NCBI GenBank assembly: GCA_021845665.1
Contig: JAJZVO010000008.1
Coordinates: 12,448 to 76,447, forward strand
Direction of reading: 5' to 3'
Length of the DNA stretch: 64,000 nucleotides
Origin: Bacteroidota bacterium
Lineage (GTDB): Bacteria; Bacteroidota; Ignavibacteria; Kryptoniales; JAKASW01
How positions within the stretch are numbered: the first letter of the stretch is position 1; every line of letters starts with the position of its first letter. The notes below the pieces were generated by a model. It did not search any database and was not told where the DNA came from. It saw nothing but the letters and a program-made list of their open reading frames with translations. A program made the translations under genes and the position numbers. This document shows, one piece after another, positions 1 to 64,000 of the stretch.

Positions 1-408
1 CTTCACCGTGGCGGCGTCCTGCTGTGCGTTCCCGTTCAACAATCTTACCGAATAGATAATCTTGACACCGGCTGCTCTGGCAAAGCTGAAGAGCGCATCG
101 ATATCGGCATGAGTGGGATTGATGTTCGGCATGTCGACCGTCCCGCCGCCGATACGTAAATTCTTTATTCCGAGTTCCCTGAAGAGGTGTACCATCTCGC
201 TATCGCTGGAGTCGAAAAGATGTCCCTGCACGCCGTTCACATTATCTCTCAGGCTTGCGGCTTCAAAGCTTTCGCCGATGAAGCCTGAAGGTATCTTCAC
301 ACCGTTGACATGTGTATCTATAGACAGTGTAACGGATGACTGACAGAATGCGGTTGCCGTAACAAGAATTATAGAGAAGAAAACAAGAGGTAATTTAGAT
401 GGATTCAT
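1..408 (-). CDS. GH79-like secreted glycoside hydrolase, N-terminal fragment (gene continues past window start)
   Basis: Absent from the ORF track because the window edge truncates it. Reverse translation from ATG 408..406 is open in frame to position 1. It reads MNPSKLPLVFFSIILVTATAFCQSS (signal peptide) ...LRIGGGTVDMPN..ADIDALFSFARAAGVKIIYSVRLLNG. These are the same N-terminal TIM-barrel motifs as the paralogs at 425..2242 and 5930..8071. Confidence 0.7.
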   Translation of the reverse strand, partial: MNPSKLPLVFFSIILVTATAFCQSSVTLSIDTHVNGVKIPSGFIGESFEAASLRDNVNGVQGHLFDSSDSEMVHLFRELGIKNLRIGGGTVDMPNINPTHADIDALFSFARAAGVKIIYSVRLLNGNAQQDAATVK

Positions 409-424
409 TATTCTGAATGATTAG

Positions 425-2242
425 TTATTTAAGGAGGAGCATTTTCTTAGTCAACCGGTTTGCTCCCTGCCGAAGGGTATAGAAATAAAGGCCGCTTGGA
501 AGCTTTTGCATGTCGACGTTATACGAATGGCTACCGGCCGGCATGAAACCGTGAGCAACTTCGTCAACCGGTTCACCGAGGACATTATAAATTTTCAGGC
601 TCACTTCGCCAGATCGATTCAATGTAAAACCAATAATAGAGGAGGGATTGAACGGGTTCGGATAATTTTGCAACAGAGAAAAGTTATCCGGATACACCGG
701 CTTCTGCGTCACAGCGGTCAGCTGGCCGCCGATTTTCACGATCGCGGCGGAAGATGAGTGCACAGTCAATACATATTGCCCGGTCTGTGATGAATCGAGT
801 ATAGTCCATCTTCCGGCGAACGGGCACGAGTTTGTGATGACCGCGCCGCCGAGAGTCACGCCGGTCGTCTCGAGTAAATTGTTATTCGGCGCCGAAAGGT
901 ACATAACGCCGGCGCTGTGCGGAGAATCTGCAGGTGTTAGTATGGCGACTTGCGCGTTTCGCGCGAAGGGACCCTGCTCTTTATTTATGATCGTAACATA
1001 AGTGCTTCCCGAGTCATGAACCGCATAGGCAGTGAGATTTAGTCCGTCAGGGTTGGCTATTGCCACCGAATCAACTTTCCCAAAACCCCCGATATCGAAG
1101 GCCTTGATTCCGTAAGCCATCGGGTAAACGCCGTAGGTAACTCCCGATTTGGAAATGACTGCATTAAGTCCCCATTCGTTGACGTGGAAGTTGACGCCGG
1201 CAGCACCGTGCTGCGCCCACCAATTGAGATAATCTAGAGTCCAGAGGGCGGTGGCGAATGAATTGCTCCCGCCTGCTACGGAGCCGCTGAAGCTGTTCGA
1301 CTCCTCGAGCCGAAATCCGAATCCGTCTTTCACGGCGGGAACCAGACAAGCATTGTAAAGGTCAGGATAGTAAGTCGTATCCCACGCCTGAGAAATCATT
1401 TCATTAACCATTTGCTGCGGCGTCTTTCCCGTTGCGGCCTGGCCGACATAGTTGTGCTGCGTTATTAAATTGCCGAGGGTGGAATTCCGTATTGAATCCG
1501 CGAAGTTGGCTGTCCATGATTGATTTTCGTATGAAGTGTTCGCGGAATTCGGAACCGGCCAGTTGCTCCCGGTCGACGGGCCGGCAAAAGTTGCACTGGG
1601 TACTGAGTCGGCAATGGTCTCGGCGAATCTTCTCCACTTCGCGATATAAGAGGGGAACGCGCTTCCAGCCGTTCCCGGTATCGATTCATAAATCTGAGGA
1701 TCAACCGTGTGACCGGGGTAGGTGTGCTGGCTGTGCCAGTCCGGTTCATTGTCGAGCTCGAAACAGTCCAGGTAGCGGCCGTAATTTTGCCAGATGTATT
1801 TTGCGGCAGCGGCGTCGGCTGTATCGCTTGCGTTGAACAACGGAAGTGAATAGATCACTTTGAGTCCCGGTATTTTCTTGACGAATCCGAAAAAGGCGTC
1901 GATGTCCGGACGAGCGGGAAGGCTGCCGTCTTCGGCCCACAGCGCTGTTCCACCGGCAATCCTCATATTCTCTATCCGAAGCGTCCTAAACAGACTTACC
2001 GCTTCCGAGTCGTACGGGGCGAAGAAATATCCGATCGTCCCGTTCACATAAGCCTGCATCGTTGCCGACCCGAAGCTAAGCCCAACAAAATCTACCGGAA
2101 CCGTCATGATACTACTATAAGCTTTGACTGTAATCGTAACCGGCGATTGTGCGAGCGCGGTCTGAGCGAACAAAAGAGCAACCGTAAAACCTATGGCACG
2201 ATTGCCCGATTTTAGATTACGCTTCCGACTAGTCCAACCCAT
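425..2242 (-). CDS. Secreted GH79-like glycoside hydrolase with T9SS C-terminal sorting domain
   Basis: 605-aa ORF with a signal peptide (..ALLFAQTALAQSP). Carries IENMRIAGGT, FELDNEPDWH (acid/base NEP region) and LEESNSFSGSVAGGSNSFATALWTLDYL. The last resembles the heparanase/GH79 nucleophile region GETSS..GGG..FAA..W.LD, recalled from memory. C-terminus LLQNYPNPFNPSS...IYNVLGEPV...GLYFYTLRQG..KKMLLLK is a T9SS CTD. Confidence 0.75.
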   Translation of the reverse strand: MGWTSRKRNLKSGNRAIGFTVALLFAQTALAQSPVTITVKAYSSIMTVPVDFVGLSFGSATMQAYVNGTIGYFFAPYDSEAVSLFRTLRIENMRIAGGTALWAEDGSLPARPDIDAFFGFVKKIPGLKVIYSLPLFNASDTADAAAAKYIWQNYGRYLDCFELDNEPDWHSQHTYPGHTVDPQIYESIPGTAGSAFPSYIAKWRRFAETIADSVPSATFAGPSTGSNWPVPNSANTSYENQSWTANFADSIRNSTLGNLITQHNYVGQAATGKTPQQMVNEMISQAWDTTYYPDLYNACLVPAVKDGFGFRLEESNSFSGSVAGGSNSFATALWTLDYLNWWAQHGAAGVNFHVNEWGLNAVISKSGVTYGVYPMAYGIKAFDIGGFGKVDSVAIANPDGLNLTAYAVHDSGSTYVTIINKEQGPFARNAQVAILTPADSPHSAGVMYLSAPNNNLLETTGVTLGGAVITNSCPFAGRWTILDSSQTGQYVLTVHSSSAAIVKIGGQLTAVTQKPVYPDNFSLLQNYPNPFNPSSIIGFTLNRSGEVSLKIYNVLGEPVDEVAHGFMPAGSHSYNVDMQKLPSGLYFYTLRQGANRLTKKMLLLK

Positions 2243-2244
2243 TC

Positions 2245-2292
2245 AATTAGAAGAATGAAACGGCGGACGGGATAACAATCCGCCCGCCGTTT
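2245..2292 (-). terminator. Rho-independent terminator after the RCC1-repeat gene
   Basis: Minus-strand hairpin AAACGGCGGGCGGAU/AUCCCGUCCGCCGUUU (one bulge, 2258..2292) followed by UCAUUCUUCUAAUU. Lies 15 nt downstream of the stop at 2307. Confidence 0.55.
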
Positions 2293-2306
2293 CGGGTACG
2301 CATTTG

Positions 2307-5300
2307 TTACTTGATCAACATCATCTTCTTTGTTGCCACGAAGTTTCCTGCTCTGAGGATATAGAAGTAAACTCCGCTTGCATAGCGATCCATGTTGAAG
2401 CTTAGATCGTAGTATCCGGCACTCTGGTGCCCATCGACAAGCGCTGCGACTTCCTGACCGAGGACATTGTAGACCCTCAGCGTTACGAAAGCAGCTTTCG
2501 GAAGGTTGTATTTGATTTCTGTCGACGGGTTGAAAGGATTCGGATAGTTCTGCATGAGCGCGAAAGATCTAGGCAAGTTGGCACCGCTTGCTTCGATTCC
2601 GCTCGGAACAGGAGTGATGAACGACCAGATGATCGAGTACGCGCTTGCAAGTGTCGAGGTTTTCGCATTGACCCGCCAGAAGTACTTCGTTCCGCTTGTC
2701 AGTTTTGACCCGATCAAATTGCCGATAACCAGCGAAGTGTCGCCTGAGACGGTCGAGTCTACGATGACGTATGAGAATCCGCTATCGGACGCAACCTGGA
2801 CTTCGTAGGACGTGGCCGAAGGAACTGACTTCCAGACGAGGGCAGTATCGGCTGCCATGAGAGTATCGCCGGTAGCGGGCCCAAGCAGAATCGGAGCAGC
2901 GAGGATGGCGGGAGGCCCCGGGGCGACAAACAAAACCTTCACAGGCACATAGGAGTTCGTCGTGCTGTCGTCACCCAACTGGCCGGATGAATTTGCTCCC
3001 CATGCATAGAGGGAATCGTTGCTCGCGATAGCGAGGACGTGATTGTGACCCGCTGCTACGTTGTCGTACTTGGAGACTCCGGCCATCATGTTAGCCTTAG
3101 TCAGTGCAGTGACCCTTCCGGAAGTAGTCCCGTTGCCGCTCTCGCCGTCGTTGCTGTAGCCGGCTTCATAAATGTTACCGTCGTTGCCCACGGCCTCGAT
3201 GAAGTTCTCACCGCAAGCTATCGCGCCCCATCCTGTAACTCCAGCGGGCATCGCAATTTTCCCGGGAGTCGTAAGGCTCGCAGTACCACCATCCGCAAGC
3301 TGGCCGTTTCCACCGTTGCCCCATCCGTAGAGATTGCCGTCGTTGCCGATTGCGATCGCGTGATAACCGCCAGCGGCAAACGCGAGCCAACCCGAAACGC
3401 CGGCCGGGAGCTGTACCATTACGAGCGTGTCGCTGTCTGTTTTGGTGCCGTCGCCAAGCTGACCGTTGGCGTTGCGCCCGGTTTCAAACAACTCTCCGTT
3501 GGAGCAGAGTATCGCGCTCCAGTTATTCCCGGCGAAGACCTGCACGGGCTTCAGGCCGGCCGTCGATCCCATCTTGACAGGGACGCTGGAGTTCGTGGTA
3601 GACGTATCGCCAAGCTGACCTGTGCTGTTAAAGCCCCAGGCGTACACATTTCCGTCGTTGCCAATTGCAAGAGAGTGTGCAGCTCCGGCCGCGACATCGG
3701 TCCAGCTCTTGACACCCGCCGGGAAAGTCACCATTACCGGCAGGCTTGTATCGCTCGTGGTACCATTTCCGAGCTGGCCGTCATTGTTCTGTCCCCACGC
3801 GTAGAGGGTATCGTTGTTGCCGAGGGCTACCGTCTGCGTCTGTCCCGCGGCTACAATTTTCCAGCCGGTTACTCCAATAGGGAAAGGTATCGCGGTCGCG
3901 ATAGTATCATTGACCATCGTACCGTTGCCCAATTGACCATACTGGTTGTTTCCCCACGTGAAGAGCGTGTCCATCGCATTAATGAAGTATGAAGAGTTCG
4001 AATTTGCCTCTGCAGCCAGACGGAGGCCAGAAGTCACGGGCTCTCCGGGAGTAGTGAAAGACGATATTGCGGAGTACGAGCCACTCGTGCTGCTTACACC
4101 GACAACGCGCCAGTAGTACGTCGACCCAAGGCTCAGTACCGGACCGAAGAGGCTTCGGATCGGGTACGATATTCCCGTCAGGCCTGCGGTATCATAGACT
4201 ATTGTCGTGAACTTGCTGGTGCTGGAAACCTGAAGCTCATAGCTGTTCGCTCCTGAGACGCTCCCCCATGTGGCGGTAGAATCTGAGGTTGCCAACTGGG
4301 CGCCGTTCGCGGGACCGGACAATGCAGCAGCCGCCAGGTCCTGGGAGTTGACGTACACCGGAACGATCGCTTCAACGGTCGTCCCGTTGCCAAGCTGGCC
4401 AGCGCTGTTCAAACCCCATGAATACATGTGGCCGTTGCTCCCGATGATCAATCCGTGATTGTGGCCTGCCGCATAAGAAGTTGCGGTCACTCCTGCCGGC
4501 AGGCTGACGATTTGAATGGAAGTATTGTTTTTCAGCATTTGCCCATCGCCGAGTTCGCCGTCGCTTCCGAATCCCCAGGCATACAGCGAATCGTTGCTGG
4601 CCATTCCTAGGCAGAAGCTTCCGCCGCCGGAGAAGCTCTTCCAGCCCGTCGCCGCGCCGGGCAACAATACTTTCGTGAATGAGTTGCGCTGCGACGTGGT
4701 GCCATCTCCTACTTGACCGTTTCCGTTGGATCCTGCGGAGTAAAGATTACCATCATTCCCTAAAGCATAACTTGTGAAGGCTCCGGCACCAATCTCAGTC
4801 CAGGATGTGACGCCCGATGGAAACTTGACAGTCACGGGGCTGTGTTGATCCGTTGTATTTCCGATACCGAGTTGACCATTAAAGTTTCTTCCCCACACAT
4901 AAAGCGAATCGTTGCTGCCGACGGCGAGGCCGAAATTGGTTCCTGCAGCGATCTTGGTTGCGGTTACTCCCGTAGGAAGCTTAACCAGCGTCGGGATACT
5001 ATCGTTGCTTGTCGTCCCGTTTCCGAGCTGTCCGAAATTGTTGAAGCCCCAGGCGTATATGTCACCGTTGTTCGCCATTGCCATGCTGTAAAAGGCGCCT
5101 GCAGCCACGGCAGTCCAGCTTGTGACTCCCGCCGGCTTCTTCACCATTACCGGTATCGAGTCACTTGCAGTTGAGCTGTCGCCCAACTGGCCGTAGTTGT
5201 TGAGCCCCCATGCATAGACGTTCCCGTCGCTTCCAAGGGCCACGATGTGGCTTTGGCCTGTCGCCACTTGCGTCCAGCTCGTGACACCTGCGGGCATTTT

Positions 5301-5567
5301 GACTGCTACAGGTATCGAATCCTGGGGGATGTTGTTTTTCGAAATTACGGTTTGGAGGTAATTGTCGTTCCCCCAAACGTACAGCGTGCCGCTTGAAGTA
5401 AGGTAGCACGAAGAATACGCGACCGGGCTCGACACAACATCCTGCGCGTATGTGACTGCGTCTGGCAGGCCCAGGAAGAGAGCCATCGCTAAAAATGCGA
5501 GCAAAAAACTCGGCGCAACGTGCGCTCTCTTCGCTGAATTCCCCGAAGAAGCTATACAGCTTTCCAT
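2307..5567 (-). CDS. Giant secreted RCC1-repeat protein with two FN3-like modules and a T9SS sorting domain
   Basis: 1086 aa. The RCC1 signature (YAWG.N..GQLG.G..) recurs about 14 times, in two blocks. Each block is followed by an FN3-like module (..W..V.GA.SYE.QVS....F......YYWRV). N-terminal hydrophobic signal; C-terminus MQNYPNPFNPSTEI...VYNVLGQEV...GVYFYILRAG..KKMMLIK. Confidence 0.85.
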   Translation of the reverse strand: MESCIASSGNSAKRAHVAPSFLLAFLAMALFLGLPDAVTYAQDVVSSPVAYSSCYLTSSGTLYVWGNDNYLQTVISKNNIPQDSIPVAVKMPAGVTSWTQVATGQSHIVALGSDGNVYAWGLNNYGQLGDSSTASDSIPVMVKKPAGVTSWTAVAAGAFYSMAMANNGDIYAWGFNNFGQLGNGTTSNDSIPTLVKLPTGVTATKIAAGTNFGLAVGSNDSLYVWGRNFNGQLGIGNTTDQHSPVTVKFPSGVTSWTEIGAGAFTSYALGNDGNLYSAGSNGNGQVGDGTTSQRNSFTKVLLPGAATGWKSFSGGGSFCLGMASNDSLYAWGFGSDGELGDGQMLKNNTSIQIVSLPAGVTATSYAAGHNHGLIIGSNGHMYSWGLNSAGQLGNGTTVEAIVPVYVNSQDLAAAALSGPANGAQLATSDSTATWGSVSGANSYELQVSSTSKFTTIVYDTAGLTGISYPIRSLFGPVLSLGSTYYWRVVGVSSTSGSYSAISSFTTPGEPVTSGLRLAAEANSNSSYFINAMDTLFTWGNNQYGQLGNGTMVNDTIATAIPFPIGVTGWKIVAAGQTQTVALGNNDTLYAWGQNNDGQLGNGTTSDTSLPVMVTFPAGVKSWTDVAAGAAHSLAIGNDGNVYAWGFNSTGQLGDTSTTNSSVPVKMGSTAGLKPVQVFAGNNWSAILCSNGELFETGRNANGQLGDGTKTDSDTLVMVQLPAGVSGWLAFAAGGYHAIAIGNDGNLYGWGNGGNGQLADGGTASLTTPGKIAMPAGVTGWGAIACGENFIEAVGNDGNIYEAGYSNDGESGNGTTSGRVTALTKANMMAGVSKYDNVAAGHNHVLAIASNDSLYAWGANSSGQLGDDSTTNSYVPVKVLFVAPGPPAILAAPILLGPATGDTLMAADTALVWKSVPSATSYEVQVASDSGFSYVIVDSTVSGDTSLVIGNLIGSKLTSGTKYFWRVNAKTSTLASAYSIIWSFITPVPSGIEASGANLPRSFALMQNYPNPFNPSTEIKYNLPKAAFVTLRVYNVLGQEVAALVDGHQSAGYYDLSFNMDRYASGVYFYILRAGNFVATKKMMLIK

Positions 5568-5929
5568 TTCTTCTCCTCTTTTTGAGTTTTACGATGTGAC
5601 CTGACAAGCCGCGCCCGGCGCGCGAAGTCTGCCGCATCTCGATTTGATTGCTTTGTAGCCGGGATTACCACGTCGGTCTTCTTCGGCACGCCGGGCCGAC
5701 GGGGGATTACTTGCAAAACCTGATTGATGATGAACGGAGTGAAATGCCGCTCGATAGCCTGGAATTAAGAGAACGCTGAATTGCCAGCACACATTGGCGA
5801 TCGAAAGCTCACCCCACGACGGGATCTTAGCATATTCCTCTCGGTCCCGTACCCCGATATTTTGAGTTGCCCGTCAAAATCCTAAGGGATGGGGGATATA
5901 CGCGCAACCATCTCTGCGAGCCTCCCCCG

Positions 5930-8071
5930 TTACTTGAGGAGAAGCATCTTCCTCGTAATCTCTTTCGCTCCCTGACGCAGTGTATAGAAATAAACGCCGC
6001 TGGCGAATTGGTCCATGTTGACGCTGTACGAATACTCGCCCGCCGGTTTGAATCCATCGGCCACGACGTCGACCCGCTGCCCGAGGACATTATACATTTC
6101 AAGGCTCATGTTGCCGGAACGGTCGAGACTAAAATCGATTTCTGTCGAAGGGTTGAAAGGATTCGGATAATTCTGCGCGAGAGCGAATTTCTCAGGTACG
6201 CCGATAGGCTGACGCACAGACAGTAATCCGGCGCCGGTTGTGAACGAACCGGCCGCCGAGTACGAACTCGTGAAAAGTGTGTCCATTACTAGAGCGCGCC
6301 AGTAATATTTGGTGGTCGCATTCAGAGGTGTCGAAAGCTGAACAGACGTGTCCTGCGCAGCTGTCGTGGTTGTATCGAATACTACGGAACTGAATGCACT
6401 GTCGGCAGAAATCTCCACATGATAACCTGTCGCGCCTGTGGACGAAGCCCAACTGAGCGTGGCCATCCGAGGTACGGCGCTCTCTCCATCGGGACTCATC
6501 CCAACCGGCGGCTTAATGCTGACGAAAGGACCTCCGATCCTGACGATCGCAGCCGTGGTCATCGGCATGCGGACAACGTAGTGTCCAGATTCAACGCTAT
6601 CGATGGGTGACCACTTCCCGACGAAAGGCAAGTCGTTTCTTATCGGTTCAAAGCCAAGAGTCATCCCGCCCTGAGCGAGGACGTTTCGTTCCGGTGCAGA
6701 GAGATACATTACGGATGCCGTGTCCGGGAAACCGTTTGCGGAAATACTTACGATGGCATTTTGCGGGGCAGGTGCAAACGGCCTGGTTGATGGATGTTCC
6801 TTGTTGATTATCGTGACGAAGAGTTTCCCACTGCTGTCCTGAACGGCATATGCTGTCAGGTCGACGTTATCCGGATTGGTCACCGTAACGGAATCGACCT
6901 TCCCGTGACCGCCGATATTGAATGCCGCGATACCGTATCCCATCGGGTTAATATGGTAGTTGCCGTTCGAGCCCATATATATGGTATCGTTAAGTACCCA
7001 TTGCTTGTTGTGGAAATTGACGCCGGATGCGTCGTGTTCCGCCCACCAATGCAGGTAGTCCAAGGAGTACAGTGCGGTCGCAAAGCTCGTGCTACCGCCG
7101 GTAAGTCCGCCACTGAAACTGTTGGATTCGGTCAAGCGGTAGCTCAGTCCATCGTGAAGCACCGGGACGCAAGTCGCCTCGTACAATTCCTGATAGTAGG
7201 TTGTGTCCCAAGTGGCAGAAAGCATGGCATCGGCCATCGACTGCGGAGTGCCTCCGGCACCCTGGCCGACATAGTCATGGAAGTAGATCCCGGTGACATC
7301 TCCGAGGCTCAATGTGCTGTCGGCAAACTGGACTGTCCAAGGCAGGCCGTCGAAGTAAGTATTCGCCCCGCCGGGTATGGGATAGTTGCTCCCCGAATCC
7401 GGCCCACCGAGTTTCACGTCGGGGATCGCCGTCTTCACTGCGGCGGCAAACGTCTCCCACCTTGCGAGGTAGGAAGGGAATGCGGAACCCGCGACGCCGG
7501 GATCGGTCTCATATATAGTTGAGTCCACGATATGGCCGGGATAGGAATGATAAGAATGAAAATCGGGTTCGTTGCCGATCGCAAAGTTTTTTATGTGTTG
7601 ATGATAATTCGACCAGACGTATTTCGCTATATCGGTGTCCTGCGATATACTTCCGTTCAGGAGCCTGAGAGAGTAAATGACACTCAGGTTTGTCGCTTTG
7701 ACGAAACGGAAAAAGGCATCGATGTCGGAGTTGGTGGGAATCACGTTGTTCGCATCCACTGAGCCACCGCCTACGCGAATGTTCCTGATTCCGAGGTTGT
7801 CGAAGAGCGTGATCATTTGTGCATGAAGCGCCTGTGGCCACTGAGTAGAATCGTCCATCCAATTGCCGGCAACTCCGGCGTTGCCGTATCTTAGACTCCC
7901 GGTTTCGATACTCAGGCCGGAGAAATCCGGGGGAATTGAAATATTCGGCGCCGTTGTATCGATTGTCAATGAAACCGGTGACTGAGCCCGTGAACTCGCT
8001 GCAAATAGTAAGATGAAAAGGAACAGACTTGCCCCGATCAGAATCGGATAATTCCTGCAAACAGACCTCAT
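5930..8071 (-). CDS. Secreted GH79-like glycoside hydrolase with FN3-like module and T9SS sorting domain
   Basis: Paralog of 425..2242: IRNIRVGGGS, FAIGNEPDFH, LTESNSFSGGLTGGSTSFATALYSLDYL. Adds an FN3-like insert (LSWASSTGATGYHVEISADSAF...TKYYWRALV) and a T9SS CTD. Start moved from track position 8155 to ATG 8071 (MRSVCRNYPILIGASLFLFILLFAASSRAQSP), which gives a normal signal peptide. Confidence 0.75.
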   Translation of the reverse strand: MRSVCRNYPILIGASLFLFILLFAASSRAQSPVSLTIDTTAPNISIPPDFSGLSIETGSLRYGNAGVAGNWMDDSTQWPQALHAQMITLFDNLGIRNIRVGGGSVDANNVIPTNSDIDAFFRFVKATNLSVIYSLRLLNGSISQDTDIAKYVWSNYHQHIKNFAIGNEPDFHSYHSYPGHIVDSTIYETDPGVAGSAFPSYLARWETFAAAVKTAIPDVKLGGPDSGSNYPIPGGANTYFDGLPWTVQFADSTLSLGDVTGIYFHDYVGQGAGGTPQSMADAMLSATWDTTYYQELYEATCVPVLHDGLSYRLTESNSFSGGLTGGSTSFATALYSLDYLHWWAEHDASGVNFHNKQWVLNDTIYMGSNGNYHINPMGYGIAAFNIGGHGKVDSVTVTNPDNVDLTAYAVQDSSGKLFVTIINKEHPSTRPFAPAPQNAIVSISANGFPDTASVMYLSAPERNVLAQGGMTLGFEPIRNDLPFVGKWSPIDSVESGHYVVRMPMTTAAIVRIGGPFVSIKPPVGMSPDGESAVPRMATLSWASSTGATGYHVEISADSAFSSVVFDTTTTAAQDTSVQLSTPLNATTKYYWRALVMDTLFTSSYSAAGSFTTGAGLLSVRQPIGVPEKFALAQNYPNPFNPSTEIDFSLDRSGNMSLEMYNVLGQRVDVVADGFKPAGEYSYSVNMDQFASGVYFYTLRQGAKEITRKMLLLK

Positions 8072-8203
8072 AGAAAATTCAACCTTCGAAAAGAGTTTTG
8101 CCTGGAGCGGTTCCCGGTGAAATAAATGGAACTGTTTTGTGAAAGTGCGACGCATTCATGTCCAAGTAACAGAGTAGGTCTCGCCGCAGAAAGGGTCAAT
8201 CGG

Positions 8204-8243
8204 AAAAATATACGGGGCTGCCTGCTTGGCTGCAGGCAGTCCC
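8204..8243 (-). terminator. Rho-independent terminator after gene 8268..9998
   Basis: 12-bp stem GGGACUGCCUGC/GCAGGCAGCCCC (one G-U pair), loop AGCCAA, followed by GUAUAUUUUU on the minus strand. Lies 25 nt after the stop codon. Confidence 0.6.
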
Positions 8244-8267
8244 GCTCCTGTAATGGAGGATGATCCA

Positions 8268-9998
8268 TTACTTAAGGAGAAGCATTTTCTTTGTAATAAC
8301 GTTTGCGCCCTCACGGAGAGAGTAGAAGTAGACTCCGCTGGCGAATCTATCCATGTTGACGCTGTACGTGTACTGGCCCGCTGGCTTGTAACCCTGGGCG
8401 ACGACTGAGACGACCTGACCCAGGACGTTATAGACCGTGAGGCTGATTATGCCTGCATGGGCAAGACTGAACTTGACCTCGGTCGTCGGGTTGAACGGGT
8501 TAGGATAGTTCTGGCTCAGCGTAAAGGCCGACGGGACCGGCCTGCCTGTTGTCTTTACCGCGAGAGGAAGCTGTGACGGGAACCAGTTGAGGTCACCGAC
8601 CGGCTTTCCGTCGAGGCTGGCGGTCGTCAGCTGCGAATTGGAGAAAGCGAGGTTTTCCGGAACCGGGTAACCGCTGTTCCAACCGTTCCATGTCTTCGGA
8701 ACTCCGGCGAAAATACCGGTGTAATACGGATTTGTCTGAAGCTGCCACCAGCGGAAGACGCCGGCGTTTCCGAGCGAGCCGTAGGGGGTGTTCCAGCCTA
8801 CTCCGAGGATGAATTTGATGAGCGAGTCGACTGAGGGTATTACTAGCGACGAACTGAATCCGGGATCGACGCTGTCGTTGTTCGCGGCCTTGAAACCGGG
8901 CCACGCGGTATGATTGCTGAACATATAAGCGGTCTGCGCGTTCATCCAGATTGGAGGCACTACAGTCCACCCCTTCGCTGTGTCGTCGATGGCCTTGTAT
9001 AGATTGAGAAGCGTGTCGGGCCAATAGTAAACGTTGTTATCAACGGTGATGGTTCTTTGAGCTTCGCTGACGCCGTACTGGGTTCCGACCGTGCGCAGAG
9101 AATCCGTCATAACAATCCCGAATCCTTGCTTCGCATCATTCGCTCCGCCGCTGCGGATGTACGTCGAGTCGGCACCGTGAGCTTCGACTCCGTAGAATAT
9201 GTTGTTAGAGATGTTGGCATTTGTAAGATGGCTGGAGAGGAGGAGGCCGCTACAGCTAAGGAAGAACGTATTGTGGTTGAGATCGAGGTATTTATAGTAG
9301 CCGGGGCCGCCGTATGCTTGGCGTCCCATGCAGAAGAAAGTATTGTCAAGTATCTTGACGGTATCCATCGACACACCATAGAGCGCCCACATTGCACCGC
9401 CCGACTGCCAGAACTGGTTCGAGGCGTTCCTGTTCTCGCAGTTGGTCATGTAAAAACTGTCCCAATTGCCGGAGAAATTTCCGACGGAGCCGTTGCAGTT
9501 GTCTATCACATCGTGATCAAGAATGAGGGTACTGCTATCACCGCTCTCGTTGATGAGGTTGGCGATAGCGTTGTCGCTGTCCGGGGCGGTTCCTAGAATG
9601 TAAAGGTGCTCCAGCTTGATCGTGCCGGGCGTACTCGCCGATATAAGGTTGGACGGGTAGGTATTGTTCTGACGAACGATCGGCTGGATAACAGGCGGCA
9701 TGCCGGTGACCGGGTTACGCCTTCCTATGATCGTAAGGTTGTAGTTCCGGACTAGAATAGGATCCGTGAAATAATACGGAGTATCGACTTTCGTCGTTTG
9801 TTGGAGCACATACACCGTATTAGGATTGACTCGCTGGCCCGTCGCGGTGGTATCTCCCATGATCTGCTGCTCGAACGTCTCGCCCGTCGGATTAGCGTAG
9901 ACGATGACGGTATCGGCCGCCTGAGCATAGGAGTTGCGTGGAGCCATGAAAGATGCAGCAAATGCGATGATGAATGTCACAGTGACTATTGCTTTCAT
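8268..9998 (-). CDS. Secreted protein of unknown function (possible parallel beta-helix) with T9SS sorting domain
   Basis: Start moved to ATG 9998 (GGGAGA 6 nt upstream), giving signal peptide MKAIVTVTFIIAFAASFMAPRNSYAQA. The Asn/Gly-rich repetitive core (DNCNGSVGNFSGNW, ISNNIFYG) weakly suggests a pectin-lyase-like fold. C-terminus LSQNYPNPFNPTTEV...VYNVLGQVV...GVYFYSLREG..KKMLLLK. Confidence 0.7.
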   Translation of the reverse strand: MKAIVTVTFIIAFAASFMAPRNSYAQAADTVIVYANPTGETFEQQIMGDTTATGQRVNPNTVYVLQQTTKVDTPYYFTDPILVRNYNLTIIGRRNPVTGMPPVIQPIVRQNNTYPSNLISASTPGTIKLEHLYILGTAPDSDNAIANLINESGDSSTLILDHDVIDNCNGSVGNFSGNWDSFYMTNCENRNASNQFWQSGGAMWALYGVSMDTVKILDNTFFCMGRQAYGGPGYYKYLDLNHNTFFLSCSGLLLSSHLTNANISNNIFYGVEAHGADSTYIRSGGANDAKQGFGIVMTDSLRTVGTQYGVSEAQRTITVDNNVYYWPDTLLNLYKAIDDTAKGWTVVPPIWMNAQTAYMFSNHTAWPGFKAANNDSVDPGFSSSLVIPSVDSLIKFILGVGWNTPYGSLGNAGVFRWWQLQTNPYYTGIFAGVPKTWNGWNSGYPVPENLAFSNSQLTTASLDGKPVGDLNWFPSQLPLAVKTTGRPVPSAFTLSQNYPNPFNPTTEVKFSLAHAGIISLTVYNVLGQVVSVVAQGYKPAGQYTYSVNMDRFASGVYFYSLREGANVITKKMLLLK

Positions 9999-10326
9999 CG
10001 TGTTTCTCCCTTTGGTTAGTGGATGAATCTTTTCTATCATCAAAATTTGTTGAACGAGCTTTCTTCCGCGGCGGCCCCTCTGCCAGACAGGAGATTAACA
10101 ATTACACAGAGAGACACCGAGGAAGAAAATAGAGAGCCACAGGGAAAAGAAATTGCTCTCCGTGTCCATCTGTGCTCCTCTCTGGAACTCCGTGAGATGT
10201 TCAATGCGTGGCGGCTTTCAACCTGCGAGGCAGGCAGAGTCAGATTTCGCTTGAGCAGATCTGCAAAAGGAAGTCTCATTGAAATAATGCTGCCGTCCTG
10301 TTTGGTAACGCTCCTAGGCCGGGCAA

Positions 10327-13281
10327 TTAAAGCGTCCATCGGAGACCGAGATCTGCTGTGAGGCCGTACGATTGTTCACTCGTTGGAAATCCTGTGCCCT
10401 GAACGACTGTTATATCTGCCGCTCCGTTCAAGTTGTTGACGTCGGCGTACAACTGGAGTCCGTACCAAGGTAATTTCTGCTTGGCCGAGAAATCCCATCT
10501 CGCATATGTGGCGGTGTGTGTGCGAAGCTGCGGCCAGAAGCTTGTGCCGCTGTACACATTTGCCTGGTAGATCATCGACACACGTGCAGAGAATCCCTGG
10601 TAATCGTATCCAATGGAGAGGTTGACGATGTCGTTCGGCTGGTCGATCAGCCGGTCGGTATAGAATGTATCGACGTAAGATATGGTAGGTGGGAACCCGC
10701 CTCTTTCCGTCATCGTGAACGGATACTTTGCTCCGGAGAATATGTGCGTGTAGTTCACGTTCATAACGAGACCGCTCAACACGGACGGAAGGTACCAGAA
10801 ATGTGTCTGCCAGTTGAGTTCGATTCCCCACAGATTGACGCGATCGGGGTTATTTATGCTCGTGTTTCCGAGAACATATCCCTTGGTGTAAGCAGGAAGG
10901 CCGGGATAATCAGCGGGATTGATGATTCCGAAACCACCCGTCGAGAATATCATGTGATCGATCTGTTTGAGGAACGGATCTACGGTGAACAACCCGATGG
11001 TGTTGTTGTACAGCGCGAAAGCAAGATCGTAGTTCTGGGAACGCGCAGGCTGGAGGAGGTAGTTGTTCCAGTTTACGCTGTTTATGAAGATATCGATCTT
11101 CGGCACTATCGAGCTGAAATCAGGATAGGAGAGCGTGTTGGTGTAAGCCGCCCTGATGTTGAACCAGGATGTCGGCTTGTAGCTCAGAATAACATCTGGC
11201 AAAAAGTACCCATGGTATTCGGTCGTGGTTGTGTCTGTATGAGGGAAGGCATACGGATACGTATTGTTGTCATACGCTTTGAAAACATGCGGACCGGTAT
11301 ATGATGTCGTCAGGCCCTGATATCTTACACCTGGAATCAAAGACAACCGCGGGCCGATGTTGATGGTAGCCATGACATATGCCGCGTCCCGGTATTCGTG
11401 GCCTATATAATTGTTGTTGATTGCATCATACATGCTCGGTGAATACGGGCCCGCTGTCACTGGAGGTAGAGATTTTGCGTACTGCATCACAGTGTTTATT
11501 ATGGACGAAAGAAGGCCGAGATTGGTCGGATTGCCCAGCATCGTGTAGTTGCCGCCGAGGAAAGTACCGAAACTGCTCGACGGGTTAGAGAACATTGTGA
11601 TCGGAAACTCATCGTTGCCGTTCGGATTTTGATTATACGGACTTTGCAGCATCCATGGATTGGCTGCAACGACTGCGGCACGCGCCCCGAAATTTCCGGG
11701 CGGGTACAAAGTGCCGCCCCCGTCCGAGTACACATAGGACCTGAAAGTGTAACGATACATCCCGCCGAATTTCAACTTCGCGCTGATCAGATCAGAAAAC
11801 GTCAGATTCTTTTCCACATCAAGCGAGGCTCCCAAATTCCTTTGGCGCGTGAAGCTTGTATTGGTACTCAGGCCATCAAAGACTGTCTGGTTCGGGGCCG
11901 CGAATGTAGTGGCCTGCTGTGCTATCGTCTGCGGATCCAACTTGTCATTGATTGAACTTACTCCGGCACCTGACTGTGTGAATCCGACGCTCCAGTAACC
12001 CGGATTGATGTTCTCTGTGTATGAATGCGACAGCCTCAAGTCGGTCTGGAAGGACATAACGTCCTGATGGAGATGGAGAACGTTCATGATAACGTTGGTG
12101 ATGGGAGAGTAGTAGGCAGACTGGTATGTAATTGTATTTGCGGTGCTCAAATTGTAGTTTTGTCCGAACGTCGAAGTCACCTGGGTACCCTGGCTCAGGA
12201 AGTTCATCAGGTCTATGTTCCCGTTTCCCCACTTGTAGTCAAGCGTGAGCTGTCCGTCGTAGAGCCGCTTTTCGGTCGGCTTGTAGGTAAGATTCAGACT
12301 GTTCATGATGATCGGGCCAGGGTTATAGTAATTCGACTTTGTATTGCCGTAGCTGCCGCCGAATATGTCTGCAGTGAGATTCTGTTTCTGGACAACCACC
12401 TGAGCGAGTATGCCGAACTTGTTATTGAAAAATCTCTTCCCGATGCTCCCGAAAAACTTGTAATTGTTGTAGGTGCCCTGGAGATTGTCGTATCCTCCCT
12501 GCCCCCACAATTGCACCGATGGGAGCCCGTTAGTCGTCACCGGTGCCTTTTGCATCTCAAGGTTGACGGTTCCGCCGAGTACCGCGGCATCCATATCCGG
12601 AGTCACGGTCTTGAACAGCTGGATGCCGCTCAACATATCGGAAGAAATCATACTCATGTCGACAGACCGGTTGCTGTTATCGGTGGCAGGCATTTCGACC
12701 CCGTCGATCTCGACGCGATTGTACTTGGGTTGCAACCCGCGAATGGCTATCTGTGCTCCTTCGCCGTAGCTGCGCACGAGGAATACGCCGGGGAGTCTCC
12801 CGATGGACTCTGCCGCATTGGCATCAGGCAGCTCCTGGATCCTGGCGGCCGAAACGACGTTTACGACGTTGTGAGAAGAAAGCTCCTGGTTGATCGCGGC
12901 GTTTTGTCCGCTCGCCTGCGCGGTGACGACAACTGTTTTCCCCTGTACTCCGACAGCTTCCAGTTTCACATCCTCCGTAAGATGCTCACCGGCAGTCAGC
13001 TTAACCGGGATCAGGCGCGCCTTGTAACCCACATAGCTGACTTGCAATCTGTACGAGCCAGGGGGCACGCTCAAAATCTTGTAGTCACCGTTGAGTCCCG
13101 TAGAGGCACCGAGGCTGGTCCCTTTCAGGTAAACGGTCGCGCCCGGAAGGGCCTCACCGGTACTAACATCGGTGACCTTTCCCGAAATGTTTCCTTCCGG
13201 CTGACCGAATGCCAGCTGAGGCATGACCGCTACGAGTAGAAGGAGACCAAAAGCGGTAAGTCCTTTGATTAGCATTTCCAT
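10327..13281 (-). CDS. SusC-like TonB-dependent outer-membrane receptor
   Basis: 984 aa with a signal peptide. Has a carboxypeptidase-regulatory-like N-domain (GKVTDVSTGEALPGATVYLKGTSLGASTGLNGDYKI..VSYVGYK) and a plug region (IQELPDANAAESIGRLPGVF, IAIRGL). A long barrel follows, with a typical C-terminal strand (DLGLRWTL). No SusD-like gene next to it. Confidence 0.85.
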   Translation of the reverse strand: MEMLIKGLTAFGLLLLVAVMPQLAFGQPEGNISGKVTDVSTGEALPGATVYLKGTSLGASTGLNGDYKILSVPPGSYRLQVSYVGYKARLIPVKLTAGEHLTEDVKLEAVGVQGKTVVVTAQASGQNAAINQELSSHNVVNVVSAARIQELPDANAAESIGRLPGVFLVRSYGEGAQIAIRGLQPKYNRVEIDGVEMPATDNSNRSVDMSMISSDMLSGIQLFKTVTPDMDAAVLGGTVNLEMQKAPVTTNGLPSVQLWGQGGYDNLQGTYNNYKFFGSIGKRFFNNKFGILAQVVVQKQNLTADIFGGSYGNTKSNYYNPGPIIMNSLNLTYKPTEKRLYDGQLTLDYKWGNGNIDLMNFLSQGTQVTSTFGQNYNLSTANTITYQSAYYSPITNVIMNVLHLHQDVMSFQTDLRLSHSYTENINPGYWSVGFTQSGAGVSSINDKLDPQTIAQQATTFAAPNQTVFDGLSTNTSFTRQRNLGASLDVEKNLTFSDLISAKLKFGGMYRYTFRSYVYSDGGGTLYPPGNFGARAAVVAANPWMLQSPYNQNPNGNDEFPITMFSNPSSSFGTFLGGNYTMLGNPTNLGLLSSIINTVMQYAKSLPPVTAGPYSPSMYDAINNNYIGHEYRDAAYVMATINIGPRLSLIPGVRYQGLTTSYTGPHVFKAYDNNTYPYAFPHTDTTTTEYHGYFLPDVILSYKPTSWFNIRAAYTNTLSYPDFSSIVPKIDIFINSVNWNNYLLQPARSQNYDLAFALYNNTIGLFTVDPFLKQIDHMIFSTGGFGIINPADYPGLPAYTKGYVLGNTSINNPDRVNLWGIELNWQTHFWYLPSVLSGLVMNVNYTHIFSGAKYPFTMTERGGFPPTISYVDTFYTDRLIDQPNDIVNLSIGYDYQGFSARVSMIYQANVYSGTSFWPQLRTHTATYARWDFSAKQKLPWYGLQLYADVNNLNGAADITVVQGTGFPTSEQSYGLTADLGLRWTL

Positions 13282-13402
13282 TCCTTTCTCATTAGTGAAT
13301 GCGAACGCAGATCAAGGCGTCCCTTTCACGGAGTATTTTCATTAAACTGGATGGCTGTGAGATTGGAGAGGTGTGTTGAAGAAACTCTCTTGTGCAGCCT
13401 GA

Positions 13403-14440
13403 CTAGCGGGCCCAGGCGGAGAAGAGATTCATATCTTCACCTCTCTTGGTATCGATATATTCCATAGCGCGATCGACGGAATACCCGTCATGGATTATCG
13501 CTGATAATCCCATCGCTACTGCGCGAGGATCGTCGTCCTGCACGAATGCGACGTTTCTGCCCACCATCGCGCCACGAACGTTAGGCGCAGACCTCATCGC
13601 CTTCTCGAACGACTTTATGGTTTCGGCAGGAGACTCCTTCGCCGGTCCGCCGAGGAGCATGATCGGAAGTGTAGTAGACCTGGCGATGCGTTCAAAATTT
13701 TCGTTATAGGATATTTTAAGCCAGGTGTAGAGCGATGTCTCGCCGAGAGCTGCCGCCGCGCCCGCATCCCTCACGAGAGTTTCGAGGTCGGTCTTGAAGG
13801 CGTACTTCTTCTCGCGGCTTTCGACTGTGGCGGGTTCCACGAAGGAGTACAAACCGAGGCGGCTCAGCTCCGTTATCGCGTTCGCGCATTCGCGTATAGT
13901 TATCAGCGAACCGTGGTCAGTAGGATCGAGCCTGTACATCATCTTACCGCCGTCGAGGTTCATTGCCTTCAGGCTCTCCGGCGTGTACGAAGTGAATACA
14001 TCTTCCATTTCGAAGAGAGAACCGGCATGACCACCACGGTTCATGCAGCCTATGATCACTTTCTCATCGAGGAAGCTCTTGCCCGTCTTCTTTTGATAAA
14101 GGTAATCGACAATTATGATGTCCTCGATCATGTCGGTCGTCGCCATGACGCCGTCAAACTCCTTGTCCGTTATGACTCTGAGCACTCGACCGAGATATTC
14201 AAACCTGTCGCCCATGCCTATCGGGTCACTTCTAAGAGCTGTGACTCTTCTCCCGGGATGGTCCGCGGCAAGAATTATCAGCTTGCCGTCCCGTGTGAGT
14301 TTGCTGCGGCGCTTTCTCTTCTTCGCCTGCTTGATTACCTCATCCCGATTGTCCACCCTGACATCAGTGATTTCATAGAATAGCTTCTTCGGAAAGAAAT
14401 CTTCGACTTTGAACTTAAATTGGTCGGGTTTGGGCCCCAT
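13403..14440 (-). CDS. Class I aldolase-fold (DeoC/LacD/FbaB-like, Cgl0159-like) TIM-barrel protein
   Basis: 345 aa. Carries LIILAADHPGRRV, GVMATTDMIEDI, SFVEP and YTWLKISYN (candidate Schiff-base Lys), plus LPIMLLGGP and GAMVGRNV. The pattern resembles DhnA/LacD-type aldolase-like proteins. The exact family is uncertain. Confidence 0.5.
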   Translation of the reverse strand: MGPKPDQFKFKVEDFFPKKLFYEITDVRVDNRDEVIKQAKKRKRRSKLTRDGKLIILAADHPGRRVTALRSDPIGMGDRFEYLGRVLRVITDKEFDGVMATTDMIEDIIIVDYLYQKKTGKSFLDEKVIIGCMNRGGHAGSLFEMEDVFTSYTPESLKAMNLDGGKMMYRLDPTDHGSLITIRECANAITELSRLGLYSFVEPATVESREKKYAFKTDLETLVRDAGAAAALGETSLYTWLKISYNENFERIARSTTLPIMLLGGPAKESPAETIKSFEKAMRSAPNVRGAMVGRNVAFVQDDDPRAVAMGLSAIIHDGYSVDRAMEYIDTKRGEDMNLFSAWAR

Positions 14441-14481
14441 GTTGATGCATCTCCACTAGTAGTTTGTTCTGACTTTCAATT

Positions 14482-15600
14482 TCAATTCTGGTCCGTATCC
14501 ACAGAGAATCTGAATATCGTGGTCTGCCTGTAAACGTCTCCCGGCTCAAGTGTCGTAGAAGGAAAATTCTGCCTGTTAGGTGAATCCGGAAAGTGCTGGC
14601 ATTCCAGGCAAAGGCCCGTCCTTTCCCTGTAATAGACTCCGTTCTTCCCTTCCATTGCACCGTCGAGATAGTTGCCTGAGTAAAATTGCAACCCGGGCTG
14701 ATCAGTCAGAACTTCCATCACCCTGCCGGAGACAGGTTCGTACAGAACAGCCGCTTCGTGGACTTCCCCGTCGTACCCGTTCAGTACAAAATTCTTGTCG
14801 TAACCTTCACTGTTTTTCAGCTGATCGTAATCGACTCCGATCCGATCACCGACTGCGGTCAGTTTCCTGAAATCCATCGGCGTTCCTGACACATCTCTCA
14901 TTTCGCCCGTCGGAAGTCCAGCATCATCGGTCGGGATGAACGTGTCTGCATTAATCGTCAGGACATGGTCCAATATCGAATTCTCGGCCGAACCGGTAAG
15001 ATTGAAATAGCCATGATTCGTCAGGTTGATCACCGTCGTCTTGTCTGTCACGGCGGTATAATCAATTCGCAGTTCGTCATCCTGCGTAACCGTATACAGA
15101 ATTGCCGCATCGAGGTTTCCGGGAAACCCCTCGTCGCCGTCGGGGCTGAGGAGTTTCAATTCGATCGCCGGGTTTTCGCCGGCTTGCACAATTCTCGTTT
15201 TCCAGAATTTCTTATCGAAGCCCAAGTTGCCGCCGTGGAGGAGATTGCCGTTCCTGTTCTTTGTGACGTGGTACTCTTTCCCCCGAAGCACAAAATGCCC
15301 GGCGGCTATCCTGTTGGCAAAACGGCCGACAGTCGCGCCGAGATAAAACCTGCCGCCTATGTATCCCTTTGGGTCATCATGCCCGAGGACGATATCGGCG
15401 AGAACTCCGCCGCGATCGGGCACAACAATCTTAGCGATCGCTGCGCCGTAGTTTATGATCGTCACGCTCATGCCATTCCCGTTCGCGAGCGTGTATGATT
15501 CGAGACCGGCGTCGTAGCTTCGACTTTCAATTCCAGGCAAATCGCCCTGCTTTAATGTATTTTCACTCATTTTAGACATAAGAGGATTCACAACTTTCAC
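14482..15600 (-). CDS. galM: Aldose 1-epimerase (galactose mutarotase)
   Basis: 372 aa with GALM-type motifs: ANRIAGGHF..GKEY, NLLHGG, DGDEGFPGNL, NLTNHGYFNL, GLCLECQHFPDSPN. The track start is GTG 15600. In-frame ATGs at 15579 and 15570 are alternatives. Confidence 0.85.
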   Translation of the reverse strand: MKVVNPLMSKMSENTLKQGDLPGIESRSYDAGLESYTLANGNGMSVTIINYGAAIAKIVVPDRGGVLADIVLGHDDPKGYIGGRFYLGATVGRFANRIAAGHFVLRGKEYHVTKNRNGNLLHGGNLGFDKKFWKTRIVQAGENPAIELKLLSPDGDEGFPGNLDAAILYTVTQDDELRIDYTAVTDKTTVINLTNHGYFNLTGSAENSILDHVLTINADTFIPTDDAGLPTGEMRDVSGTPMDFRKLTAVGDRIGVDYDQLKNSEGYDKNFVLNGYDGEVHEAAVLYEPVSGRVMEVLTDQPGLQFYSGNYLDGAMEGKNGVYYRERTGLCLECQHFPDSPNRQNFPSTTLEPGDVYRQTTIFRFSVDTDQN

Positions 15601-15616
15601 ATTTCTTCACGATGCT

Positions 15617-16834
15617 TCATTTGCCGCGAGCGGCAAAGGTGAGTAGATGCTTCGATAGATCGGGGAACTTACGGATGGTATCGCCTAATATCGGCCGGCA
15701 ATATCGAAGGAAAGCCTCCGTAACGTAATTACCCTTTTTGTTGATAAAACTCGCCGGGAGCAATTTTTCCGCCTTGGCAACTTTTTCGAGCGGGGCCTCG
15801 CCGATGCTGCAGTGGTATCGATTTCCCGCGGCTCTTTCGAGCGTCATCATGACGCCGCTTTTACCATTGACGGCAGCCCGAACTGCGGACTGGCCGACGA
15901 GGTATGCTTCTTTGCGGTCGACGGAGGAGACATATTCCACGCCGGTCCTCGCTGCGAGTCCAGGTTTCTCGCTTCGCGCACGGAGCTTGAGTTTCTCTGC
16001 TATCTTCGCGGCGAGGTACGAGGACGCACCGCCGGGGAGGTTCCTGCCGAAGCCGTCCTTGGATGCTTTCGCATTCACTCCGCCTAAATACTGGCCGGTC
16101 TTATCTTTCAGACCTTCGCTTACAACGATGACGGCGCGTCCCCATTTATCATACACATCGGAGACATCCGACAGGAAACGGGATAAGCTGAAGACTCGCT
16201 CGGGGAAATAGATGAGGTTTGGAGCATCCCCTTCACCGTCGTTCGCAAGAGAGGCCGATGCTGCAAGCCATCCGGTATTTCGGCCGAGAGTCTCGATAAC
16301 CGAAACAGGGGGCGGAAGCGATGCGACGTCGAGACCGATCTCCCTCGTCACCGAAGCGAAGTATCTCGCGGCGCTTCCGAAACCCGGACAATGATCGGTA
16401 AATGCCAGATCGTTGTCGATCGTCTTGGGGATACCGACCGCGTTGAGCACGTAGCCGACGGAGCGCGCGAGCTGATCCACCTTGTGTACGGTGTACATCG
16501 ATCCGTTCCCGCCGATGTAGAAGAAATAGCGGACATCATACTTCCTGAAGACTTCCAGGATTTGTCCGTAGTCTTCCTCGGCCATTCTTCTTCTGCACGA
16601 TCCGAGCGCCGCGCCGGGGTTCATGGCTACCTGTCTCAGGTTCGACTGACTTTCTTTTCCTAAATCTATCAAATCTTCATCGAGAAGTCCGTCGATGCTC
16701 CGGAGAGCGCCGATGATCTTCCCGATTCCTTTTGACTTCAAACGCTTTGCTTCTTCGACCACTCCAAGAAGGCTGAAATTGAAAACCGCCGTCGGTCCGC
16801 CTCCCTGAGCTACGAGCAGATTACCTGATGTCAA
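15617..16834 (-). CDS. PfkA-family sugar-phosphate kinase (6-phosphofructokinase-like)
   Basis: 405 aa with LVAQGGGPTAVFN, FFYIGGNGSM, GIPKTIDNDL and ETLGRNTGW. The phosphoryl donor (ATP vs PPi) and the true substrate cannot be read from the sequence. Confidence 0.8.
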   Translation of the reverse strand: MTSGNLLVAQGGGPTAVFNFSLLGVVEEAKRLKSKGIGKIIGALRSIDGLLDEDLIDLGKESQSNLRQVAMNPGAALGSCRRRMAEEDYGQILEVFRKYDVRYFFYIGGNGSMYTVHKVDQLARSVGYVLNAVGIPKTIDNDLAFTDHCPGFGSAARYFASVTREIGLDVASLPPPVSVIETLGRNTGWLAASASLANDGEGDAPNLIYFPERVFSLSRFLSDVSDVYDKWGRAVIVVSEGLKDKTGQYLGGVNAKASKDGFGRNLPGGASSYLAAKIAEKLKLRARSEKPGLAARTGVEYVSSVDRKEAYLVGQSAVRAAVNGKSGVMMTLERAAGNRYHCSIGEAPLEKVAKAEKLLPASFINKKGNYVTEAFLRYCRPILGDTIRKFPDLSKHLLTFAARGK

Positions 16835-16974
16835 CTATTGGTGCCTTCCATTAAAGTCCAAGTAAAACTCTAAGCTCTAAATTCTAAACAAATTCAAGAA
16901 ATCGAAATTCAAAATATTCACAGAAAAAGTGAAGCGATGGTCTGTGATTTTTAGATTTGAACATTGCGTAGAAA

Positions 16975-18429
16975 TTAGAATTTCGTATTTAGATTCTGTT
17001 TCCCCAGTGGCGCCGGCCTCTGCAAATAATCCCTGTAGAGTACCGGGTCCATGACGCCGATACCGAGCCATGCGCAGAACTCATTCACATCGGTGGTAAC
17101 ATCTTCGTCCACGTAAGCGAGGTGGTGCGGCACAGAGTTGACGAGCAGAGTGTTCATGTAGTCCAGGCTCGAAGTTGCCTGACCGTTGATCTTCAGGTCC
17201 TTCATCCATGAGCTGCAGCCTTTATATATCGGTTTTTCCCTTTCGTAGAAATTGCCTGTTGCGAGAAACGCGCTCGCATCACTCTCGAGGAACCGGAGGG
17301 CCGTCAACTCGCCCGGCTTCATCTTCCCCTCACGCACGGTTCCCATATGGTAGCGGTTGAAATGGTTCGCGAGTTTGAAGCCGGACTTGTCGAACCAGCT
17401 CTTCGGAATATTCCCGCAATGCCAGATGTATATCGAATCCGTTTTCATGTCCCAGCCCGAGAGATCCATGAGCACGACCTCACGCTTTGTGAGGTACTTC
17501 AGAGTCATCATCGATATTGCGCCCAGGACGTCGGTCTCTGTCGCCGCGACTTTGTCAGGGCCGAGGGCGCTATTGGCCTGATTGAGCCTGCCTATAGTGG
17601 AACAGACCATGAGGCTGATTTTCCCCGGTACCTCGGGCCAGCATCTGAAGCTTACGGCGGCGGCGCTGTGCTTGGTTATGATATTCTCGAACGCCACTTC
17701 AGCGCCGGCTGATTTCCTTACGTCGCCGTCCGACGCGACAATTCCACCGCTTTCCTTCTTGATATCTGCGACCTTTGCGTCGATTGCGCCGTTCTTCATG
17801 GCAGCCTCAAATTCGCCGTAGAACTCGTCGAGCTCGAGTCTCTCCACAGACACTCCAAATAGCTTGTTCAGCTTCGCGGTATCGTATTTGAGATCGTGGT
17901 AACCGAATTCGGTTTCTCCGATCTGAAGTATCTTTGCGCCTTTGAGGTTCTTAACAGCGGTGAGCGCCCTGACGGTCGTCTCGAAACGCCTTTTGAAAAT
18001 CTCGGTGTCGGCGTTCCCGTAAAGCCACTTCACCGGCTTGGCGTAGCCGTTGCTGTAACGTCCCGCTATGCTTATGTAAAGGTTGGTCGCACAGAAAGAA
18101 TTCAGCGGAAGAGGACCGCTGTCCGTCGTCTCCTCGACCGCCCAGACTGCCAGGCGCGGCGATGTGCGGAAGAACGGCAGAATCATGTCGCCATCCGCGA
18201 AAGACGAGTTCTGTATAATGACAAGGTCGGCTTTCTTCGATTCGAGTTCTTTCGCGACCACCTCGGCGTCGCTCAGGGTTTCCATCCCCTTCTCAACGGG
18301 GATAAACTCAAATCCCATCTCTGCACTCAATTTCTTCAGAACATCTATGCTGTGCCTGAGAACCGACTTCATGTCTCCTTTGAAGATCGGTCTGAAAGTC
18401 CCCGCAAGTGCAACCTTCAATTTTTCCAT
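16975..18429 (-). CDS. L-fucose/L-arabinose isomerase family protein
   Basis: 484 aa. Length and C-terminal region (ATETDVLGAISMMTL..., IWHCGN, PHHLAYV) resemble the FucI/AraA-like isomerase family. Call made from memory of the family. Confidence 0.5.
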   Translation of the reverse strand: MEKLKVALAGTFRPIFKGDMKSVLRHSIDVLKKLSAEMGFEFIPVEKGMETLSDAEVVAKELESKKADLVIIQNSSFADGDMILPFFRTSPRLAVWAVEETTDSGPLPLNSFCATNLYISIAGRYSNGYAKPVKWLYGNADTEIFKRRFETTVRALTAVKNLKGAKILQIGETEFGYHDLKYDTAKLNKLFGVSVERLELDEFYGEFEAAMKNGAIDAKVADIKKESGGIVASDGDVRKSAGAEVAFENIITKHSAAAVSFRCWPEVPGKISLMVCSTIGRLNQANSALGPDKVAATETDVLGAISMMTLKYLTKREVVLMDLSGWDMKTDSIYIWHCGNIPKSWFDKSGFKLANHFNRYHMGTVREGKMKPGELTALRFLESDASAFLATGNFYEREKPIYKGCSSWMKDLKINGQATSSLDYMNTLLVNSVPHHLAYVDEDVTTDVNEFCAWLGIGVMDPVLYRDYLQRPAPLGKQNLNTKF

Positions 18430-18483
18430 ATCGAGTCAACCTTTTTCTGGATTAGATTCATCGTTTGAATTAGTTCAAAGTAC

Positions 18484-20919
18484 CTACAATTCCGTTTGAT
18501 CTGGCCGAACTTTTCGGACCAGAATTTCAGCGGAGACACTTCCGAGAGAAGAGTGAGTTGCAGAAATCCTGACAAAACCGCCGGAGTCAGGAATCGACTT
18601 AACCCAGACCGCGCCTACGCCGCCACTCTGTTTCAGATCGAACGGGTTGTCACCGACGATTACGCCGGGGCCCGTAATACCAAACTCGACCTCTCCCTGG
18701 CCATAAAGACGGGGAGTGCCGAACTTGTCCGCGACTCTGAAAGTAAGCCGCGTCGCGTCGATGCCGTCGCCTTTCAATTCCTTATCGTCGACCTCGACGA
18801 TAAACTTGTCCTGGCTTACATCGGACGAGAACGACCTTGAAAAGACCGGCCTGCCTTTCAAGTAGCCGTCGATTCGAAGAGTGGGGTTGCCCGATCCGTC
18901 CATTTCGAGATCGGCAAAGAACGGCGGATGGTTCAGATTCGGGTACCCTTTGCCGTCCGGGTACAACGTTGAGAGATGACGCCCGTCGACATAGAGATCG
19001 AGCCTATCACAGTTAGAAAAGACCGCGGCACTCTTACCGGGCCCGTTTGGGGTATCCGAACCGAAGCTCCAGTAAAAATCGGGATATATGACCGGATGCT
19101 TTTCCGGATCTCCCTGAGCCTGGTAGAAGGAGGCGCCCAGTTTAGGGATCCTAAACACATCCGCGACGCCGGGACATTTCACATTGTGGTACGAATTTAT
19201 CAGGCTTCCATAATCGTAAGCACACCAAGCTATCAAGCCGCTTATCCGTGGATCGTTCCCCGCGCGGCTGTGCGCCTGAGCGTGCCAGATCGCCTGGCTC
19301 TCCTGTATCCCTATGTCGCCTGCCCGGCGATACGTCACATTGAAGCCCTCTTTCGGTTGGGCATAATTGAACTGTCCCACCGCCTCGGTTATCAGGTAAG
19401 GGTACCCTTCCACAGGCTTCTCAATGCCGACGCCGCCGTCAGCGGCCGCGTGATAGTCGTCGTAAGCAAAGACGTCCTGGTGCCATTCGGTCTTCCATGT
19501 TTTCCTGGAGCCCGACGTCATGGTTCCGGAAGTCGGCCGCGAACTATCCAGGGACTTGGCGATTTCACGAGTACGCTTGTAAAGCGTTGGATCGTTCCTC
19601 GACTCGTTCACGCGAACTCCCCAAATGATCACCGAAGGATGATTCCTGTCCCGGATAACCATTTCTCTAACGTCACGAATGAGAAGCTCCTGCCACGCCT
19701 CGTTTCCGATATATCCCCATCCGGGGACTTCTTCCCAGGCCATCAGCCCGAGCTCATCGCAGGCGTCCATGAACGCTTCCGACTGAGGATAATGAGAGCA
19801 GCGTACCATATTACAGTTGAATTCATGCCTGAGAATCTCAGCATCATGGTGCATGACGCGCTGCGGCATGGCGAATCCCACATAGGGGAACAACTCGTGT
19901 CTGTCGAGTCCGAAGATCTGCAGCCTCTTGCCGTTCAGATAGAAGCCGTCAAGCTCAAACTTCGCGTCACGAATTCCGGTTCGCACGCTGTAGTCGTGGA
20001 CCGGACTTCCATTCACCGAAAGAGTCGCAATGACATCGTAGAGCTTCGGCGAATCCACGTGCCAGAGCTTCACGTTGCCGAGATCGGAAAGAGTGAGCGC
20101 GATCTCGTTCGTCCCTGCCTTCTCCACCCTGAAAGTCTTCAACGACTGAGAGACGATGCGGTGTCCGTCGCGAAGCTCCACCGAGAGCTGCACCGGCCCC
20201 TTGACAATTCCACCGGAGTCAACGGTGCAAGTAACATCGATCCTCCTATCCGGATCGAGCACTTTCACAGGCTTGGCAAACACGTCGCTTATGAATGTGT
20301 CGGGAACGACTTCCAGCCGCACGGAGCGCATAATGCCTCCGGGTTCCAGGTAGTCGATGCGCCGGGGACCCTTAGGCGAACCTTCAGGCGGAGTGTTGCT
20401 CCACCGTGAATCCACGATGACGGCCAGGATGTTGCCTGATGTCTTTACCCATTCGGTGATTTCGTACTTAGAAGGAAGGTAGCCCCCGAGATACTGAGGA
20501 AGAGCGTGGCCGTTGATTACAGGGGTGGTACCGACCATCACTCCTTCAAACTTCAAGAAGATCCTGCCCCGCAGTGCATCTGGAGGGAGATCGAAATGCC
20601 TGCGGTAGATCCAAACCTTTTCCCAGTCTGCAGGATCCCAGTTTTGCCAAGACAGGCTGGTGACGCAATGAGGGAGCACGATTTTCGCATAGTCGTCATC
20701 GTTGAACGTCATGCCGAGCCCGGCGCCGTCGAATTTCCCGCCGAATCGCCAGTTCCGGTCGAGCCTATATGCATATACAGCCGGACCAGAGGGAGGATGG
20801 AGCTCAGACGCGGTGCCGAAGGCGCGGCTCCCAAGGACGGAGAAAGCGGCTACTCCGCCGGCTCCGATAGAACAGAGCCGAAGGAAATCTCTCCGCGACA
20901 GCCCGGATAGTTTTGTCAC
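18484..20919 (-). CDS. Glycoside hydrolase family 2 enzyme with twin-arginine (Tat) signal
   Basis: 811 aa. N-terminus MTKLSGLSRRDFLRLCSIGAGGVAAF is a Tat motif. GH2 sugar-binding, Ig-like and TIM domains are present. MVRCSHYPQS and NHPSVIIWGVRVNES form the GH2 acid/base region. Confidence 0.8.
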   Translation of the reverse strand: MTKLSGLSRRDFLRLCSIGAGGVAAFSVLGSRAFGTASELHPPSGPAVYAYRLDRNWRFGGKFDGAGLGMTFNDDDYAKIVLPHCVTSLSWQNWDPADWEKVWIYRRHFDLPPDALRGRIFLKFEGVMVGTTPVINGHALPQYLGGYLPSKYEITEWVKTSGNILAVIVDSRWSNTPPEGSPKGPRRIDYLEPGGIMRSVRLEVVPDTFISDVFAKPVKVLDPDRRIDVTCTVDSGGIVKGPVQLSVELRDGHRIVSQSLKTFRVEKAGTNEIALTLSDLGNVKLWHVDSPKLYDVIATLSVNGSPVHDYSVRTGIRDAKFELDGFYLNGKRLQIFGLDRHELFPYVGFAMPQRVMHHDAEILRHEFNCNMVRCSHYPQSEAFMDACDELGLMAWEEVPGWGYIGNEAWQELLIRDVREMVIRDRNHPSVIIWGVRVNESRNDPTLYKRTREIAKSLDSSRPTSGTMTSGSRKTWKTEWHQDVFAYDDYHAAADGGVGIEKPVEGYPYLITEAVGQFNYAQPKEGFNVTYRRAGDIGIQESQAIWHAQAHSRAGNDPRISGLIAWCAYDYGSLINSYHNVKCPGVADVFRIPKLGASFYQAQGDPEKHPVIYPDFYWSFGSDTPNGPGKSAAVFSNCDRLDLYVDGRHLSTLYPDGKGYPNLNHPPFFADLEMDGSGNPTLRIDGYLKGRPVFSRSFSSDVSQDKFIVEVDDKELKGDGIDATRLTFRVADKFGTPRLYGQGEVEFGITGPGVIVGDNPFDLKQSGGVGAVWVKSIPDSGGFVRISATHSSLGSVSAEILVRKVRPDQTEL

Positions 20920-21055
20920 TTCGTCTTTAATGCTTCTCCCTCACATTCTAAACGACTTGAAAACTCATTTCGATTCGATTTTAAAAAGTCGAACAAAAGA
21001 TGAACCCGGCATAGGGTTCAAGCAAAAGCTGTGACGGGTTAACCGTCCAAGCGAC

Positions 21056-22525
21056 TCACAGTTTGAAGATCACCAGCTTCATTTCGGTCATTTCTTCAAT
21101 TGCGTACTTGAGCCCTTCGCGTCCCAGTCCGCTTTCCTTGACCCCACCGTACGGCATGTGGTCTACCCTGTAGCTCGGCACGTCATTTATTAACACCGCG
21201 CCCGCCTTTATCTCACGGGTAGCTTTCATCGCCTTGCTGAGATCATTTGTGTAAACACCGGCGTTTATCCCGAATCGAGACTTGTTCACAAGGCCAATGG
21301 CTTCATCGAATTTGTCGTAGACAGTGACTCCGACAAGCGGGCCGAACACTTCGTCGCTGAACACTTTCATTTCAGGTTTGACGTCGGTAAGGACCGTCGC
21401 CGCGACCACGTTGCCTTCGCGGTTACCGCCTGTGGCAACCCTGGCGCCCTGTTTCTTGGCTTCTTCGATCCATGAGATCACGCGATCGACATCTTTCTTC
21501 GTGATCAGAGCGGAAACATCGGTAGTCTCATCGAAAGGGTCTCCCACCTTGAGCTTTCCGACGGCCTCGGTGAGCTTCTGCACGAATTCCTTCGCTATAT
21601 CCTTTTGAACGAGTATCCTCTGCGTAGAGATGCATACCTGACCGGAATGTGCGAAGCCACCCTGCACGCATCTTGTCACAGCTTCGTCGAGCCTCGAAGC
21701 GTCATCCACGATGACCGCCGAATTGGAACCGAGCTCGAAAGTAAACCTTTTGAATCCCGCGACGTCCCGGATATGCTTTCCAACCTCCGGGCTTCCCGTG
21801 AAGGATACCATCACTACTCGCTGGTCCTTCACAAGCTGTTCGCCCACCGACGAGCTGCCGGTCACAACATTCAACACGCCCTTAGGCAGTCCCGCTTGCT
21901 CCATGATCTCAGCAAGCTTCAACGCGATTATGGGCGTCGACGATGCTGGTTTGAGTACGACTGTGTTGCCCGCGGCTATCGCCGGCGCGACTTTGTGCGC
22001 GACAAGGTTAAGCGGGGCGTTGAACGGCGAGATTGCCGCTATTACACCGATCGGCTCTCGCAACGTGTAGGAGACGCGGCCCGCACCTGCCGGTACCGCG
22101 TCGAGAGGGATAGTTTCGCCGTGGATTCTCTTGGCTTCCTCTGCCGCGAAAACGAACGTATCGGCAGCTCTCGCCACTTCTCCCCTCGATTCTTTTATTA
22201 CCTTGCTGTTCTCGGACGTGATCGTCCTTGCAAGATCCTCGGAATGTTGCCTGATCAGATCGGCAGTCTTGCTCAGCACGAGATATCTTTCGTAAGGAGT
22301 GCTGGCTGAAAAAGTCTCGAACGCTCTGGAGGCCGCATTCAAAGCGGAGTCTACCTGCTCCGGATTGGCAACCGGAACACGACCGACGAGCGATCCGTCG
22401 TAAGGTGATTTGACCTCGAATGAATTCCCGGAGAAGACCCATTCTCCGCCGATGTACATCCGGTAGTCTTTTCCGTCGCTCCCGGCAGATTTCAATTTGT
22501 TTATTTTTGTTTCTCCTTGTGCCAT
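21056..22525 (-). CDS. NAD(P)+ aldehyde dehydrogenase (lactaldehyde/GapN-like)
   Basis: 489 aa with ALDH motifs: VVLKPAS, FTGSPEVGKHI, ELGSNSAVIV, GQVCIS (catalytic Cys), PYGGVKESGLGREG. Confidence 0.85.
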   Translation of the reverse strand: MAQGETKINKLKSAGSDGKDYRMYIGGEWVFSGNSFEVKSPYDGSLVGRVPVANPEQVDSALNAASRAFETFSASTPYERYLVLSKTADLIRQHSEDLARTITSENSKVIKESRGEVARAADTFVFAAEEAKRIHGETIPLDAVPAGAGRVSYTLREPIGVIAAISPFNAPLNLVAHKVAPAIAAGNTVVLKPASSTPIIALKLAEIMEQAGLPKGVLNVVTGSSSVGEQLVKDQRVVMVSFTGSPEVGKHIRDVAGFKRFTFELGSNSAVIVDDASRLDEAVTRCVQGGFAHSGQVCISTQRILVQKDIAKEFVQKLTEAVGKLKVGDPFDETTDVSALITKKDVDRVISWIEEAKKQGARVATGGNREGNVVAATVLTDVKPEMKVFSDEVFGPLVGVTVYDKFDEAIGLVNKSRFGINAGVYTNDLSKAMKATREIKAGAVLINDVPSYRVDHMPYGGVKESGLGREGLKYAIEEMTEMKLVIFKL

Positions 22526-22526
22526 T

Positions 22527-23495
22527 TCATACTCCTGTATTTGGGATCGGGAAATTCACATAATTAACCGCAGCCTCACCGCGCAGGACGCGCGCAATGT
22601 CGGCAGCCACAGAATCAATCACCTTCTCCTGGGCTTCGATCGTGAGACCTGCGACGTGCGGCGTGAGTATCACATTGTTCATGCGGTTCAACTCCGTTTC
22701 TGACGGAGGTTCCTTTTCTCTCACGTCGAGTCCGGCTCCGGCAATGACATTCTCTTTCAGGGCGCGTATCAGGTCCTTTTCAAGGATGGTTTCGCCTCTC
22801 CCTGTGTTAATAATAACAGCACCGGGTTTCATTAGTTTCAGTCTGGAATAGTCGATCAACCCGATCGTGTCCTCGTTTCGTGGAAGATGGCAGGAGACAA
22901 TATCAGAGTTTGCCAGGACATCTTCGAGAGACATCAACACTGCTCCCGATTCCGTCACTGTGAAATCGAGCGGTGCAAGAAACTTGTCGTACGCTATGAC
23001 TTTCATTCCGAAGGCCTTGGCACGCATAGCGACGCGGGCACCTACCTTGCCGAAGCCGAGTATGCCGAGGGTCTTTCCGTACATTTCATGGCCGACGAAA
23101 TTGTACCTGTCCCACTCGCCACCGGCGGTCGACACATGGGAACGAGGCAGCTTGCGATACAGACCGAGCATCAATGCGAACGCATGTTCGGCCGTTGAAA
23201 TGGTGTTCTCGTTTGGAGCATAGCTTACGACGATCCCCCGCTTACTAGCGGCCTTGACGTCGATGTTATCATAACCAACGCCGGCCCGGCCTATGATCAC
23301 AAGCGACTTGGCGGCCTCTATCAGCTGGCTGTCGACTTTGGTCTGATTTCTTACGATTATGGCCTTCGCCTTCTCGATGTGACCGACCAGCTTTTCCCTT
23401 TCTTTCCAGAGATTGCCGTCACGAAGGACCTTGAATTGAGTTTCCAGACGGCCAATCGCTTCGCCGTCGATATTTTCTGTAATAAGTACGTCCAT
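22527..23495 (-). CDS. D-isomer-specific 2-hydroxyacid dehydrogenase (SerA/PGDH-like)
   Basis: 322 aa with GILGFGKVGARVA (NAD fold), NTGRGETI, LDVREKEP and TPHVAG. Its start lies 1 nt after the stop of the upstream... correction: its stop codon (22527..22529) lies 1 nt before the aldehyde dehydrogenase start (22525). Confidence 0.8.
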   Translation of the reverse strand: MDVLITENIDGEAIGRLETQFKVLRDGNLWKEREKLVGHIEKAKAIIVRNQTKVDSQLIEAAKSLVIIGRAGVGYDNIDVKAASKRGIVVSYAPNENTISTAEHAFALMLGLYRKLPRSHVSTAGGEWDRYNFVGHEMYGKTLGILGFGKVGARVAMRAKAFGMKVIAYDKFLAPLDFTVTESGAVLMSLEDVLANSDIVSCHLPRNEDTIGLIDYSRLKLMKPGAVIINTGRGETILEKDLIRALKENVIAGAGLDVREKEPPSETELNRMNNVILTPHVAGLTIEAQEKVIDSVAADIARVLRGEAAVNYVNFPIPNTGV

Positions 23496-23507
23496 CTGAA
23501 TGCCTGT

Positions 23508-24227
23508 TTAAAGTGAAATCGAATTGCGGACGAACTCTTCAAATTTCTTGTCCATGTCGGACGAGGGGAGCAGAAGCTCTCTCGTGCTGACGAGATGTTT
23601 GCGCATCGCTTCTTCAGCCTGATCCGCGTTCATGCTGAGAAGGGCCATAATGATTTGCTTATGTTCGCCTATCGTAGTTTCCATCCTCCCCGGCATATGT
23701 CCGGAGATGAATCTTATCCGGTGGATTTGCCCCATCAGGTTATTTATGATCCTGTGCGCCCGTTTGTTTCCTGCGGCGACGAGGATAAGGTTATGGAGTC
23801 TAGAGTCCGCCTCAAACGAGACTATACTGTCCTGAAGCTCGATAGCCACGTCAAGCTGTCTGCTTATGTCCTTTAGTTCCATCAGATACTGTTCGGTCAT
23901 TTTGTCTGCCGCGGAGCGGGCGGCGGCAGTCTCAATGGAAGTTCGTATCTCGAGCACCTCTTCAATGTCTTCAGGAGTAAGCTCCGAAACAAAGACGCCC
24001 CTATTGGGAATTACCCTGACAAGGTCTTCCTGCTCGAGCTTCCTCAATATTTCTCTAATAGGGGTACGGCTCATGCCGAAACTCTGGGCAAGCTCGTCCT
24101 CTCGGATCGCCTGCCCCGCTTTCAGCTTCTGGGAGATAATATCCGCCCTCAGAGTCTGAAACACCATTTCCTTCGTCTTTTTACGGGCCGGTTTCGGAAG
24201 CCCGGATTGCGTCCTGCGGGATTTCAT
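23508..24227 (-). CDS. GntR-family transcriptional regulator (FadR/FCD subfamily)
   Basis: 239 aa. Winged HTH (DELAQSFGMSRTPIREILRKLEQEDLVRVIPNRGVFV) plus an all-helical C-terminal FCD-like domain. It is the first gene of the minus-strand catabolic operon. Confidence 0.85.
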   Translation of the reverse strand: MKSRRTQSGLPKPARKKTKEMVFQTLRADIISQKLKAGQAIREDELAQSFGMSRTPIREILRKLEQEDLVRVIPNRGVFVSELTPEDIEEVLEIRTSIETAAARSAADKMTEQYLMELKDISRQLDVAIELQDSIVSFEADSRLHNLILVAAGNKRAHRIINNLMGQIHRIRFISGHMPGRMETTIGEHKQIIMALLSMNADQAEEAMRKHLVSTRELLLPSSDMDKKFEEFVRNSISL

Positions 24228-24995
24228 CTTTCCTCTTCCTGATTAATTTGACAGCTCGATCGCCGATCGGCGAGGCGAAGCTCATCCTTGAAGCCAGATG
24301 GAAATAGGTCGGGCACCGTGGCAGCATCGTATTCACTTTAAGATGATGGCGTATCCCGATAAATATACAACGGCGGCAGCAAGAATCGCCGGGCCACTCT
24401 TACCCGGCTAATACATGGGTGGATCGCGCCCTCGCCACCCCCGATACAGCTTCGCCATCTGAGTCACAGTACCTGGTTGGGATGGCCACCCCGAAAGCTG
24501 AAGTCATCGATGAAAGCCGCTATATTGCGCGGGAATCAGTCTGCGGCTCGCCAGTTTCTGCCGCAAGGCGGCATCCGAACTGCGGCCTTGTTGTGACGCA
24601 AAGTTCACGGGGCGTGTTCAGGGGCGATATTTCTGGTGCGAAAGCGTTATACATTATTGTATACAAAGGCGTGTTCAATATAGTACCGGGTGGCAAAGCT
24701 GTCAAGAGCCGCCGCCATTTTTTTTGCACCGACCGGGAAGGAGTGCAGCGGGGCCCGACGCCAGGGAAAGCGGGCCCATCAACAGACCCGGAAAATGTCG
24801 GACTTCGGGGGAACGACTTCCGATAGTACGTTAACCGGGTCGGAATTGCGGCGGTATTTCTGCCATCCCGTCCGAACTAAATTGGTACACAAATTGAGCC
24901 GCGCACCATCTCTCGGAGAAATGGGACGGCCATCCCCTCACGTTGCGGAAGAACATGATTAGCGCAGCACCCCCGCACTGCGAAATGCTACAGGG

Positions 24996-25286
24996 TCAAC
25001 ACGATCCGCGTTCGACGACAACCTCGCAAACAGAAGCTGGCAAGATCAAGACGCTCCCCACCCGCGCGAACGGTTCCATGAACTTCTCCACCTGCCCTTT
25101 GTCGGTCGCTTCCACGATCAGGTACAGGGTATGGGCCCCGTCTACCACCGCTTCAGAATCGATCTTCACGCCATACTTTCCTGCATTCTCACCGGAGAGG
25201 TGCATCAAAAGCATCGGTCCCATTTCCCTGTTTCTTGCGGGACAAGTCGAGTCGGTGTGCTTATGTTGGACAACATATAGTGACAT
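24996..25286 (-). CDS. Small conserved-looking protein of unknown function, last gene of the cysteine operon
   Basis: 96 aa: MSLYVVQHKHTDSTCPARN...LILPASVCEVVVERGSC. Same strand, 31 nt downstream of the E1 fusion gene. No family recognised. Confidence 0.5.
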   Translation of the reverse strand: MSLYVVQHKHTDSTCPARNREMGPMLLMHLSGENAGKYGVKIDSEAVVDGAHTLYLIVEATDKGQVEKFMEPFARVGSVLILPASVCEVVVERGSC

Positions 25287-25317
25287 CTATTTTCCCTTTC
25301 GTCGAATTCACTGAGTT

Positions 25318-26769
25318 TTAGTATCGGGGCAGAGTGGGATCTATTTTGTTAGTCCACTCATCGATTCCGCCGATAAGGTTCCTGACATACTTGAATCCCC
25401 GCTGCCTCAAATACGCTGCAGCCTTTGCACTTCGTCCTCCCATCTTGCAGTGTATCACTATCTCACGAGACGGATCGAGCTCGCCGATCCTTTTCGGCAA
25501 TTCCGATAATGGAATAAGCGGCACACCAAGATTGACGATCTCATACTCGCGCGGTTCACGGACATCGAGTATGAAGACGTTCTCTCCGTCATCGAGACGG
25601 GCTTTCAACTGCTCCACAGTGATCTCGGTTTTCTCGTCGACAGCCGGTCGGGATATGCCGGTCTTGTCTATGCCGCAAAATTGCTCGTAGTCTATCAATG
25701 CACGTATCGTCGGACTGTCGCCGCAGATCGGGCACTCCGAATTCTTTCTAAGTTTGAGTTCGCGAAACGTGAACTTGAGCGCATCGAAAAGTACGAGTCT
25801 GCCGATCAGAGGATTTCCCTCGCCGAGGAGTTGCTTGATTACCTCTAGCGCCTGCAGGCTCCCGATTATTCCGGGCAGCACCCCCAGCACTCCGCCCTCT
25901 GCGCAGCTCGGTACCAGGCCGGGAGGCGGCGGCGCAGGATACAGGCATCTGTAGCAGGGCCCCCGTCTTGCGTCGAAGACGCTTACCTGGCCGTCGAACC
26001 GCAATATGGATCCGTAGACGTTTGGCTTTCCCAGAAGGACGCACGCGTCATTCACAAGGTACCTTGTAGGGAAGTTGTCGGTGCCGTCTACAACCACATC
26101 GTAATCGGCAAACAAGTCCAGAGCATTGTCCGAGGAAAGCCTGGTTTCGTAAGTTTCTATGGATATGTTCGGGTTTATCCCTTCGAGTGTCTCGCGTGCA
26201 GAATCGAGCTTGGATCTGCCGATATCCCGAGTCGAGTGAAGAATCTGCCGCTGGAGATTTGTCTGGTCGACTACGTCGAAGTCGACGATTCCCAATTTCC
26301 CTACTCCTGCCGCTGCAAGATACATTCCAACAGGTGATCCAAGCCCGCCGGCTCCAATCATCAATACTTTCCCGGACTTGAGTTTCTTCTGCCCATCCAT
26401 ACCGACCTCGGGAATAATAAGGTGCCTGCTGTAGCGCAGCACCTCGTCGTTCGAGAGTTGGATTTCGCTCTCTACCTCCTGAATATCCGCATCCGCCCCT
26501 CCGGCTATCGACGGGATAATGCTTATCGTGTCCTTCTCACCGACGGCGGTTTTTTCCTTAGCCAGATACCTTATGTCTTCATCGTTCACATAAATATTCA
26601 CATAGCTTCTGAATGTGCCGTCCTCAGAATAGAGGTGTTGTCTTATCTGATCGAATCCTTCAGTCAGGTTAGTCAGGACCTCCCCGACTGTGGCTCCTTC
26701 GACCTCGACCACGTCTTTTTTGCCGGTAAAGGGGCGGAGGGGAGTGGGGATTAGAACTTTTATTGCCAT
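25318..26769 (-). CDS. moeZ: Fusion protein: CysO/ThiS/MoaD-like ubiquitin-like sulfur carrier + MoeZ/MoeB E1-like adenylyltransferase + rhodanese
   Basis: Start taken at the second ATG (26769), with AGGAGC 8 nt upstream. Residues 1-91 form a beta-grasp module ending IIPSIAGG (GG at 26502..26497). Then come the E1 domain (LMIGAGGLGSP, DFDVVDQTNLQRQ, CYRC...CPIC) and rhodanese (IVIHCKMGGRSAKAA). Confidence 0.85.
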   Translation of the reverse strand: MAIKVLIPTPLRPFTGKKDVVEVEGATVGEVLTNLTEGFDQIRQHLYSEDGTFRSYVNIYVNDEDIRYLAKEKTAVGEKDTISIIPSIAGGADADIQEVESEIQLSNDEVLRYSRHLIIPEVGMDGQKKLKSGKVLMIGAGGLGSPVGMYLAAAGVGKLGIVDFDVVDQTNLQRQILHSTRDIGRSKLDSARETLEGINPNISIETYETRLSSDNALDLFADYDVVVDGTDNFPTRYLVNDACVLLGKPNVYGSILRFDGQVSVFDARRGPCYRCLYPAPPPPGLVPSCAEGGVLGVLPGIIGSLQALEVIKQLLGEGNPLIGRLVLFDALKFTFRELKLRKNSECPICGDSPTIRALIDYEQFCGIDKTGISRPAVDEKTEITVEQLKARLDDGENVFILDVREPREYEIVNLGVPLIPLSELPKRIGELDPSREIVIHCKMGGRSAKAAAYLRQRGFKYVRNLIGGIDEWTNKIDPTLPRY

Positions 26770-26850
26770 TTTATTGCTCCTCATTTCTCGATCTAAAAAT
26801 TGTCGGTATCATACTACGGGCAGTCTGTCGCGATTTTCGATAAGACCAAC

Positions 26851-27318
26851 TCAAACCGGTCCGGCTCTCTTTCCAACGTCGGCTGAATCTCGCAGATTCT
26901 GCTCGACCGAGAGGTGCCTTTCCAGGAATTTATCCCTCGATTCTGAGAGCTCCCAGGCAGTCATCACTTTAGCTTCGCCTCGATCGACCGCCAGGACGAC
27001 GTAGGTGAACCAAGGGAGGGCATGCTCTCTGTCAAACTCGGAAGGTATTGCAGGATGATCGGGATGTGAGTGATAGAAACCGAGGAGTTCCAGACCCTTT
27101 TCGGTGGCGATCCTCTCAGCCCGCATATATTCTCCCGGTGTCACAAAGAACCTTCTCCTGCGGTTTTCTTCCTGGTAATTGTGGAGCTCGAACACATCGC
27201 TTACAATCCGCTTCCCGCCATCGGTCTTTCCCAAGATTATTCCGCAACATTCCTCCGGGTAGCAAGACATTCCGTGATTTTCGATTTTGTCAGCCAGCTC
27301 TTTCAGAATGATAACCAT
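26851..27318 (-). CDS. mec: JAMM/MPN+ metalloprotease (Mec+-like)
   Basis: 155 aa with EECCGIILG (catalytic Glu) and GFYHSHPDHPAIPSEFD (the H.H...S..D JAMM motif). Its ATG directly abuts the cysM stop (TGAATG). Confidence 0.85.
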   Translation of the reverse strand: MVIILKELADKIENHGMSCYPEECCGIILGKTDGGKRIVSDVFELHNYQEENRRRRFFVTPGEYMRAERIATEKGLELLGFYHSHPDHPAIPSEFDREHALPWFTYVVLAVDRGEAKVMTAWELSESRDKFLERHLSVEQNLRDSADVGKRAGPV

Positions 27319-28332
27319 TCAGCCATTCTTCGGATGTTCCGGATCGGTGTGCATCATTTCCGTGTCCCAGAACACATCGGATCCATAGCGGGAACCGCTG
27401 TCCGGAAAGACGGTCACGATGATGCCCGACCCGATTTCGAGTGCAAGTTTTAACGATGCGGCCATAGCAGCGCCGCTCGAAATGCCGACGAACAGCCCTT
27501 CTTCCCGCGACAGACGTCTAACCATCTCATAAGCTTCGTCGGTAGAGACAGCAAGCTCTTCGTCTGAGACAGACGGGTCGTAGATGCCCGGCACAATTGA
27601 AGTCCTCAGGTGCTTCAATCCTTCGAGTCCGTGCAGCGGAGAGTCGGGTTGAAATGACACACAACGAATCGCAGGATTGAACTTCTTCAGACGACGCGAT
27701 GTGCCGACGAAGGTCCCGGTTGTGCCAAGCCCCGCCACAAAGTGAGTCACCGTTCGTCCCGATTGTTCCCATATTTCCGGTGCAGTCGTCCTGTAATGCG
27801 CCATCCAATTTTCGGGGTTATTATACTGGTCGGGATAGAAATATTTGCCCGGTTCAGCGGCTATAATCTCTTTGACGAGCTGTTGGGCCCCATCGGTGCC
27901 CGTGAGCGGATCTGTTAGAATTATCTCCGCTCCGTAGGCCCGCAGGGCGGCTTTTCTTTCCTTGCTCGCATTGGCAGGGAGCGCAAGCGTAACACGATAT
28001 CCTAGCACACTTCCTATCATCGCGTAAGCTATTCCGGTATTTCCGCTCGTCGCGTCGATTATAACTTTTTCTCCGGTAAGCGCACCGGACCTCTCGGCAT
28101 CTCGGATCATGGCAATAGCCGCCCTATCTTTGACAGACCCCCCAGGGTTGAACCATTCGGCCTTCGCGTAGATCGCGGCGCTCTCGATTCCCTCGGTGAG
28201 TTTTCGAATGCGGAGAAGCGGCGTATTGCCTATCTGACCGAGTATAGAATTCCTCTCCGGTTCGCGTTGATCCGTCAGCGTCTGTTCTAAGCGAGTGCCG
28301 CCGCTTTCCACCGAGAATGGTACCTTATTCAA
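27319..28332 (-). CDS. cysM: Cysteine synthase, CysM/CysK fold (PLP-dependent)
   Basis: Carries GNTPLLRIRKL, NPGGSVKDRAA (PLP Lys), TSGNTG and GISSGAA. The start is uncertain. TTG 28332 overlaps the stop of the upstream small ORF (TTGA). GTG 28311 is also possible. ATG 28587 would add a 100-aa low-complexity extension not expected for this family. Confidence 0.8.
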   Translation of the reverse strand: MNKVPFSVESGGTRLEQTLTDQREPERNSILGQIGNTPLLRIRKLTEGIESAAIYAKAEWFNPGGSVKDRAAIAMIRDAERSGALTGEKVIIDATSGNTGIAYAMIGSVLGYRVTLALPANASKERKAALRAYGAEIILTDPLTGTDGAQQLVKEIIAAEPGKYFYPDQYNNPENWMAHYRTTAPEIWEQSGRTVTHFVAGLGTTGTFVGTSRRLKKFNPAIRCVSFQPDSPLHGLEGLKHLRTSIVPGIYDPSVSDEELAVSTDEAYEMVRRLSREEGLFVGISSGAAMAASLKLALEIGSGIIVTVFPDSGSRYGSDVFWDTEMMHTDPEHPKNG

Positions 28333-28616
28333 ACTTCTGTCTTCTGATGAGCCGTTGCCACGATTGAAATGTTCACGGCCCTTTGCCTGTCTATTGCGCG
28401 AAGTTTCTTGCATCGTTTGCAAATGCTTTTGTATTGCGGATAGAAGTCTTCCGGGCTTCTGTTTCCGCAATAGCGGCACTTGGGTGATTTCCGGTACCGG
28501 CGTTTCTGAAACGACACGTTTCCGTATCTCCGAAACCTCATATAATGTTTCCAGCAGAGTCCGCGCGCCGCGGGTTCGCCGGCACATCCATCCACGCTAC
28601 ATAAATAGCTGTTCAA
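28329..28616 (-). CDS. Possible small Cys-rich zinc-ribbon protein (frame alternative to a CysM N-terminal extension)
   Basis: Part of track ORF 28329..28706. From TTG 28616 it reads (M)NSYLCSVDGCAGEPAARGLCWKHYMRFRRYGN...CRYCGN...CKRCKK. That gives a C.4C..GLC..H motif plus two CxxC pairs. Its stop overlaps a candidate cysM start (TTGA). Alternative starts are GTG 28595 (1 nt after the cysG stop) and ATG 28706. Confidence 0.4.
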   Translation of the reverse strand: MNSYLCSVDGCAGEPAARGLCWKHYMRFRRYGNVSFQKRRYRKSPKCRYCGNRSPEDFYPQYKSICKRCKKLRAIDRQRAVNISIVATAHQKTEV

Positions 28617-30063
28617 GAAAATTATTCCTTTCTTGCCCGGGGATATTTGGAGAAGAAGATTTGCAGCGAACTGAATTGGCCGAGAGCGACATAACCGTTT
28701 CTCCAATAACGATAATTCCCGGGAGATCAGTTTCTATCCTGCCGGCTTTTTCAGAAATGTCACCGACCGTTCCCATCACCAGCTTTTCTTCGTCGGTAGT
28801 ACCACCGAATATTACCGCAGCAGGCCTGAGCCAGGGGACTCCGTTGGATATCAGTTTCTCCGAAATGGGCCCGAGGTTCTTCGTCCCCATGTAGATTACG
28901 ATTGTGTCGGCCCGCGCGGCAGAAGCCCAATCGACACACTCCCGTGCCTTAAGCGGATCTTCGTGGCCCGTTACAAAGAGAACGCTCGAAGCCTCTTTGC
29001 GATGTGTGAGAGGGATGCCTTTCGAGGTGGGTATGCCGGTGCCTGCAGTAATTCCTGGAACGACTTCGGCTTCAATACCCGCCCGCTGCAGTGCCTCCAC
29101 CTCTTCTCCACCCCGGCCGAAAACGAAAGGATCGCCGCACTTGAGTCTCACGACTATTTTTCCCTCGCGAGCTTTCCGGATAAGGATGCCGTTGATCTCT
29201 TCCTGTTTCATGCAGTGAGTTCGCGCCCTCTTGCCGACGTAGATCAGCTCAGCTGCAGAAATTACCTCGCGAAGGAGTTCTTGAGAAACCAATGCATCGT
29301 AAAGAACTACCTCCGCAGACCGGAGCATCCTTAAACCTTTCACGGTGATCAAGTCCGGATCGCCAGGTCCCGCACCGACAAGAAACACTTTTCCAGTAAC
29401 ACCCCGGTTATCCTTCAAGCTTTTCATTGAAAGATTTCTTGCGCCGATCTTCCTCTCCCGTCCATCGCTTCCCCTTTTTATCATTCTTCCAGTTCTGTGG
29501 AGCTTGCTTTTGACGTATTGTTCTTGTGCTCTCTTCCTGCTCTCGTAATCCGGAAACGTCTCCCGGATACCCGGCCGCAACCGTCCGATCTTCTCGATGG
29601 TCTCAGGGTATCCCGTGCCGAACTCATCTGCTATCCTGTCACGGATTATTTTCCCAGCGGTCGGGCTCAGGCCATTAGTCGAGACTGCGACTTTCAAATC
29701 GCCTTTAGAAAACACCGATCCGAGATAGAAAGTGCACAAATCGGGTTCGTCTGCAACGTTGACCGGAACATTAAGCGCGGAGGCTTCTGAATAGACCTGC
29801 TTTTGCACGGCAGGGTCATCGGTCGCTGCTATAACGACGGTATATCCCGCCGCATCGCCGTCAGTATATTTCCGCCGCTTCAGAGAGACTCCTGACGAAA
29901 CGGAATGCGCCTCCATCCACGGAGTGAACGAGGGTGAAATCACAGTGACATCTGCTCCGCAATCGAGAAGGCTCCTTAGTTTTTGTTCGGCGACATTTCC
30001 TCCTCCCACGACGAGGACACGCCGTCCGTTAACTTTCAGGAATATGGGATACAATCGGTTCAT
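28597..30063 (-). CDS. cysG: Siroheme synthase (precorrin-2 dehydrogenase/ferrochelatase + uroporphyrinogen-III C-methyltransferase)
   Basis: 488 aa. N-terminal Rossmann domain (RVLVVGGGNVAEQKLRSLLDCGADVTVISP). C-terminal SUMT domain (VFLVGAGPGDPDLITVKGLRMLRSAEVVLYDALV, VRLKCGDPFVFGRGGEE, GITAGTG). Confidence 0.9.
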   Translation of the reverse strand: MNRLYPIFLKVNGRRVLVVGGGNVAEQKLRSLLDCGADVTVISPSFTPWMEAHSVSSGVSLKRRKYTDGDAAGYTVVIAATDDPAVQKQVYSEASALNVPVNVADEPDLCTFYLGSVFSKGDLKVAVSTNGLSPTAGKIIRDRIADEFGTGYPETIEKIGRLRPGIRETFPDYESRKRAQEQYVKSKLHRTGRMIKRGSDGRERKIGARNLSMKSLKDNRGVTGKVFLVGAGPGDPDLITVKGLRMLRSAEVVLYDALVSQELLREVISAAELIYVGKRARTHCMKQEEINGILIRKAREGKIVVRLKCGDPFVFGRGGEEVEALQRAGIEAEVVPGITAGTGIPTSKGIPLTHRKEASSVLFVTGHEDPLKARECVDWASAARADTIVIYMGTKNLGPISEKLISNGVPWLRPAAVIFGGTTDEEKLVMGTVGDISEKAGRIETDLPGIIVIGETVMSLSANSVRCKSSSPNIPGQERNNFLEQLFM

Positions 30064-30632
30064 CCACGACTCCTCTTGGCCGCTTGTTCGGACTCTCCGG
30101 CTACCGGAAGAGCCGACAGTGCATCCTTCTCAACGGTTACAACATCAATGTCACCTGCGATAGCAAGATCGTAACCGTAAAGGAGGTATTCACGAATCAA
30201 CGGTACCAATTCCTCGTCCCGGGGGGCAATAAGTTTCAAAGGCTCAATGTCTATCCTGAATTTTTCGGTAAGATGCATCAGCGCGATGTTTTTTCCGTCC
30301 AGGTCCCTCAGGATCACTTCGGTGCGAACATTGAGGTCCTCACCTTCGTCGTCTGAGATCATCAACAACGGCCGAATCATTTGAACCGGGTTGCCGGATA
30401 GAAGCACGTTGAGGGCGTCCTCGTAATCTTCTCCTCCGGAAAAGCCATGGATCGCATCTTCGCCAGCCAGCATCAACTTAGAGATCTCGGACCAGACTGT
30501 AAGCGACAGGTTTATTGAAGGGAGTCTTTCGATCCTGTCGACAACGCCAAATTTCTGGGCCGCTTCTAACCGACGAACTGTATACGCTGACCGGAGAGGA
30601 CTTAATGATGTTGCCGGCCTCATGTTGATCAT
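30060..30632 (-). CDS. Stand-alone PUA-like protein resembling the N-terminal domain of ATP sulfurylase
   Basis: About 190 aa. Start placed at ATG 30632, which overlaps the sir stop (ATGA). Its own stop overlaps the cysG ATG (ATGA, 30063..30060). Pattern L.L......L..G.....GF....DYE......G..V....P.L.....E...L.....V.L.D.DGK.IA resembles the Sat PUA_2 domain (from memory). No catalytic HxxH/GRD region. Confidence 0.5.
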   Translation of the reverse strand: MINMRPATSLSPLRSAYTVRRLEAAQKFGVVDRIERLPSINLSLTVWSEISKLMLAGEDAIHGFSGGEDYEDALNVLLSGNPVQMIRPLLMISDDEGEDLNVRTEVILRDLDGKNIALMHLTEKFRIDIEPLKLIAPRDEELVPLIREYLLYGYDLAIAGDIDVVTVEKDALSALPVAGESEQAAKRSRG

Positions 30633-32422
30633 GCGGCACATTCCCCTTCGCCTGACGACGCGGCAAAAGCCTTATCCTCCCCGAGATCGATGAATAGTTC
30701 CCCAGTTAGTCTTTCCGGACGCAGGTCCGCCAAATCCCTGACAACATCGCGAAATGCAACTATACCGACGCGTTCATAGAATTGCCAGAAATTCTCACTT
30801 TCGATTCTGTTTGAAAGATATCTCTTGATAATTCTCGTTACGGCCTCTGGAGCATAACGTGCGGGAATTCTCCCTAGCGTTCCTCCAAATGTGTGCCTGC
30901 CGGAGTTCATTCCACCGCCGATCGAAATCAGATACGAAGGTATTTCTCCACCCGCTATCTTCTTTGTGGCACCGTGAAATCCTATTGCGGCTACATGATG
31001 CTGACCGCATGAATTCGGGCAACCGCTTATTTTTATGCGAAGCCCATCCAGAAGGGCGTTCCAGTCGGGATGCCGCTGAAGAAGTTGAGTTAGTTCCTTT
31101 CCGAGTGCACGCGAATGAGTGATGCCGAGATTGCAGGTGTCCGCACCCGGGCATGAAGTTACATTCGCTATTTCCTGAGCGCCAGCCTGGTGAAGTCCCG
31201 CCCCTTTCAATTCGTGATAGATTGACGCGATATCGGAAGACCTGATCCATCTCAGCACGATATCCTGCTGAGCGGTGGTGCGTACCATGCCGTTGGTGAA
31301 TTTATCCGCAATCCTGCCAAGCTCAAACAGCTGATCGACAGTGTAATCTCCGATAGTCGTATTCACATAGACCACGTTGTACCCGCTCTGTCTTTGAGGG
31401 AACACATTGGAATTCAACCAATGGTTAAACTCGTGATCTCCGTTCGATTGCGGAATACATGGATGATCGACCGGCAGATAGCCCTCCTCTTCCCCTATCT
31501 CCACTTCGGGGAATGTTCTTTCTGAAGCAAGTATCTTTTCTCTCTCTTGCACAACGAGCCGTTTAAACTCTTCGAAACCAAGTCTCCAAAGGACGTATTT
31601 CATCCTCGCCTTCGACCTGATCTTCCTGTTGCCGTGATCGTTGAAAACCCTGACGATAGCTTCGGTCGTTGGAATAAGCAGTCCGGCAGGGAGAAACTCT
31701 TCAAGAACGTCAGCGACACGCGGCTGAGCCCCGAGTCCCCCACCGACGAAAACTTTGAACCCGGGGACAGGTGTACCGTCGACATCTCTTACTGCTGCGA
31801 CGAATCCGATATCGTGTATCCAAGGAATTATCGCGTCGCGTTCATCGGATATCCCCGAAAAAGAAATTTTGAATTTTCGCGGGAGAGCCTGGCTCAGCTC
31901 GTTCCGCAGGAAATGTTTTGCAAGGAGATGAGAATATGGAGTCACGTCGAACGCTTCGTCAGCGGAGACTCCGGCCAAAGGAGACCCGACTATGTTGCGA
32001 ACGGTGTTTCCACACGCCTCACGCGTCGTCAGGCCGGCTTCATTCAAGCTCTCCATCAACTCCGGAACGCTTTCGAGTTTTACCCAGTGAAGCTGGATAT
32101 CCTGTCTTGTCGTGACGTGCGCGATGCCGTCAGCGAATTGTCTTGCAATACTTGCGAGCCGCCGGACCTGCAGTGAGGTCAGAAGTCCGTAAGGAACCTT
32201 TACGCGGACCATGCTGAATCCCTGCTGATCGGGTCTCTGACCATAGATGCCCAACTGGAGCCTGAACTTTTTGAACTCCTCCTCAGAAATGTCACCGATC
32301 TTGAAGCGCGCAATCGCACTCCTCATATTTTTCGCATCTTCAGCATAAGCTTCGGATGTATCTATGCCTGCACTATAAGTGTGCGCTTCGTTCAGGTCCA
32401 ACTCAATCTCCTCCTTTTGCAT
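30629..32422 (-). CDS. sir: Assimilatory sulfite reductase hemoprotein (siroheme/[4Fe-4S], ferredoxin-type NiR/SiR family)
   Basis: 597 aa. Duplicated NIR_SIR ferredoxin-like and 4Fe-4S/siroheme domains. Cluster-binding motif TSCPGADTCNLGI....GCPNSCGQHH. Confidence 0.9.
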   Translation of the reverse strand: MQKEEIELDLNEAHTYSAGIDTSEAYAEDAKNMRSAIARFKIGDISEEEFKKFRLQLGIYGQRPDQQGFSMVRVKVPYGLLTSLQVRRLASIARQFADGIAHVTTRQDIQLHWVKLESVPELMESLNEAGLTTREACGNTVRNIVGSPLAGVSADEAFDVTPYSHLLAKHFLRNELSQALPRKFKISFSGISDERDAIIPWIHDIGFVAAVRDVDGTPVPGFKVFVGGGLGAQPRVADVLEEFLPAGLLIPTTEAIVRVFNDHGNRKIRSKARMKYVLWRLGFEEFKRLVVQEREKILASERTFPEVEIGEEEGYLPVDHPCIPQSNGDHEFNHWLNSNVFPQRQSGYNVVYVNTTIGDYTVDQLFELGRIADKFTNGMVRTTAQQDIVLRWIRSSDIASIYHELKGAGLHQAGAQEIANVTSCPGADTCNLGITHSRALGKELTQLLQRHPDWNALLDGLRIKISGCPNSCGQHHVAAIGFHGATKKIAGGEIPSYLISIGGGMNSGRHTFGGTLGRIPARYAPEAVTRIIKRYLSNRIESENFWQFYERVGIVAFRDVVRDLADLRPERLTGELFIDLGEDKAFAASSGEGECAA

Positions 32423-32467
32423 TCTTCCGGAAAATCATCGCGCGGTCATCGCCGGAATTCTCTATAC

Positions 32468-32506
32468 AATGAAAAAGCCCTTCGCCGATATTCGACGAAG
32501 GGCTTT
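32468..32506 (-). terminator. Intrinsic terminator inside the 5' leader of the sir operon (attenuator terminator candidate)
   Basis: Minus strand: AAAGCCCUUCGUCG-AAUAU-CGGCGAAGGGCUUU followed by UUCAUUGUAU. Stem is 14 bp including one G-U pair. It lies about 45 nt upstream of the sir ATG and 25 nt downstream of the leader ORF stop. Confidence 0.7.
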
Positions 32507-32531
32507 AAAAATCTGATTTGTAGGTTCTAGT

Positions 32532-32642
32532 TCAATTCATAGACCCGCACCTTCGCGAAACCGAGGCGATCATCATAGAACGACAACAACAGGCGCATGC
32601 TTGAACTGTCTCTGTCTTCCGTGAAGGTCTTTGGTTATTCAT
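32532..32642 (-). CDS. Candidate regulatory leader peptide rich in Cys/Met codons
   Basis: 36 codons, read by hand and too short for the ORF track: MNNQRPSRKTETVQACACCCRSMMIASVSRRCGSMN*. The Cys run is at 32597..32583 and Met-Met at 32576..32571. Confidence 0.5.
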   Translation of the reverse strand: MNNQRPSRKTETVQACACCCRSMMIASVSRRCGSMN

Positions 32643-32650
32643 GACAATAG

Positions 32651-32679
32651 AAATTAGAAATACTTAATTATTTTGTCAA
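32651..32679 (-). promoter_or_regulatory. Candidate sigma70-type promoter of the leader/sir operon
   Basis: Minus strand: TTGACA (32679..32674), a 17-nt spacer, then TAATTT (32656..32651), which ends 8 nt before the leader ORF ATG. The -35 lies in one arm of a 9-bp inverted repeat. FCB-type promoters may follow other rules, so this is tentative. Confidence 0.35.
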
Positions 32680-32790
32680 GTTTTAAGCGCGGGAATATTC
32701 TAAATTGACAAAAGTCGAGGCCCATTGACACTGTGCCGCCGGAGAGCCGCCTAATGAAGGTTCAGGGCTGAATGAATGGACCGACGATTT

Positions 32791-32845
32791 CAAATATCAG
32801 ACCGCCATCCATCGCCGGAAGGTTTCATTCGCATTCTGATATTTG
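32791..32845. repeat. Perfect 11-bp inverted repeat abutting the GH38-like gene stop codon
   Basis: CAAATATCAGA (32791..32801) and TCTGATATTTG (32835..32845) with a 33-nt GC-rich spacer. The stop codon is at 32846..32848. No U tract follows on the minus strand. Confidence 0.6.
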
Positions 32846-35800
32846 TCAGTTCCCTTCGATTCTAATCGTTTCAATCCGGAACGGCTTGATGACAAACTTG
32901 AAGCCGGTTGTCGTGGAAGGAAGTCTCCGTTCGTCGCGCTCAACGGCGTCGCACTTCCAGACCGAATCGATACGGACCAGCGGAGTAGAGACACTGACGG
33001 TATCCGTAGTACCGTTCATTTCAATGAAGCGCATTATAGTCCCGCGATTATTTTCGGCGCGTTTCCAATCGGAGAGCACGACATTGCGCGAGCTGACGGT
33101 CACGTAACTCTTCTCCGGGCTGAACACGGAACTTCGCCGCCAGTACTGCGCGTCGTTCGGGGTTACCCTGTCGACTTCGATTGGAGTCATTTCGTTCCAG
33201 CCGAACCTGCTCATCTTACCCGGCGTAAGTGCCCGGCCACTCGTCATGAGATATCGAAAAGTAAATTCTCCTCCCTGTGCGGCGACATAGTTGGTTTTCC
33301 AATAATTGTTCATGATATATGAGAATACGGTGCCTGCCCGCTTGCCGAATGTCGCCGGCCATTTTCCGCGGACGATATTGCCGAAGGTAACGAGGGAAGC
33401 ATTCACGGGCACGATTTCTGCCGTGGTGCCGCCTTCAGATGCAGCCACCCAATGCTGGACGGAGAACCATTCTCTTCCTGCACCTGGGAGCAAATCACGC
33501 GAAGGATCGACATAGCCGTTCTGAGTTTCGTACCGGAACTCGGGATCGTCCGTGGAAAAAGGAAAAGCGAAGTAAGCAGCTTCCTTGGTATAAACTCTCT
33601 TTTTGTAAATGCGGTCGACAAACTCGATTTTCTTTTCCCCGTTGAAGAGGATGATCTTCGTTTCAATTTCAGGAGTGTTCTTACACGAACTTCGGAGTAA
33701 AGCGACTGTGCCGTACGGTTCACGCGTCACGGAAACCAGCCGGCCGTTCTCTGCGCGGCTAATCGCGAGTTTCACTGCGGTTTTCCCATGGCCGTCTGGT
33801 CCAGGGAACTGCAGAGGTGATTCGTTCCCGCTCGATACATACACATACTGATCGAAAAGATACGGACCCGATTGATTCACGAGCTCTTTACCGAGCTGTC
33901 TATCGAAAATACTTTTCACCGCTCCACTGCTGGAATCCAGGACTATGCGATAGTATCGGTTCTCAAGTGTGTCCGTTAACGGTTCGGCAGCACTTGAAAT
34001 CGGAATTGCCTTCGTCTTCTTGAGGACGAAACACTTATATCCGAGCGGAGGTATTGGGCCGCTTTCGAAGCGGACCTTTTGTACGGTCTTCCACTTGTTC
34101 AATACCTGGAAGGGCACATCAGAGCTGTCGTGGGCGTCGTAGATGCGGCATCTCAGCGGGATGTCTGCATCTATCATTCCACTCCTGGCCCAGTTAAGCG
34201 TGTTGAATGCGACGAGCGTTTCCGCTCCCGCACCGGTCTGTTCGGCGATCGCATCTGCGCTTGTTCTTATTATGTTCATGCAGTCATTTCTCGCCTGTAG
34301 AGCAAACAAATGCTTCGCCGCCAGCTGGCCGACGGACTGCATGCTCCCCGGGTCTGAGACATCTTCGGAAGATCCCCATGTGTGTTCATCATAGAGAATG
34401 ATATTTTGCCACATGTTGTTTATGAGCGAGCGGCTCAATTCTATCCTGGGGTCAATCAGAGATGTCAGAGTGGAGAGCTTTTCGGCCGAAAGTGCTCTCT
34501 GCATGGTCTCACGGTCGATCGCGGCATATTTCGCGTCCGACGCGATTCCATCTTCCCAGTACGGACCTCCATCGCCTCGAATGACGGGTATGTCGCCTCC
34601 GAATTGCCTCTTGATATAGGACATCGCTTCCGCCACGCCGGAGTACTGCAAATGCGGATATGCAAACAGGCTGTCCCATCTGCCGGCGAGCGATGCAAAT
34701 CCGGGATTCATATACGAGTTTTCGTGCTGGTCGCCGAAGACTATTACGCCGTTGGATTTATACGAAGGTTTGTCGAAGAACCCCAGGAATCTCGGCAGCG
34801 CATCTTCTCCGATTTTTATGCCGGGTTTCACGCCGAATAGGCGCGCCATCTGAGCGTAGCGCTTCGTGTACCACATGAACACTTTTTTTCCGTCGGGCCC
34901 TTCCCACCAAAATGGCGTCTTCGCATCGAGTCCGCCGAGACGGAGGATCGGAGCATGACCGTTGTTGCTCGCCGCCTCGAAGTATTCAATGCCCGCGTCC
35001 GCCAGGACAGAGGCATACGACCACGAGTAAGAAGGGACATCGGTTGTGTTCGCGTAATCGAAGGGAAGATTGTGCTTCCGATCAAAACGATATGCCGGAT
35101 AGAGCGAACGTATCAAAGTTTCCGTCGATGCGAATCCAGTCAGCAGGTTCGCATACTGTGCCGGTACGAACAATTTCCCTTCGGCGGCAAGCTTCAGGAA
35201 TCTATTTTTTTCAGCACTGCTTCTCTCCGCGAAGAAATGCTGGACAGCCCAGAACCCATCGGGACTATAGCTGAAATCGGGATGGGACTTCACGAGACGC
35301 ATGGCCTCAGCGATCACCTGGCCTTGAAGAAGCGCTACCTTGGGCCTGTAATCTGTGAAGCCGACGTCGAGGTGTACACTGGGAATCATGAAGACTTTCC
35401 ATTTCCTCGCCGGCGAAAGTATCATCTCGAATTGTTTCATATTTCCGGCTGCAACAACCGAAACCAGTGCAGCCGTTCCGGGCGAAAATTCAGCGACTTC
35501 AAACGATGCTTTCTGTTCGCCGAACCCACAGGTGTCGATCATTGTCCTGTGGTAATCATGTCCATCGATTGAAATTGAGATTCGAACGCTTTTGGCTGGC
35601 CGACTCAACGACGCAAAAGCGTCGACGATCTCTGAGAGTCCGCCCCCGGCGCGCTTATAGAACACGGTCGGCTCGACGCGGACAGATACATCGCGGGGAT
35701 CGAATTTATTTCGAGGGTAATTAAGAAGCTCGAGTGCATCGAAATCGAATCCTGAGTTGCTCGATGCGTTGTGAGCTGGAGGGTTGTCGAAGGCACTGAG

Positions 35801-36355
35801 CGTCAGCGTGTTCACTCCACGTTTAAGATAGCCGGTCGGGATCTCGATGCTGATGACGTCATCCAGAATTTTGCCGCCGGACTTTTCGGCATGCCAGCGC
35901 GGATGCTGAAAGGCTTCCCCGACATGACCGTTGACGTTCAACCTCAGTACCGATAAACGCCGCCTGGCACCCATGCCGCCGCCAAGCAGATCGATATTCG
36001 TAAATGCCGCCTTGAACTCATACGTACCGGCAGGCCGTGCGTTAAGTCTGAAGCGAATGGTCGGTGATGGGCTGTTGCGACCGGCCGGGCGGCTTTTCCC
36101 GGCGGGCAGGAAGGCGGGCCAGTCATTCCACGAGCTGCGGCCTATCGTATATATCACGTCGGTCAACGGAAGCGTATGCTCGCGCCGCGTGCGCGAACCG
36201 TGCATGGCGCGAAACTCCCGCGAAGAGTGATCGAATCTTCCAATTCTCCACAGTACTTCGGGAGAGGCGCTGCCTGACACAGGAAGCATGAAAACCGACA
36301 TTCCAATCGTGTACAGCCGAATGGTGCTGCTCCGCATTTTCCTCTTTCCAATCAT
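32846..36355 (-). CDS. GH38-like alpha-mannosidase family protein (secreted)
   Basis: Central IPSVHLDVGFTDY, FVPAQYANLLTG and ILYDEHTWGS resemble GH38-type hydrolases. Start moved from 36538 to ATG 36355 (or 36337, which has GAAAGAGGAAA upstream). The first 60 track codons run through the upstream terminator hairpin. The signal-like N-terminus is MRSSTIRLYTIGMSVFMLPVSGSASP. Confidence 0.65.
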   Translation of the reverse strand: MIGKRKMRSSTIRLYTIGMSVFMLPVSGSASPEVLWRIGRFDHSSREFRAMHGSRTRREHTLPLTDVIYTIGRSSWNDWPAFLPAGKSRPAGRNSPSPTIRFRLNARPAGTYEFKAAFTNIDLLGGGMGARRRLSVLRLNVNGHVGEAFQHPRWHAEKSGGKILDDVISIEIPTGYLKRGVNTLTLSAFDNPPAHNASSNSGFDFDALELLNYPRNKFDPRDVSVRVEPTVFYKRAGGGLSEIVDAFASLSRPAKSVRISISIDGHDYHRTMIDTCGFGEQKASFEVAEFSPGTAALVSVVAAGNMKQFEMILSPARKWKVFMIPSVHLDVGFTDYRPKVALLQGQVIAEAMRLVKSHPDFSYSPDGFWAVQHFFAERSSAEKNRFLKLAAEGKLFVPAQYANLLTGFASTETLIRSLYPAYRFDRKHNLPFDYANTTDVPSYSWSYASVLADAGIEYFEAASNNGHAPILRLGGLDAKTPFWWEGPDGKKVFMWYTKRYAQMARLFGVKPGIKIGEDALPRFLGFFDKPSYKSNGVIVFGDQHENSYMNPGFASLAGRWDSLFAYPHLQYSGVAEAMSYIKRQFGGDIPVIRGDGGPYWEDGIASDAKYAAIDRETMQRALSAEKLSTLTSLIDPRIELSRSLINNMWQNIILYDEHTWGSSEDVSDPGSMQSVGQLAAKHLFALQARNDCMNIIRTSADAIAEQTGAGAETLVAFNTLNWARSGMIDADIPLRCRIYDAHDSSDVPFQVLNKWKTVQKVRFESGPIPPLGYKCFVLKKTKAIPISSAAEPLTDTLENRYYRIVLDSSSGAVKSIFDRQLGKELVNQSGPYLFDQYVYVSSGNESPLQFPGPDGHGKTAVKLAISRAENGRLVSVTREPYGTVALLRSSCKNTPEIETKIILFNGEKKIEFVDRIYKKRVYTKEAAYFAFPFSTDDPEFRYETQNGYVDPSRDLLPGAGREWFSVQHWVAASEGGTTAEIVPVNASLVTFGNIVRGKWPATFGKRAGTVFSYIMNNYWKTNYVAAQGGEFTFRYLMTSGRALTPGKMSRFGWNEMTPIEVDRVTPNDAQYWRRSSVFSPEKSYVTVSSRNVVLSDWKRAENNRGTIMRFIEMNGTTDTVSVSTPLVRIDSVWKCDAVERDERRLPSTTTGFKFVIKPFRIETIRIEGN

Positions 36356-36490
36356 GTGCGTATACAATATCACATACAATTTAAGGTGATCTGCGTGACA
36401 AGCAAACACGAAGAGCAAACGAATCGTTATGAACTCCGGGATGGAACGCGGGATGCGCGAATGGCCCGGCCATACTGCGGATAGGGAGGG

Positions 36491-36536
36491 AAACAAAAAA
36501 AGGATGGCAGCCCCGGAAACCGCCGGGCTGCCATCC
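36491..36536 (-). terminator. Rho-independent terminator after the DsrE-like gene
   Basis: Minus strand: GGAUGGCAGCCC...GGGCUGCCAUCC (12-bp perfect stem) followed by UUUUUUUGUUU. Lies 25 nt after the stop at 36562. Confidence 0.8.
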
Positions 36537-36561
36537 AAAATTGACCCATTGTATTGAAGCC

Positions 36562-37110
36562 CTACCAGGCCATCAAAGCGTATCCCATAAGCTGGTATGT
36601 CGGTACGACAGTAAGCGCGGAAAGGGCTATCGTGATGTCCCTATTTACCCAAGCGTGCTTATAACTCATGTCTGCGAGAGCCTGGCCGCAAACATAAATG
36701 ACTACGCCGTTCTTCTTGAGCTCGTTTATTAGTTTAATGTTCGGATTGTCGATACCGAATTTTGCCTTGAACGCCGAGTTGTCCAGGACAATTGGGGTCG
36801 CCGGTCCGTGAATGACGGCCACGAGCTTCATCTGGTCCGGCATCGTCCCTGCCGACGCGAATACGTTTATCAGTCTCGCGATGTGGGCGAGCGCCGGATC
36901 AACCTTGGCGTTGTTCTTCGAAGCCTGAGTCACGTCGAAGAGTATTTTGTAGTTTATGGACTTATCGGGCTGGACGGCGGCGTGAGGCAGCGGGTGAACC
37001 GGGCCGTACCCCTTTATGACGGGGTATTCCCATTTAGTCTGCGCACTCGCGAGGCTCGAAAAGCTCCCGACCAGTAACGCGACGAATAACAGTTTTGTGA
37101 TTCCTTTCAT
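36562..37110 (-). CDS. DsrE/DsrF-like family protein with Sec signal peptide (periplasmic)
   Basis: 182 aa. Signal peptide MKGITKLLFVALLVGSFSSLASAQT. The core (KILFDVTQ..., LVAVIHGPATPIVL, GVVIYVCGQALADM) resembles COG1416/DsrE-like proteins. Confidence 0.6.
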   Translation of the reverse strand: MKGITKLLFVALLVGSFSSLASAQTKWEYPVIKGYGPVHPLPHAAVQPDKSINYKILFDVTQASKNNAKVDPALAHIARLINVFASAGTMPDQMKLVAVIHGPATPIVLDNSAFKAKFGIDNPNIKLINELKKNGVVIYVCGQALADMSYKHAWVNRDITIALSALTVVPTYQLMGYALMAW

Positions 37111-37143
37111 GATGTTCCTCCTCTTATTGATTTTTTTAGTAAT

Positions 37144-37950
37144 TCATTTCTTCACGAAATGCGGTCTCGGTTGGGCGGTGACAAAAGCGGCCACATCGAG
37201 CGCCTGATCCGGTGTAAGGTTTGAGACTTGGTAAGGCATATTGTCGTGAACGAAAGCGGCGAAGTTCTGGAGATGTGCCATCCCCGCGCCATCATTGAAC
37301 GAGTGCTTTCCCCACAATGGCGGGGCAATCTTCGTTCCCTGGCCGTCCATTCCGTGACAGGCGGTGCAGGTCTGAGTGAAGATTTTCTTCCCGGCGACCG
37401 CACTCGGCTTGTGGCGACTCTCGATGTGCTTCAGACCGAGCCAGGGAATTCTTCCGTATATCGGAATTCCCTTGGATATCCAGTGGAAGTAAGTGACTAT
37501 AGCCACCATCGCCTTGCTGTCCGGCAGGAGAGCCTTGCCGTTCATGCTTCTAAGAAAGCACGCATTTGTGCGCGCGATAATGTCATCCACTTGACCGGAG
37601 CGAGATCTGTACGCGGGATACTTCGCGGCGACTCCGACGAGCGAGAGCCCGCCGTTCTTTCCGCCGGGCGAGATCCCTCCGTTGAAATGGCAGCTGGAGC
37701 ACGTGACGCTATCGCCCACATACTTGCTCGCATATTTCTGCGGATCGTTCATGATGTTGTAACCGAGCATCACGGCAGCTCTGATGCTTGCGGGCGCCTC
37801 GTTCAGCGCGGGTGGATTGTACGCCACGCCGTCCACCATCTTGGCTGCTTGCGGGCTCTTCGCGAAGACTGAGTCTCCGTAGTTGGCGGCAATAAAAGCA
37901 CAGACCAACAGTGCCAGGAGCCCCGCCGGCACGAGTAATTTCCTTTTCAT
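37144..37950 (-). CDS. tsdA: Diheme c-type cytochrome, thiosulfate dehydrogenase TsdA family
   Basis: 268 aa with a signal peptide. Two heme motifs, CSSCH and CTACH. AKYPAYRSR, NACFLRSMNG (candidate Cys axial ligand), PPLWGKHSFNDGAGM, AAFVHDNMP and ALDVAAFV match my memory of Allochromatium TsdA. Confidence 0.75.
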   Translation of the reverse strand: MKRKLLVPAGLLALLVCAFIAANYGDSVFAKSPQAAKMVDGVAYNPPALNEAPASIRAAVMLGYNIMNDPQKYASKYVGDSVTCSSCHFNGGISPGGKNGGLSLVGVAAKYPAYRSRSGQVDDIIARTNACFLRSMNGKALLPDSKAMVAIVTYFHWISKGIPIYGRIPWLGLKHIESRHKPSAVAGKKIFTQTCTACHGMDGQGTKIAPPLWGKHSFNDGAGMAHLQNFAAFVHDNMPYQVSNLTPDQALDVAAFVTAQPRPHFVKK

Positions 37951-38006
37951 TTTGTCCTTACCTCCTTGCTTGGAATTTTCTAGAAACCATTTAAGTGTCC
38001 GCGTTT

Positions 38007-38948
38007 CTACCTAAGCGGCATGAAACCGAACTTCCGATAAATCTCGGAGCTTCTCTTGGTTTTCAGGAATTTGAGAAAGTCCTTAGCGGCCTGCGGATGA
38101 GGCGCGTTTGTGAGCATCGCCGCCGAATAAGTCACGACCGTGTTTATCTTTGCAGGTATCTGGACAGCTTCGATCGGATTGCCTATCATTTTCTGGAAGA
38201 AGGCCTCCGTGTACCACACGGGACCTGCATCGGATTTCCTTTCGATGATGCGGATCGGAGTCTGCCTATGATGAATGTGGGTAAGAAAGGTGGTCCCGGC
38301 CTTGACCTTCGTGTCCATTATTTCCTTGACAAGCTTTTCACCACCGGCCTTGCGGTAAGTTGCGATGATAGTATGGGCGACCCCTTCCCATTGCGGATTC
38401 GGCATACTGACCCTCACGTCCGGCTTGCCGAGATCGTTCAATGACGAAACGTGAAGAGGATTCCCCCGATAAACCATGATGGCAAGCCGGTTCCTTGCAT
38501 AAGCTACCGACTCAGTGAAGAGGTGCTTCTCTTTTGTAAGCATGGCAATCCGAGCCTCGCCGGCCGTGAATATGTCCGGCTTGACGGATATTCTCATGTT
38601 GCCTATGACAATCGCGCCCTGCGCGATCTGGTCGAGCAAAATTCCCGGCGGGAGTGTTTCGACGAAGATGCGTTTGTACCGGGGGTATTCTTCCTGGAAG
38701 GCTTTGATCAGGTCGGGTACGACCATAAACTGATTCCCCGCGAAGAAGATGACGAGCTGTGGATCGTTTATATCGCCGTGCAAATCGGGGACATCGTCGA
38801 TACCGGGTACCGTGAATTGTTTCCCTTGTTGCGGAAATGCCGACCATGGTGGGTAGACCCTTTGCGCATTCGCCTTGTGAATGAAGGCGAACGACAGAAG
38901 GGTAAGTGCGAGAAACGTCGTGACGCTCAGTTTGAATCTGGATTTCAT
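38007..38948 (-). CDS. Periplasmic type-2 substrate-binding protein (ModA/sulfate-binding-like), orphan
   Basis: 313 aa with a signal peptide. Carries FFAGNQFMVVPDLIKAFQEEYP and a C-terminal AAKDFLKFLKTKRSSEIYRKFGF typical of ModA-like binding proteins. No ABC permease or ATPase gene nearby. Confidence 0.6.
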   Translation of the reverse strand: MKSRFKLSVTTFLALTLLSFAFIHKANAQRVYPPWSAFPQQGKQFTVPGIDDVPDLHGDINDPQLVIFFAGNQFMVVPDLIKAFQEEYPRYKRIFVETLPPGILLDQIAQGAIVIGNMRISVKPDIFTAGEARIAMLTKEKHLFTESVAYARNRLAIMVYRGNPLHVSSLNDLGKPDVRVSMPNPQWEGVAHTIIATYRKAGGEKLVKEIMDTKVKAGTTFLTHIHHRQTPIRIIERKSDAGPVWYTEAFFQKMIGNPIEAVQIPAKINTVVTYSAAMLTNAPHPQAAKDFLKFLKTKRSSEIYRKFGFMPLR

Positions 38949-39713
38949 TTGTTGTTTCCTCCTCCATACGTTTTCAATACGTTATTGGGATGTGAGCAGA
39001 AAGATTTTCCTGGCGGGAAAAGGCTTAAAGTATCCGGGCGGCAGGAATTCGCCGCCGTAATCCCGTGCAAATAGTGCAGCAAATCGCGGAAGAGACCGAT
39101 TTTGTTGAACCATGATGTCCAATTGATGCTGCTCCAGGTTGTTCTCGAAGCTGGCCAGGTAACCGTGGCTATCAGGCTATTTTTCGTTCCGGGCAATCTT
39201 CTCTTGGCCCGGAAGTGGTGCGGGAAGACTAAGGTGCTCAAGATTCTAAAAAATGTTTCCGGTCTTTTTGGTTCTGCTCTGTTGAATAACTCTCTGTAAG
39301 CGGATGATAGTTCCGGAACCCGGTAATTGTATCCGCTGCGATCTTAGTCGTGCTGGATAGGTTGACTTCCAGGAAGGACGGTTTGGCTCAATGCTGTCAA
39401 CCACGCCGAAACCGTTCCATTTTAGCCTGCATCCGCATGAATGTCAAGGCCACAGTGGTACAGCTGCCGAACGCCGACCCTTGACTCTCCACTTGCTCCC
39501 TCAGCAACCGGAGATTAAGACGCGGACAGCGCTTCCCGTGTTGATCTGTCAATTAGGCCAGAAAGCCAGCACATCCGGTTCGATGCAGTTTGTTCAAAAA
39601 GGATTCGGCGGCTTCCGATTTTTGTCGTCACAAGATTCGCGAAACGAATGTCCTGTACCACTCATGGGTCATCCCGACGCTCCGAGAGCTTCTTTCCGAT
39701 GCCGTTTTTGCTT

Positions 39714-40409
39714 TTAATTTTTCTTTGCGTATCCTACGGTCTGCGCAAAGAGGACATGCTGGTCCGGGCGCAGGTTAAGTCTTTTAGTCAATGCAGGCTT
39801 ATTGCAGTTATGGAACCATGCTGCAAGCCCCGCCGACGCAGCGAAAAGATAGACGTTCGCCGCTATTATGCCGGTGTCGACGAAGCAATACGCTTTCTGA
39901 ACCTCGGGATCATGCAGTCCCGGCTCCTGAAAACCGGAGGTTTTGACAAGCCGGTCTACGTCGGCCACGTAAACAAGATGAAGAGGAGCTTTCACCGCCA
40001 GACTAGCCTGCCCCGGATTGACTGCAATTGAACGAAGGTCCACTTGAAGAACGGATCTTAGGAGATTCTGAAAAGGGTCATAAAGAAAGACCCCTTCCCC
40101 CGTCAGTATGTAGACGTCGATCTCCTGCGAATTGCTCGCCGAGGCAGCCGTCCTTCCCGGGGTGTCGAAGGGTCCCTTTATTCGATTCACTCCGCAAGCG
40201 GCCCAAAGCAGGTTAGAAAGAGTCTGGAGAGATAATTCCCGATCTCCGATTTCACGTGTAGTCTTCCTTCTTTCTAGTGCAGCGGCAACTGAAAGGCGGC
40301 GAACAAGACCTGGCTTCGGGAGTATTACTGTCTTCTCCAGTGCCGGAGATTTGGAATCTTTTTGGAGTAACGTTGATTGTCTCCCTGGATTTTTCCTTCT
40401 TTGATTCAT
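39714..40409 (-). CDS. Nitroreductase-family protein
   Basis: RRKTTREIGDRELSLQTLSNLLWAACGVNR... is a typical nitroreductase/SagB-like core. Start moved to ATG 40409 (MNQRRKN...). Confidence 0.65.
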   Translation of the reverse strand: MNQRRKNPGRQSTLLQKDSKSPALEKTVILPKPGLVRRLSVAAALERRKTTREIGDRELSLQTLSNLLWAACGVNRIKGPFDTPGRTAASASNSQEIDVYILTGEGVFLYDPFQNLLRSVLQVDLRSIAVNPGQASLAVKAPLHLVYVADVDRLVKTSGFQEPGLHDPEVQKAYCFVDTGIIAANVYLFAASAGLAAWFHNCNKPALTKRLNLRPDQHVLFAQTVGYAKKN

Positions 40410-40517
40410 AACAGCCTTCTCTCTTAGATCAATTCGCAATTTCAAGGAATATCGAAGAACTCTGAGTGAAATAGACGGCAAGGCCGGACAACGGCGGGTA
40501 TCGCATCATCCGTTATT

Positions 40518-41213
40518 CTACCGGATAGCCGACAACTGCTTGTCCCTGAACAGCGTGTTTCCCTTCACAAGCCATGATACGCCGAATGAGATCAGCGCGA
40601 CCGTCTCGAAAACGAGCACCGGCCTCCACTTCGCCAGGGCCGTGTTAGAATAGAATGCGATATAGGCTACCATGCCGACAATACACGCCAGCATCAACCA
40701 GCCGGAAACTATGTATATGACGTTTCGGGTTTTCTTTTCCCTGCTGGGCGCGCCACCATGTCTGGTGAAGAGGAACATCGAGTTGAAGGCAAGCGATAAG
40801 AGAAAAGCAATCGAGAATGCAAGGTGGATATACTGCGAAACGTTATCGGGAGTAAGGAAGATGCCGACTTTGACGACGTGTCCTGAAAACTTCGATGTCG
40901 GGAACGCAATAATTCCAAGGGCGAACAGGCCACTGAGATTCGTCACGACATCATCGATCAATTCGTACCCTTTGTAAGACAGCAGAAAAAGGGCCACGCC
41001 TGACAACATGCCCACAAAGAAGTCGCGCATATTCGTGTAATAGTAGCTGCTGAGCGAGCCTTCCACGACGAAGCCTTTCTGCATAAATCCACCAGTCACA
41101 ATGATTACGGGGAGCAAGATGGCGAGGACTCCGATGATCCGTCTCATCGCCAGATAGGAATAGATGAGCGATTCGCTTCTGCCGGGATGTTTCAGGATTG
41201 CCACAATTCCCAC
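40518..41213 (-). CDS. Integral membrane protein (about 6 TM; DUF998-like, uncertain)
   Basis: 231 aa with alternating hydrophobic segments and an SSYYYTNMRDFFVG motif. No enzymatic motif recognised. Confidence 0.6.
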   Translation of the reverse strand: MGIVAILKHPGRSESLIYSYLAMRRIIGVLAILLPVIIVTGGFMQKGFVVEGSLSSYYYTNMRDFFVGMLSGVALFLLSYKGYELIDDVVTNLSGLFALGIIAFPTSKFSGHVVKVGIFLTPDNVSQYIHLAFSIAFLLSLAFNSMFLFTRHGGAPSREKKTRNVIYIVSGWLMLACIVGMVAYIAFYSNTALAKWRPVLVFETVALISFGVSWLVKGNTLFRDKQLSAIR

Positions 41214-41434
41214 ATCTTTTTGATGACATAATTTACAAAAAGTGAGCCTTCATCCGTATTCAGATCCGGAATCATGACCGCAGTAATAACCGGGAATAAA
41301 AAGTCCAAATCCGGGCGACGAATGTCATGGTGACAGGATTGAAACGCAGCCCGAAGCGTAACTCCGGCGTGTTTGGCCGATAGAATGTTAGTGATCCACG
41401 ATGAGACGGCGATAGAGACGCAGCCGAAAAGTCC

Positions 41435-41531
41435 AACCACAAAGAGCACGAAGATTTTTCACGAAGGGATCTATTCATTTATCGCTCTTTCTTTGTGCTC
41501 TTTGCGCCATTTCTTCGTGACCTTTGTGGTT
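41435..41531. repeat. Imperfect 19-nt inverted repeat with internal partial copies (REP-like element)
   Basis: AACCACAAAGAGCACGAAG (41435..41453) and CTTCGTGACCTTTGTGGTT (41513..41531) match at 17/19 as an inverted repeat. Extra CACGAAG and CTTTGTGCTC copies lie between them. Confidence 0.6.
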
Positions 41532-41823
41532 AAATAGTTTTGCAGCGGGTTTTCGGCCCGGCTTCTAGAGTGCTTTTGCGGCCCCGTGCGGAAGACTCGC
41601 ATTTACTCTCGTATTGACTGATGGGAGGCCAATATTCACGTCATGACATTGTCTGAGTTTAACCTCGAGAGGCAAGCGGTACACGGACAAGGTAACACTG
41701 CAACTCCGTCAAGCCCGGCGTTTCTTCCGTATCCCTGCTGGTTGAACACCTATCTGCATGAATGTTACTAAGTGCAGAGTGCGACTTCCGACATTCCGGC
41801 CTGGACCAGAGATCACTCGCGCC

Positions 41824-42627
41824 TCAATATCCGAACACTTCGTTAACCAGGATCAGGCGTACATTTCTGTTGAGATGGGCCGCCTCCTTCTCGAATATCA
41901 GGAGTTTGCCAATCTCTCCCAATCCGCTTCGGCCGGAAAGTTTCATACCGGCCTCTTCGACCTTCGGCGGACAATACTCTCTGACCCGGCGGATGGCATC
42001 CTCCAATGTCGGGACGATTTTCTGAATACCCGCTATCCAGATCACGTTCTTGCTCGAGAGATAAGGTGACAGCTGACTGCCGGATCCGCTGGCAATTACA
42101 ACCTCGCCAGTTTCAGCAATTGAGTTCACGCTGCCGATGGAGTAATCCGCCTGGACACTCTGCTTCCGAAGCAGCGCGCGTTTTTCCGGATCGTTCTCCG
42201 ATCTTATCTCCGCGCTGATATTTCGCCACGAATGTCTCTCGGATTTGAGCTCATCGATGAAGCCAATTTCGTGAAGCGTCACCGACGCTGCCGTAACCAG
42301 AGTCGCTCCTTCAGGAACAAGATCCACAACCCTTTTCAAAGCTTCATGACTGTTTTCGACGAATTCGACCGAAATCCCTCGCGATACGAGCGAATTCATA
42401 ACAATGCCGAATCGACCGTCCCTCTGAGTTTCGAGAGTACCGGCTTCAAACACCACCTTAAGGTGGTGGGAAATCGTAGGCTGCGATAGATGGTAGACCT
42501 TCTCTGCATCGCGACACGTAATCGATTTCTGCCTGATGATCTCGCGGACAATCCGTACGCGCGTCTTAGTGGAGAGCGCTTTCGCGATCTTGACTATTTG
42601 ATCTTCGGTCATTTCCATGTGGAACAC
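41824..42627 (-). CDS. ArsR-family HTH fused to a LUD (LutC/YkgG-like) domain
   Basis: 267 aa. N-terminus: KALSTKTRVRIVREI...LSQPTISHHLKVVFEAG (ArsR/SmtB HTH). C-terminus: ...SIGSVNSIAETGEVVIASGSGSQL...VIWIAGIQKIVPTLEDA...RLILVNE, resembling the LUD/DUF162 domain. Confidence 0.6.
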   Translation of the reverse strand: MFHMEMTEDQIVKIAKALSTKTRVRIVREIIRQKSITCRDAEKVYHLSQPTISHHLKVVFEAGTLETQRDGRFGIVMNSLVSRGISVEFVENSHEALKRVVDLVPEGATLVTAASVTLHEIGFIDELKSERHSWRNISAEIRSENDPEKRALLRKQSVQADYSIGSVNSIAETGEVVIASGSGSQLSPYLSSKNVIWIAGIQKIVPTLEDAIRRVREYCPPKVEEAGMKLSGRSGLGEIGKLLIFEKEAAHLNRNVRLILVNEVFGY

Positions 42628-42796
42628 TCCGGCGCAAAGGACCGGCAGGCCAAAGGATTAAGATGGAAAGCGATTGGGGGATTGGGCCACTTCTCTGCCG
42701 TCGCCGACGTCCATTCCTTTTACTTGCTTACACTGATGAAAATCACCCCTGATACGCGGGCGAATACTTAGCGGCCCACATCCACGTTCCACGGAG

Positions 42797-42829
42797 ACAA
42801 AAAACGCCCCTGGATCAGTCCCGGGGCGT
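42797..42829 (-). terminator. Rho-independent terminator after the repeat-protein gene
   Basis: Minus strand: ACGCCCCGGG-ACUGAU-CCAGGGGCGU followed by UUUUUUG. Lies 20 nt after the stop at 42849. Confidence 0.75.
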
Positions 42830-42848
42830 AGGTAAATCGCAAGTTAGA

Positions 42849-43340
42849 TCAGAACGACCAATTGACGATCGGGAAGACAGGAAACTCTCCTCCTGTCCGT
42901 ATCATGTTGATTATTCCAATCTGAATCCCGTTCATGGTACCCGCATAATTCACGAGCCCAAGTTGAAAGCCCGTCACATGATGGCCAATGTTGACCCAGC
43001 CATATTGAAAGCCTTCGAAATTCTGCTTTGCCATATTAAGCAGGCCTGCCTGGAAACCGAGGACGTTCCCATCATCGACATTGGCTGCGCCCCACTGAAC
43101 ACCGGTCATTCCACCACTCCCGACGGCGTTGACGAGTCCCCAGTCGAGTCCGAGCATCGACACGTTATTTCCGTAAATCAAATTAATACGGAGGCCGGTG
43201 ATCGGGGTACTTTCAGGGAAAATCTGAATCGGATTGAAGAGCGCGACGTTAATCGGCTTTGACTGCGCAAAACCGATAGATGGTAACACGAGAATCGCAG
43301 CTACAAGTACTCCGTAGGGACGAAATGATTTGCCTTTCAT
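42849..43340 (-). CDS. Secreted repeat protein with G-x-Q-x-G-[LIV]-x-N units
   Basis: 163 aa with a signal peptide. Repeats are GLRINLIYG, GLDWGLVN, GVQWGAAN, GFQAGLLN, GFQYGWVN, GFQLGLVN and GIQIGIIN. C-terminus is FPIVNWSF. Confidence 0.65.
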   Translation of the reverse strand: MKGKSFRPYGVLVAAILVLPSIGFAQSKPINVALFNPIQIFPESTPITGLRINLIYGNNVSMLGLDWGLVNAVGSGGMTGVQWGAANVDDGNVLGFQAGLLNMAKQNFEGFQYGWVNIGHHVTGFQLGLVNYAGTMNGIQIGIINMIRTGGEFPVFPIVNWSF

Positions 43341-43501
43341 AAAATCCTCCTGTTTTTTGGCTCAGAAATATAATCATCCGACAAGCGTTCCACAATAAGA
43401 TGGCGAACGGGCAGGCAAATCGCCTTACTCGCGCAAATTCGCTCGGTTTGTGTTTTCACATTTCTTTGCATAATATTTTCTAACCACAACAGGATATCAT
43501 C

Positions 43502-43945
43502 ATGTCAAAAATCAGAGTCGGCTGGTTCGAATACTTCATGGCGGTAGCTGAAGAGGTCGCTACACGCAGCACTTGCGACCGTAAGCATGTCGGTGCCGTA
43601 ATCGTTCGCGACAAAGTCATCCTCTCGACCGGATACAACGGGAGTCTGCACGGCGCGCCTCACTGCGACGACATAGGTCACGACATGGAAAACGGCCACT
43701 GCGTCCGTACCATGCATGCCGAGGCGAACGCAGTCGCGCAGGCAGCGAAGAACGGCGTGAACATCAACAGCTCGGAGATCTACGTCACCGCCTCGCCCTG
43801 CCTGACATGCTTCAAGCTGATCGCCAACTCCGGCATCCACACAATTTATTTCAAGGAATTCTACCGCGACGACCGGATAACGAAATACGCACAGGAATCC
43901 GGAGTGAAGCTGGTTTACATGGGAGATGAAATCAAATCAGAGTAA
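43502..43945 (+). CDS. dCMP deaminase (cytidine/deoxycytidylate deaminase zinc-binding family)
   Basis: 147 aa with HAEANA and PCLTCFKLI zinc-binding motifs. Typical ComEB/dCMP deaminase length. Confidence 0.85.
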   Translation: MSKIRVGWFEYFMAVAEEVATRSTCDRKHVGAVIVRDKVILSTGYNGSLHGAPHCDDIGHDMENGHCVRTMHAEANAVAQAAKNGVNINSSEIYVTASPCLTCFKLIANSGIHTIYFKEFYRDDRITKYAQESGVKLVYMGDEIKSE

Positions 43946-44107
43946 CCTGATCGCGAAGTCATGCGAGATGAGCCTCTGGTGTACAAGTGTTAGCCTTTGA
44001 TTGACGGATGGCGCAACCCGCTAAGTTCTCATCTCAACCGTGTCACGTCGTCGATCAGTCAAATTACTGCAATGCACTGGCATTGTCGATAGCCGATACC
44101 GGCACAA

Positions 44108-44755
44108 TTAGAAGCCGGCACTCGCCATAACCGACCAGACGTTGTTGTTCCAGTTGTTCCCTGCAGAGCGGAATGCTCTTCCTGTTCCGAAAGTGTATCT
44201 GACTTCGAGCCCCAGCGTTATCGGTCCTATATTGATATTAGGTCCGCCTCCGACGGCAACATTGAAATCAAACTCGCGAATATTTTCCGAAGCGTTGCTT
44301 GTAAACTCCTGTGTGCCGGAAGATGAGTAAGTCGTGGTCTTAGCTTGCGAATAGACGTTAAAGGCAAAGTCCGGGCCCGCGAATAAATCGAATCCTGCAG
44401 GCAGAATCGGCAGACTAAACAGATTCATCCTAAGCAACACCGGGACTTCGATGTAATCGAGCGTCAGCGTACTGGTTTCCGGGACATAGACTGGTACAGG
44501 CCCTATGGAATTCGGTGTGCCCGATGCTCCTTTCATGGAAAAGAGGATCTCCGGCTGGAGGGCTAGTCCGGCGACAAGATTGTAACGCGCGAATCCTCCG
44601 ATTATCAGACCATCTCGCGATGAACTGTAGGGATGACCGGTAAGGCTCGCGATATTCACACCTCCTGTAATTCCAAGCTGCTGCGCCCGGGCCCCATGCA
44701 CATCAATCATAACTCCAGTCAAGAAAGCCAGTATTAACCACTTTATCCGTTTCAT
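44108..44755 (-). CDS. Outer-membrane beta-barrel protein (porin-family/OmpW-like small barrel)
   Basis: 215 aa with a signal peptide. Shows alternating amphipathic strands and a C-terminal aromatic residue (SAGF). Confidence 0.65.
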   Translation of the reverse strand: MKRIKWLILAFLTGVMIDVHGARAQQLGITGGVNIASLTGHPYSSSRDGLIIGGFARYNLVAGLALQPEILFSMKGASGTPNSIGPVPVYVPETSTLTLDYIEVPVLLRMNLFSLPILPAGFDLFAGPDFAFNVYSQAKTTTYSSSGTQEFTSNASENIREFDFNVAVGGGPNINIGPITLGLEVRYTFGTGRAFRSAGNNWNNNVWSVMASAGF

Positions 44756-45008
44756 GATCGTTCTCCTCGTTTCGTTTGTTGTCGGTCCCTATGCCTGCTA
44801 CTCGTTGTCGATAGCACACGGCACGCTGTCGTTCAAGTGACAAATTCTTCCCTGGATACATAGGAAACGGTGGCGGATGCAGCGAGCTTTCTTGTCCACG
44901 TTTCGAGCCTGCACCACAGAGTGTGAATTACCACCAATTCTAAAGGCCGTCAATTACCTTTTGTCTGCCCACTTAATCCCTAATAAGCTGACACTAAAGG
45001 AGGGGAAT

Positions 45009-45088
45009 GTCATTCTGAAAGAGCAAAGCAAATATAGAATCCATCCAGAGAGTCTGAAAACTGGATGGTTCACTTCGTTCAGCATGAC
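45009..45088. repeat. Nested palindromic element downstream of the metalloprotease gene
   Basis: Outer arms are GTCATTCTGAAAGAGC and CTTCGTTCAGCATGAC (imperfect). Inner perfect 8-bp stem is CCATCCAG (45041..45048) / CTGGATGG (45061..45068). Track ORF 44877..45125 merely translates it. Confidence 0.55.
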
Positions 45089-45160
45089 AGACCGAACTTT
45101 TGGGAAAGCTTCAGCGAGCGCTTGAGTCAGCCGCATTCGCAAGTACATCAGGCGTCGTGG

Positions 45161-47422
45161 TCATTTCACTAGAACGAGTTTTCTCACCAGGCTGAATCCA
45201 CGTTCGCCGGAGGCCGGTGTAGCTGTGAGTCTGCAGAAATACACGCCGCTTGGCAGGCTGCGGCCATCAAACACAACCGAATAGTCTCCCGGCCTCCTGA
45301 GTTCGTTGACCAAAGTCGCGACTTGTCTTCCCAAGACGTCAAATACCTTCAGCGTCACAAATCCGAAAACCGCGATTCGATATTCGATATTCGTCGTCGG
45401 ATTAAACGGGTTCGGATAGTTTTGCGATAAGCCGAACGACCGGGGAGTTGACGCGGCGGCATCTTTGACGGCAGTTGCGATACTGACGTAGGCGCGAATG
45501 AGATAGGTGGCTATGGTACTATCCGAGGAGGAGACGACATACCAGCCCGCAGATTTCGGAGACGCCTCGGAGGATTTAAGGTAAGTATAACTATGATATG
45601 GGCCGCCCCTGGGCTGATTCGCTATCATCATTCCCGGAAGTCCAGAATCGTCGGGAATCACGAGAGCAACTGCGAAGGGCCGATCCGTATTGATACGGCT
45701 CGATGTCAGGTCTACGGTTGTCCAGTTTTGAAACGGAACCGGGTATGGAAGCGGCGAGGTCGTTGAAATAGATGCGGTGACCGAAGCGACAAGTTCGCCA
45801 AGGGGGGTTGGAGATTGAACGCCGGTATACCGGTAGATGCCCCCCGAAATGGACCCGGCTTTCCTGAATCCTATGCGGACTGAATCGAGTATCCCCTGCG
45901 GGAAAGCATCGAAGGTGACGCAGACGGTGTCGGACATGGACCATGAATAGTAGCCTACCGGCTCAGTGTTATCGTACTTGATCTCCGTCGCGCTCGAGCT
46001 CACTGAACCGCTCGCCTTGTAACTGAACGAAGCGAAATTAGCAGGATCCCGGTTTATCGCTACAAATGCTATGGTGGTATAGGTTGTGCCGTATCCGGGT
46101 TCCGAAAATTCGGAGCCGAAAGGTACTGCGAGGACATTCTTCGAAACAGGGCCGGTCTCTATCGCCTGGACCTGGAGGTTCGCATTGCCTGTGGTGTTAA
46201 TGAAAGTGATCTTAAGGTTGCTCCCGTTCTTGAAGATGAGATAGGAAGCTGCGACATGCTCCACTGAATCGCACCCCGTTGTGTTGGGGTTATTGATCAG
46301 CTTTCCGTTGGATGCCGGGAGTGCAGGATAAGCGTAACCGTACATTCGGTTCCCGGTTGTGTCGTTGAGTTCATTGGCGATGAGCCAGTTCTTGAAAATG
46401 TCATTAAACGTGAACGGTATCCCCGCCTTCGAGAATGCGTCATTGAGTATCGAAATCTCGGATACTTGATTGCTCTGCACAACATATTTGAAAACACCTA
46501 TCCCGAACCTATCCCAGAGGTAAATCGAAAACCGTTGGGCACGGGCGTAATCATTGAGGACGATAGTGTTGTCGTAACCTCTCCAGTCGAACAGATAATG
46601 ATTGGTTTCATTCGAGTACAATGAGAGGTTGGAAACCGGGTAGCCGCAAATGACCTCGGCAAGTTTGGAACAGCTTTCGTTTATGAAAACAGGTGCGACC
46701 GACGTTTTGTGGTAGTTGTAATTTATCATGTGCTGGAACTCATGCGCGGCGGTCGACATGGCGGATTGTATGCCGCTTGAATGCGTGAGGTCAGTCGGGT
46801 TGGCATCGAGATAATATATCTCAGCGCTATTACTATAGCTCCCGCCTACTTCCTGTTTGGGATCGAAGAAGCCTTCCACGTATCCTCCTGTACCCGTAAA
46901 ACCGTCGCGGACATTGCATATTAGTATGATAATCTTTGGATCGCCGTCCACATCCGGAGGCGCACCGAACGCGAGGGAATCGGTTTCGAAGATGCCTCTC
47001 GAAGGGTTAGCCGGGGTCATATTATCAAAATCGTTTATGATCGAGTCGACCGCTCCCTGTGTGACTCGGCTGGTCCACATAGAGTCCTCAACGAACACGT
47101 AGCAGTGCTTTCCGATCCCCCTGCATGTCGACTTGTCCTGGTAATAGGTGTGGGCCTTGAGGTCCGAGACCCACCATGAATGCGCATCGCCCACTTTGAA
47201 ATTCCATGACGCGGATTCTTTTGTGTGCGGATGTCGCGTCATTTCGGGATGTGCCAACGCGTACTCTGCCGCTTCCCGGTAATGGTCATACAACAGCGGC
47301 ATCGGATCGATTGGGTAAGTCTTCGCGAATTCCGGAACCGGCAGACTTTGAACGGACTGTCCGTAAGAAATCCCGAATACGGTAAGTATGGTAAAGGAAA
47401 TGATAGAGAGTCTCATAAGCAC
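45161..47422 (-). CDS. Secreted zinc metalloprotease (HEFQH motif; M30 hyicolysin-like, uncertain) with T9SS sorting domain
   Basis: 753 aa with a signal peptide. STAAHEFQHMINY is the HExxH motif. C-terminus is LSQNYPNPFNPTTNI...VFDVLGRQV...GVYFCRL...KLVLVK. Confidence 0.75.
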   Translation of the reverse strand: MLMRLSIISFTILTVFGISYGQSVQSLPVPEFAKTYPIDPMPLLYDHYREAAEYALAHPEMTRHPHTKESASWNFKVGDAHSWWVSDLKAHTYYQDKSTCRGIGKHCYVFVEDSMWTSRVTQGAVDSIINDFDNMTPANPSRGIFETDSLAFGAPPDVDGDPKIIILICNVRDGFTGTGGYVEGFFDPKQEVGGSYSNSAEIYYLDANPTDLTHSSGIQSAMSTAAHEFQHMINYNYHKTSVAPVFINESCSKLAEVICGYPVSNLSLYSNETNHYLFDWRGYDNTIVLNDYARAQRFSIYLWDRFGIGVFKYVVQSNQVSEISILNDAFSKAGIPFTFNDIFKNWLIANELNDTTGNRMYGYAYPALPASNGKLINNPNTTGCDSVEHVAASYLIFKNGSNLKITFINTTGNANLQVQAIETGPVSKNVLAVPFGSEFSEPGYGTTYTTIAFVAINRDPANFASFSYKASGSVSSSATEIKYDNTEPVGYYSWSMSDTVCVTFDAFPQGILDSVRIGFRKAGSISGGIYRYTGVQSPTPLGELVASVTASISTTSPLPYPVPFQNWTTVDLTSSRINTDRPFAVALVIPDDSGLPGMMIANQPRGGPYHSYTYLKSSEASPKSAGWYVVSSSDSTIATYLIRAYVSIATAVKDAAASTPRSFGLSQNYPNPFNPTTNIEYRIAVFGFVTLKVFDVLGRQVATLVNELRRPGDYSVVFDGRSLPSGVYFCRLTATPASGERGFSLVRKLVLVK

Positions 47423-47443
47423 ACCCTTACTTGTTCAGTGAAT

Positions 47444-47749
47444 TCAGTCTTGTGCGGCTACAGCCTTGACTATCTCTATTTCGTCAACGGGCTTCTTCTT
47501 TTCTATTCCAACGTAGAAAACTTCCACCTTTTTGCCCTGATTTGAAAGAAGCATCTGTCTCACAATGCCGCTGCATTTGATCAAATAGACTTTGCTCTCG
47601 TCGATACGGATGGCCAGGCTGGTGAAAGGCTCGTTGCCCACCATCATTACCACGCCGGTCATTTTCCGCGGCACGTCGAAGACGGTCTTCGATGACGAGC
47701 ATCCCGCGACGCACAGCACAAGAAAGAGAACAGGTGTTCTCAAAATCAA
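47444..47749 (-). CDS. Small lipoprotein of unknown function
   Basis: Start placed at TTG 47749, giving (M)ILRTPVLFLVLCVAGCSSS, a lipobox signal peptide. The longer track ORF (to 47908) has no such N-terminus. The stop lies 21 nt before the metalloprotease start. Confidence 0.55.
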   Translation of the reverse strand: MILRTPVLFLVLCVAGCSSSKTVFDVPRKMTGVVMMVGNEPFTSLAIRIDESKVYLIKCSGIVRQMLLSNQGKKVEVFYVGIEKKKPVDEIEIVKAVAAQD

Positions 47750-48200
47750 GCGAATGGTATTGAAATAATCGCGGTGCACGACGCGTTGTTTGAAGATGAC
47801 GATTTGCGCGCAATCTATCAAGGATAGGAGACGACGATTGTGACGACAGACAACGAGCACCTGAACGGAACCGGCGTTCCACTTTAACTTTAGTCTGCAG
47901 GCTATCATCTTCCATCAAAGGAATTTAAGAGCCTGCGAACCCTCGCTCAGGTTTCTTCCGCTTGTAGGGAAAGGTCAGGATGGGGTGAGTGGGCCATAAC
48001 GCAAATCCATAAGCTCAAACGACTGACGGTTGTCGGTTCGGATTGTGTCGTTGTGTCTCTCTTCTCACATTCCCCCTCACATCCATCTCCTCTAACACCG
48101 TAACTGAGCGGTTACGTTCAAAATTCTTCCAAAGTTGAATTTTAAACCGATATTTCGTAAAGTCTCGATGAAGTAAAATCTAAACGAAAGGGGGAAATTC

Positions 48201-48830
48201 ATGTATGCGTTCAAACCTCACTTGCTGCTTTTGCTCGGAAGCTTGGCAGTTCTAGCCACAGGTTGCTCTTCCTTCAGCGGCTTAGACTCGAGGATTGTTC
48301 CGCCGACGCTGATCGAGAAGGCACCTCTACCTCAGCCTCCGGTAGCGCTGGCGGGCAGGGATTTCTACCTTAGAATGGAGATACTTGTCGGAAAGGACGG
48401 CGCGGTCCGGCATGTTACTCTAACCAAATCCAGCGGTGACCCGGAGTGGGATGCAGTTGCTGTGGAACGAATTATGGAATGGAAATTCTCTCCTGCACTC
48501 ATGGACGACAAGCCAATCCAAATGAGAATTATCCAAACGGCCAGAGTCGTCACTTCGACGCCGATAATGATGGATCTTTCGGAACTCGTTTGCATGAGTT
48601 TCGCCAAGGCTGACTCTGCGTATTCCTTCCTGAGAGAAGGAGCTTCCTTTGATTCGATTGCCTCCGTTTACAGTTGCAAAGAGGTAAGCATGTCTGTCGG
48701 GCACATAGGAGAGATCGACATCAACCGCTACCCGGAAGACGTGCAGTCGGAGCTGCATAACCTCAAGAGAGGTTCCTTCACACAGCCACTGCCGCTAGGA
48801 CCATATTTCGCAATCTTCATGAAGCACTAG
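48201..48830 (+). CDS. Lipoprotein with TonB C-terminal-like domain and PpiC-type rotamase-like tail
   Basis: 209 aa. Lipobox LAVLATGCSS. MEILVGKDGAVRHVTLTKSSGDPEWDAVAVERIMEWKFSPA resembles TonB_C. The C-terminal region resembles parvulin-type PPIase weakly. AAAGGGGGA lies upstream of the ATG. Confidence 0.6.
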   Translation: MYAFKPHLLLLLGSLAVLATGCSSFSGLDSRIVPPTLIEKAPLPQPPVALAGRDFYLRMEILVGKDGAVRHVTLTKSSGDPEWDAVAVERIMEWKFSPALMDDKPIQMRIIQTARVVTSTPIMMDLSELVCMSFAKADSAYSFLREGASFDSIASVYSCKEVSMSVGHIGEIDINRYPEDVQSELHNLKRGSFTQPLPLGPYFAIFMKH

Positions 48831-48836
48831 GTCCAA

Positions 48837-48875
48837 AGAAAGCCGCGCGGGAAAATCACGCGGCTTTCTCCTTTG
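48837..48875 (+). terminator. Rho-independent terminator after the TonB-like lipoprotein gene
   Basis: AGAAAGCCGCG-CGGGAAAAUCA-CGCGGCUUUCU (11-bp perfect stem) followed by CCUUUG. Starts 7 nt after the stop codon. Confidence 0.6.
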
Positions 48876-48993
48876 AAACTCGAACGTCAAGTTCGTAAAT
48901 TTATCTGATGATTCCCGAAGTCCGAAAGCGGGACCGCGATTCACTTTCAGATAAGGGATCCCCGGTTTCCCACGGTTTGCGCCGGGCGAAATT

Positions 48994-49076
48994 GGAGGGT
49001 TGGCAGAATGGCTAATGCACCGGTCTTGAAAACCGGCGCCCTCACGGGCTTGGGGGTTCGAGTCCCTCACCCTCCG
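48994..49076 (+). tRNA. tRNA-Ser (anticodon UGA)
   Basis: Cloverleaf folded by hand. Acceptor stem GGAGGGU/ACCCUCC. Anticodon arm CCGGU-CUUGAAA-ACCGG (anticodon TGA). Long variable arm GCCC-UCAC-GGGC. T arm GGGGG-UUCGAGU-CCCUC. Discriminator G. CCA is not encoded. Confidence 0.9.
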
Positions 49077-49141
49077 CTTCATCATTGAATCTCTTACCTT
49101 ATACCGCTGAGCACCCAAACAAAACTATCACTGAGGCTTGA

Positions 49142-49846
49142 AAGCTTTATCCATGGTGGTACATCCCTGACCTTACTTCCCCAATTTTTATAGCGATGAT
49201 AGCCACGGTCCATGTCTCTGTTTCGATTTATGCCGTCGAGGGTGGTATGGGACTGGCAACTGTAGTCACCTACGCGTAAGAGACCGGCAATAATTCCCTC
49301 CTGAACTATTTTAAATCGCATACGCTGATTTTCGCACTCCTCACAGTAGTCTTCGGCGCCATTACGGGTGTCGGCATTTGGTGGACGATCTGATTGGTCT
49401 CTCCTCTGGCGGCAAAATCATTGATCCACATTTTTGTTTTCGGATGGGCCATGGAGTACGTCTTCTTCCTTTTTGGAGCAATGGAGAGATCCACGATAGT
49501 GCAGATCGCGAAGCATCGTCTCGCGTGTCCGACGTTAGGACTCACCGCAGTATCGCCGGGATTTGTCCTAGTTGCGCACTTCAGTCAAAGAAGGCTTCCT
49601 GCGCAGAGGGGTGTAATTGTCGCCGCGATATTACAGCTTCTCATCATCGCGCTTAACGCAGTCAGCAGGCAAAGAGTGCAGAACACCGAGATAATTCGGT
49701 GCGGGGACGTTTCGAAATCACCTGTGAATCTCCATTGGAGCCACATGATTTTGTATTTCGCGTTATTACTATTCGGGCTCGGAGTTGCGGCCTGGATGGT
49801 GGCAAAAATAGCAGCTATCGGAAGGAAGAACGCGGCAGCTTCTTAA
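49142..49846 (+). pseudogene. Decayed membrane-protein gene (cytochrome bd subunit I/CydA-like N-terminal region)
   Basis: One reading frame gives LYPWWYIPDLTSPIFIAMIATVHVSVSIYAVEGGMGLATVVTYA, then TAA (49277). It continues ETGNNSLLNYFKSHTLIFALLTVVFGAITGVGIWWTI, then TGA (49391). It continues LVSPLAAKSLIHIFVFGWAMEYVFFLFG..., then becomes non-membrane-like. An in-frame TGA also precedes it at 49139 and there is no ATG start. Confidence 0.35.
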
Positions 49847-49873
49847 AAAAACGGGCGAAAGTTATATCGCCCG
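49845..49873 (-). terminator. Rho-independent terminator after engB
   Basis: Minus strand: CGGGCGA-UAUAACUU-UCGCCCG followed by UUUUUUU. Lies 30 nt after the stop at 49903. Confidence 0.75.
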
Positions 49874-49902
49874 CGAATTCCGTGGAGTGATCGGACGTAA
49901 TC

Positions 49903-50499
49903 TCAATCCTTCGGTTCAGTAAAATCCTCCACAATCTTCACTAGTTCGTTTCGCCCCTGGCCGGATACGGCTGAAAACGGGAGGAAACACTGGCAGAATT
50001 TGAGGTTGGGGAGTTGAGCCTTTGCGCGCGCCATGTGGGTATTCATCTTGTTCTGAGAAAGCTTATCGGCCTTCGTCATCACGATCACATAAGGGATCTT
50101 ATAAAACTCCAGCCAGCCGATCATGATCTTGTCGAGCTCCATCGGTTCGTGCCTGGCATCCAGGATCTGAACCACAAGTTTCAATTGCTTCCTATCCTGC
50201 AGATAGGTCTCGACCAGTTTTGCCCAACTCGATTTCATATGCTCTGGAGCGATCGCATAGCCGTATCCCGGCAGATCGACGAAGTACTTTTCGTCGTTGA
50301 TGAGGAAGAAATTCAAAGCTCTTGTTTTTCCAGGGGTGGAGCTTGCCTGTGCCAGGCTCTTCTTGTTGCAGAGTTTGTTGATCAGCGAAGACTTGCCGAC
50401 GTTTGATCTCCCGATGAAGGCTATCTCGGGCAAATCCGTATCAGGCACCTGTGAATAGTCCACAGCGCTCGTGACGAACTTAGCTGCCTCGATCTTCAT
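49903..50499 (-). CDS. engB: Ribosome biogenesis GTPase YihA/EngB
   Basis: 198 aa with GRSNVGKSSLIN (G1), DLPGYG (G3) and TKADK (G4). Confidence 0.9.
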   Translation of the reverse strand: MKIEAAKFVTSAVDYSQVPDTDLPEIAFIGRSNVGKSSLINKLCNKKSLAQASSTPGKTRALNFFLINDEKYFVDLPGYGYAIAPEHMKSSWAKLVETYLQDRKQLKLVVQILDARHEPMELDKIMIGWLEFYKIPYVIVMTKADKLSQNKMNTHMARAKAQLPNLKFCQCFLPFSAVSGQGRNELVKIVEDFTEPKD

Positions 50500-50585
50500 A
50501 AGGTTTCATCCCCGTTTACTAATTTCACGTATGAAATTAAGAAATTTTCGTATTAATCTCAATGCACCCTATGTGCAACAGGAAA

Positions 50586-50636
50586 GGAAACAAAAATTCC
50601 CCTCCGAACGTGCCAATGCCGTTCGAAGGGGAATTT
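50586..50636 (-). terminator. Rho-independent terminator ending the alpha operon (after rplQ)
   Basis: Minus strand: 17-bp stem AAAUUCCCCUUCGAACG/CGUUCGGAGGGGAAUUU (one mismatch) followed by UUGUUUCCUUUCC. Lies 38 nt after the rplQ stop. Confidence 0.8.
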
Positions 50637-50673
50637 GTCGAAAAGGCTTTGCTTGCTGAAGGATCTTGGAGCG

Positions 50674-51150
50674 CTATTGAGCGGGCGGAGCGTCGGCGGC
50701 CGAAGTCTCCTTGGCGTCTTCTTTCGCCGGAGCGGCTTCCTTCTCGGCCTTGGATCCCTTGCGCCGCTTGTCAGCTTCGTCTGCAGCATTGAAATCGACG
50801 AGTTCTATAATGGCAACCTCGCCGCCATCTCCATGGCGCTGCCCTAATTTCACGACCCTGGTATAGCCGCCCGGCCGCTCCTGAACTTTAGGGGCGATTT
50901 CCGTGAAAAGTATCCGGAGTGCTTCCCCGTCCTTGATGAAGCGCGCAACATGCCTGCGTGCCGGGACGCTGTCCTTCTTCGCTTTGGTTATGAGCGGCTC
51001 GATGAAGACACGTGTCTCCTTGGCCTTAGCCAGCGTAGTGCGGACCTGTTTGTATAGAATGAGGCTGGTCGCGAGGGACTCCTTAAGAGCCTTCCGGTGC
51101 GAAGCCGTTCTTTTTAATTTTCTTCCAGAATTCAGATGTCTCATTTTCAA
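50674..51150 (-). CDS. rplQ: 50S ribosomal protein L17 (with Lys/Ala-rich C-terminal tail)
   Basis: MRHLNSGRKLKRTASHRKAL... is a typical bL17 N-terminus. The gene follows rpoA. Confidence 0.95.
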   Translation of the reverse strand: MKMRHLNSGRKLKRTASHRKALKESLATSLILYKQVRTTLAKAKETRVFIEPLITKAKKDSVPARRHVARFIKDGEALRILFTEIAPKVQERPGGYTRVVKLGQRHGDGGEVAIIELVDFNAADEADKRRKGSKAEKEAAPAKEDAKETSAADAPPAQ

Positions 51151-51159
51151 AAACTCCGA

Positions 51160-52149
51160 TTACTCGTTGTCGTCTTTCAAATACTTACTGACGTCCATAC
51201 CGAAATTCAGGCCCATGCTTCCGATCTTCTCAGCCAGTTCCGCCAGGGACTTGCGCCCGAAGTTTCGGAAACGCAGTAATTCCGCCTCGTCCTTGTTGAC
51301 AAGCTCCGAGATCGTATGAATGTTCGCCGCTTTGAGGCAGTTATGCGCGCGGACGGACAGTTCGAGTTCATCGACGGACATCTTCAGGAGTTTCCTGACA
51401 CGTGCGGCCTCCTCTTCCTGGGCGGAGCCCTCTTCTGAAGCTTCCTGGTGAATCCCAAGGTTCAGGAAAAGCTGAATGTGATCCTGGAGCATCTTGGCCG
51501 CCGTCGTTACTGCATCTTCCGGTGTTATGGAACCGTCAGTCTCGACTTCAAGAGTCAGCCTCTCGAGCGTCGTTTTCTCGCCGACTCCGGTGGGCTGTAC
51601 AAAGAATCTGACATTCCTAATCGGCGAGAAGAGGGCATCTATGGAGATCAGATCCTCCGGTGCTTCTGCAAGCTTATGATCCTCAGCGGGTTCGTATCCT
51701 TTTCCGCGGGTGATTCTCAGCTCGATTTCGGTTTCCCGGGATTCGCTGAGAGTCGCGATATGATGTTCAGGATTCAGTACTTCGATCTGCGGAAATTGGC
51801 GCTGGATTTCTTCCGCGGTGAAATCCATCGGACCCTTCAACTTAAGACTTATCTTCGCAATTTTCTTGTCGATCAGTTTAATCCGAACACCTTTCAGGTT
51901 CAGCGTGAAATCGACCAGGTCTTCGGACATTCCTTTTACGGTCGAGAACTCATGAAGCGCCCCCGGTATCCTGAAGTGCGTAAACGTCCAACCGGGAATT
52001 GAGGACAGCAAGACTCTCCTGAAAGAGTTTCCCAGCGTAGTAGCATATCCACGTTCGAGCGGCTCAACGATAAAACGGCCGAACGTATTGCTATAGCTTG
52101 ACTGATCCAGTACTATTGTTTCTGGCATTTGCAATTTCACAGCGCTCAT
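51160..52149 (-). CDS. rpoA: DNA-directed RNA polymerase alpha subunit
   Basis: 329 aa with FIVEPLERGYATTLGNSFRRVLLSSIPG and a C-terminal domain ELELSVRAHNCLKAANI. Confidence 0.95.
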   Translation of the reverse strand: MSAVKLQMPETIVLDQSSYSNTFGRFIVEPLERGYATTLGNSFRRVLLSSIPGWTFTHFRIPGALHEFSTVKGMSEDLVDFTLNLKGVRIKLIDKKIAKISLKLKGPMDFTAEEIQRQFPQIEVLNPEHHIATLSESRETEIELRITRGKGYEPAEDHKLAEAPEDLISIDALFSPIRNVRFFVQPTGVGEKTTLERLTLEVETDGSITPEDAVTTAAKMLQDHIQLFLNLGIHQEASEEGSAQEEEAARVRKLLKMSVDELELSVRAHNCLKAANIHTISELVNKDEAELLRFRNFGRKSLAELAEKIGSMGLNFGMDVSKYLKDDNE

Positions 52150-52252
52150 TAGCTTTTCACCTCAATTAAATTTCTCTGTTACTCGTCTCGTTCATCGGTT
52201 CTCTCTGCCAGAGATACCACGGACGGGGAACGTTTGACCCCGTCGCCAAACA

Positions 52253-52885
52253 TCACTTCGAATACAATTCAACGATAAGCTGCTCATTCACATCGGGCAA
52301 CGGTATCTCCGAACGTTCCGGGACCTGCAGGAAGGTGCCGGTCAACTGCGCCTTATCGAGCTGGAGGTACGACGGTAACATCCCTTCCTTGATCCTCTTG
52401 AGTGATGAGTGGATAGAATCGAGCTGCTTGCTTGCGTCGGTCACCTTTATCACATCTCCCGGCTTCAACAGATACGAAGCGACATCTACCTGCTTGTTGT
52501 TCACGAGAAAGTGTCCGTGCAACACGAGCTGACGCGCGGACTTCCTGGAGGCCGCGAAGCCTAGTCTGTACAGGACGTTGTCCAACCTGCGTTCCAGAAG
52601 CCTGAGAAGGTTCTCACCGGTTCTTCCTTTCTGGTGGGTCGCCATCTCAAAATAATTTCTGAACTGCTGCTCGTAGACGCCGTACATCCTTTTCACCTTC
52701 TGCTTCTCGCGGAGCTGTACGCCGTACTCACTCACCTTTTGACGTCTGCGGAGACCGTGCTGTCCCGGAGCATAGTTTCTCTTCTCCAGAGGGCATTTGT
52801 CGGTATAACACTTTACTCCCTTAAGGAACAGTTTCTGTCTCTCTCTTCTGCAAAGTCTGCAACTCGCTTCTACATATCTTCCCAT
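52253..52885 (-). CDS. rpsD: 30S ribosomal protein S4
   Basis: [23 protein letters not shown]..., an S4 domain, and the expected operon position. Confidence 0.95.
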
Positions 52886-52907
52886 TTACAACTCCGAAAA
52901 AATTATT

Positions 52908-53294
52908 TTATACTCTTCGTCTCTTAGGAGGGCGGCAGCCGTTATGCGGGATCGGCGTGACATCGCGAATACTGGTAATCTCAAGGCCGCCGGTCTGAAG
53001 CGACCTGATAGCGGCTTCCCGGCCTGAGCCGGGCCCTTTCACGAGTACTTCTACTTTCTTCATTCCCAGACTGGCCGCTTCCTTAGCGGCAGCTTCTCCC
53101 GCCGTCTGAGCGGCGAAGGGAGTGCTCTTCCTGGAACCCTTGAATCCCATCTTGCCTGCGGACGACCATGAAACAACGTTGCCATAGATGTCGGTCAGCG
53201 CAACGACAGTGTTATTGAACGTGGCCTTGATGTGCGCGATTCCGTGCGCGTCGACCTGTGTCTTTTTCCGCTTTTTTCCTGCTACCTTAGACAA
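52908..53294 (-). CDS. rpsK: 30S ribosomal protein S11
   Basis: [18 protein letters not shown]..., ...[18 protein letters not shown]. Confidence 0.95.
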
Positions 53295-53313
53295 ATCAAA
53301 AACCTCCTATCAT

Positions 53314-53697
53314 TTACTTCTTGGCCGCGACTTTCTTCTTTCCTGCCACTGTGCGTCTCTTGCCCTTGCGCGTCCGGGAGTTAGTCCGTGTGCGCTGGCC
53401 CCTCACAGGGAGGCTCTTGCGATGACGAAGGCCGCGGTAGCTTCCTATGTCCATAAGTCTCTTGATATTCATCTGGGTTTCGCTCCTCAGCGCGCCCTCG
53501 ACCTTGTATTCGGTCGTGATCACCTGCCGAATCTTTGAAACTTCTTCATCGCTCAGCTCGCCGACGTGCTTGGCAGGATCAACGCCCGCTTTCTCAAGTA
53601 TATCGTGCGCCGACGTACGGCCGATTCCAAATATATAAGTCAGGCCGATTTCGGCTCGCTTGTTTTTCGGCAGGTCTACTCCTGAAATTCTAGCCAA
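53314..53697 (-). CDS. rpsM: 30S ribosomal protein S13
   Basis: [26 protein letters not shown]... Confidence 0.95.
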
Positions 53698-53712
53698 CTT
53701 CTTTCTCCTTTA

Positions 53713-53829
53713 TTATCCCTGGCGCTGCTTGTGCTTCGGATTTTTCTTGCAAATCACTCTGACAACGCCTTTGCGCTTGATGATTTTGCAGTTGTCGCAA
53801 AGCTTTCTCACCGATGCTCTGACTTTCAT
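53713..53829 (-). CDS. rpmJ: 50S ribosomal protein L36
   Basis: Too short for the ORF track. Hand translation gives [38 protein letters not shown], located between infA and rpsM. Confidence 0.95.
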
Positions 53830-53841
53830 TTTCTTAATTCC

Positions 53842-54060
53842 TTACTTGTAACGATATACGATTCTGCCTTTGCTTAGGTCGTACGGCGAAAGCTCAACCG
53901 TCACCTTGTCGCCGACAAGAATCTTGATAAAGTTCATTCTCATTTTGCCTGAGATATGCGCGAGTATCTCGTGACCGTTGTCCAGTTTCACACGAAATGT
54001 CGCGTTAGGCAGCGTGTCGCTGATTGTACCGTCGACTTTAATCTGTCCTTGTTTCGCCAT
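53842..54060 (-). CDS. infA: Translation initiation factor IF-1
   Basis: 72 aa: ...[51 protein letters not shown]. Confidence 0.95.
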
Positions 54061-54062
54061 CC

Positions 54063-54839
54063 TTAAGGATCCTTTAGATTGGAAGCAGTAAGTATTTCAG
54101 GTTTTCCATCTGTGATCACGACAGTATTTTCAAAATGAGCAGACGGTCTTCCATCAGACGTGTAGACTGTCCAACCGTCACGTGCCGTATATACTCTATA
54201 TGTTCCCGCGTTTACCATCGGCTCAATGGCCAGCGTCATACCGGGCCTCAACAGCGGTCCTTTGCCCTTCTTCCCGTAATTCGGGACGGGTGGATCTTCG
54301 TGAAGCTTCGTTCCGATGCCGTGACCGACGAGATCGCGCACAACTGAAAAGCCGTTCGCCTCGACGTAATCCTGAACAGCCTGAGAAATATCCTCTACGT
54401 GATTGCCTGCAACGGCGTTCTCGATGCCAAGTTCCAATGCTTTCTCGGTCACTTCCATCAGCTTCCTTTTCTCTTCGCCGATATTACCGACCGCAAAGGT
54501 CCTGGCAGCGTCGCCGTAGTAGCCGTTCTTGATCGCTCCAACGTCGACGGAGAGTAACTGTCCTTCTTCTATTTTCCTCGGCCCGGGTATCCCGTGGACA
54601 ACCTGGTCGTCGATGGAAAGACAAATTGTCGCCGGAAAAAGGTTCCGCTTATCGAAGCCGTAACCTTTGAACGCGGGTTTTGCATTTTGTGAAAGAACGT
54701 AATCTTCCGAGATACGATCAAGCTCTTCGGTGGTGACTCCCGGTTTCACGTATTTGCCTACAGTCTCCAGTATCCCGGCCACCACTCTTCCCACCTCGCG
54801 CATCATATCTATTTCGCGTGTGGTCTTAACGGTAATCAT
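54063..54839 (-). CDS. map: Methionine aminopeptidase type I
   Basis: 258 aa with VVHGIPG, DVGA..NGYYGD, GHGIG and EPM metal-ligand motifs. Confidence 0.95.
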
Positions 54840-54845
54840 TCAGAC

Positions 54846-56189
54846 TCAAGAATACCGACGGCTTTTGAGCTTTCCAGTCTTCATGAAGCCGTCATAATGG
54901 TGCATCACAAGTTGAGATTCGATCTGGTGAACGGTCTCGAGCCCTACGCCGACGATGATCAGAAGGCTCGTGCCCCCAAAGAACTGCGCAAAGCTTTCGC
55001 TGACTCCGAACCTCGTCATGAACGCAGGGAGTATGGCGACGATCGCGAGAAAGATTGAACCCGGCAACGTCACCTTTGTCAAAATATTGTCGATAAAATC
55101 CGCCGTGTGCTGACCCGGTCTGATTCCAGGGACGAAACCGCCCTGCTTCTTCATATTGTCGGCAACGTCCGTTGGATTAAATGCAATCGCCGTGTAAAAA
55201 TACGTGAAGAAGATTATCATCAAAGCGTATATAAACGAGTATGTAAACGATGTAAAGGAGAAATACCCTGCAATACTCTGCATGAACTCATTATTCGGGA
55301 AGAACGTCAAAATCGTTTGGGGCACGAACATTATAGATTGTGCGAAGATGATCGGCATAACACCTGCCGTATTCACGCGGATCGGTATATACTGTGTAAC
55401 ACCGCCGTAAACTTTTCTTCCTACGACTCTCTTTGCGTACTGGACGGGGACTTTTCTTGTACCTTCGGTCACGAATACGATTGCAGCGATGATAACGACC
55501 ATCAGTGCGACCACCACTATTTCAGAGATGAAGCTTCTCGCGCCCGAGCTGACAAGCTGGTACTCATCGAGAACGGCGTTCGGAAATCGTGCAATGATGT
55601 TGACGGTGATTATCAGTGAGATGCCGTTTCCAATACCTTTATCGGTTATCTGCTCGCCCAGCCACATCATAAAGATAGTGCCCGATGTCAGGAATATGAT
55701 CGTCGAAAGCGTGAAGCCGAGACCGCGAACTACATCCGGGATGACAGGAAGCCCGCCCGGCGTCGTCATGCTCTCAAGCCTGACGCTTACGCCCCATGCT
55801 TGAAGAGCGGAGATCAGAACCGTACCATATCGCGACAGTTGTCTGATCTTCTTCTGGCCTTCTTCACCTTCGCGCTGAAGCTTCTGAAAGTACGGGACCA
55901 CCGCGCCCAGCAGTTGAATTACGATTTCCGCGCTGATGTAGGGCATGATTCCCAAAGCAAAGATTGCCGCATTGGAGAAGGCGCCGCCGGCAAACAAATC
56001 GTAAAGCCCGAAAAGCGTGTTCTGCGATTGGGTCCTCATAACGTCCGCGAGAAGAGACGCATCCACCCCCGGCAGAGTGATGTGCGCTCCAAGCCGTACA
56101 ATGGCGAGTATCCCCGCAGTATAGAGTATCCGTTTTCGCAGATCCTCTACCTTGAAGACGTTTCTTAAGCTCTCAGTTAGTCTGGACAT
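54846..56189 (-). CDS. secY: Preprotein translocase subunit SecY
   Basis: 447 aa, 10 TM segments, with GIMPYISAEIV and WLGEQITDKGIGNGISLII. Confidence 0.95.
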   Translation of the reverse strand: MSRLTESLRNVFKVEDLRKRILYTAGILAIVRLGAHITLPGVDASLLADVMRTQSQNTLFGLYDLFAGGAFSNAAIFALGIMPYISAEIVIQLLGAVVPYFQKLQREGEEGQKKIRQLSRYGTVLISALQAWGVSVRLESMTTPGGLPVIPDVVRGLGFTLSTIIFLTSGTIFMMWLGEQITDKGIGNGISLIITVNIIARFPNAVLDEYQLVSSGARSFISEIVVVALMVVIIAAIVFVTEGTRKVPVQYAKRVVGRKVYGGVTQYIPIRVNTAGVMPIIFAQSIMFVPQTILTFFPNNEFMQSIAGYFSFTSFTYSFIYALMIIFFTYFYTAIAFNPTDVADNMKKQGGFVPGIRPGQHTADFIDNILTKVTLPGSIFLAIVAILPAFMTRFGVSESFAQFFGGTSLLIIVGVGLETVHQIESQLVMHHYDGFMKTGKLKSRRYS

Positions 56190-56192
56190 ATC

Positions 56193-56684
56193 TTAGGACT
56201 CGAGTGTTTTGGCCCCACTGATGGCGGGGATCGTTTCAACTTTACCGCCTGCTGCTGCGATTTTTTCGGAAGCTGATTTGCTGAACGCGTTTGCTGACAC
56301 CTGGAGCTTCACGGTCAGGTTTCCATCACCGAGTATCTTGACCGGCACCGTCTTCTTGGCAACAGCACCGAGCCTATAAAGCACCGCCGGAGTAACGAGG
56401 CCATCTGCAAGCTTGCCGGCTTCGGCGAGTTTGCCGAGTGTTGAGACATTCACAATCTGGTACTCGACCCTAAACGGGCTTTTGAAACCGAATTTCGGAA
56501 TGCGCCTGTTGAGCGGCATTTGACCGCCCTCAAACCATGGCCTGATCTGATCACCGGAGCGTGAACGCTGCCCCTTGTGACCTTTGCCCGCCGTCTTACC
56601 GTGCCCCGAACCGACACCGCGACCGATGCGCTTAACTTTCTTCCTAGCTCCAGGGGCGGGTTTCAAATTTCCGAGAATATTCAT
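56193..56684 (-). CDS. rplO: 50S ribosomal protein L15
   Basis: KRIGRGVGSGHGKTAGKGHKGQ... Confidence 0.95.
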   Translation of the reverse strand: MNILGNLKPAPGARKKVKRIGRGVGSGHGKTAGKGHKGQRSRSGDQIRPWFEGGQMPLNRRIPKFGFKSPFRVEYQIVNVSTLGKLAEAGKLADGLVTPAVLYRLGAVAKKTVPVKILGDGNLTVKLQVSANAFSKSASEKIAAAGGKVETIPAISGAKTLES

Positions 56685-56694
56685 CTAAGTTCTC

Positions 56695-56883
56695 CTAAAC
56701 CTCTTCGACGGTGACTAAGTGTTGAACCTTCGCAATCATACCTCTTATCTGAGGAGTATCGGCCTTGACAACTGACTTCCGTATGCGGCCCAGTCCGAGC
56801 GCTTTAATCGTACGCTTCTGCCTTTCGGGGCGTTCAATCACGCTGCGGATCTGAGTTATCTTTAGTTTTTTCCCGTCACTCAT
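56695..56883 (-). CDS. rpmD: 50S ribosomal protein L30
   Basis: 62 aa: [24 protein letters not shown].. Overlaps the rpsE stop by 4 nt. Confidence 0.9.
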
Positions 56884-57464
56884 TGAGTCACCTTTGCCGT
56901 TTCTGGCGTCGTACCGTCGACAGACTGCTCGCCAGCTTCCACAGTAAACAAATCCCGAGTCCTCATACCGCGCTTTTGAGCAATCATATGAGCATCCGAG
57001 AGATTCAGCAGGGCACGCATCGTTGCTTTGACGACATTGTGCGGGTTTGACGATCCCATGGACTTAGTCAGGACGTCCTGCACTCCGGCCGACTCGAGCA
57101 CCGCTCGGACGCCCCCGCCGGCAATGACTCCGGTACCCGGTGTGGCAGGTTTCAACAAGACCTTCGCTGCGCCGAATTTTCCGACAACCGGATGAGGGAC
57201 CGTCCCTCTAAGCACAGCGACGTGAACGACGTTCTTCTTCGCATCATCCACACCCTTGCTTATGGCATCGTTCACTTCGTTCGCCTTACCGAGGCCGACG
57301 CCTACGCTTCCCTTGCTGTCACCCACGACAACGATCGCGTTGAAGCTGAACCGACGTCCGCCTTTGACCACTTTGGCGACTCGATTTATGTGAACCACCT
57401 TTTCCTTCAGCTCGGTTTGATCCGGCTTAACTCTCTCTGCGTTCTTAAGGTCTTTTAATTTCAT
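56880..57464 (-). CDS. rpsE: 30S ribosomal protein S5
   Basis: [37 protein letters not shown]..., with a short C-terminal extension. Confidence 0.95.
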
Positions 57465-57479
57465 CTGTATAATGCCTTT

Positions 57480-57851
57480 TTAAAATTTCAGTCCGCCTTC
57501 GCGTGCGCCGTCGGCGAAAGCCTTCAGGCGGCCGTGATAGACATGCCCGCCCCGGTCGAACACTACTTGCTGAATATTCTTCTCGAGAGCTTTCTTTGCG
57601 AGAGCCATGCCAACCACTTTACTCACGCTCGTCTTGCCCTTCACCGATTTTAGCTCGTCGGCGACCTCTTTGTTGAGGCTGGATACCTGCAGGATTGTTT
57701 TACCCTGGCTGTCGTCAACTATAGTACCGTAAATATGCTTCAGGCTCCTGAATACTACCAGGCGCGGGCGGTCCGCAGTTCCACGAATCTTCTTCTTCAG
57801 ACTGCGCTTCGCTCTTTCCCCACGCACTTTCTTAATTTCAAGACGTCCCAT
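57480..57851 (-). CDS. rplR: 50S ribosomal protein L18
   Basis: RPRLVVFRSLKHIYGTIVDD..., ..FDRGGHVYHGRLKAFADGAREGGLKF. Confidence 0.95.
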   Translation of the reverse strand: MGRLEIKKVRGERAKRSLKKKIRGTADRPRLVVFRSLKHIYGTIVDDSQGKTILQVSSLNKEVADELKSVKGKTSVSKVVGMALAKKALEKNIQQVVFDRGGHVYHGRLKAFADGAREGGLKF

Positions 57852-57870
57852 TTAAACAAACCTCAAAGTT

Positions 57871-58410
57871 TTATTTTCCTGCTGCCGCGGCTTTACCAGC
57901 TTTGCGACGGATGAATTCGTTCTCATACTTCACACCCTTGCCCTTATACGGCTCCGGCGGGCGGAATCCTCTCAGCTTCGCGGCGACCTGTCCAACAAGC
58001 TGCCGGTCCGGTCCCGAGATTACGATGTTCGTAGGTGTGGGAGTCTCTATCTTCACTCCCTGCGGAGGCCGGAACAGAATTGGGTGAGAGAATCCGAGAA
58101 TAAGTTGAATATTAGATCCTTTCATGTCGGCGCGATAGCCGACGCCCACAATTTCGAGCTTCTTCTCGAATCCGCTAACGACTCCGCTAACCATGTTGTT
58201 CAGCAGCGCTCTCCATAATCCGTGTATCGCGTTGAACGAGTTTCCACGGACGCTGACGATAGCCTCTTCGCCTTTTACTTCAACGGTAACCGCCTCGTGA
58301 AGCTTCGCCGATAACTCGCCTTTCGGTCCCTTAACCTTCAGGCTCCCATCCGCGACCTGGACAGTCACTCCCTTCGGGATTCGAACGGGCTTTTTCCCAA
58401 TACGTGACAC
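57871..58410 (-). CDS. rplF: 50S ribosomal protein L6
   Basis: MSRIGKKPVRIPKGVTV..., ..PPEPYKGKGVKYENE. Confidence 0.95.
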   Translation of the reverse strand: MSRIGKKPVRIPKGVTVQVADGSLKVKGPKGELSAKLHEAVTVEVKGEEAIVSVRGNSFNAIHGLWRALLNNMVSGVVSGFEKKLEIVGVGYRADMKGSNIQLILGFSHPILFRPPQGVKIETPTPTNIVISGPDRQLVGQVAAKLRGFRPPEPYKGKGVKYENEFIRRKAGKAAAAGK

Positions 58411-58428
58411 TTTAGAAACTCCTTGTCA

Positions 58429-58824
58429 TTACCAAATGTAACAGATTATTTCTCCGCCAACCTTCAAGCGACGGGCATCCTTATCGGTCATTACACCCTT
58501 GTTGGTCGATACGATCGCTACTCCAAGCCCGTTCAATACACGAGGCATCTCGGTTGCGCCGGCATAAACCCGGCGACCCGGTACGGAAACGCGTTTCAAA
58601 CCGGTCAGGACCGGCCGACCATTATAATACCTGAGATAGATCCTGATGGTGCCCTGAGTATCAGTGCTAAGCTCGCTGTACTTGTCTATATAATGTTGCT
58701 CATACAGGATCTTTGCAATGGCTTTCTTCAGATTACTTGCAGGCACATCCACTCTTCTCTGGCGTGCGATTGCCGCATTTCTCAATCGTGTGAGGAAATC
58801 AGCAATGGGGTCAGTCATAGACAT
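58429..58824 (-). CDS. rpsH: 30S ribosomal protein S8
   Basis: MSMTDPIADFLTRLRNA... Confidence 0.95.
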   Translation of the reverse strand: MSMTDPIADFLTRLRNAAIARQRRVDVPASNLKKAIAKILYEQHYIDKYSELSTDTQGTIRIYLRYYNGRPVLTGLKRVSVPGRRVYAGATEMPRVLNGLGVAIVSTNKGVMTDKDARRLKVGGEIICYIW

Positions 58825-58846
58825 CGACTTCCACTCCTAAATTAAA

Positions 58847-59032
58847 TTACCAACTTGCTTTTTTGATTCCGGGTATCAACCCGTCTAAAGCCAACTTTCT
58901 GAAGCAAATACGGCAAACGCCAAATTTGCGATAATATGCCCGCGGTCGTCCGCATATCGTGCACCTGTTATGCTTCCTGACCTTGAACTTCGGCTCCCTT
59001 TGAGCCTTGACGATCATTGCAGTTCGAGCCAC
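58847..59032 (-). CDS. rpsN: 30S ribosomal protein S14, zinc-binding type Z
   Basis: 61 aa with CTICGR...CRIC, i.e. two CxxC pairs. Confidence 0.95.
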
Positions 59033-59051
59033 TCAAATACTCCTTTCAAAA

Positions 59052-59762
59052 TTACGCCGCTTGGCCGAAGGCCCCTTCGGACGCTTCGCGTTTCCTGAAA
59101 GGCATTCCGAAGCCTTTCAACAACTCATACGCTTCTTCGTCAGTCTTCGCAGTCGTCACGAAGGTGATGTCCATCCCGAAAATTCTCTCGATCTTGTCCA
59201 CATCGATTTCCGGGAAGATAATCTGCTCCTTAAGACCGAGTGTATAATTTCCGCGGCCGTCGAACGACTTGTCGGGTACGCCCCTGAAGTCGCGGACACG
59301 AGGGATCGCAAGATTGATCAGCCGATCCATGAACTCGAACATCTTGTTCTTCCTGAGCGTGACTTTGCATCCTATCGCGATGTTCTCGCGCAGCTTGAAG
59401 TTCGATATAGCTTTCTTCGACTTCCTGATGGCGGGCTTCTGACCCGATATCACGGTGAGCTCGCGGACCACTGTCTCCAGAATCTTCTGATCCTGTGTCG
59501 CTTCGCCTACGCCGCAGTTGATGGAAATCTTTTCGAGCTTGGGCACCTGCATCACGTTCTTGTATCCGAACCTTTTCATCAGGGCCGGAATAATATCCTT
59601 CTTGTAGGTTTCCGAGAGGCGCGCCGTCACCTTTTCTTCTACAGCCGGCCCCGTCCGTGCGGACTCTTGTTTCGAACCCTTCGCCTTTGACTGTTGCGCT
59701 GCCTTGGGCTTCTTTTCTTTTCCAACCTGGGGTGCAGGATTTTCGTTTTTCTCTTTTGCCAT
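59052..59762 (-). CDS. rplE: 50S ribosomal protein L5 (with about 45-aa Lys-rich N-terminal extension if ATG 59762 is used)
   Basis: The core [35 protein letters not shown]... is typical uL5. GTG 59630 is an alternative start that would give a canonical length. Confidence 0.9.
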
Positions 59763-59775
59763 ATCTCAGACCCTA

Positions 59776-60099
59776 TTAAAACATCTCTTTACAGTTTTTA
59801 CACACGCGCATTTTCTGCTTTCGATCGCCCGTCGTGGACGCCACTGTTGCATGACCCAATCTACTCGCATTGTTGCACTTCGGGCAAATAACCATAACGT
59901 TAGAAGCATGGATGGATTGTTCCCGCTCCATGATTCCTCCGGCAGGCATTTGACTAGTCGGCTTCGTGTGGCGTTTCCTTATGTTGACGCCTTCAACCAA
60001 TAATCTTTGCTTTTCCCTGATCACCCTCAGCACCTTTCCCGACTTTCCCCGGGAGTTGCCGCTGACGACCAGCACCATATCGTTTTTACGAACGTTCAT
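59776..60099 (-). CDS. rplX: 50S ribosomal protein L24
   Basis: VRKNDMVLVVSGNSRGKSGKVLRV (KOW motif). Confidence 0.95.
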   Translation of the reverse strand: MNVRKNDMVLVVSGNSRGKSGKVLRVIREKQRLLVEGVNIRKRHTKPTSQMPAGGIMEREQSIHASNVMVICPKCNNASRLGHATVASTTGDRKQKMRVCKNCKEMF

Positions 60100-60113
60100 T
60101 CCATAAACCTCTT

Positions 60114-60482
60114 CTAAAGGACTTCGGGAGCGAGTGAGACAATCTTCATAAACTGCTTATCGCGCAGCTCGCGGGCAACCGGGCCGAAGATGCGCGTACC
60201 GCGCGGTTCGCCTTGCTGGTTAAGCAACACCGCAGCATTCTCATCGAACCTGATGAAGGTGCCGTCCGGCCGCTTGTATTCTTTCTTCGTGCGAACCACA
60301 ACGGCTTTGGACACATCGCCTTTCTTAACTTCGGCCCCTGGGATCGCCTGCTTAACGGAGACAACGATCAAATCTCCGAGCCCCGCATAACGCCTGTCGT
60401 GTCCGCCGAGCACTCTTATACAACGGACTTTCTTCGCGCCAGAATTGTCGGCAACGACGAGATTTGTTTCTTCCTGGATCAA
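60114..60482 (-). CDS. rplN: 50S ribosomal protein L14
   Basis: [27 protein letters not shown]... Confidence 0.95.
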
Positions 60483-60496
60483 TTTCTAAGCCTCCG

Positions 60497-60769
60497 TTAC
60501 TTCGCTTTTTCGACAATTTCTACAAGGCGCCAGCGTTTGCTCTTTGAAAGCGGCCGTGTCTCCATGATCTTCACGATGTCACCGATTCGAGCCTCGTTCT
60601 TCTCGTCATGCGCCGTGAGCTTTGTAGTTTTCCTGAAGTACTTCTTGTAAATCGGATGCGGAACCCGTCGCTCAATGCTTACGACAATTGACTTCTGCAT
60701 CTTGTTGCTCACGACTTTGCCTATCCTGACTTTTCTTAGGCTTCTCTTTTCGGCTGAGCTTTCCATCAA
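60497..60769 (-). CDS. rpsQ: 30S ribosomal protein S17
   Basis: [28 protein letters not shown]... Confidence 0.95.
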
Positions 60770-61008
60770 GCGACCTCACTCTTCTCTGAACTGCCTGCGT
60801 CGTTTTTTTTCGCTGCGATCGCGCGCTCGCGGAGTATTGTCCGCATCCTCGCGGTTTCTTTCCTCAAGAACCTGATTTGAACCGGGTTCTTCACCTCGCC
60901 GCCGACAGCTTTTTGAAACTTCATTTTGTCCAGCGCTTCCAGGTTGTCCTTGATACGCTGCATAATTTCTTTCTCCGACATCGGGCGGAGCTCATGGGGC
61001 TTTATCAT
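60766..61008 (-). CDS. rpmC: 50S ribosomal protein L29
   Basis: 80 aa. Position between rplP and rpsQ, helical Lys/Glu-rich sequence, 4-nt overlap with rpsQ. Confidence 0.85.
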
Positions 61009-61011
61009 TTC

Positions 61012-61431
61012 CTAACCCTCGTAATCCAAACTTACTACAAACTTTGTTTTTATCGGAAGCTTGTGGGCGGCGAGTCTCAGCGCTTCCTGTGCCAACGATT
61101 CGCTCACGCCGCCGATCTCAAACATCACACGGCCCGGTTTCACTACCGCGACCCAGAACTCCGGCATGCCTTTTCCTTTTCCCATTCTCGTCTCAGCCGG
61201 TTTTTTCGTCACGGGTTTGTCAGGGAAAATCCGGATCCAAATTCTTCCATCACGCTTCATCTGCCTGGTGAGCGCGACACGGGCCGCTTCGATTTGGCGG
61301 GCAGTAATCCAGCCTGGCTCGAGGGCCTTAAGTCCGAAATCACCGAAAGCGATCGTGCTCCCACGTTGCGCCTTTCCGCGCATCCTTCCGCGTTGTGTCT
61401 TCCTGTATTTGACTCTCTTCGGCATTAACAT
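61012..61431 (-). CDS. rplP: 50S ribosomal protein L16
   Basis: [21 protein letters not shown]... Confidence 0.95.
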
Positions 61432-61450
61432 TTTAAAATCTCCTTAGGGG

Positions 61451-62092
61451 TTATCGCGGAAGCGGTCCGTAAACTTCGCCGCGGCAAATCCAGACTTTCA
61501 CTCCGATCAATCCATAGATAGTTCTCGCAGCAACGCTGGCATAGTCAATATCGGCACGAAGCGTGTGTAGCGGAACCCGACCTTCGCGATATTGTTCGGT
61601 TCGGGCTATCTCGGCCCCGCCGAGTCTGCCGGCGCACATCACGCGAATTCCTTCGGCACCCATCCGCGACGCGGATGTGATCGCATTCTTCATCGCGCGG
61701 CGGAAGTTTATTCTTCCCTCAAGCTGGCTCGCGATGTTTTCGGCAACGAGGTACGCATCAAGTTCGGGACGCTTTATTTCAAACGTCTTTATCTTTACGG
61801 CTTCCCGGCCAGTAAGCTTCTTCAACTCAGCCTCCAGCTGATTCACATCTTTTCCGCTCTTGCCGATGACGATACCCGGACGACTCGTGTGAATTGAGAC
61901 GGTCATCTGGCTTCCTTTGCGCTCGATAACCAGGCGCGAGACTCCGGCCTTACTGAGGCGGTTCCTCAGATAATTCCTGACCTTCTCATCTTCCGTCAAT
62001 AACTTCGAATATCCCTTACGCTCAAACCAAGTCGAATCCCAATCACGGGTCACTCCGAGTCTGAAGCCGATAGGATTAGTCTTTTGTCCCAA
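61451..62092 (-). CDS. rpsC: 30S ribosomal protein S3
   Basis: (M)[19 protein letters not shown]... Start placed at TTG 62092, with GGAGGA 4 nt upstream, giving the canonical MGQK N-terminus. The track start GTG 62104 adds 4 residues. Confidence 0.95.
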
Positions 62093-62143
62093 AAGTTCCT
62101 CCACAATAGCTGCCGGTCGACAGCTGGCAGCTCATAAATGGTT

Positions 62144-62488
62144 TCATTCCTTTGTTGCCACAACAACCGTAATGTGATTACTTCTTTTCCTGATTCGATA
62201 CGCACGTCCCTGGGGCGCGGGCAACACTCTCTTCGCCATCGGACCGCCATCGACAAATATCTCTTTCACAAACAAACTCTCTTCGTCAACCTTGCCGACA
62301 TCTTCACGGTTCATGATATTGGCAACTGCCGAACGAACGGCCTTCTCTGCATCCTTGGCGGCATGCTTCGGTGAGAAGTGCAATATCGACAACGCCTGGC
62401 CGACACTCTTTCCACGGATCAAATCGACAACCAGCCTCATCTTCCTCGGTGACGACCCGATATATCTGGCTACTGCTTTAGACTCCAT
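62144..62488 (-). CDS. rplV: 50S ribosomal protein L22
   Basis: AVARYIGSSPRKMRLVVDLIRGKSV..AL..L. Confidence 0.95.
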   Translation of the reverse strand: MESKAVARYIGSSPRKMRLVVDLIRGKSVGQALSILHFSPKHAAKDAEKAVRSAVANIMNREDVGKVDEESLFVKEIFVDGGPMAKRVLPAPQGRAYRIRKRSNHITVVVATKE

Positions 62489-62502
62489 TTCCTTAGACTC
62501 CT

Positions 62503-62790
62503 TTAATCGGCCTTTGCGGTCTTTTCCGACTTCACACCCGGATGAGCCCTGAAGGTACGAGTCGCGGCAAACTCGCCTAACCTGTGCCCTACCATCGCTT
62601 CGATGATATACACCGGAATGAACTTGTTCCCGTTGTGAACCGCGAAGGTATGACCCACAAAATCCGGGACGATCATACTGGCTCGCGACCAGGTTTTGAT
62701 TACCTTTTTCTGGTTCTTCTTGTTAAGATCCTCGACTCTTTTCATGAGCTTCGGATCAACGAATATACCTTTTTTTACAGAACGCGCCAT
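62503..62790 (-). CDS. rpsS: 30S ribosomal protein S19
   Basis: [12 protein letters not shown]..., [17 protein letters not shown]. Confidence 0.95.
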
Positions 62791-62803
62791 GTCATTCCAA
62801 CCG

Positions 62804-63631
62804 TTACTTTCTACGTTTCACGATATACTTATTGGACTGTTTGTTTCTTTTGCGGGTCTTACGTCCCTTCGTCTTCCAGCCCCATGGGGACACAGGATGG
62901 GGATTGCCCTGAGGCGACTTTCCTTCACCGCCGCCGTGCGGATGGTCAACCGGGTTCATGACGACGCCTCTGGACTGCGGCCTGACACCGAGCCAGCGGA
63001 GCCTGCCCGCTTTTCCCCAGCTGATGTTTTCGTATTCGGCGTTTCCGACCGTGCCTATCGTCGCCTTGCAATCCGTCCGGACCATCCTCATCTCACCGGA
63101 CGGAAGTCTTAGCGTCGCAAAATTTCCCTCTTTCGCTACAAGCTGGGCAGAGTTCCCGGCGCTTCGTGCTATCTGTGCGCCCTTGCCCGGTTTTATCTCT
63201 ACGTTATGCACCGTCGTCCCGACAGGTATGTTCTTAAGAACCATCGCATTACCGGGCTTGATCTCGGCCTGATCTCCGGTCTGCACCATATCGCCCGCTT
63301 TCAATCCGTCCGGAGCAATGATGTATCTTTTCTCTCCGTCAGCATAGAAAAGGAGTGCAATACGAGCGTTACGATTCGGATCGTATTCAATCGAGGCAAC
63401 CTTCGCATCTATTCCGGCTTTTTCACGCTTGAAATCGATAATGCGGTAAAATTTCTTGTGAGCTCCGCCGCGGTGACGTGATGTAATCCTTCCCTGGTTA
63501 TTCCTTCCACCAGAGCTCTTCAGTGGAGAGACCAAAGCTTTCTCCGGTTTCGTCTTCGTAACCTCTTTGAAGTCGGAGATCGAATAGAACCGGGTTGCCG
63601 GTGTATTTGGTTTAAGTTTCTTCAAGCCCAT
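62804..63631 (-). CDS. rplB: 50S ribosomal protein L2
   Basis: 275 aa: ..[25 protein letters not shown].., ..[14 protein letters not shown]. Confidence 0.95.
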
Positions 63632-63697
63632 CTTAAAATCCTTTGCCGTTCATTTCGTGTTTGCTCGTATACGGCATGTCGCATATAAACCATCTGA

Positions 63698-63988
63698 TTA
63701 CGCGGCACCGAGCAAGTCAATTACGTATCCTTCCATCAGCGTCACGATGGCTTTCTTGCGCTCGGCTCGCCTTCCTTCGAAGCGACCGCGCCGGGTCATG
63801 GTGCCGATAAGTTTCCCTTTCACCACGACTGTGCGAACGCTTTTCACTTTCACCGTGAAACGCTTCTCAATTTCTTTGGCGATTTCAATCTTGTTGGAAC
63901 TACCGCTAACCTCAAACACATACTGCCTTTGTTCCTGCAGCTTCGTATTCTTTTCAGTCAGCAAGGGTCTAATTAAAACCGAACTCAT
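63698..63988 (-). CDS. rplW: 50S ribosomal protein L23
   Basis: 96 aa: IRPLLTEKNTKLQEQ.QYVFEV....KIEIAKEIEKRF.VKV..V.T. Confidence 0.9.
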   Translation of the reverse strand: MSSVLIRPLLTEKNTKLQEQRQYVFEVSGSSNKIEIAKEIEKRFTVKVKSVRTVVVKGKLIGTMTRRGRFEGRRAERKKAIVTLMEGYVIDLLGAA

Positions 63989-64000
63989 TTCGTCTCCCCG
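63985..64000 (-). CDS. rplD: Probable 3' end of 50S ribosomal protein L4 gene (rest outside window)
   Basis: Only 16 nt are visible. Frame ..GGG GAG ACG AAA TGA ends in an ATGA overlap with the rplW start. rplD is the expected upstream gene in the S10 operon. The call rests on synteny only. Confidence 0.3.

Follow-up and report, generated by a model that had tools for sequence, protein, structure and literature searches.

The protein-thiocarboxylate cysteine pathway of Mycobacterium tuberculosis, reportedly described by Burns et al. in 2005, is made up of CysO, MoeZ(R), CysM and Mec+. A short tail following the Gly-Gly (GG) of a sulfur carrier is trimmed by a JAMM protease in the HcyS/HcyD pair, and tail trimming after GG is also documented for QbsD/QbsE and CxnF/CxnE (PMC5925218). 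Longer extensions exist as well: M. tuberculosis MoaX works only once it is cut between Gly82 and Ser83 (PMC4326299), the Deinococcus radiodurans JAMM protein DR0402 cuts the natural MoaD-MoaE fusion DR2607 (PMC8832034), and HvJAMM1 of Haloferax volcanii acts on SAMP1-MoaE (PMC4443979). Among the operons surveyed by Iyer, Burroughs and Aravind (2006), type 4c unites ThiS/MoaD, an E1-rhodanese, JAB and a cysteine synthase, and the sections of that survey devoted to it list Pseudomonas aeruginosa, Rhodopseudomonas palustris, Solibacter usitatus, Rubrobacter, Salinibacter ruber and Chloroflexus (PMC1779556). Beta-grasp domains placed N-terminal to an E1 are likewise known from comparative-genomic surveys. 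In Campylobacter and relatives, as reported in the part of the 2006 survey on these genes, a Ub-like domain distinct from ThiS is fused to ThiF and co-occurs with a separate ThiS (PMC1779556), and Thaumarchaeota have a Ubl-E1-TBP fusion (Makarova & Koonin 2010; PMC2948915).

The stretch of DNA analysed here (64,000 nucleotides, hereafter the window) encodes the same four protein types as the M. tuberculosis pathway: a CysO homologue, a rhodanese-bearing E1, an MPN+ JAMM protease and an adjacent CysM-fold PLP enzyme. Its gene set equals that given for type 4c, although a carrier-E1 fusion is not mentioned in the survey's sections on that type, and its table gives the E1 as fused to rhodanese only (PMC1779556). 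In M. tuberculosis, moeZ stands apart from cysO and the CysO chain has no residue beyond GG, whereas in the window carrier and E1 form a single chain that would need a maturation cut. The window operon is also combined with a sulfite reductase and a siroheme synthase, its CysM resembles E. coli CysM more closely than the mycobacterial enzyme, and its host is Kryptoniota/Bacteroidota-like. We propose, with a probability of roughly 0.7, that the fusion protein is a polyprotein precursor belonging to a protein-thiocarboxylate route to cysteine, and that the neighbouring JAMM enzyme processes it after GG. The observation of a carrier fused to its own E1, made in an earlier note on this DNA, is confirmed, and the interpretation offered there is, overall, supported.

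Table 1. Features of the sulfur operon in the window
Feature	Coordinates	Strand	Remarks
96-aa ORF	24996..25286	-	31 nt 3' of the fusion; weak DUF3303 match (5e-4), below cut-off
cysO~moeZ fusion gene	25318..26769	-	483 aa: CysO-like carrier, linker, E1 adenylyltransferase, rhodanese
Rhodanese domain	25348..25620	-	catalytic Cys441 in HCKMGGRS; PF00581
MoeB/ThiF/MoeZ-type E1 adenylation domain	25660..26457	-	GAGGLGS ATP loop, Zn site CYRC/CPIC; PF00899
Acidic linker ADADIQEVESEIQ	26458..26496	-	residues 92-104, 13 residues
Gly90-Gly91 codons	26497..26502	-	read from the sequence; predicted scissile bond Gly91-Ala92
CysO-like beta-grasp sulfur-carrier domain	26497..26769	-	residues 1-91, C-terminal end ...IIPSIAGG
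JAMM/MPN+ metalloprotease (Mec+/QbsD-like)	26851..27318	-	155 aa; PF14464
CysM-type PLP-dependent cysteine synthase	27319..28332	-	about 337 aa from TTG 28332; PF00291
Small Cys-rich ORF between cysG and cysM	28329..28595	-	about 88 aa; start uncertain
Siroheme synthase CysG	28597..30063	-	NF007922 1e-133, 446.7 bits, above the cut-off of 400
Stand-alone PUA_2-like protein	30060..30641	-	resembles ATP-sulfurylase N-terminal domain; PF14306 2.9e-7
NirA/Sir-type siroheme sulfite reductase	30629..32422	-	first gene of the operon; NIR_SIR 3.6e-53, NIR_SIR_ferr 2.1e-37

The fusion ORF is uninterrupted along its full length. A ribosome-binding site, GAGGAG, lies 7 nt 5' of the ATG at 26769, which is the preferred start; a longer ORF from the ATG at 26784 is less likely. 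HMM searches matched all five families expected by the earlier note (ThiS, ThiF, Rhodanese, JAB and PALP), the values for the fusion being E = 2.7e-12 for ThiS (PF02597), 4.8e-85 for ThiF (PF00899) and 1.3e-16 for Rhodanese (PF00581). Among NCBIfam models, it matches MoeB (NF005646, 1.4e-157) and MoeZ (NF005902, 1e-149); NCBI pipelines name such fusion proteins "MoeB". The N-terminal module of about 91 residues had been called ThiS/MoaD/CysO-like, and its top PDB match is M. tuberculosis CysO itself (3dwg_C, E = 6.3e-17, full length), with AGG as the last residues of both, followed by a ThiS/MoaD family protein of Amycolatopsis (4n6e_B, 1.6e-15). The complete E1 and rhodanese said to follow the acidic linker are indeed there, with motifs GAGGLGSP, CYRC, CPIC and HCKMGGRS. 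In an alignment of 32 homologues, the E1 loop G139-S145 is kept (A140 in at least 90%, the other positions invariant), and the zinc-site residues C272, C275, C346 and C349 are invariant, as are C441, G444, R446 and S447 of the rhodanese. Judged by these motifs, both domains are catalytically complete. An AF2 model of the fusion finds its best fold match in Uba4 (6yub), with MoeB (1jw9) and ThiF (1zud) also matching, and its E1 domain reaches Foldseek target-normalised TM-scores of 0.87-0.89 to MoeB and ThiF. The inter-domain arrangement of the model is unreliable (pTM 0.55), so access of the JAMM enzyme to the junction in the folded precursor cannot be read from it.

The question arises as to whether the fusion could result from a sequencing or assembly error, such as a lost stop or a frameshift after GG, the more so as about a quarter of related loci have a stop soon after GG. 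This had been named in advance as a possible refutation. The same three-domain architecture was, however, found in at least 120 protein clusters (65-100% identity) from NCBI, JGI, ENA and Logan, a homologue of 85% identity shows the fusion in independent assemblies, on 20 contigs, 59 of the 80 species-representative genomes examined carry the fusion, and the linker is in frame with conserved domains on both sides. Recurrence across independent assemblies refutes the artefact, whose probability we consider negligible. The fused layout is thus common rather than rare, and common in soil bacteria. Its hosts are mostly Acidobacteriota, Gemmatimonadota, Kryptoniota and Bacteroidota; the window comes from the Kryptoniota/Bacteroidota-like group. 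The earlier note rightly placed the system outside Actinobacteria, but this is not new: the 2006 survey, in its sections on these operons, already lists Proteobacteria, Acidobacteria, Salinibacter and Chloroflexus (PMC1779556).

In about 21 of the 80 species loci, a separate cysO followed by moeZ occupies the equivalent position. Nearly all carriers of these split loci extend 1-30 residues beyond GG (GG-MY, GG-NGDR or GG-CCPCGCCCCPR, for instance), and trimming after GG therefore appears to be the rule in the clade. Of 119 CysO-domain relatives drawn from a library of 1.84 billion proteins, just 3 stop exactly at GG. Fitch parsimony on the E1 tree requires at least nine switches between fused and split states, and this repeated interchange argues for functional equivalence of both forms.

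Gly90-Gly91 is followed, as had been noted, not by a stop but by an alanine codon (GCG). Among the 32 homologues, I84 and P86-S87-I88-A89-G90-G91 are invariant and position 85 is I or V, whereas no column lying between G91 and L105 is invariant. Across 177 fused proteins the position after GG is variable, with V, S, A, I, T, K, N and others, as expected if the JAMM enzyme recognises the body of the carrier and accepts whatever leaving group follows. RYSRH begins 11-45 aa beyond GG (median 20), linkers are rich in E, V, A and D, and residues 86-120 are modelled as disordered (AF2 pLDDT below 50). An invariant PSIAGG next to an unconstrained, apparently disordered acidic linker would be the pattern expected at a cleavage site.

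The fused domain might instead never be released, and serve, like the Ub-like domain on Campylobacter-type ThiF, as a permanently tethered docking or regulatory module while a carrier encoded elsewhere transfers sulfur and the JAMM enzyme only releases cysteine. A different role was inferred for the Ubl-ThiF fusions that co-occur with stand-alone ThiS, according to the sections of the 2006 survey that treat them (PMC1779556). But the Campylobacter-type domain is described as distinct from ThiS, and its fusion lacks the rhodanese, JAMM and CysM context found here, whereas the window domain is orthologous to CysO over its full length (E = 6e-17) and stands where split relatives have their separate cysO. 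Moreover, an invariant GG preceding an unconstrained linker is unexpected for a fixed structural domain, none of the 59 fused loci has a second CysO-like ORF up to 8 kb from the fusion, and no GG-ending ThiS-like ORF was found in the 64-kb window. We regard a tethered module as quite unlikely. Of the two options first put forward, cutting at GG by the JAMM enzyme or action in cis, the comparative data strongly favour the former; the latter is chemically untenable, because adenylation by the E1 needs a free C-terminal carboxylate and a tethered carrier would give no thiocarboxylate; with alanine following GG, an intein-like acyl shift offers no way round this.

The JAMM and CysM genes lie directly upstream of the fusion, as originally described, the cysM stop abutting the JAMM start (TGAATG, 27321..27316). 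The JAMM protein matches Prok-JAB (PF14464, E = 5.6e-24), and its motif, E22 ... H83-S-H85-x7-S93-x2-D96, is intact. Among PDB entries it is most similar to the MPN protein 2kcq (2.7e-30), which we take to be from Salinibacter; PfJAMM1 (5lda) matches too. The gene order CysM-JAMM-CysO~E1 is conserved: of the 54 fused loci with sufficient flank, 53 have JAMM immediately upstream of the fusion and 51 have CysM upstream. Another cellular protease, or autocatalysis, could nevertheless make the cut, leaving JAMM to hydrolyse CysO-Cys only. The enzyme that cleaves MoaX is still unidentified (PMC4326299), so proteases besides a neighbouring JAMM are conceivable, and at one fused locus, L057, JAMM is missing from the surrounding 8 kb. 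Against this stand the near-constant linkage just described, the chemical identity of the bond hydrolysis needed with the known Mec+ reaction, and the ability of JAMM enzymes to cut post-GG tails as well as linear fusions of the MoaD-MoaE and SAMP types. As for autocatalysis, the alanine after GG in the window excludes Ser/Thr/Cys-dependent self-cleavage. We therefore consider a different protease unlikely.

Under the polyprotein reading, CysO-linker-MoeZ would leave the ribosome as a single chain, and the JAMM/MPN+ enzyme encoded upstream would hydrolyse the Gly91-Ala92 bond, yielding a 91-residue carrier ending in -Gly-Gly-COOH and the E1-rhodanese in a 1:1 ratio. The E1 domain would then adenylate the terminal glycine, and the adenylate would be converted to CysO-COSH via the persulfide of rhodanese Cys441 or by sulfide from the co-operonic sulfite reductase. 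The CysM-type enzyme would add the thiocarboxylate to the aminoacrylate intermediate formed from O-phosphoserine or O-acetylserine, an acyl shift would give CysO-Gly-Gly-Cys, and a second cut after GG by the same JAMM enzyme would release free cysteine and recycle the carrier. Since maturation and cysteine release would be the same reaction, hydrolysis of an alpha-peptide bond after GG, the fusion needs no new activity.

The CysM protein matches PALP (PF00291, E = 6e-74) and TIGR01138 cysM (E = 4e-111, 371 bits against a cut-off of 394). The start at TTG 28332, implicit in the earlier description, holds: relative L081 (85% identical) has a 339-aa gene call there, and in it the longer 422-aa frame contains stops and another small ORF is conserved. 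The analogy to CysO/MoeZ/CysM/Mec stands. The solved structure most similar to this CysM is, however, E. coli CysM (2v03, 6.6e-73), with Salmonella CysM also among the closest, while M. tuberculosis CysM is absent from the best 60 PDB matches. E. coli CysM uses sulfide or thiosulfate with O-acetylserine; from gene linkage we infer a protein thiocarboxylate as the substrate here. A further scenario is that the carrier is vestigial, CysM acting on free sulfide or thiosulfate, the E1-rhodanese serving molybdopterin synthesis or tRNA thiolation, and the linkage reflecting only shared sulfur regulation. The nearest solved CysM structures, the pipeline name "MoeB" and the additional role of M. tuberculosis MoeZR in Moco biosynthesis (PMC3227635) would fit. 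However, strong purifying selection acts on the carrier domain (homologues of 65-100% identity share over 25 invariant positions, the entire C-terminal tail among them), the four-gene CysM-JAMM-CysO-E1 module is kept across several phyla, and a free-sulfide pathway offers the JAMM protease no role. We find this scenario very unlikely.

The E1-rhodanese architecture is that of Uba4/MOCS3, whose partner Urm1 is synthesised without a tail. Polyubiquitin and ubiquitin-ribosomal protein fusions resemble the proposed precursor in that a GG-bearing Ub-fold is joined to a downstream polypeptide and freed by a deubiquitinase-type enzyme, but most of the enzymes that process them in eukaryotes are cysteine proteases and, to our knowledge, no ubiquitin is fused to its own E1. 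In MoaD-MoaE fusions too, a beta-grasp carrier is joined via GG to a partner from its pathway and becomes active only on cleavage, by a JAMM/MPN+ protease in Deinococcus and Haloferax; there, the partner is the downstream sulfur-acceptor subunit of molybdopterin synthesis, here it is the upstream activating E1 of cysteine synthesis. QbsE and CxnE are precursors whose GG is exposed by a JAMM enzyme of the same cluster, and the split relatives of the window have similar tails; those of QbsE and CxnE are 1-10 residues without function of their own, whereas the "tail" in the window is a 392-residue two-domain enzyme. Our literature search found no paper testing a CysO-E1 fusion, but earlier papers report JAMM cleavage of MoaD-MoaE fusions (PMC8832034, PMC4443979) and of tails beyond GG, and the fusion is best seen as a variant of known biochemistry.

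The three genes sit within a sulfite reductase-siroheme synthase operon. A terminator-like 15-bp hairpin (32506..32474) lies just 5' of the sulfite reductase gene. The PUA_2-like gene overlaps both its neighbours and is conserved in L081. The small Cys-rich ORF is conserved in frame in L081; it has no Pfam match and weakly matches the Zn-finger portion at the N terminus of phage HNH endonuclease families (phrog_5351, 1.3e-5). The 96-aa ORF, conserved in L081 but not in 80 more distant loci, is possibly the last gene of the operon.

The 483-residue product of the fusion gene matches the Pfam domains ThiS (2.7e-12), ThiF (PF00899, 4.8e-85) and Rhodanese (PF00581, 1.3e-16), and each element that an earlier note on this DNA had described was borne out: the domains, the Gly-Gly that is not followed by a stop, the JAMM motif of the neighboring gene and the TGAATG junction. 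Its reading of the N-terminal module as a beta-grasp carrier also stands, as this domain scores 47.5 bits against PF02597 (cut-off 22.5), which places it in the ThiS/MoaD family. When the carrier (residues 1-91) was compared with all PDB sequences, the best match was M. tuberculosis CysO (3dwg_C, E = 6.3e-17, residues 2-91); the two align end to end, both finish with AGG, and the motifs IPTxLR and VNIYVNDEDIR are common to them. The next matches were a ThiS/MoaD family protein of Amycolatopsis (4n6e_B) and a MoaD-related protein of Thermus (1v8c), in which the GG is followed by another domain. Judged by sequence, the N-terminal module is a CysO orthologue.

The last 380 residues belong, in NCBIfam, to the MoeB/MoeZ adenylyltransferase-sulfurtransferases (1.4e-157 and 1e-149). 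Their scores are below the cut-offs of the equivalogs for MoeZ (NF005902, 498.7 vs 647) and MoeB (NF005646, 524.8 vs 633), and above that of NF006444 (MoeB, PRK08762; 470.2 vs 449). The GAGGLGS loop and Cys272, 275, 346 and 349, which define the adenylation and zinc sites of a ThiF-type E1, are conserved in the homologue alignment, and the catalytic cysteine of the C-terminal rhodanese, Cys441, is invariant. Superposition of the folded E1 part gives target-normalised TM-scores of 0.87-0.89 with MoeB and ThiF, and the best fold match over E1 plus rhodanese is Uba4. A longer start at ATG 26784 was rejected: we prefer ATG 26769, because a GAGGAG ribosome-binding site lies 7 nt before it and because the N-termini of the homologues agree with it.

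At the end of the carrier, Gly90-Gly91 (26502..26497) is followed by GCG GAT GCG and no stop. Ala92 and 392 more residues come after the GG in the primary product, so that a free C-terminal Gly-Gly carboxylate would exist only after proteolysis. An alignment of 32 homologues shows an invariant carrier tail, S-I-[IV]-P-S-I-A-G-G, and after it no conserved position until Leu105, the next invariant column, where the E1 helix begins (LSNEEILRYSRHLI). In a set of 177 fused proteins, GG and RYSRH are 11 to 45 residues apart (median 20), Glu, Val, Ala and Asp abound in the linker, and the residue following GG may be V, S, A, I, T, K, N or others. The AlphaFold2 model has a mean pLDDT of 73 and a pTM of 0.55; the three domains are folded, and pLDDT falls below 50 for residues 86-120, which include the GG tail and the linker, so that the model is of no help on whether this tail could reach the E1 site in cis. 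Such a pattern, in which the recognition element never varies and the segment behind it is disordered and free to change, is the mark of a processing site.

The fusion is common, and databases already list it under a label that misleads. Among 5.8 billion proteins searched, at least 120 clusters share exactly its ThiS+ThiF+Rhodanese architecture (65-100% identity), those with a name coming from Ignavibacteria, Kryptoniota and Bacteroidota MAGs and carrying the pipeline name "MoeB". On 20 contigs from independent assemblies the 85%-identical homologue is likewise fused, in an operon whose synteny is complete, and we therefore reject an assembly artefact. Scanning one genome per species returned at least 598 relatives. 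Acidobacteriota account for most of the best 80 of these loci, ranked by tblastn E-value, and the others are from Gemmatimonadota, Kryptoniota, Bacteroidota, Armatimonadota, Eisenbacteria and Chloroflexia; nearly all of the 80 have the gene order CysM-JAMM-CysO-E1/rhodanese. Two fused loci with CysM and JAMM neighbors (L072 and L033) are on contigs binned as Nitrososphaerales and Thermoplasmata archaea, which reflects either horizontal transfer or mis-binning. At another locus, in an Acidobacteria MAG (L026), CysM-like and JAMM-like matches fall in a single ORF of about 430 aa (168..1460); this may be a CysM-JAMM fusion beside the CysO~E1 fusion, or a sequencing error, and if it is a true fusion the module is down to two polypeptides.

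Among the best 80 loci, 59 are fused and in about 21 a stop codon separates cysO from moeZ, cysO then lying exactly at the position of the fused domain; the 59:21 ratio is biased towards fusion by the tblastn ranking, which favors fused loci and in-frame split loci, and is not for interpretation. On an approximate neighbor-joining tree of the E1-rhodanese part, parsimony requires at least nine switches between the two states, which are therefore readily interchangeable. In 17 of the 21 split loci (L004, L005, L009, L011-L014, L016, L017, L034, L035, L037, L058, L060, L061, L063 and L076), moeZ is in the same frame as cysO, even across spacers with several stops. Stop-codon readthrough and a very recent fission were considered and set aside. 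The spacers often hold several stops, and the in-frame excess, no more open to interpretation than the ratio, is most likely an ascertainment effect of the ranking: an in-frame locus gives one long match (E = 0), and the out-of-frame loci come last (L070-L079, E about 1e-175).

The stand-alone carriers of split loci almost never end at GG: only that of L076 stops right after it, and the others bear tails such as GG-MY, GG-NGDR, GG-AGNKRAR, GG-CCPCGCCCCPR, GG-R or GG-V, the longest of about 30 residues. A search with just the carrier domain against 1.84 billion representative proteins, many of which are metagenomic fragments, gave 119 matches with a recognisable GG motif. Three of them end at GG, 19 have one to three extra residues, 76 have longer tails and 21 continue into an E1. 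We conclude from these tails that the carrier is normally made as a precursor in this clade, the E1 fusion being an extreme post-GG tail. No second carrier that could act in place of the fused one was seen, either as a ThiS-like ORF ending in GG plus 0-6 residues in the 64-kb window, or as a second CysO-domain match within 8 kb of the fusion in the fused loci.

In Acidobacteria, CysO homologues that stand alone often bear Cys-rich tails after GG (GG-CCPCGCCCCPR, GG-CCCCCCL, GG-CCPPAACCCR, GG-ACACYCPCRMNA). Examples are found at the split loci L012 (5280..5582), L013 (7788..8348) and L061 (2201..2488), and in the homologous proteins P0147, P0163, P0182, P0199 and P0216. A cysteine directly after GG mimics the CysO-Cys adduct, which is the normal JAMM substrate.

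The question arises as to how a carrier that is not free at its C-terminus could be used. Two scenarios were considered in the earlier note: cleavage from the E1 at GG by the neighboring JAMM enzyme, or action in cis while tethered. E1 enzymes such as MoeB, ThiF and Uba4 adenylate a free C-terminal carboxylate, so that a glycine still engaged in a peptide bond is beyond their reach; nor can an intein-like acyl shift take place, because GG is followed by alanine. We therefore discard the tethered scenario for thiocarboxylate formation and retain cleavage, to which we give a probability of about 0.7. The JAMM protein has an intact motif (E22, H83-S-H85-x7-S93-x2-D96) and scores 84.7 bits against PF14464 (cut-off 25); Mec+ is absent from its solved-structure matches, among the matches listed. 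Its gene is directly upstream of the fusion in 53 of the 54 fused loci with sufficient flank, and from this adjacency, together with published precedents, we infer that the enzyme would cut after the GG of its cognate carrier.

Mec+-type JAMM enzymes are known to hydrolyse the alpha-peptide bond that joins the last glycine of the carrier to cysteine. Removal of a tail, or of a whole E1, would be the same reaction with a different leaving group, which would explain why tails of all kinds and repeated fusions are tolerated. Building on this known reaction, we propose that a CysO-linker-E1-rhodanese precursor is made and would be cut by JAMM at Gly91-Ala92; the released E1-rhodanese would then adenylate and sulfurate the carrier, whose thiocarboxylate would be added to the CysM aminoacrylate, and JAMM would finally release cysteine.

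A bolder and rather improbable extension is that the fusion acts as a zymogen-like licensing device, in which the carrier, while tethered, sits in or obstructs the site where its own E1, or the partner protomer, binds the Ubl, carrier and E1 both being inactive until the JAMM cut. Were this so, a single metalloprotease would switch the pathway on, by precursor cleavage, and turn it over, by cysteine release, and the cut would deliver a pre-assembled 1:1 carrier-E1 complex. The system would then be a prokaryotic counterpart of ubiquitin-precursor processing with the E1 itself as leaving group, and JAMM activity, set by metal or redox state, would be the control point of sulfide-protected cysteine synthesis.

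Part of the system described here is established, namely the operon type and the JAMM-dependent release of fused carriers in a sister pathway. With ThiS/MoaD-like, E1+rhodanese, JAB and cysteine synthase modules all on the same strand within 25318..28332, the operon is of type 4c, catalogued in 2006 and listed in Proteobacteria, Solibacter, Rubrobacter, Salinibacter and Chloroflexus (PMC1779556). The earlier note was thus right to place the system outside Actinobacteria, but this occurrence is not new. Ubl-E1 fusions are mentioned in surveys (PMC1779556; PMC2948915), among them one in Thaumarchaeota (Makarova and Koonin 2010, PMC2948915); the Campylobacter-type fusion, unlike the carrier of the window, has a different Ub-like family and co-occurs with a separate ThiS. 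As for the activation of natural fusions by proteolysis, M. tuberculosis MoaX is cut between Gly82 and Ser83 by a protease that is not known (PMC4326299), D. radiodurans MoaD-MoaE is cut by the JAMM enzyme DR0402 (PMC8832034), and H. volcanii SAMP1-MoaE is a natural carrier fusion activated by proteolysis (PMC4443979). JAMM trimming of short post-GG tails is described for QbsE/QbsD and proposed for CxnE/CxnF (PMC5925218). Our literature searches found no experiments on a carrier that is joined to its own E1, and none on precursor processing in a cysteine pathway.

What is new is the specific variant, primary cysteine synthesis in which the E1 would be the leaving group, and the evidence from sequence comparison that post-GG tails are the norm in this clade. 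If the neighboring JAMM does cut the fusion, the principle would reach beyond short tails and MoaD-MoaE fusions to a carrier attached to its own activating enzyme, and beyond the making of molybdopterin and siderophores into primary cysteine synthesis. The architecture occurs in hundreds of species, in abundant soil phyla (Acidobacteriota, Gemmatimonadota) and in Kryptoniota/Bacteroidota-like lineages, and a large share of environmental bacteria may make cysteine via a protein-bound thiocarboxylate, with components now annotated only as "MoeB". Post-GG tails of any length, together with repeated fusion and fission, offer a simple model for the origin of ubiquitin-style precursor processing, one that needs no new enzyme activity. 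For annotation, such genes should be labeled carrier-E1 fusions, and a GG terminus should not be presumed for the carrier genes of this clade.

The CysM enzyme is a PLP protein of fold type II in the CysK/CysM family (PF00291, 6e-74), and differs from the mycobacterial paradigm in being nearer to the CysM of E. coli (6.6e-73) and Salmonella (E about 7e-73), its closest solved relatives. M. tuberculosis CysM is not among its best 60 PDB matches (all at or below 7.6e-52). Its score against TIGR01138, cysteine synthase B, is close to the cut-off and below it (371.2 vs 394.2 bits), which leaves it outside that family. At the position aligned with residue 210 of E. coli CysM, an arginine that we take to be functionally important, the window enzyme has a lysine. 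O-phosphoserine and O-acetylserine are both candidate substrates, and a protein thiocarboxylate is a putative sulfur donor.

The fusion, JAMM and CysM genes lie in a tight run of genes on the minus strand (24996..32422), in which the CysM stop abuts the JAMM start as TGAATG. The presence of sulfite reductase and siroheme synthase genes in the same run suggests that reduced sulfur is passed to the carrier system and not freed as sulfide.

Genes of the operon and its surroundings (window coordinates)
Feature	Coordinates	Strand	Remarks
DsrE-like protein; SoxA/TsdA-type dihaem cytochrome c; SBP_bac_11 solute-binding protein (sulfate/thiosulfate/molybdate type)	36562..38948	-	
NirA/Sir-type sulfite reductase	30629..32422	-	
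PUA_2-like ORF, stand-alone, 193 aa	30060..30641	-	PF14306 2.9e-7
Siroheme synthase CysG	28597..30063	-	
Small Cys-rich ORF, about 88 aa	28329..28595	-	between cysG and cysM; MDGCAGEPAARGLCWKHYMRFRRYG...CRYCGN...CKRC
CysM-type PLP enzyme	27319..28332	-	
JAMM/MPN+ protease	26851..27318	-	
CysO~E1-rhodanese fusion, 483 aa	25318..26769	-	
96-aa ORF	24996..25286	-	31 nt downstream of fusion gene; weak sub-threshold DUF3303 match
GntR/FCD regulator; D-2-hydroxyacid dehydrogenase (SerA-like family); aldehyde dehydrogenase	21056..24227	-	downstream of operon

The small Cys-rich ORF competes with a 422-aa form of CysM starting at ATG 28587, which we rejected: in the 85%-identical relative, the frame of the small ORF is kept, and that of the overlapping N-terminal CysM extension is interrupted by stops. 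The small protein has no Pfam match; its weak match to phage HNH endonuclease families (phrog_5351, 1.3e-5) covers their N-terminal zinc-finger part, and it is devoid of the nuclease domain. Its role in the operon could be DNA binding or regulation. The PUA_2-like protein is similar only to the PUA-like N-terminal domain of ATP sulfurylase; its gene overlaps both the sulfite reductase gene and cysG, and is kept in the closest relative (L081). The 96-aa ORF at the other end of the run is conserved there (8484..8774) and absent from the 80 more distant loci. Rfam gave no riboswitch or other RNA element in the operon, its sole match in the window being a tRNA (48994..49076). Promoter and terminator scans showed no enrichment relative to shuffles, with one notable site, a strong hairpin upstream of the sulfite reductase gene.

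The regulator and the two dehydrogenase genes downstream of the operon are all syntenic in L081. It is only speculative that the D-2-hydroxyacid dehydrogenase is a phosphoglycerate dehydrogenase, in which case it would feed the supply of O-phosphoserine. A few kb upstream of the operon, and separated from it by a large GH38-family gene, three more sulfur-related genes (DsrE-like, SoxA/TsdA-type and SBP_bac_11) hint at thiosulfate handling in its vicinity.

Follow-up and report, generated by a model that had tools for sequence, protein, structure and literature searches.

How does the sulfite reductase (sir) operon of this Kryptoniales bacterium sense its supply of cysteine, and could the short, Cys-codon-rich open reading frame (ORF) in front of it be part of a ribosome-mediated switch? 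Sulfate assimilation and cysteine regulation are known mainly through the proteins CysB and CymR and through T-box and S-box RNAs. Classical leader-peptide transcription attenuators are represented by trpL, hisL, leuL, thrL, ilvL, and pheL of E. coli and Salmonella, and to our knowledge cysteine was long absent from the textbook list of such elements. We analyzed a window of 64,000 nucleotides (contig JAJZVO010000008.1, positions 12,448 to 76,447) and compared the sir leader found therein with 13 further full-length leaders, located upstream of Sir proteins that are 57–87% identical (14 leaders including the window). These relatives belong to Candidatus Kryptoniota, Ignavibacteria/Ignavibacteriales, and 'Bacteroidetes' MAGs (Kryptoniota/Ignavibacteria-like FCB); at least four close relatives were obtained by a genome-collection scan using a Sir alignment, and a metagenome scan with a single protein yielded one useful locus, L081. 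With a probability of roughly 80%, we assign the element to the ribosome-mediated (leader-peptide) transcription attenuators, sensing charged tRNA-Cys and controlling the sir/cysteine operon. Its features are as follows.

32698..32711, minus strand: upstream box TTGTCAATTTAGAA, 19 nt upstream of the -35, conserved
32651..32679, minus strand: putative promoter, TTGACA at 32679..32674, 17-nt spacer, TAATTT at 32656..32651
32532..32642, minus strand: leader ORF, 36 codons and a stop, reading MNNQRPSRKTETVQACACCCRSMMIASVSRRCGSMN*
32623..32630, minus strand: region 1 (AGACCUUC), candidate anti-antiterminator strand, complementary to GAAGGU of region 2
32583..32597, minus strand: proposed regulatory Cys codons TGC GCC TGT TGT TGT (C-A-C-C-C), codons 16–20
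32571..32576, minus strand: Met-Met codons (ATG ATG) 3' of the Cys run
32547..32559, minus strand: region 2 (UUCGCGAAGGUGC), 5' strand of the antiterminator
32491..32503, minus strand: region 3 (GCCCUUCGUCGAA), terminator 5' arm plus two loop bases, common to antiterminator and terminator
32468..32506, minus strand: intrinsic terminator, 15-bp stem, 3-nt loop, tail UUUUUCAUU
25318..32416, minus strand: regulated operon, with the Shine-Dalgarno (SD) sequence AAGGAGGAG at 32416..32408, then the sir start TTG at 32401

Anatomy of the sir leader

According to Pfam, the operon encodes a ferredoxin-type sulfite reductase, a PUA_2-like protein, a siroheme synthase, a PLP-dependent CysM-like enzyme, a JAB/Mec-like protein, and a ThiS-ThiF-rhodanese protein, a content of sulfite reductase, siroheme synthase, and cysteine synthesis of the CysM/Mec/ThiF type. 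The initial annotation had sir begin at an ATG at 32422, which is not conserved; the true start is the TTG at 32401, 6 nt after its SD sequence, and relatives start Sir at an aligned GTG or TTG, with products of 590 aa. Because sir starts at this TTG, the T-tract of the terminator ends ~70 nt before the gene rather than after the ~45 nt given previously.

The leader itself was largely described correctly. Re-checking of coordinates reproduced the minus-strand ORF of 36 codons with its translation, the four Cys codons within five, the ATG ATG pair behind them, and the 25 nt separating the ORF stop from the terminator stem. In the long ORFs of the window, 0.95% of codons specify Cys; the leaders carry 4–5 Cys per six codons. 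Runs of at least four Cys in six codons were observed twice in the six frames of the window, versus 0.55 ± 0.73 in dinucleotide shuffles, and ~0.002 such runs are expected on the correct strand of the 424-nt spacer. The second Cys-rich stretch (plus strand, 12459) is attributed to chance, as it lies within an ORF of 984 aa on the opposite strand. A Cys-run ORF is unremarkable within one window, and it is strongly non-random over genomes.

Downstream of the ORF, a terminator-like site at 32506..32474 comprises 15 pairs (eight G-C) closed by a 3-nt loop and followed by the tail TTCATTGTAT, with a hairpin ΔG of -24.6 kcal/mol. A GC-rich hairpin had been noted here before, and stands as such, with 15 pairs and a 3-nt loop in place of the 14 bp and the loop AAUAU originally listed. 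Upstream of the ORF, CTTGACA is invariant in the family and a TAnnTT hexamer follows 17 nt downstream in 13 of the 14 aligned leaders. A consensus promoter scanner made no call at this putative promoter because its -10 matches the consensus at only three of six positions. The leader ATG is located 8–9 nt past the -10 in 13/14 leaders (8 nt in the window) and the ORF lacks an SD sequence; the transcription start predicted from this arrangement would therefore place the leader ORF on a probably leaderless mRNA. The upstream box, found in 8/14 aligned promoter regions, is a candidate transcription-factor site or a second -35.

Constraint on codons and on RNA

All 13 full-length relatives retain the putative promoter, the ATG, a Cys run in frame with it, the RNA motif UUUCGCGAAGG, and a terminator, and two contigs ending inside the leader (L160 and L162) contain the same elements as far as their sequence reaches. 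A conserved short ORF with Cys codons and a terminator upstream of sir orthologs had been proposed as a check of the attenuator idea, and no relative that keeps the operon was found to have lost the ORF or its Cys codons. All 14 leaders carry 4–5 Cys within six codons, with synonymous TGT/TGC variation and copy-number changes in steps of 3 nt. The spacing between ATG and Cys run amounts to 45, 51, 57, 60, or 81 nt, always in frame, and gaps before or inside the run measure 6, 21, 9, and 3 nt, all multiples of three. Just 3' of the run, a 2-nt indel shifts the reading frame of UUUCGCGAAGG, such that region 2, near-invariant as RNA, is read as SRRC in four leaders and as FREG, LEG, or similar in the rest. 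Being read in two frames, the motif is therefore conserved as RNA. Judged from the alignment, the Cys run is conserved as codons, with constraint of the codon type up to the run and of the RNA type after it. The N-terminus of the leader peptide is not conserved, and 3-nt indels followed by a frame switch are, at the level of sequence, the pattern expected of an attenuator and not of a functional peptide. One or two Met codons follow the Cys run in 12 of the 14 family members; they are missing from L081 and L171 as well as from the non-homologous leaders described below, and may matter either as codons or simply as nucleotides.

Upstream neighbors of the leader vary, including genes for GH38, DsrE, Cys_Met_Meta_PP, and LptG proteins or divergent Mu-transposase and BatA genes. 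When the window and all 172 loci were searched with a family profile (nhmmer), each family locus had a single copy; the window held no further one, and none lay away from sir. Two such units stand in tandem at the more distant loci L004 and L172. In L166, L168, and L170, the sir start follows the U-tract by only 23–27 nt, and sir must therefore be transcribed there solely via read-through of the terminator.

These observations bear on the possibility that the leader is an independent small gene for a dual-function sRNA or for a Cys-rich micropeptide that might, e.g., bind metal or sulfur, rather than a cis regulator of sir. Promoter, ORF, and terminator do make up a complete transcription unit of ~170 nt, and attenuator RNAs and peptides of Sinorhizobium trpL act in trans, according to two reports (PMC7298713, PMC7968998). 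Yet the peptide is unconserved except for its Cys run, with a C-terminus read in two frames, and the unit is always found directly in front of, and in the same orientation as, sir or a sulfate-assimilation operon. The three loci with the shortest gaps leave no room for another promoter, and the conserved, mutually exclusive pairings 2:3 and 3:4 described below would be purposeless in a plain small gene, making this explanation highly improbable.

Alternative pairings of the leader RNA

For the terminator, 95.9% of alignment cells across the family are paired and five pairs show compensatory changes; none of 500 shuffles reached the observed value on four of five measures, and RNAalifold applied to the full alignment returned the terminator alone. 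Within the window, this is the only terminator-like site available to the upstream GH38 gene on its strand. The hairpin might thus merely end the upstream gene, with a ribosome on the sORF gating the sir ribosome-binding site, as in the translational attenuators of mycobacteria, where leaderless Cys-run sORFs likewise precede cysteine genes (bioRxiv 10.1101/834739). We consider this exceedingly improbable. Between the Cys run and the SD region of sir, only an irregular duplex of -10 kcal/mol forms, the spacer between terminator and SD is unconserved (23 to 96 nt), the terminator is kept at loci with a divergent upstream gene (L166, L170), and it is the terminator arm rather than the SD sequence that takes part in the conserved alternative pairing.

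This alternative pairing was anticipated from a copy of the terminator 3' arm inside the ORF, which is real and longer than initially described, extending over the whole of region 2 (32559..32547). Pairing of region 2 with 32503..32491 (helix 2:3) yields -16.9 kcal/mol, compared with -26.7 for the terminator. To represent the nascent RNA, we folded the RNA present when a ribosome resides on the Cys run and the terminator 3' arm is unmade. The claimed antiterminator pairs in 14/14 single folds of this kind and is the RNAalifold consensus of the nascent RNAs, being seen only after removal of the terminator 3' arm. Helix 2:3 is 89% paired, versus 33–58% in slid registers, and loop-proximal bases of region 3 co-vary with the 5' end of region 2 (GGUUUC:GAAACC, GUUUUC:GAAAAC, GUUCUC:GGAGAAC). 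The shuffle control was not exceeded, as 56/500 shuffles matched the percentage paired and 126/500 the covariation score; covariation of helix 2:3 is weak because both strands are nearly invariant. The nascent-RNA energy reached 0.05 or better against shuffled upstream sequence in only 5/14 leaders and the folding z-score of the whole leader (-2.57) is dominated by the terminator; therefore, energy alone was not counted as evidence. Region 2 begins 23 nt past the last Cys codon in the window, and its CGAAGG core is found 23–32 nt past that codon across the family.

A search of Rfam 15 (E ≤ 10) found no family at its gathering threshold, returning only terminator-driven noise. The best match, L10_leader, scored 27 bits (threshold 44, E = 0.031) and aligned essentially the terminator, and apart from it nothing fell below E = 0.3. 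Riboswitch, T-box, and known-leader readings were dropped, as all Rfam matches are sub-threshold and terminator-driven.

Weak covariation of helix 2:3 would also suit a trans factor, that is an RNA-binding protein or small ligand that binds UUUCGCGAAGG and sets the balance between terminator and antiterminator, the Cys ORF being incidental or secondary. Region 2 is conserved beyond the needs of pairing and contains the palindrome UUCGCGAA, and protein-dependent leaders (L10_leader, PyrR) give the best of the sub-threshold Rfam alignments, which the terminator nevertheless drives. A trans factor nevertheless leaves the fixed placement of the ATG relative to the -10 unexplained, and equally the restriction of indels to multiples of three up to the Cys run and the synonymous TGT/TGC variation. 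Since Cys-run sORFs with quite different RNA moreover recur in Acidobacteriota and no Rfam family reaches threshold, we regard such a factor as very unlikely.

Overlooked in the initial annotation was a conserved region 1 (32630..32623) with the ability to pair with region 2. Helix 1:2 (alignment columns 13–20 with 124–131) is 77.7% paired versus 36–53% in slid registers, contains two compensatory pairs, and has a duplex energy of -11.8 kcal/mol. It appears in the minimum free energy structure (MFE) of 6/14 untranslated leaders and is absent from that of the window; its position is shifted in L081, L170, and L171. From sequence comparison, helix 1:2 is moderately supported. The initial proposal that a ribosome at the stop codon covers region 2 did not hold, as the ribosome sits 15 nt past the CGAAGG core and covers at most the 3' edge. 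Folded without a ribosome, the window leader still adopts 2:3, and with a ribosome modeled at the stop codon, 2:3 is still thermodynamically possible. The off state would therefore rely on kinetics or on the ribosome as a barrier.

A probable cysteine attenuator and its relation to known systems

The attenuation logic of trp and his, as initially claimed for this leader, is supported by the conserved ORF, Cys run, antiterminator segment, and terminator. As the element is kept in every relative examined, it is very probably a trp-style switch. We infer its transcription start, the translation of the sORF, ribosome stalling, and all kinetic steps as follows. Transcription would start from TTGACA-17-TAATTT, with the 5' end at or within ~3 nt of the leader AUG, and the 36-codon ORF, devoid of an SD sequence, would probably be translated as a leaderless mRNA. 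When cysteine is scarce, the ribosome would stall at the Cys run (C-A-C-C-C, 32597..32583), with region 1 behind it and region 2 ahead, leaving region 2 free to pair with region 3 (32503..32491) once this is made; helix 2:3 would then block the terminator and allow RNA polymerase to read into sir. Because the Cys codons are located between regions 1 and 2 and not in region 1, exclusion of helix 1:2 by the stalled ribosome would be steric rather than by masking. When cysteine is plentiful, the ribosome would pass region 2 and reach the stop codon (32534..32532), such that region 2 lies inside or behind the ribosome and may pair with region 1 while regions 3 and 4 are made. The 15-bp hairpin with its U-tract would then form, ending transcription near 32470 with a transcript of ~170 nt. 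For RNA that is not translated, e.g., upon read-through from the upstream gene, the classical scheme would predict 1:2 and 3:4 and, with it, termination; the ribosome-free fold of the window is 2:3.

Similar arrangements recur elsewhere. Non-homologous sORFs with 4–7 Cys codons followed by a terminator were found upstream of cysH/TauE/sir operons in Acidobacteriota and at one Flammeovirgaceae locus, and in 14/15 of these unrelated leaders the nascent fold pairs at least half of the terminator 5' arm with upstream sequence. A generic scan for a Cys-run ORF plus terminator gave 29 matches on the sir strand versus one on the opposite strand. Anatomy, conservation, constraints of the codon and RNA type, pairing potentials, and recurrence in unrelated leaders are shown by the sequences. 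The odds appear about even for a broader proposal, in which Cys-codon leader-peptide transcription attenuators form an undescribed, widespread class serving as the main cysteine sensor of assimilatory sulfate reduction. Such a class would comprise a homologous, probably leaderless and sometimes tandem FCB family and independent analogues in Acidobacteriota and Cytophagales. Among the FCB members, the ribosome would serve as a moving barrier, directing region 2 to pair either backward with region 1 or forward with region 3, and the Met codons might sense the second sulfur amino acid.

Like the classical attenuators, the sir leader combines an ORF rich in codons for the end product with a terminator before the first structural gene, and exclusive 2:3 and 3:4 helices with a putative 1:2 option, in which a stalled ribosome would lead to read-through. 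Unlike in these, the amino acid is cysteine and the operon serves assimilatory sulfite reduction and thiocarboxylate-type cysteine synthesis; the sORF lacks an SD sequence and is probably leaderless, and region 2 is positioned inside the ORF, before the stop. Regulatory codons of trp and his lie within region 1, whereas here they are found between regions 1 and 2. Neither sequence nor Rfam relates the sir leader to the classical attenuators.

In the literature, we found no report of this element, nor of a Cys attenuator for sulfate-assimilation operons of FCB bacteria or Acidobacteriota, an absence that is not proof, given that subscription papers were incompletely covered. Vitreschak and colleagues are said to have predicted, in 2004, attenuators for other amino acids in Bacteroidetes/Chlorobi. 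The initial statement that no characterized cysteine attenuator was known in the FCB group stands within this scope, with the addition that such attenuators are known or predicted elsewhere (bioRxiv 10.1101/834739, PMC8632094). Mycobacterial polycysteine leaderless sORFs such as Ms5788A act on translation; their Cys tract base-pairs with the SD region of the gene that follows, and a terminator plays no part (Canestrari et al. 2020; bioRxiv 10.1101/834739). By analogy, the sir leader shares with them consecutive Cys codons, a position before cysteine/sulfur operons, a (here probably) leaderless mRNA, and proposed stalling in cis; in contrast, its output would be a strong terminator with a conserved antiterminator, in another phylum and with no evident homology. 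The motif uORFC-8-2, upstream of cysS in Rhodobacterales, is a predicted ribosome-mediated attenuator with a uORF, Cys codons, and a terminator with a U run; its two tandem Cys codons (approximately positions 14–15) lie in the first stem, and it is confined to one alphaproteobacterial order (Breaker laboratory, RNA Biol 2021; PMC8632094). Judged by motif description, the sir leader is set apart by 4–5 Cys codons outside the conserved helices, by sir downstream, by its occurrence in the FCB group, and by an apparently unrelated sequence. Candidate Cys leader peptides before cys/cbs operons of Actinobacteria were identified by comparative genomics; that study detected neither terminators nor conserved hairpins and suggested Rho-dependent termination (Seliverstov et al. 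2005; PMC1262725). Short ORFs with Cys-codon runs before cysteine operons are common to both, whereas terminator and antiterminator are explicit at the sir leader.

Attenuation by a leader peptide is of the textbook kind, and its proposed cysteine version in sulfate-assimilation operons of FCB bacteria and Acidobacteriota is new as far as the literature was found. The mechanism being conventional, the advance is therefore one of scope, not of principle. If true, a Cys attenuator with a clear terminator and antiterminator would fill the cysteine gap in the list of leader-peptide systems and provide a simple annotation signature for sulfur-assimilation regulons. It would likewise represent a natural case of classical attenuation on a probably leaderless mRNA, and would reveal how cysteine is sensed in poorly studied, mostly uncultured Kryptoniota/Ignavibacteria-like FCB bacteria and in Acidobacteriota.

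Leader ORF, putative promoter and terminator of the sulfite reductase operon

The sulfite reductase gene (sir) is preceded by a short ORF (sORF) carrying a run of cysteine codons and by a terminator hairpin. The stretches that can pair are numbered regions 1 (anti-antiterminator strand), 2 (antiterminator 5' strand), 3 (terminator 5' arm) and 4 (terminator 3' arm).

Features of the sir leader (window positions; index 1 = 32642)
32679..32674, minus: putative -35, TTGACA, then a 17-nt spacer
32656..32651, minus: putative -10, TAATTT, 8 nt before ATG 32642
32642..32532, minus: leader ORF, 36 codons, MNNQRPSRKTETVQACACCCRSMMIASVSRRCGSMN and stop
32630..32623, minus (index 13-20): region 1, AGACCUUC, near codons 5-7, able to pair with GAAGGU of region 2
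32597..32583, minus (index 46-60): Cys run, TGC GCC TGT TGT TGT
32576..32571, minus: ATG ATG codons
32559..32547, minus (index 84-96): region 2, UUCGCGAAGGUGC, copy of the terminator 3' arm
index 109-111, minus: stop codon
32506..32474, minus: terminator, 15 pairs (8 G-C), 3-nt loop by the scanner, tail TTCATTGTAT, hairpin dG -24.6 kcal/mol
index 140-152, minus: region 3
index 155-169, minus: region 4
32416..32408, minus: sir Shine-Dalgarno sequence (SD), AAGGAGGAG, strong, 6 nt before TTG 32401

The ORF, its Cys run and the ATG pair lie where the initial annotation had placed them, as does the GC-rich hairpin following the ORF, which is the only terminator-like site found by the scanner on the minus strand between 32000 and 33200. 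The copy of the terminator 3' arm within the sORF is likewise present but extends further than first described. The listed sir start at ATG 32422 did not hold up: this codon is not conserved, the closest relatives begin at an aligned GTG or TTG with products of 590 aa, and TTG 32401 is the most likely start. An Rfam search of the spacer returned no family match, the best being L10_leader (27 bits, threshold 44), which aligned essentially to the terminator. A further hairpin, UUCCGG...CCGGAA, is located between terminator and sir SD (32424..32457, minus); its equivalent, a CCCGG...CCGGG stem, occurs only in the closest relatives (L161, L162 and L002) and is absent where the spacer measures 23-27 nt.

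CTTGACA is invariant in the 14 aligned leaders (the window and 13 relatives), and in 13 of them a TAnnTT hexamer follows 17 nt on, with the ATG another 8-9 nt downstream. Nothing SD-like was found between -10 and sORF ATG in the leader family, in contrast to the strong SD of sir. From this spacing and the missing SD-like sequence we infer that the sORF behind this putative promoter is leaderless or nearly so. The promoter was not called by the promoter scanner because its -10 is weak. At 32698..32711 (minus), 19 nt ahead of the -35, a box with the sequence TTGTCAATTTAGAA resembles the -35 region TTGACAAAATAATTAAG and is kept by relatives (8 of 14); it may serve as an activator site, forming a second control layer, or as a second -35.

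Downstream, the operon encodes the ferredoxin-type sulfite reductase (NIR_SIR), a PUA_2-like protein, siroheme synthase, a PLP-dependent CysM-like enzyme, a JAB/Mec-like protein and a ThiS-ThiF-rhodanese protein, jointly accounting for sulfite reduction and thiocarboxylate-type cysteine synthesis. The gene upstream of the leader, a GH38-like glycosidase, ends at 32846. At locus L163 (1..2043), genes for a sulfate/thiosulfate-type binding protein, a SoxA/TsdA-like cytochrome c and a DsrE-like protein directly precede the leader; the window holds the same three (36562..38948, minus), parted from the leader by the 1230-aa GH38-like gene (32846..36538).

Within the window alone the Cys run is unremarkable, since stop-free stretches with at least four Cys in six codons number 2 over six frames, versus 0.55 +/- 0.73 in dinucleotide shuffles. 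The other stretch, KTCNCCRCPGDC at 12459 (plus), is a chance occurrence within a 984-aa ORF of the opposite strand, whose frame it does not share. For the 424-nt spacer, about 0.002 such runs are expected on the correct strand. The decisive evidence for the element is comparative.

Conservation of codons and of RNA

Sir homologues of 52-90% identity were found, among the matches listed, in Candidatus Kryptoniota, Ignavibacteria/Ignavibacteriales and 'Bacteroidetes' MAGs. Upstream DNA was obtained for 17 of them, and each of these whose sequence reaches far enough upstream has a Cys-run sORF with a terminator behind it. The leaders of 13 relatives are clearly homologous to that of the window and align over their whole length; a family profile search recovers exactly one copy per locus and no second copy in the window.

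Leader peptides of relatives (each followed by a stop codon)
L161: MRNLLQIPDGMRSCACCCSCMMTDSVSRRCGSLS
L002: MSYRTHSYRSGNSTTCACCCCTCMMTASVSRRCGSVI
L003: MSTTAFSRINEASLCCACCCCTRMMGPLCFREGVITMS
L001: MNIKTPSLTLSNSCGCISRACCCTCTMGSRRFREGVGP
L081: MNTTGNMTLGKGAGSCACCCAIVAVRLRFLEGTSP
L171: MTSLFSIMVNSTCCPCCCAAVTASCCHEGGRMQ

The distance from ATG to TGYTGYTGY takes five values (45, 51, 57, 60 and 81 nt), each a multiple of 3, and alignment gaps preceding or within the Cys run measure 6, 21, 9 and 3 nt. The peptide N-terminus is not conserved, TGT replaces TGC and vice versa, and Cys codon number varies by whole codons. Directly after the run, a 2-nt indel shifts the sORF frame among relatives and moves the stop by 5 nt. 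The RNA motif UUUCGCGAAGG, itself nearly invariant, thereby encodes SRRC in four leaders, while the rest read it in the other frame (FREG, LEG and similar). The Cys run is therefore constrained as codons and the motif as RNA, a combination that, as read from the alignment, is the signature of an attenuator and not of a functional peptide. A switch set by a protein or ligand would leave the codon-type constraints unexplained.

Genes upstream of the leader vary by locus (GH38, DsrE, Cys_Met_Meta_PP, LptG, or divergent Mu-transposase and BatA); the element therefore travels with sir, whichever gene precedes it. U-tract and sir start are no more than 23-27 nt apart in L166, L168 and L170, and sir must therefore be transcribed through the terminator there. 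An independent micropeptide or sRNA gene is contradicted by this fixed position before sir with its short spacers, and by a peptide that is unconserved and read in two frames.

Around the indel and the sORF end (window 32532..32545, minus; alignment columns 105-106 and 139-147), most leaders carry stop codons in both frames (ATGAnTTGA), which might possibly also catch ribosomes that slip out of frame at hungry Cys codons within the repetitive UGUUGUUGU. Cys codons in the 14 leaders comprise 64 TGT versus 25 TGC, against 54 TGT versus 97 TGC in long ORFs of the window; the less-favoured TGT may sharpen the stalling response or merely reflect the UGU repeat.

Alternative pairings and proposed mechanism

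The terminator helix (3:4) is paired in 95.9% of alignment cells, with compensatory changes at five pairs, and no shuffle reached the observed value on four of five measures. Nascent folds, comprising the RNA present before the terminator 3' arm is made, with a ribosome at the final Cys codon of the run, pair the terminator 5' arm with region 2 in 14/14 leaders, and their RNAalifold consensus is the antiterminator helix 2:3 with 13 pairs. On the alignment this helix is 89% paired versus 33-58% in slid registers, and where terminator-loop bases differ, region 2 differs with them at its 5' end (GGUUUC:GAAACC, GUUUUC:GAAAAC, GUUCUC:GGAGAAC). Its formal covariation is weak, exceeding column shuffles neither for percent paired nor for covariation score, because both strands hardly vary; nascent-fold energy is better than with shuffled upstream sequence (0.05 or better) in only 5/14 leaders. 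The anti-antiterminator helix 1:2 is 77.7% paired versus 36-53% in slid registers, shifts position in L081, L170 and L171, and appears in the minimum free energy (MFE) fold of 6/14 untranslated leaders, the window leader's own not among them. Duplex energies in the window are -11.8 (1:2), -16.9 (2:3) and -26.7 kcal/mol (3:4).

From this geometry we infer the following steps. With cysteine scarce, a ribosome would stall on the Cys run with a footprint of roughly index 31-75, leaving region 2 free and apart from region 1, so that helix 2:3 would form and polymerase read through. With cysteine plentiful, an undelayed ribosome would cross region 2 to the stop codon, which lies 15 nt past the CGAAGG core of region 2 (10 nt in the other-frame group). 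Region 2 would be inside or behind the ribosome as regions 3 and 4 emerge and could pair with region 1; helix 3:4 would form and transcription would stop near 32470. Without translation, the classical scheme would give both 1:2 and 3:4; when the window leader is folded without ribosome, its region 2 is still paired with region 3, and default termination is therefore unsupported for this leader. With a ribosome placed at the stop codon, purely thermodynamic modelling also still allows 2:3 in the window, so that the off state would rest on kinetics and on the ribosome as a barrier.

Leader-peptide attenuation is textbook. The logic proposed here is that of trp and his, with two differences: the regulatory codons sit outside region 1, between it and region 2, and region 2 is placed within the ORF. 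We consider it probable, at roughly 80%, that the element controls sulfate-assimilation and cysteine operons as a cysteine-specific leader-peptide transcription attenuator, probably leaderless; the comparative evidence supports the cysteine attenuation initially proposed.

Analogous leaders and earlier descriptions

Of 30 hits from a generic scan of all 172 loci (sORF of at most 70 codons, at least four Cys in six codons, then hairpin and T-run), 29 lay upstream of sir on its own strand and one on the opposite strand. In addition to the leader family, the scan recovered non-homologous Cys leaders in Acidobacteriota (L008, L011, L014, L022, L032, L039, L055, L060 and L070) and in a Flammeovirgaceae MAG (L079); the one in Acidobacteriota L036 came from outside the scan. 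These sORFs carry 4-7 consecutive or near-consecutive Cys codons with an intrinsic terminator and precede cysH/TauE/sir operons, the next gene, where checked, being cysH (PAPS_reduct) or TauE, then sir.

Non-homologous leader units (positions within each locus)
L008: 2786..2960
L011: 2868..3105
L014: 471..625
L022: 355..525
L036: 4..150
L039: 1828..1990
L055: 3738..3880
L060: 3808..3950
L070: 3747..3905
L079: 2089..2230

In the nascent fold of 14/15 such units, a segment near the sORF end is paired with no less than half of the terminator 5' arm. Given this matching layout, the same architecture therefore arose with unrelated sequences, and recurrence with different RNAs is again left unexplained by a protein or ligand switch. 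In the more distant genomes L004 (3547..3900) and L172 (2079..2440), with Sir 52-54% identical, sir is preceded by a tandem pair of divergent Cys-leader and terminator units, for example MNSQNLHMPKSIDCCTCCCMPYL then ...MICCLFCCCQCAVIQRGCA, each up to its stop.

Cys-run leader peptides without terminators have been predicted in Actinobacteria (PMC1262725), and a two-Cys-codon uORF with terminator upstream of cysS in Rhodobacterales (PMC8632094). In mycobacteria, leaderless polycysteine sORFs were shown to be translational attenuators, in a study stating that uORF-mediated cysteine attenuation was previously undescribed (bioRxiv 10.1101/834739). A mycobacterial-type mechanism is not supported for the present leader, in which the Cys run does not pair with the SD and the spacer is unconserved. 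In searches that covered part of the literature on FCB, Bacteroidetes or sulfite reductase with leader peptides and attenuation, no account of this element turned up. By its sequence, the candidate attenuator is conserved across a Kryptoniota/Ignavibacteria-like FCB lineage, and Acidobacteriota have analogues of it. The principle is conventional; its scope, the taxa and the amino acid are new.
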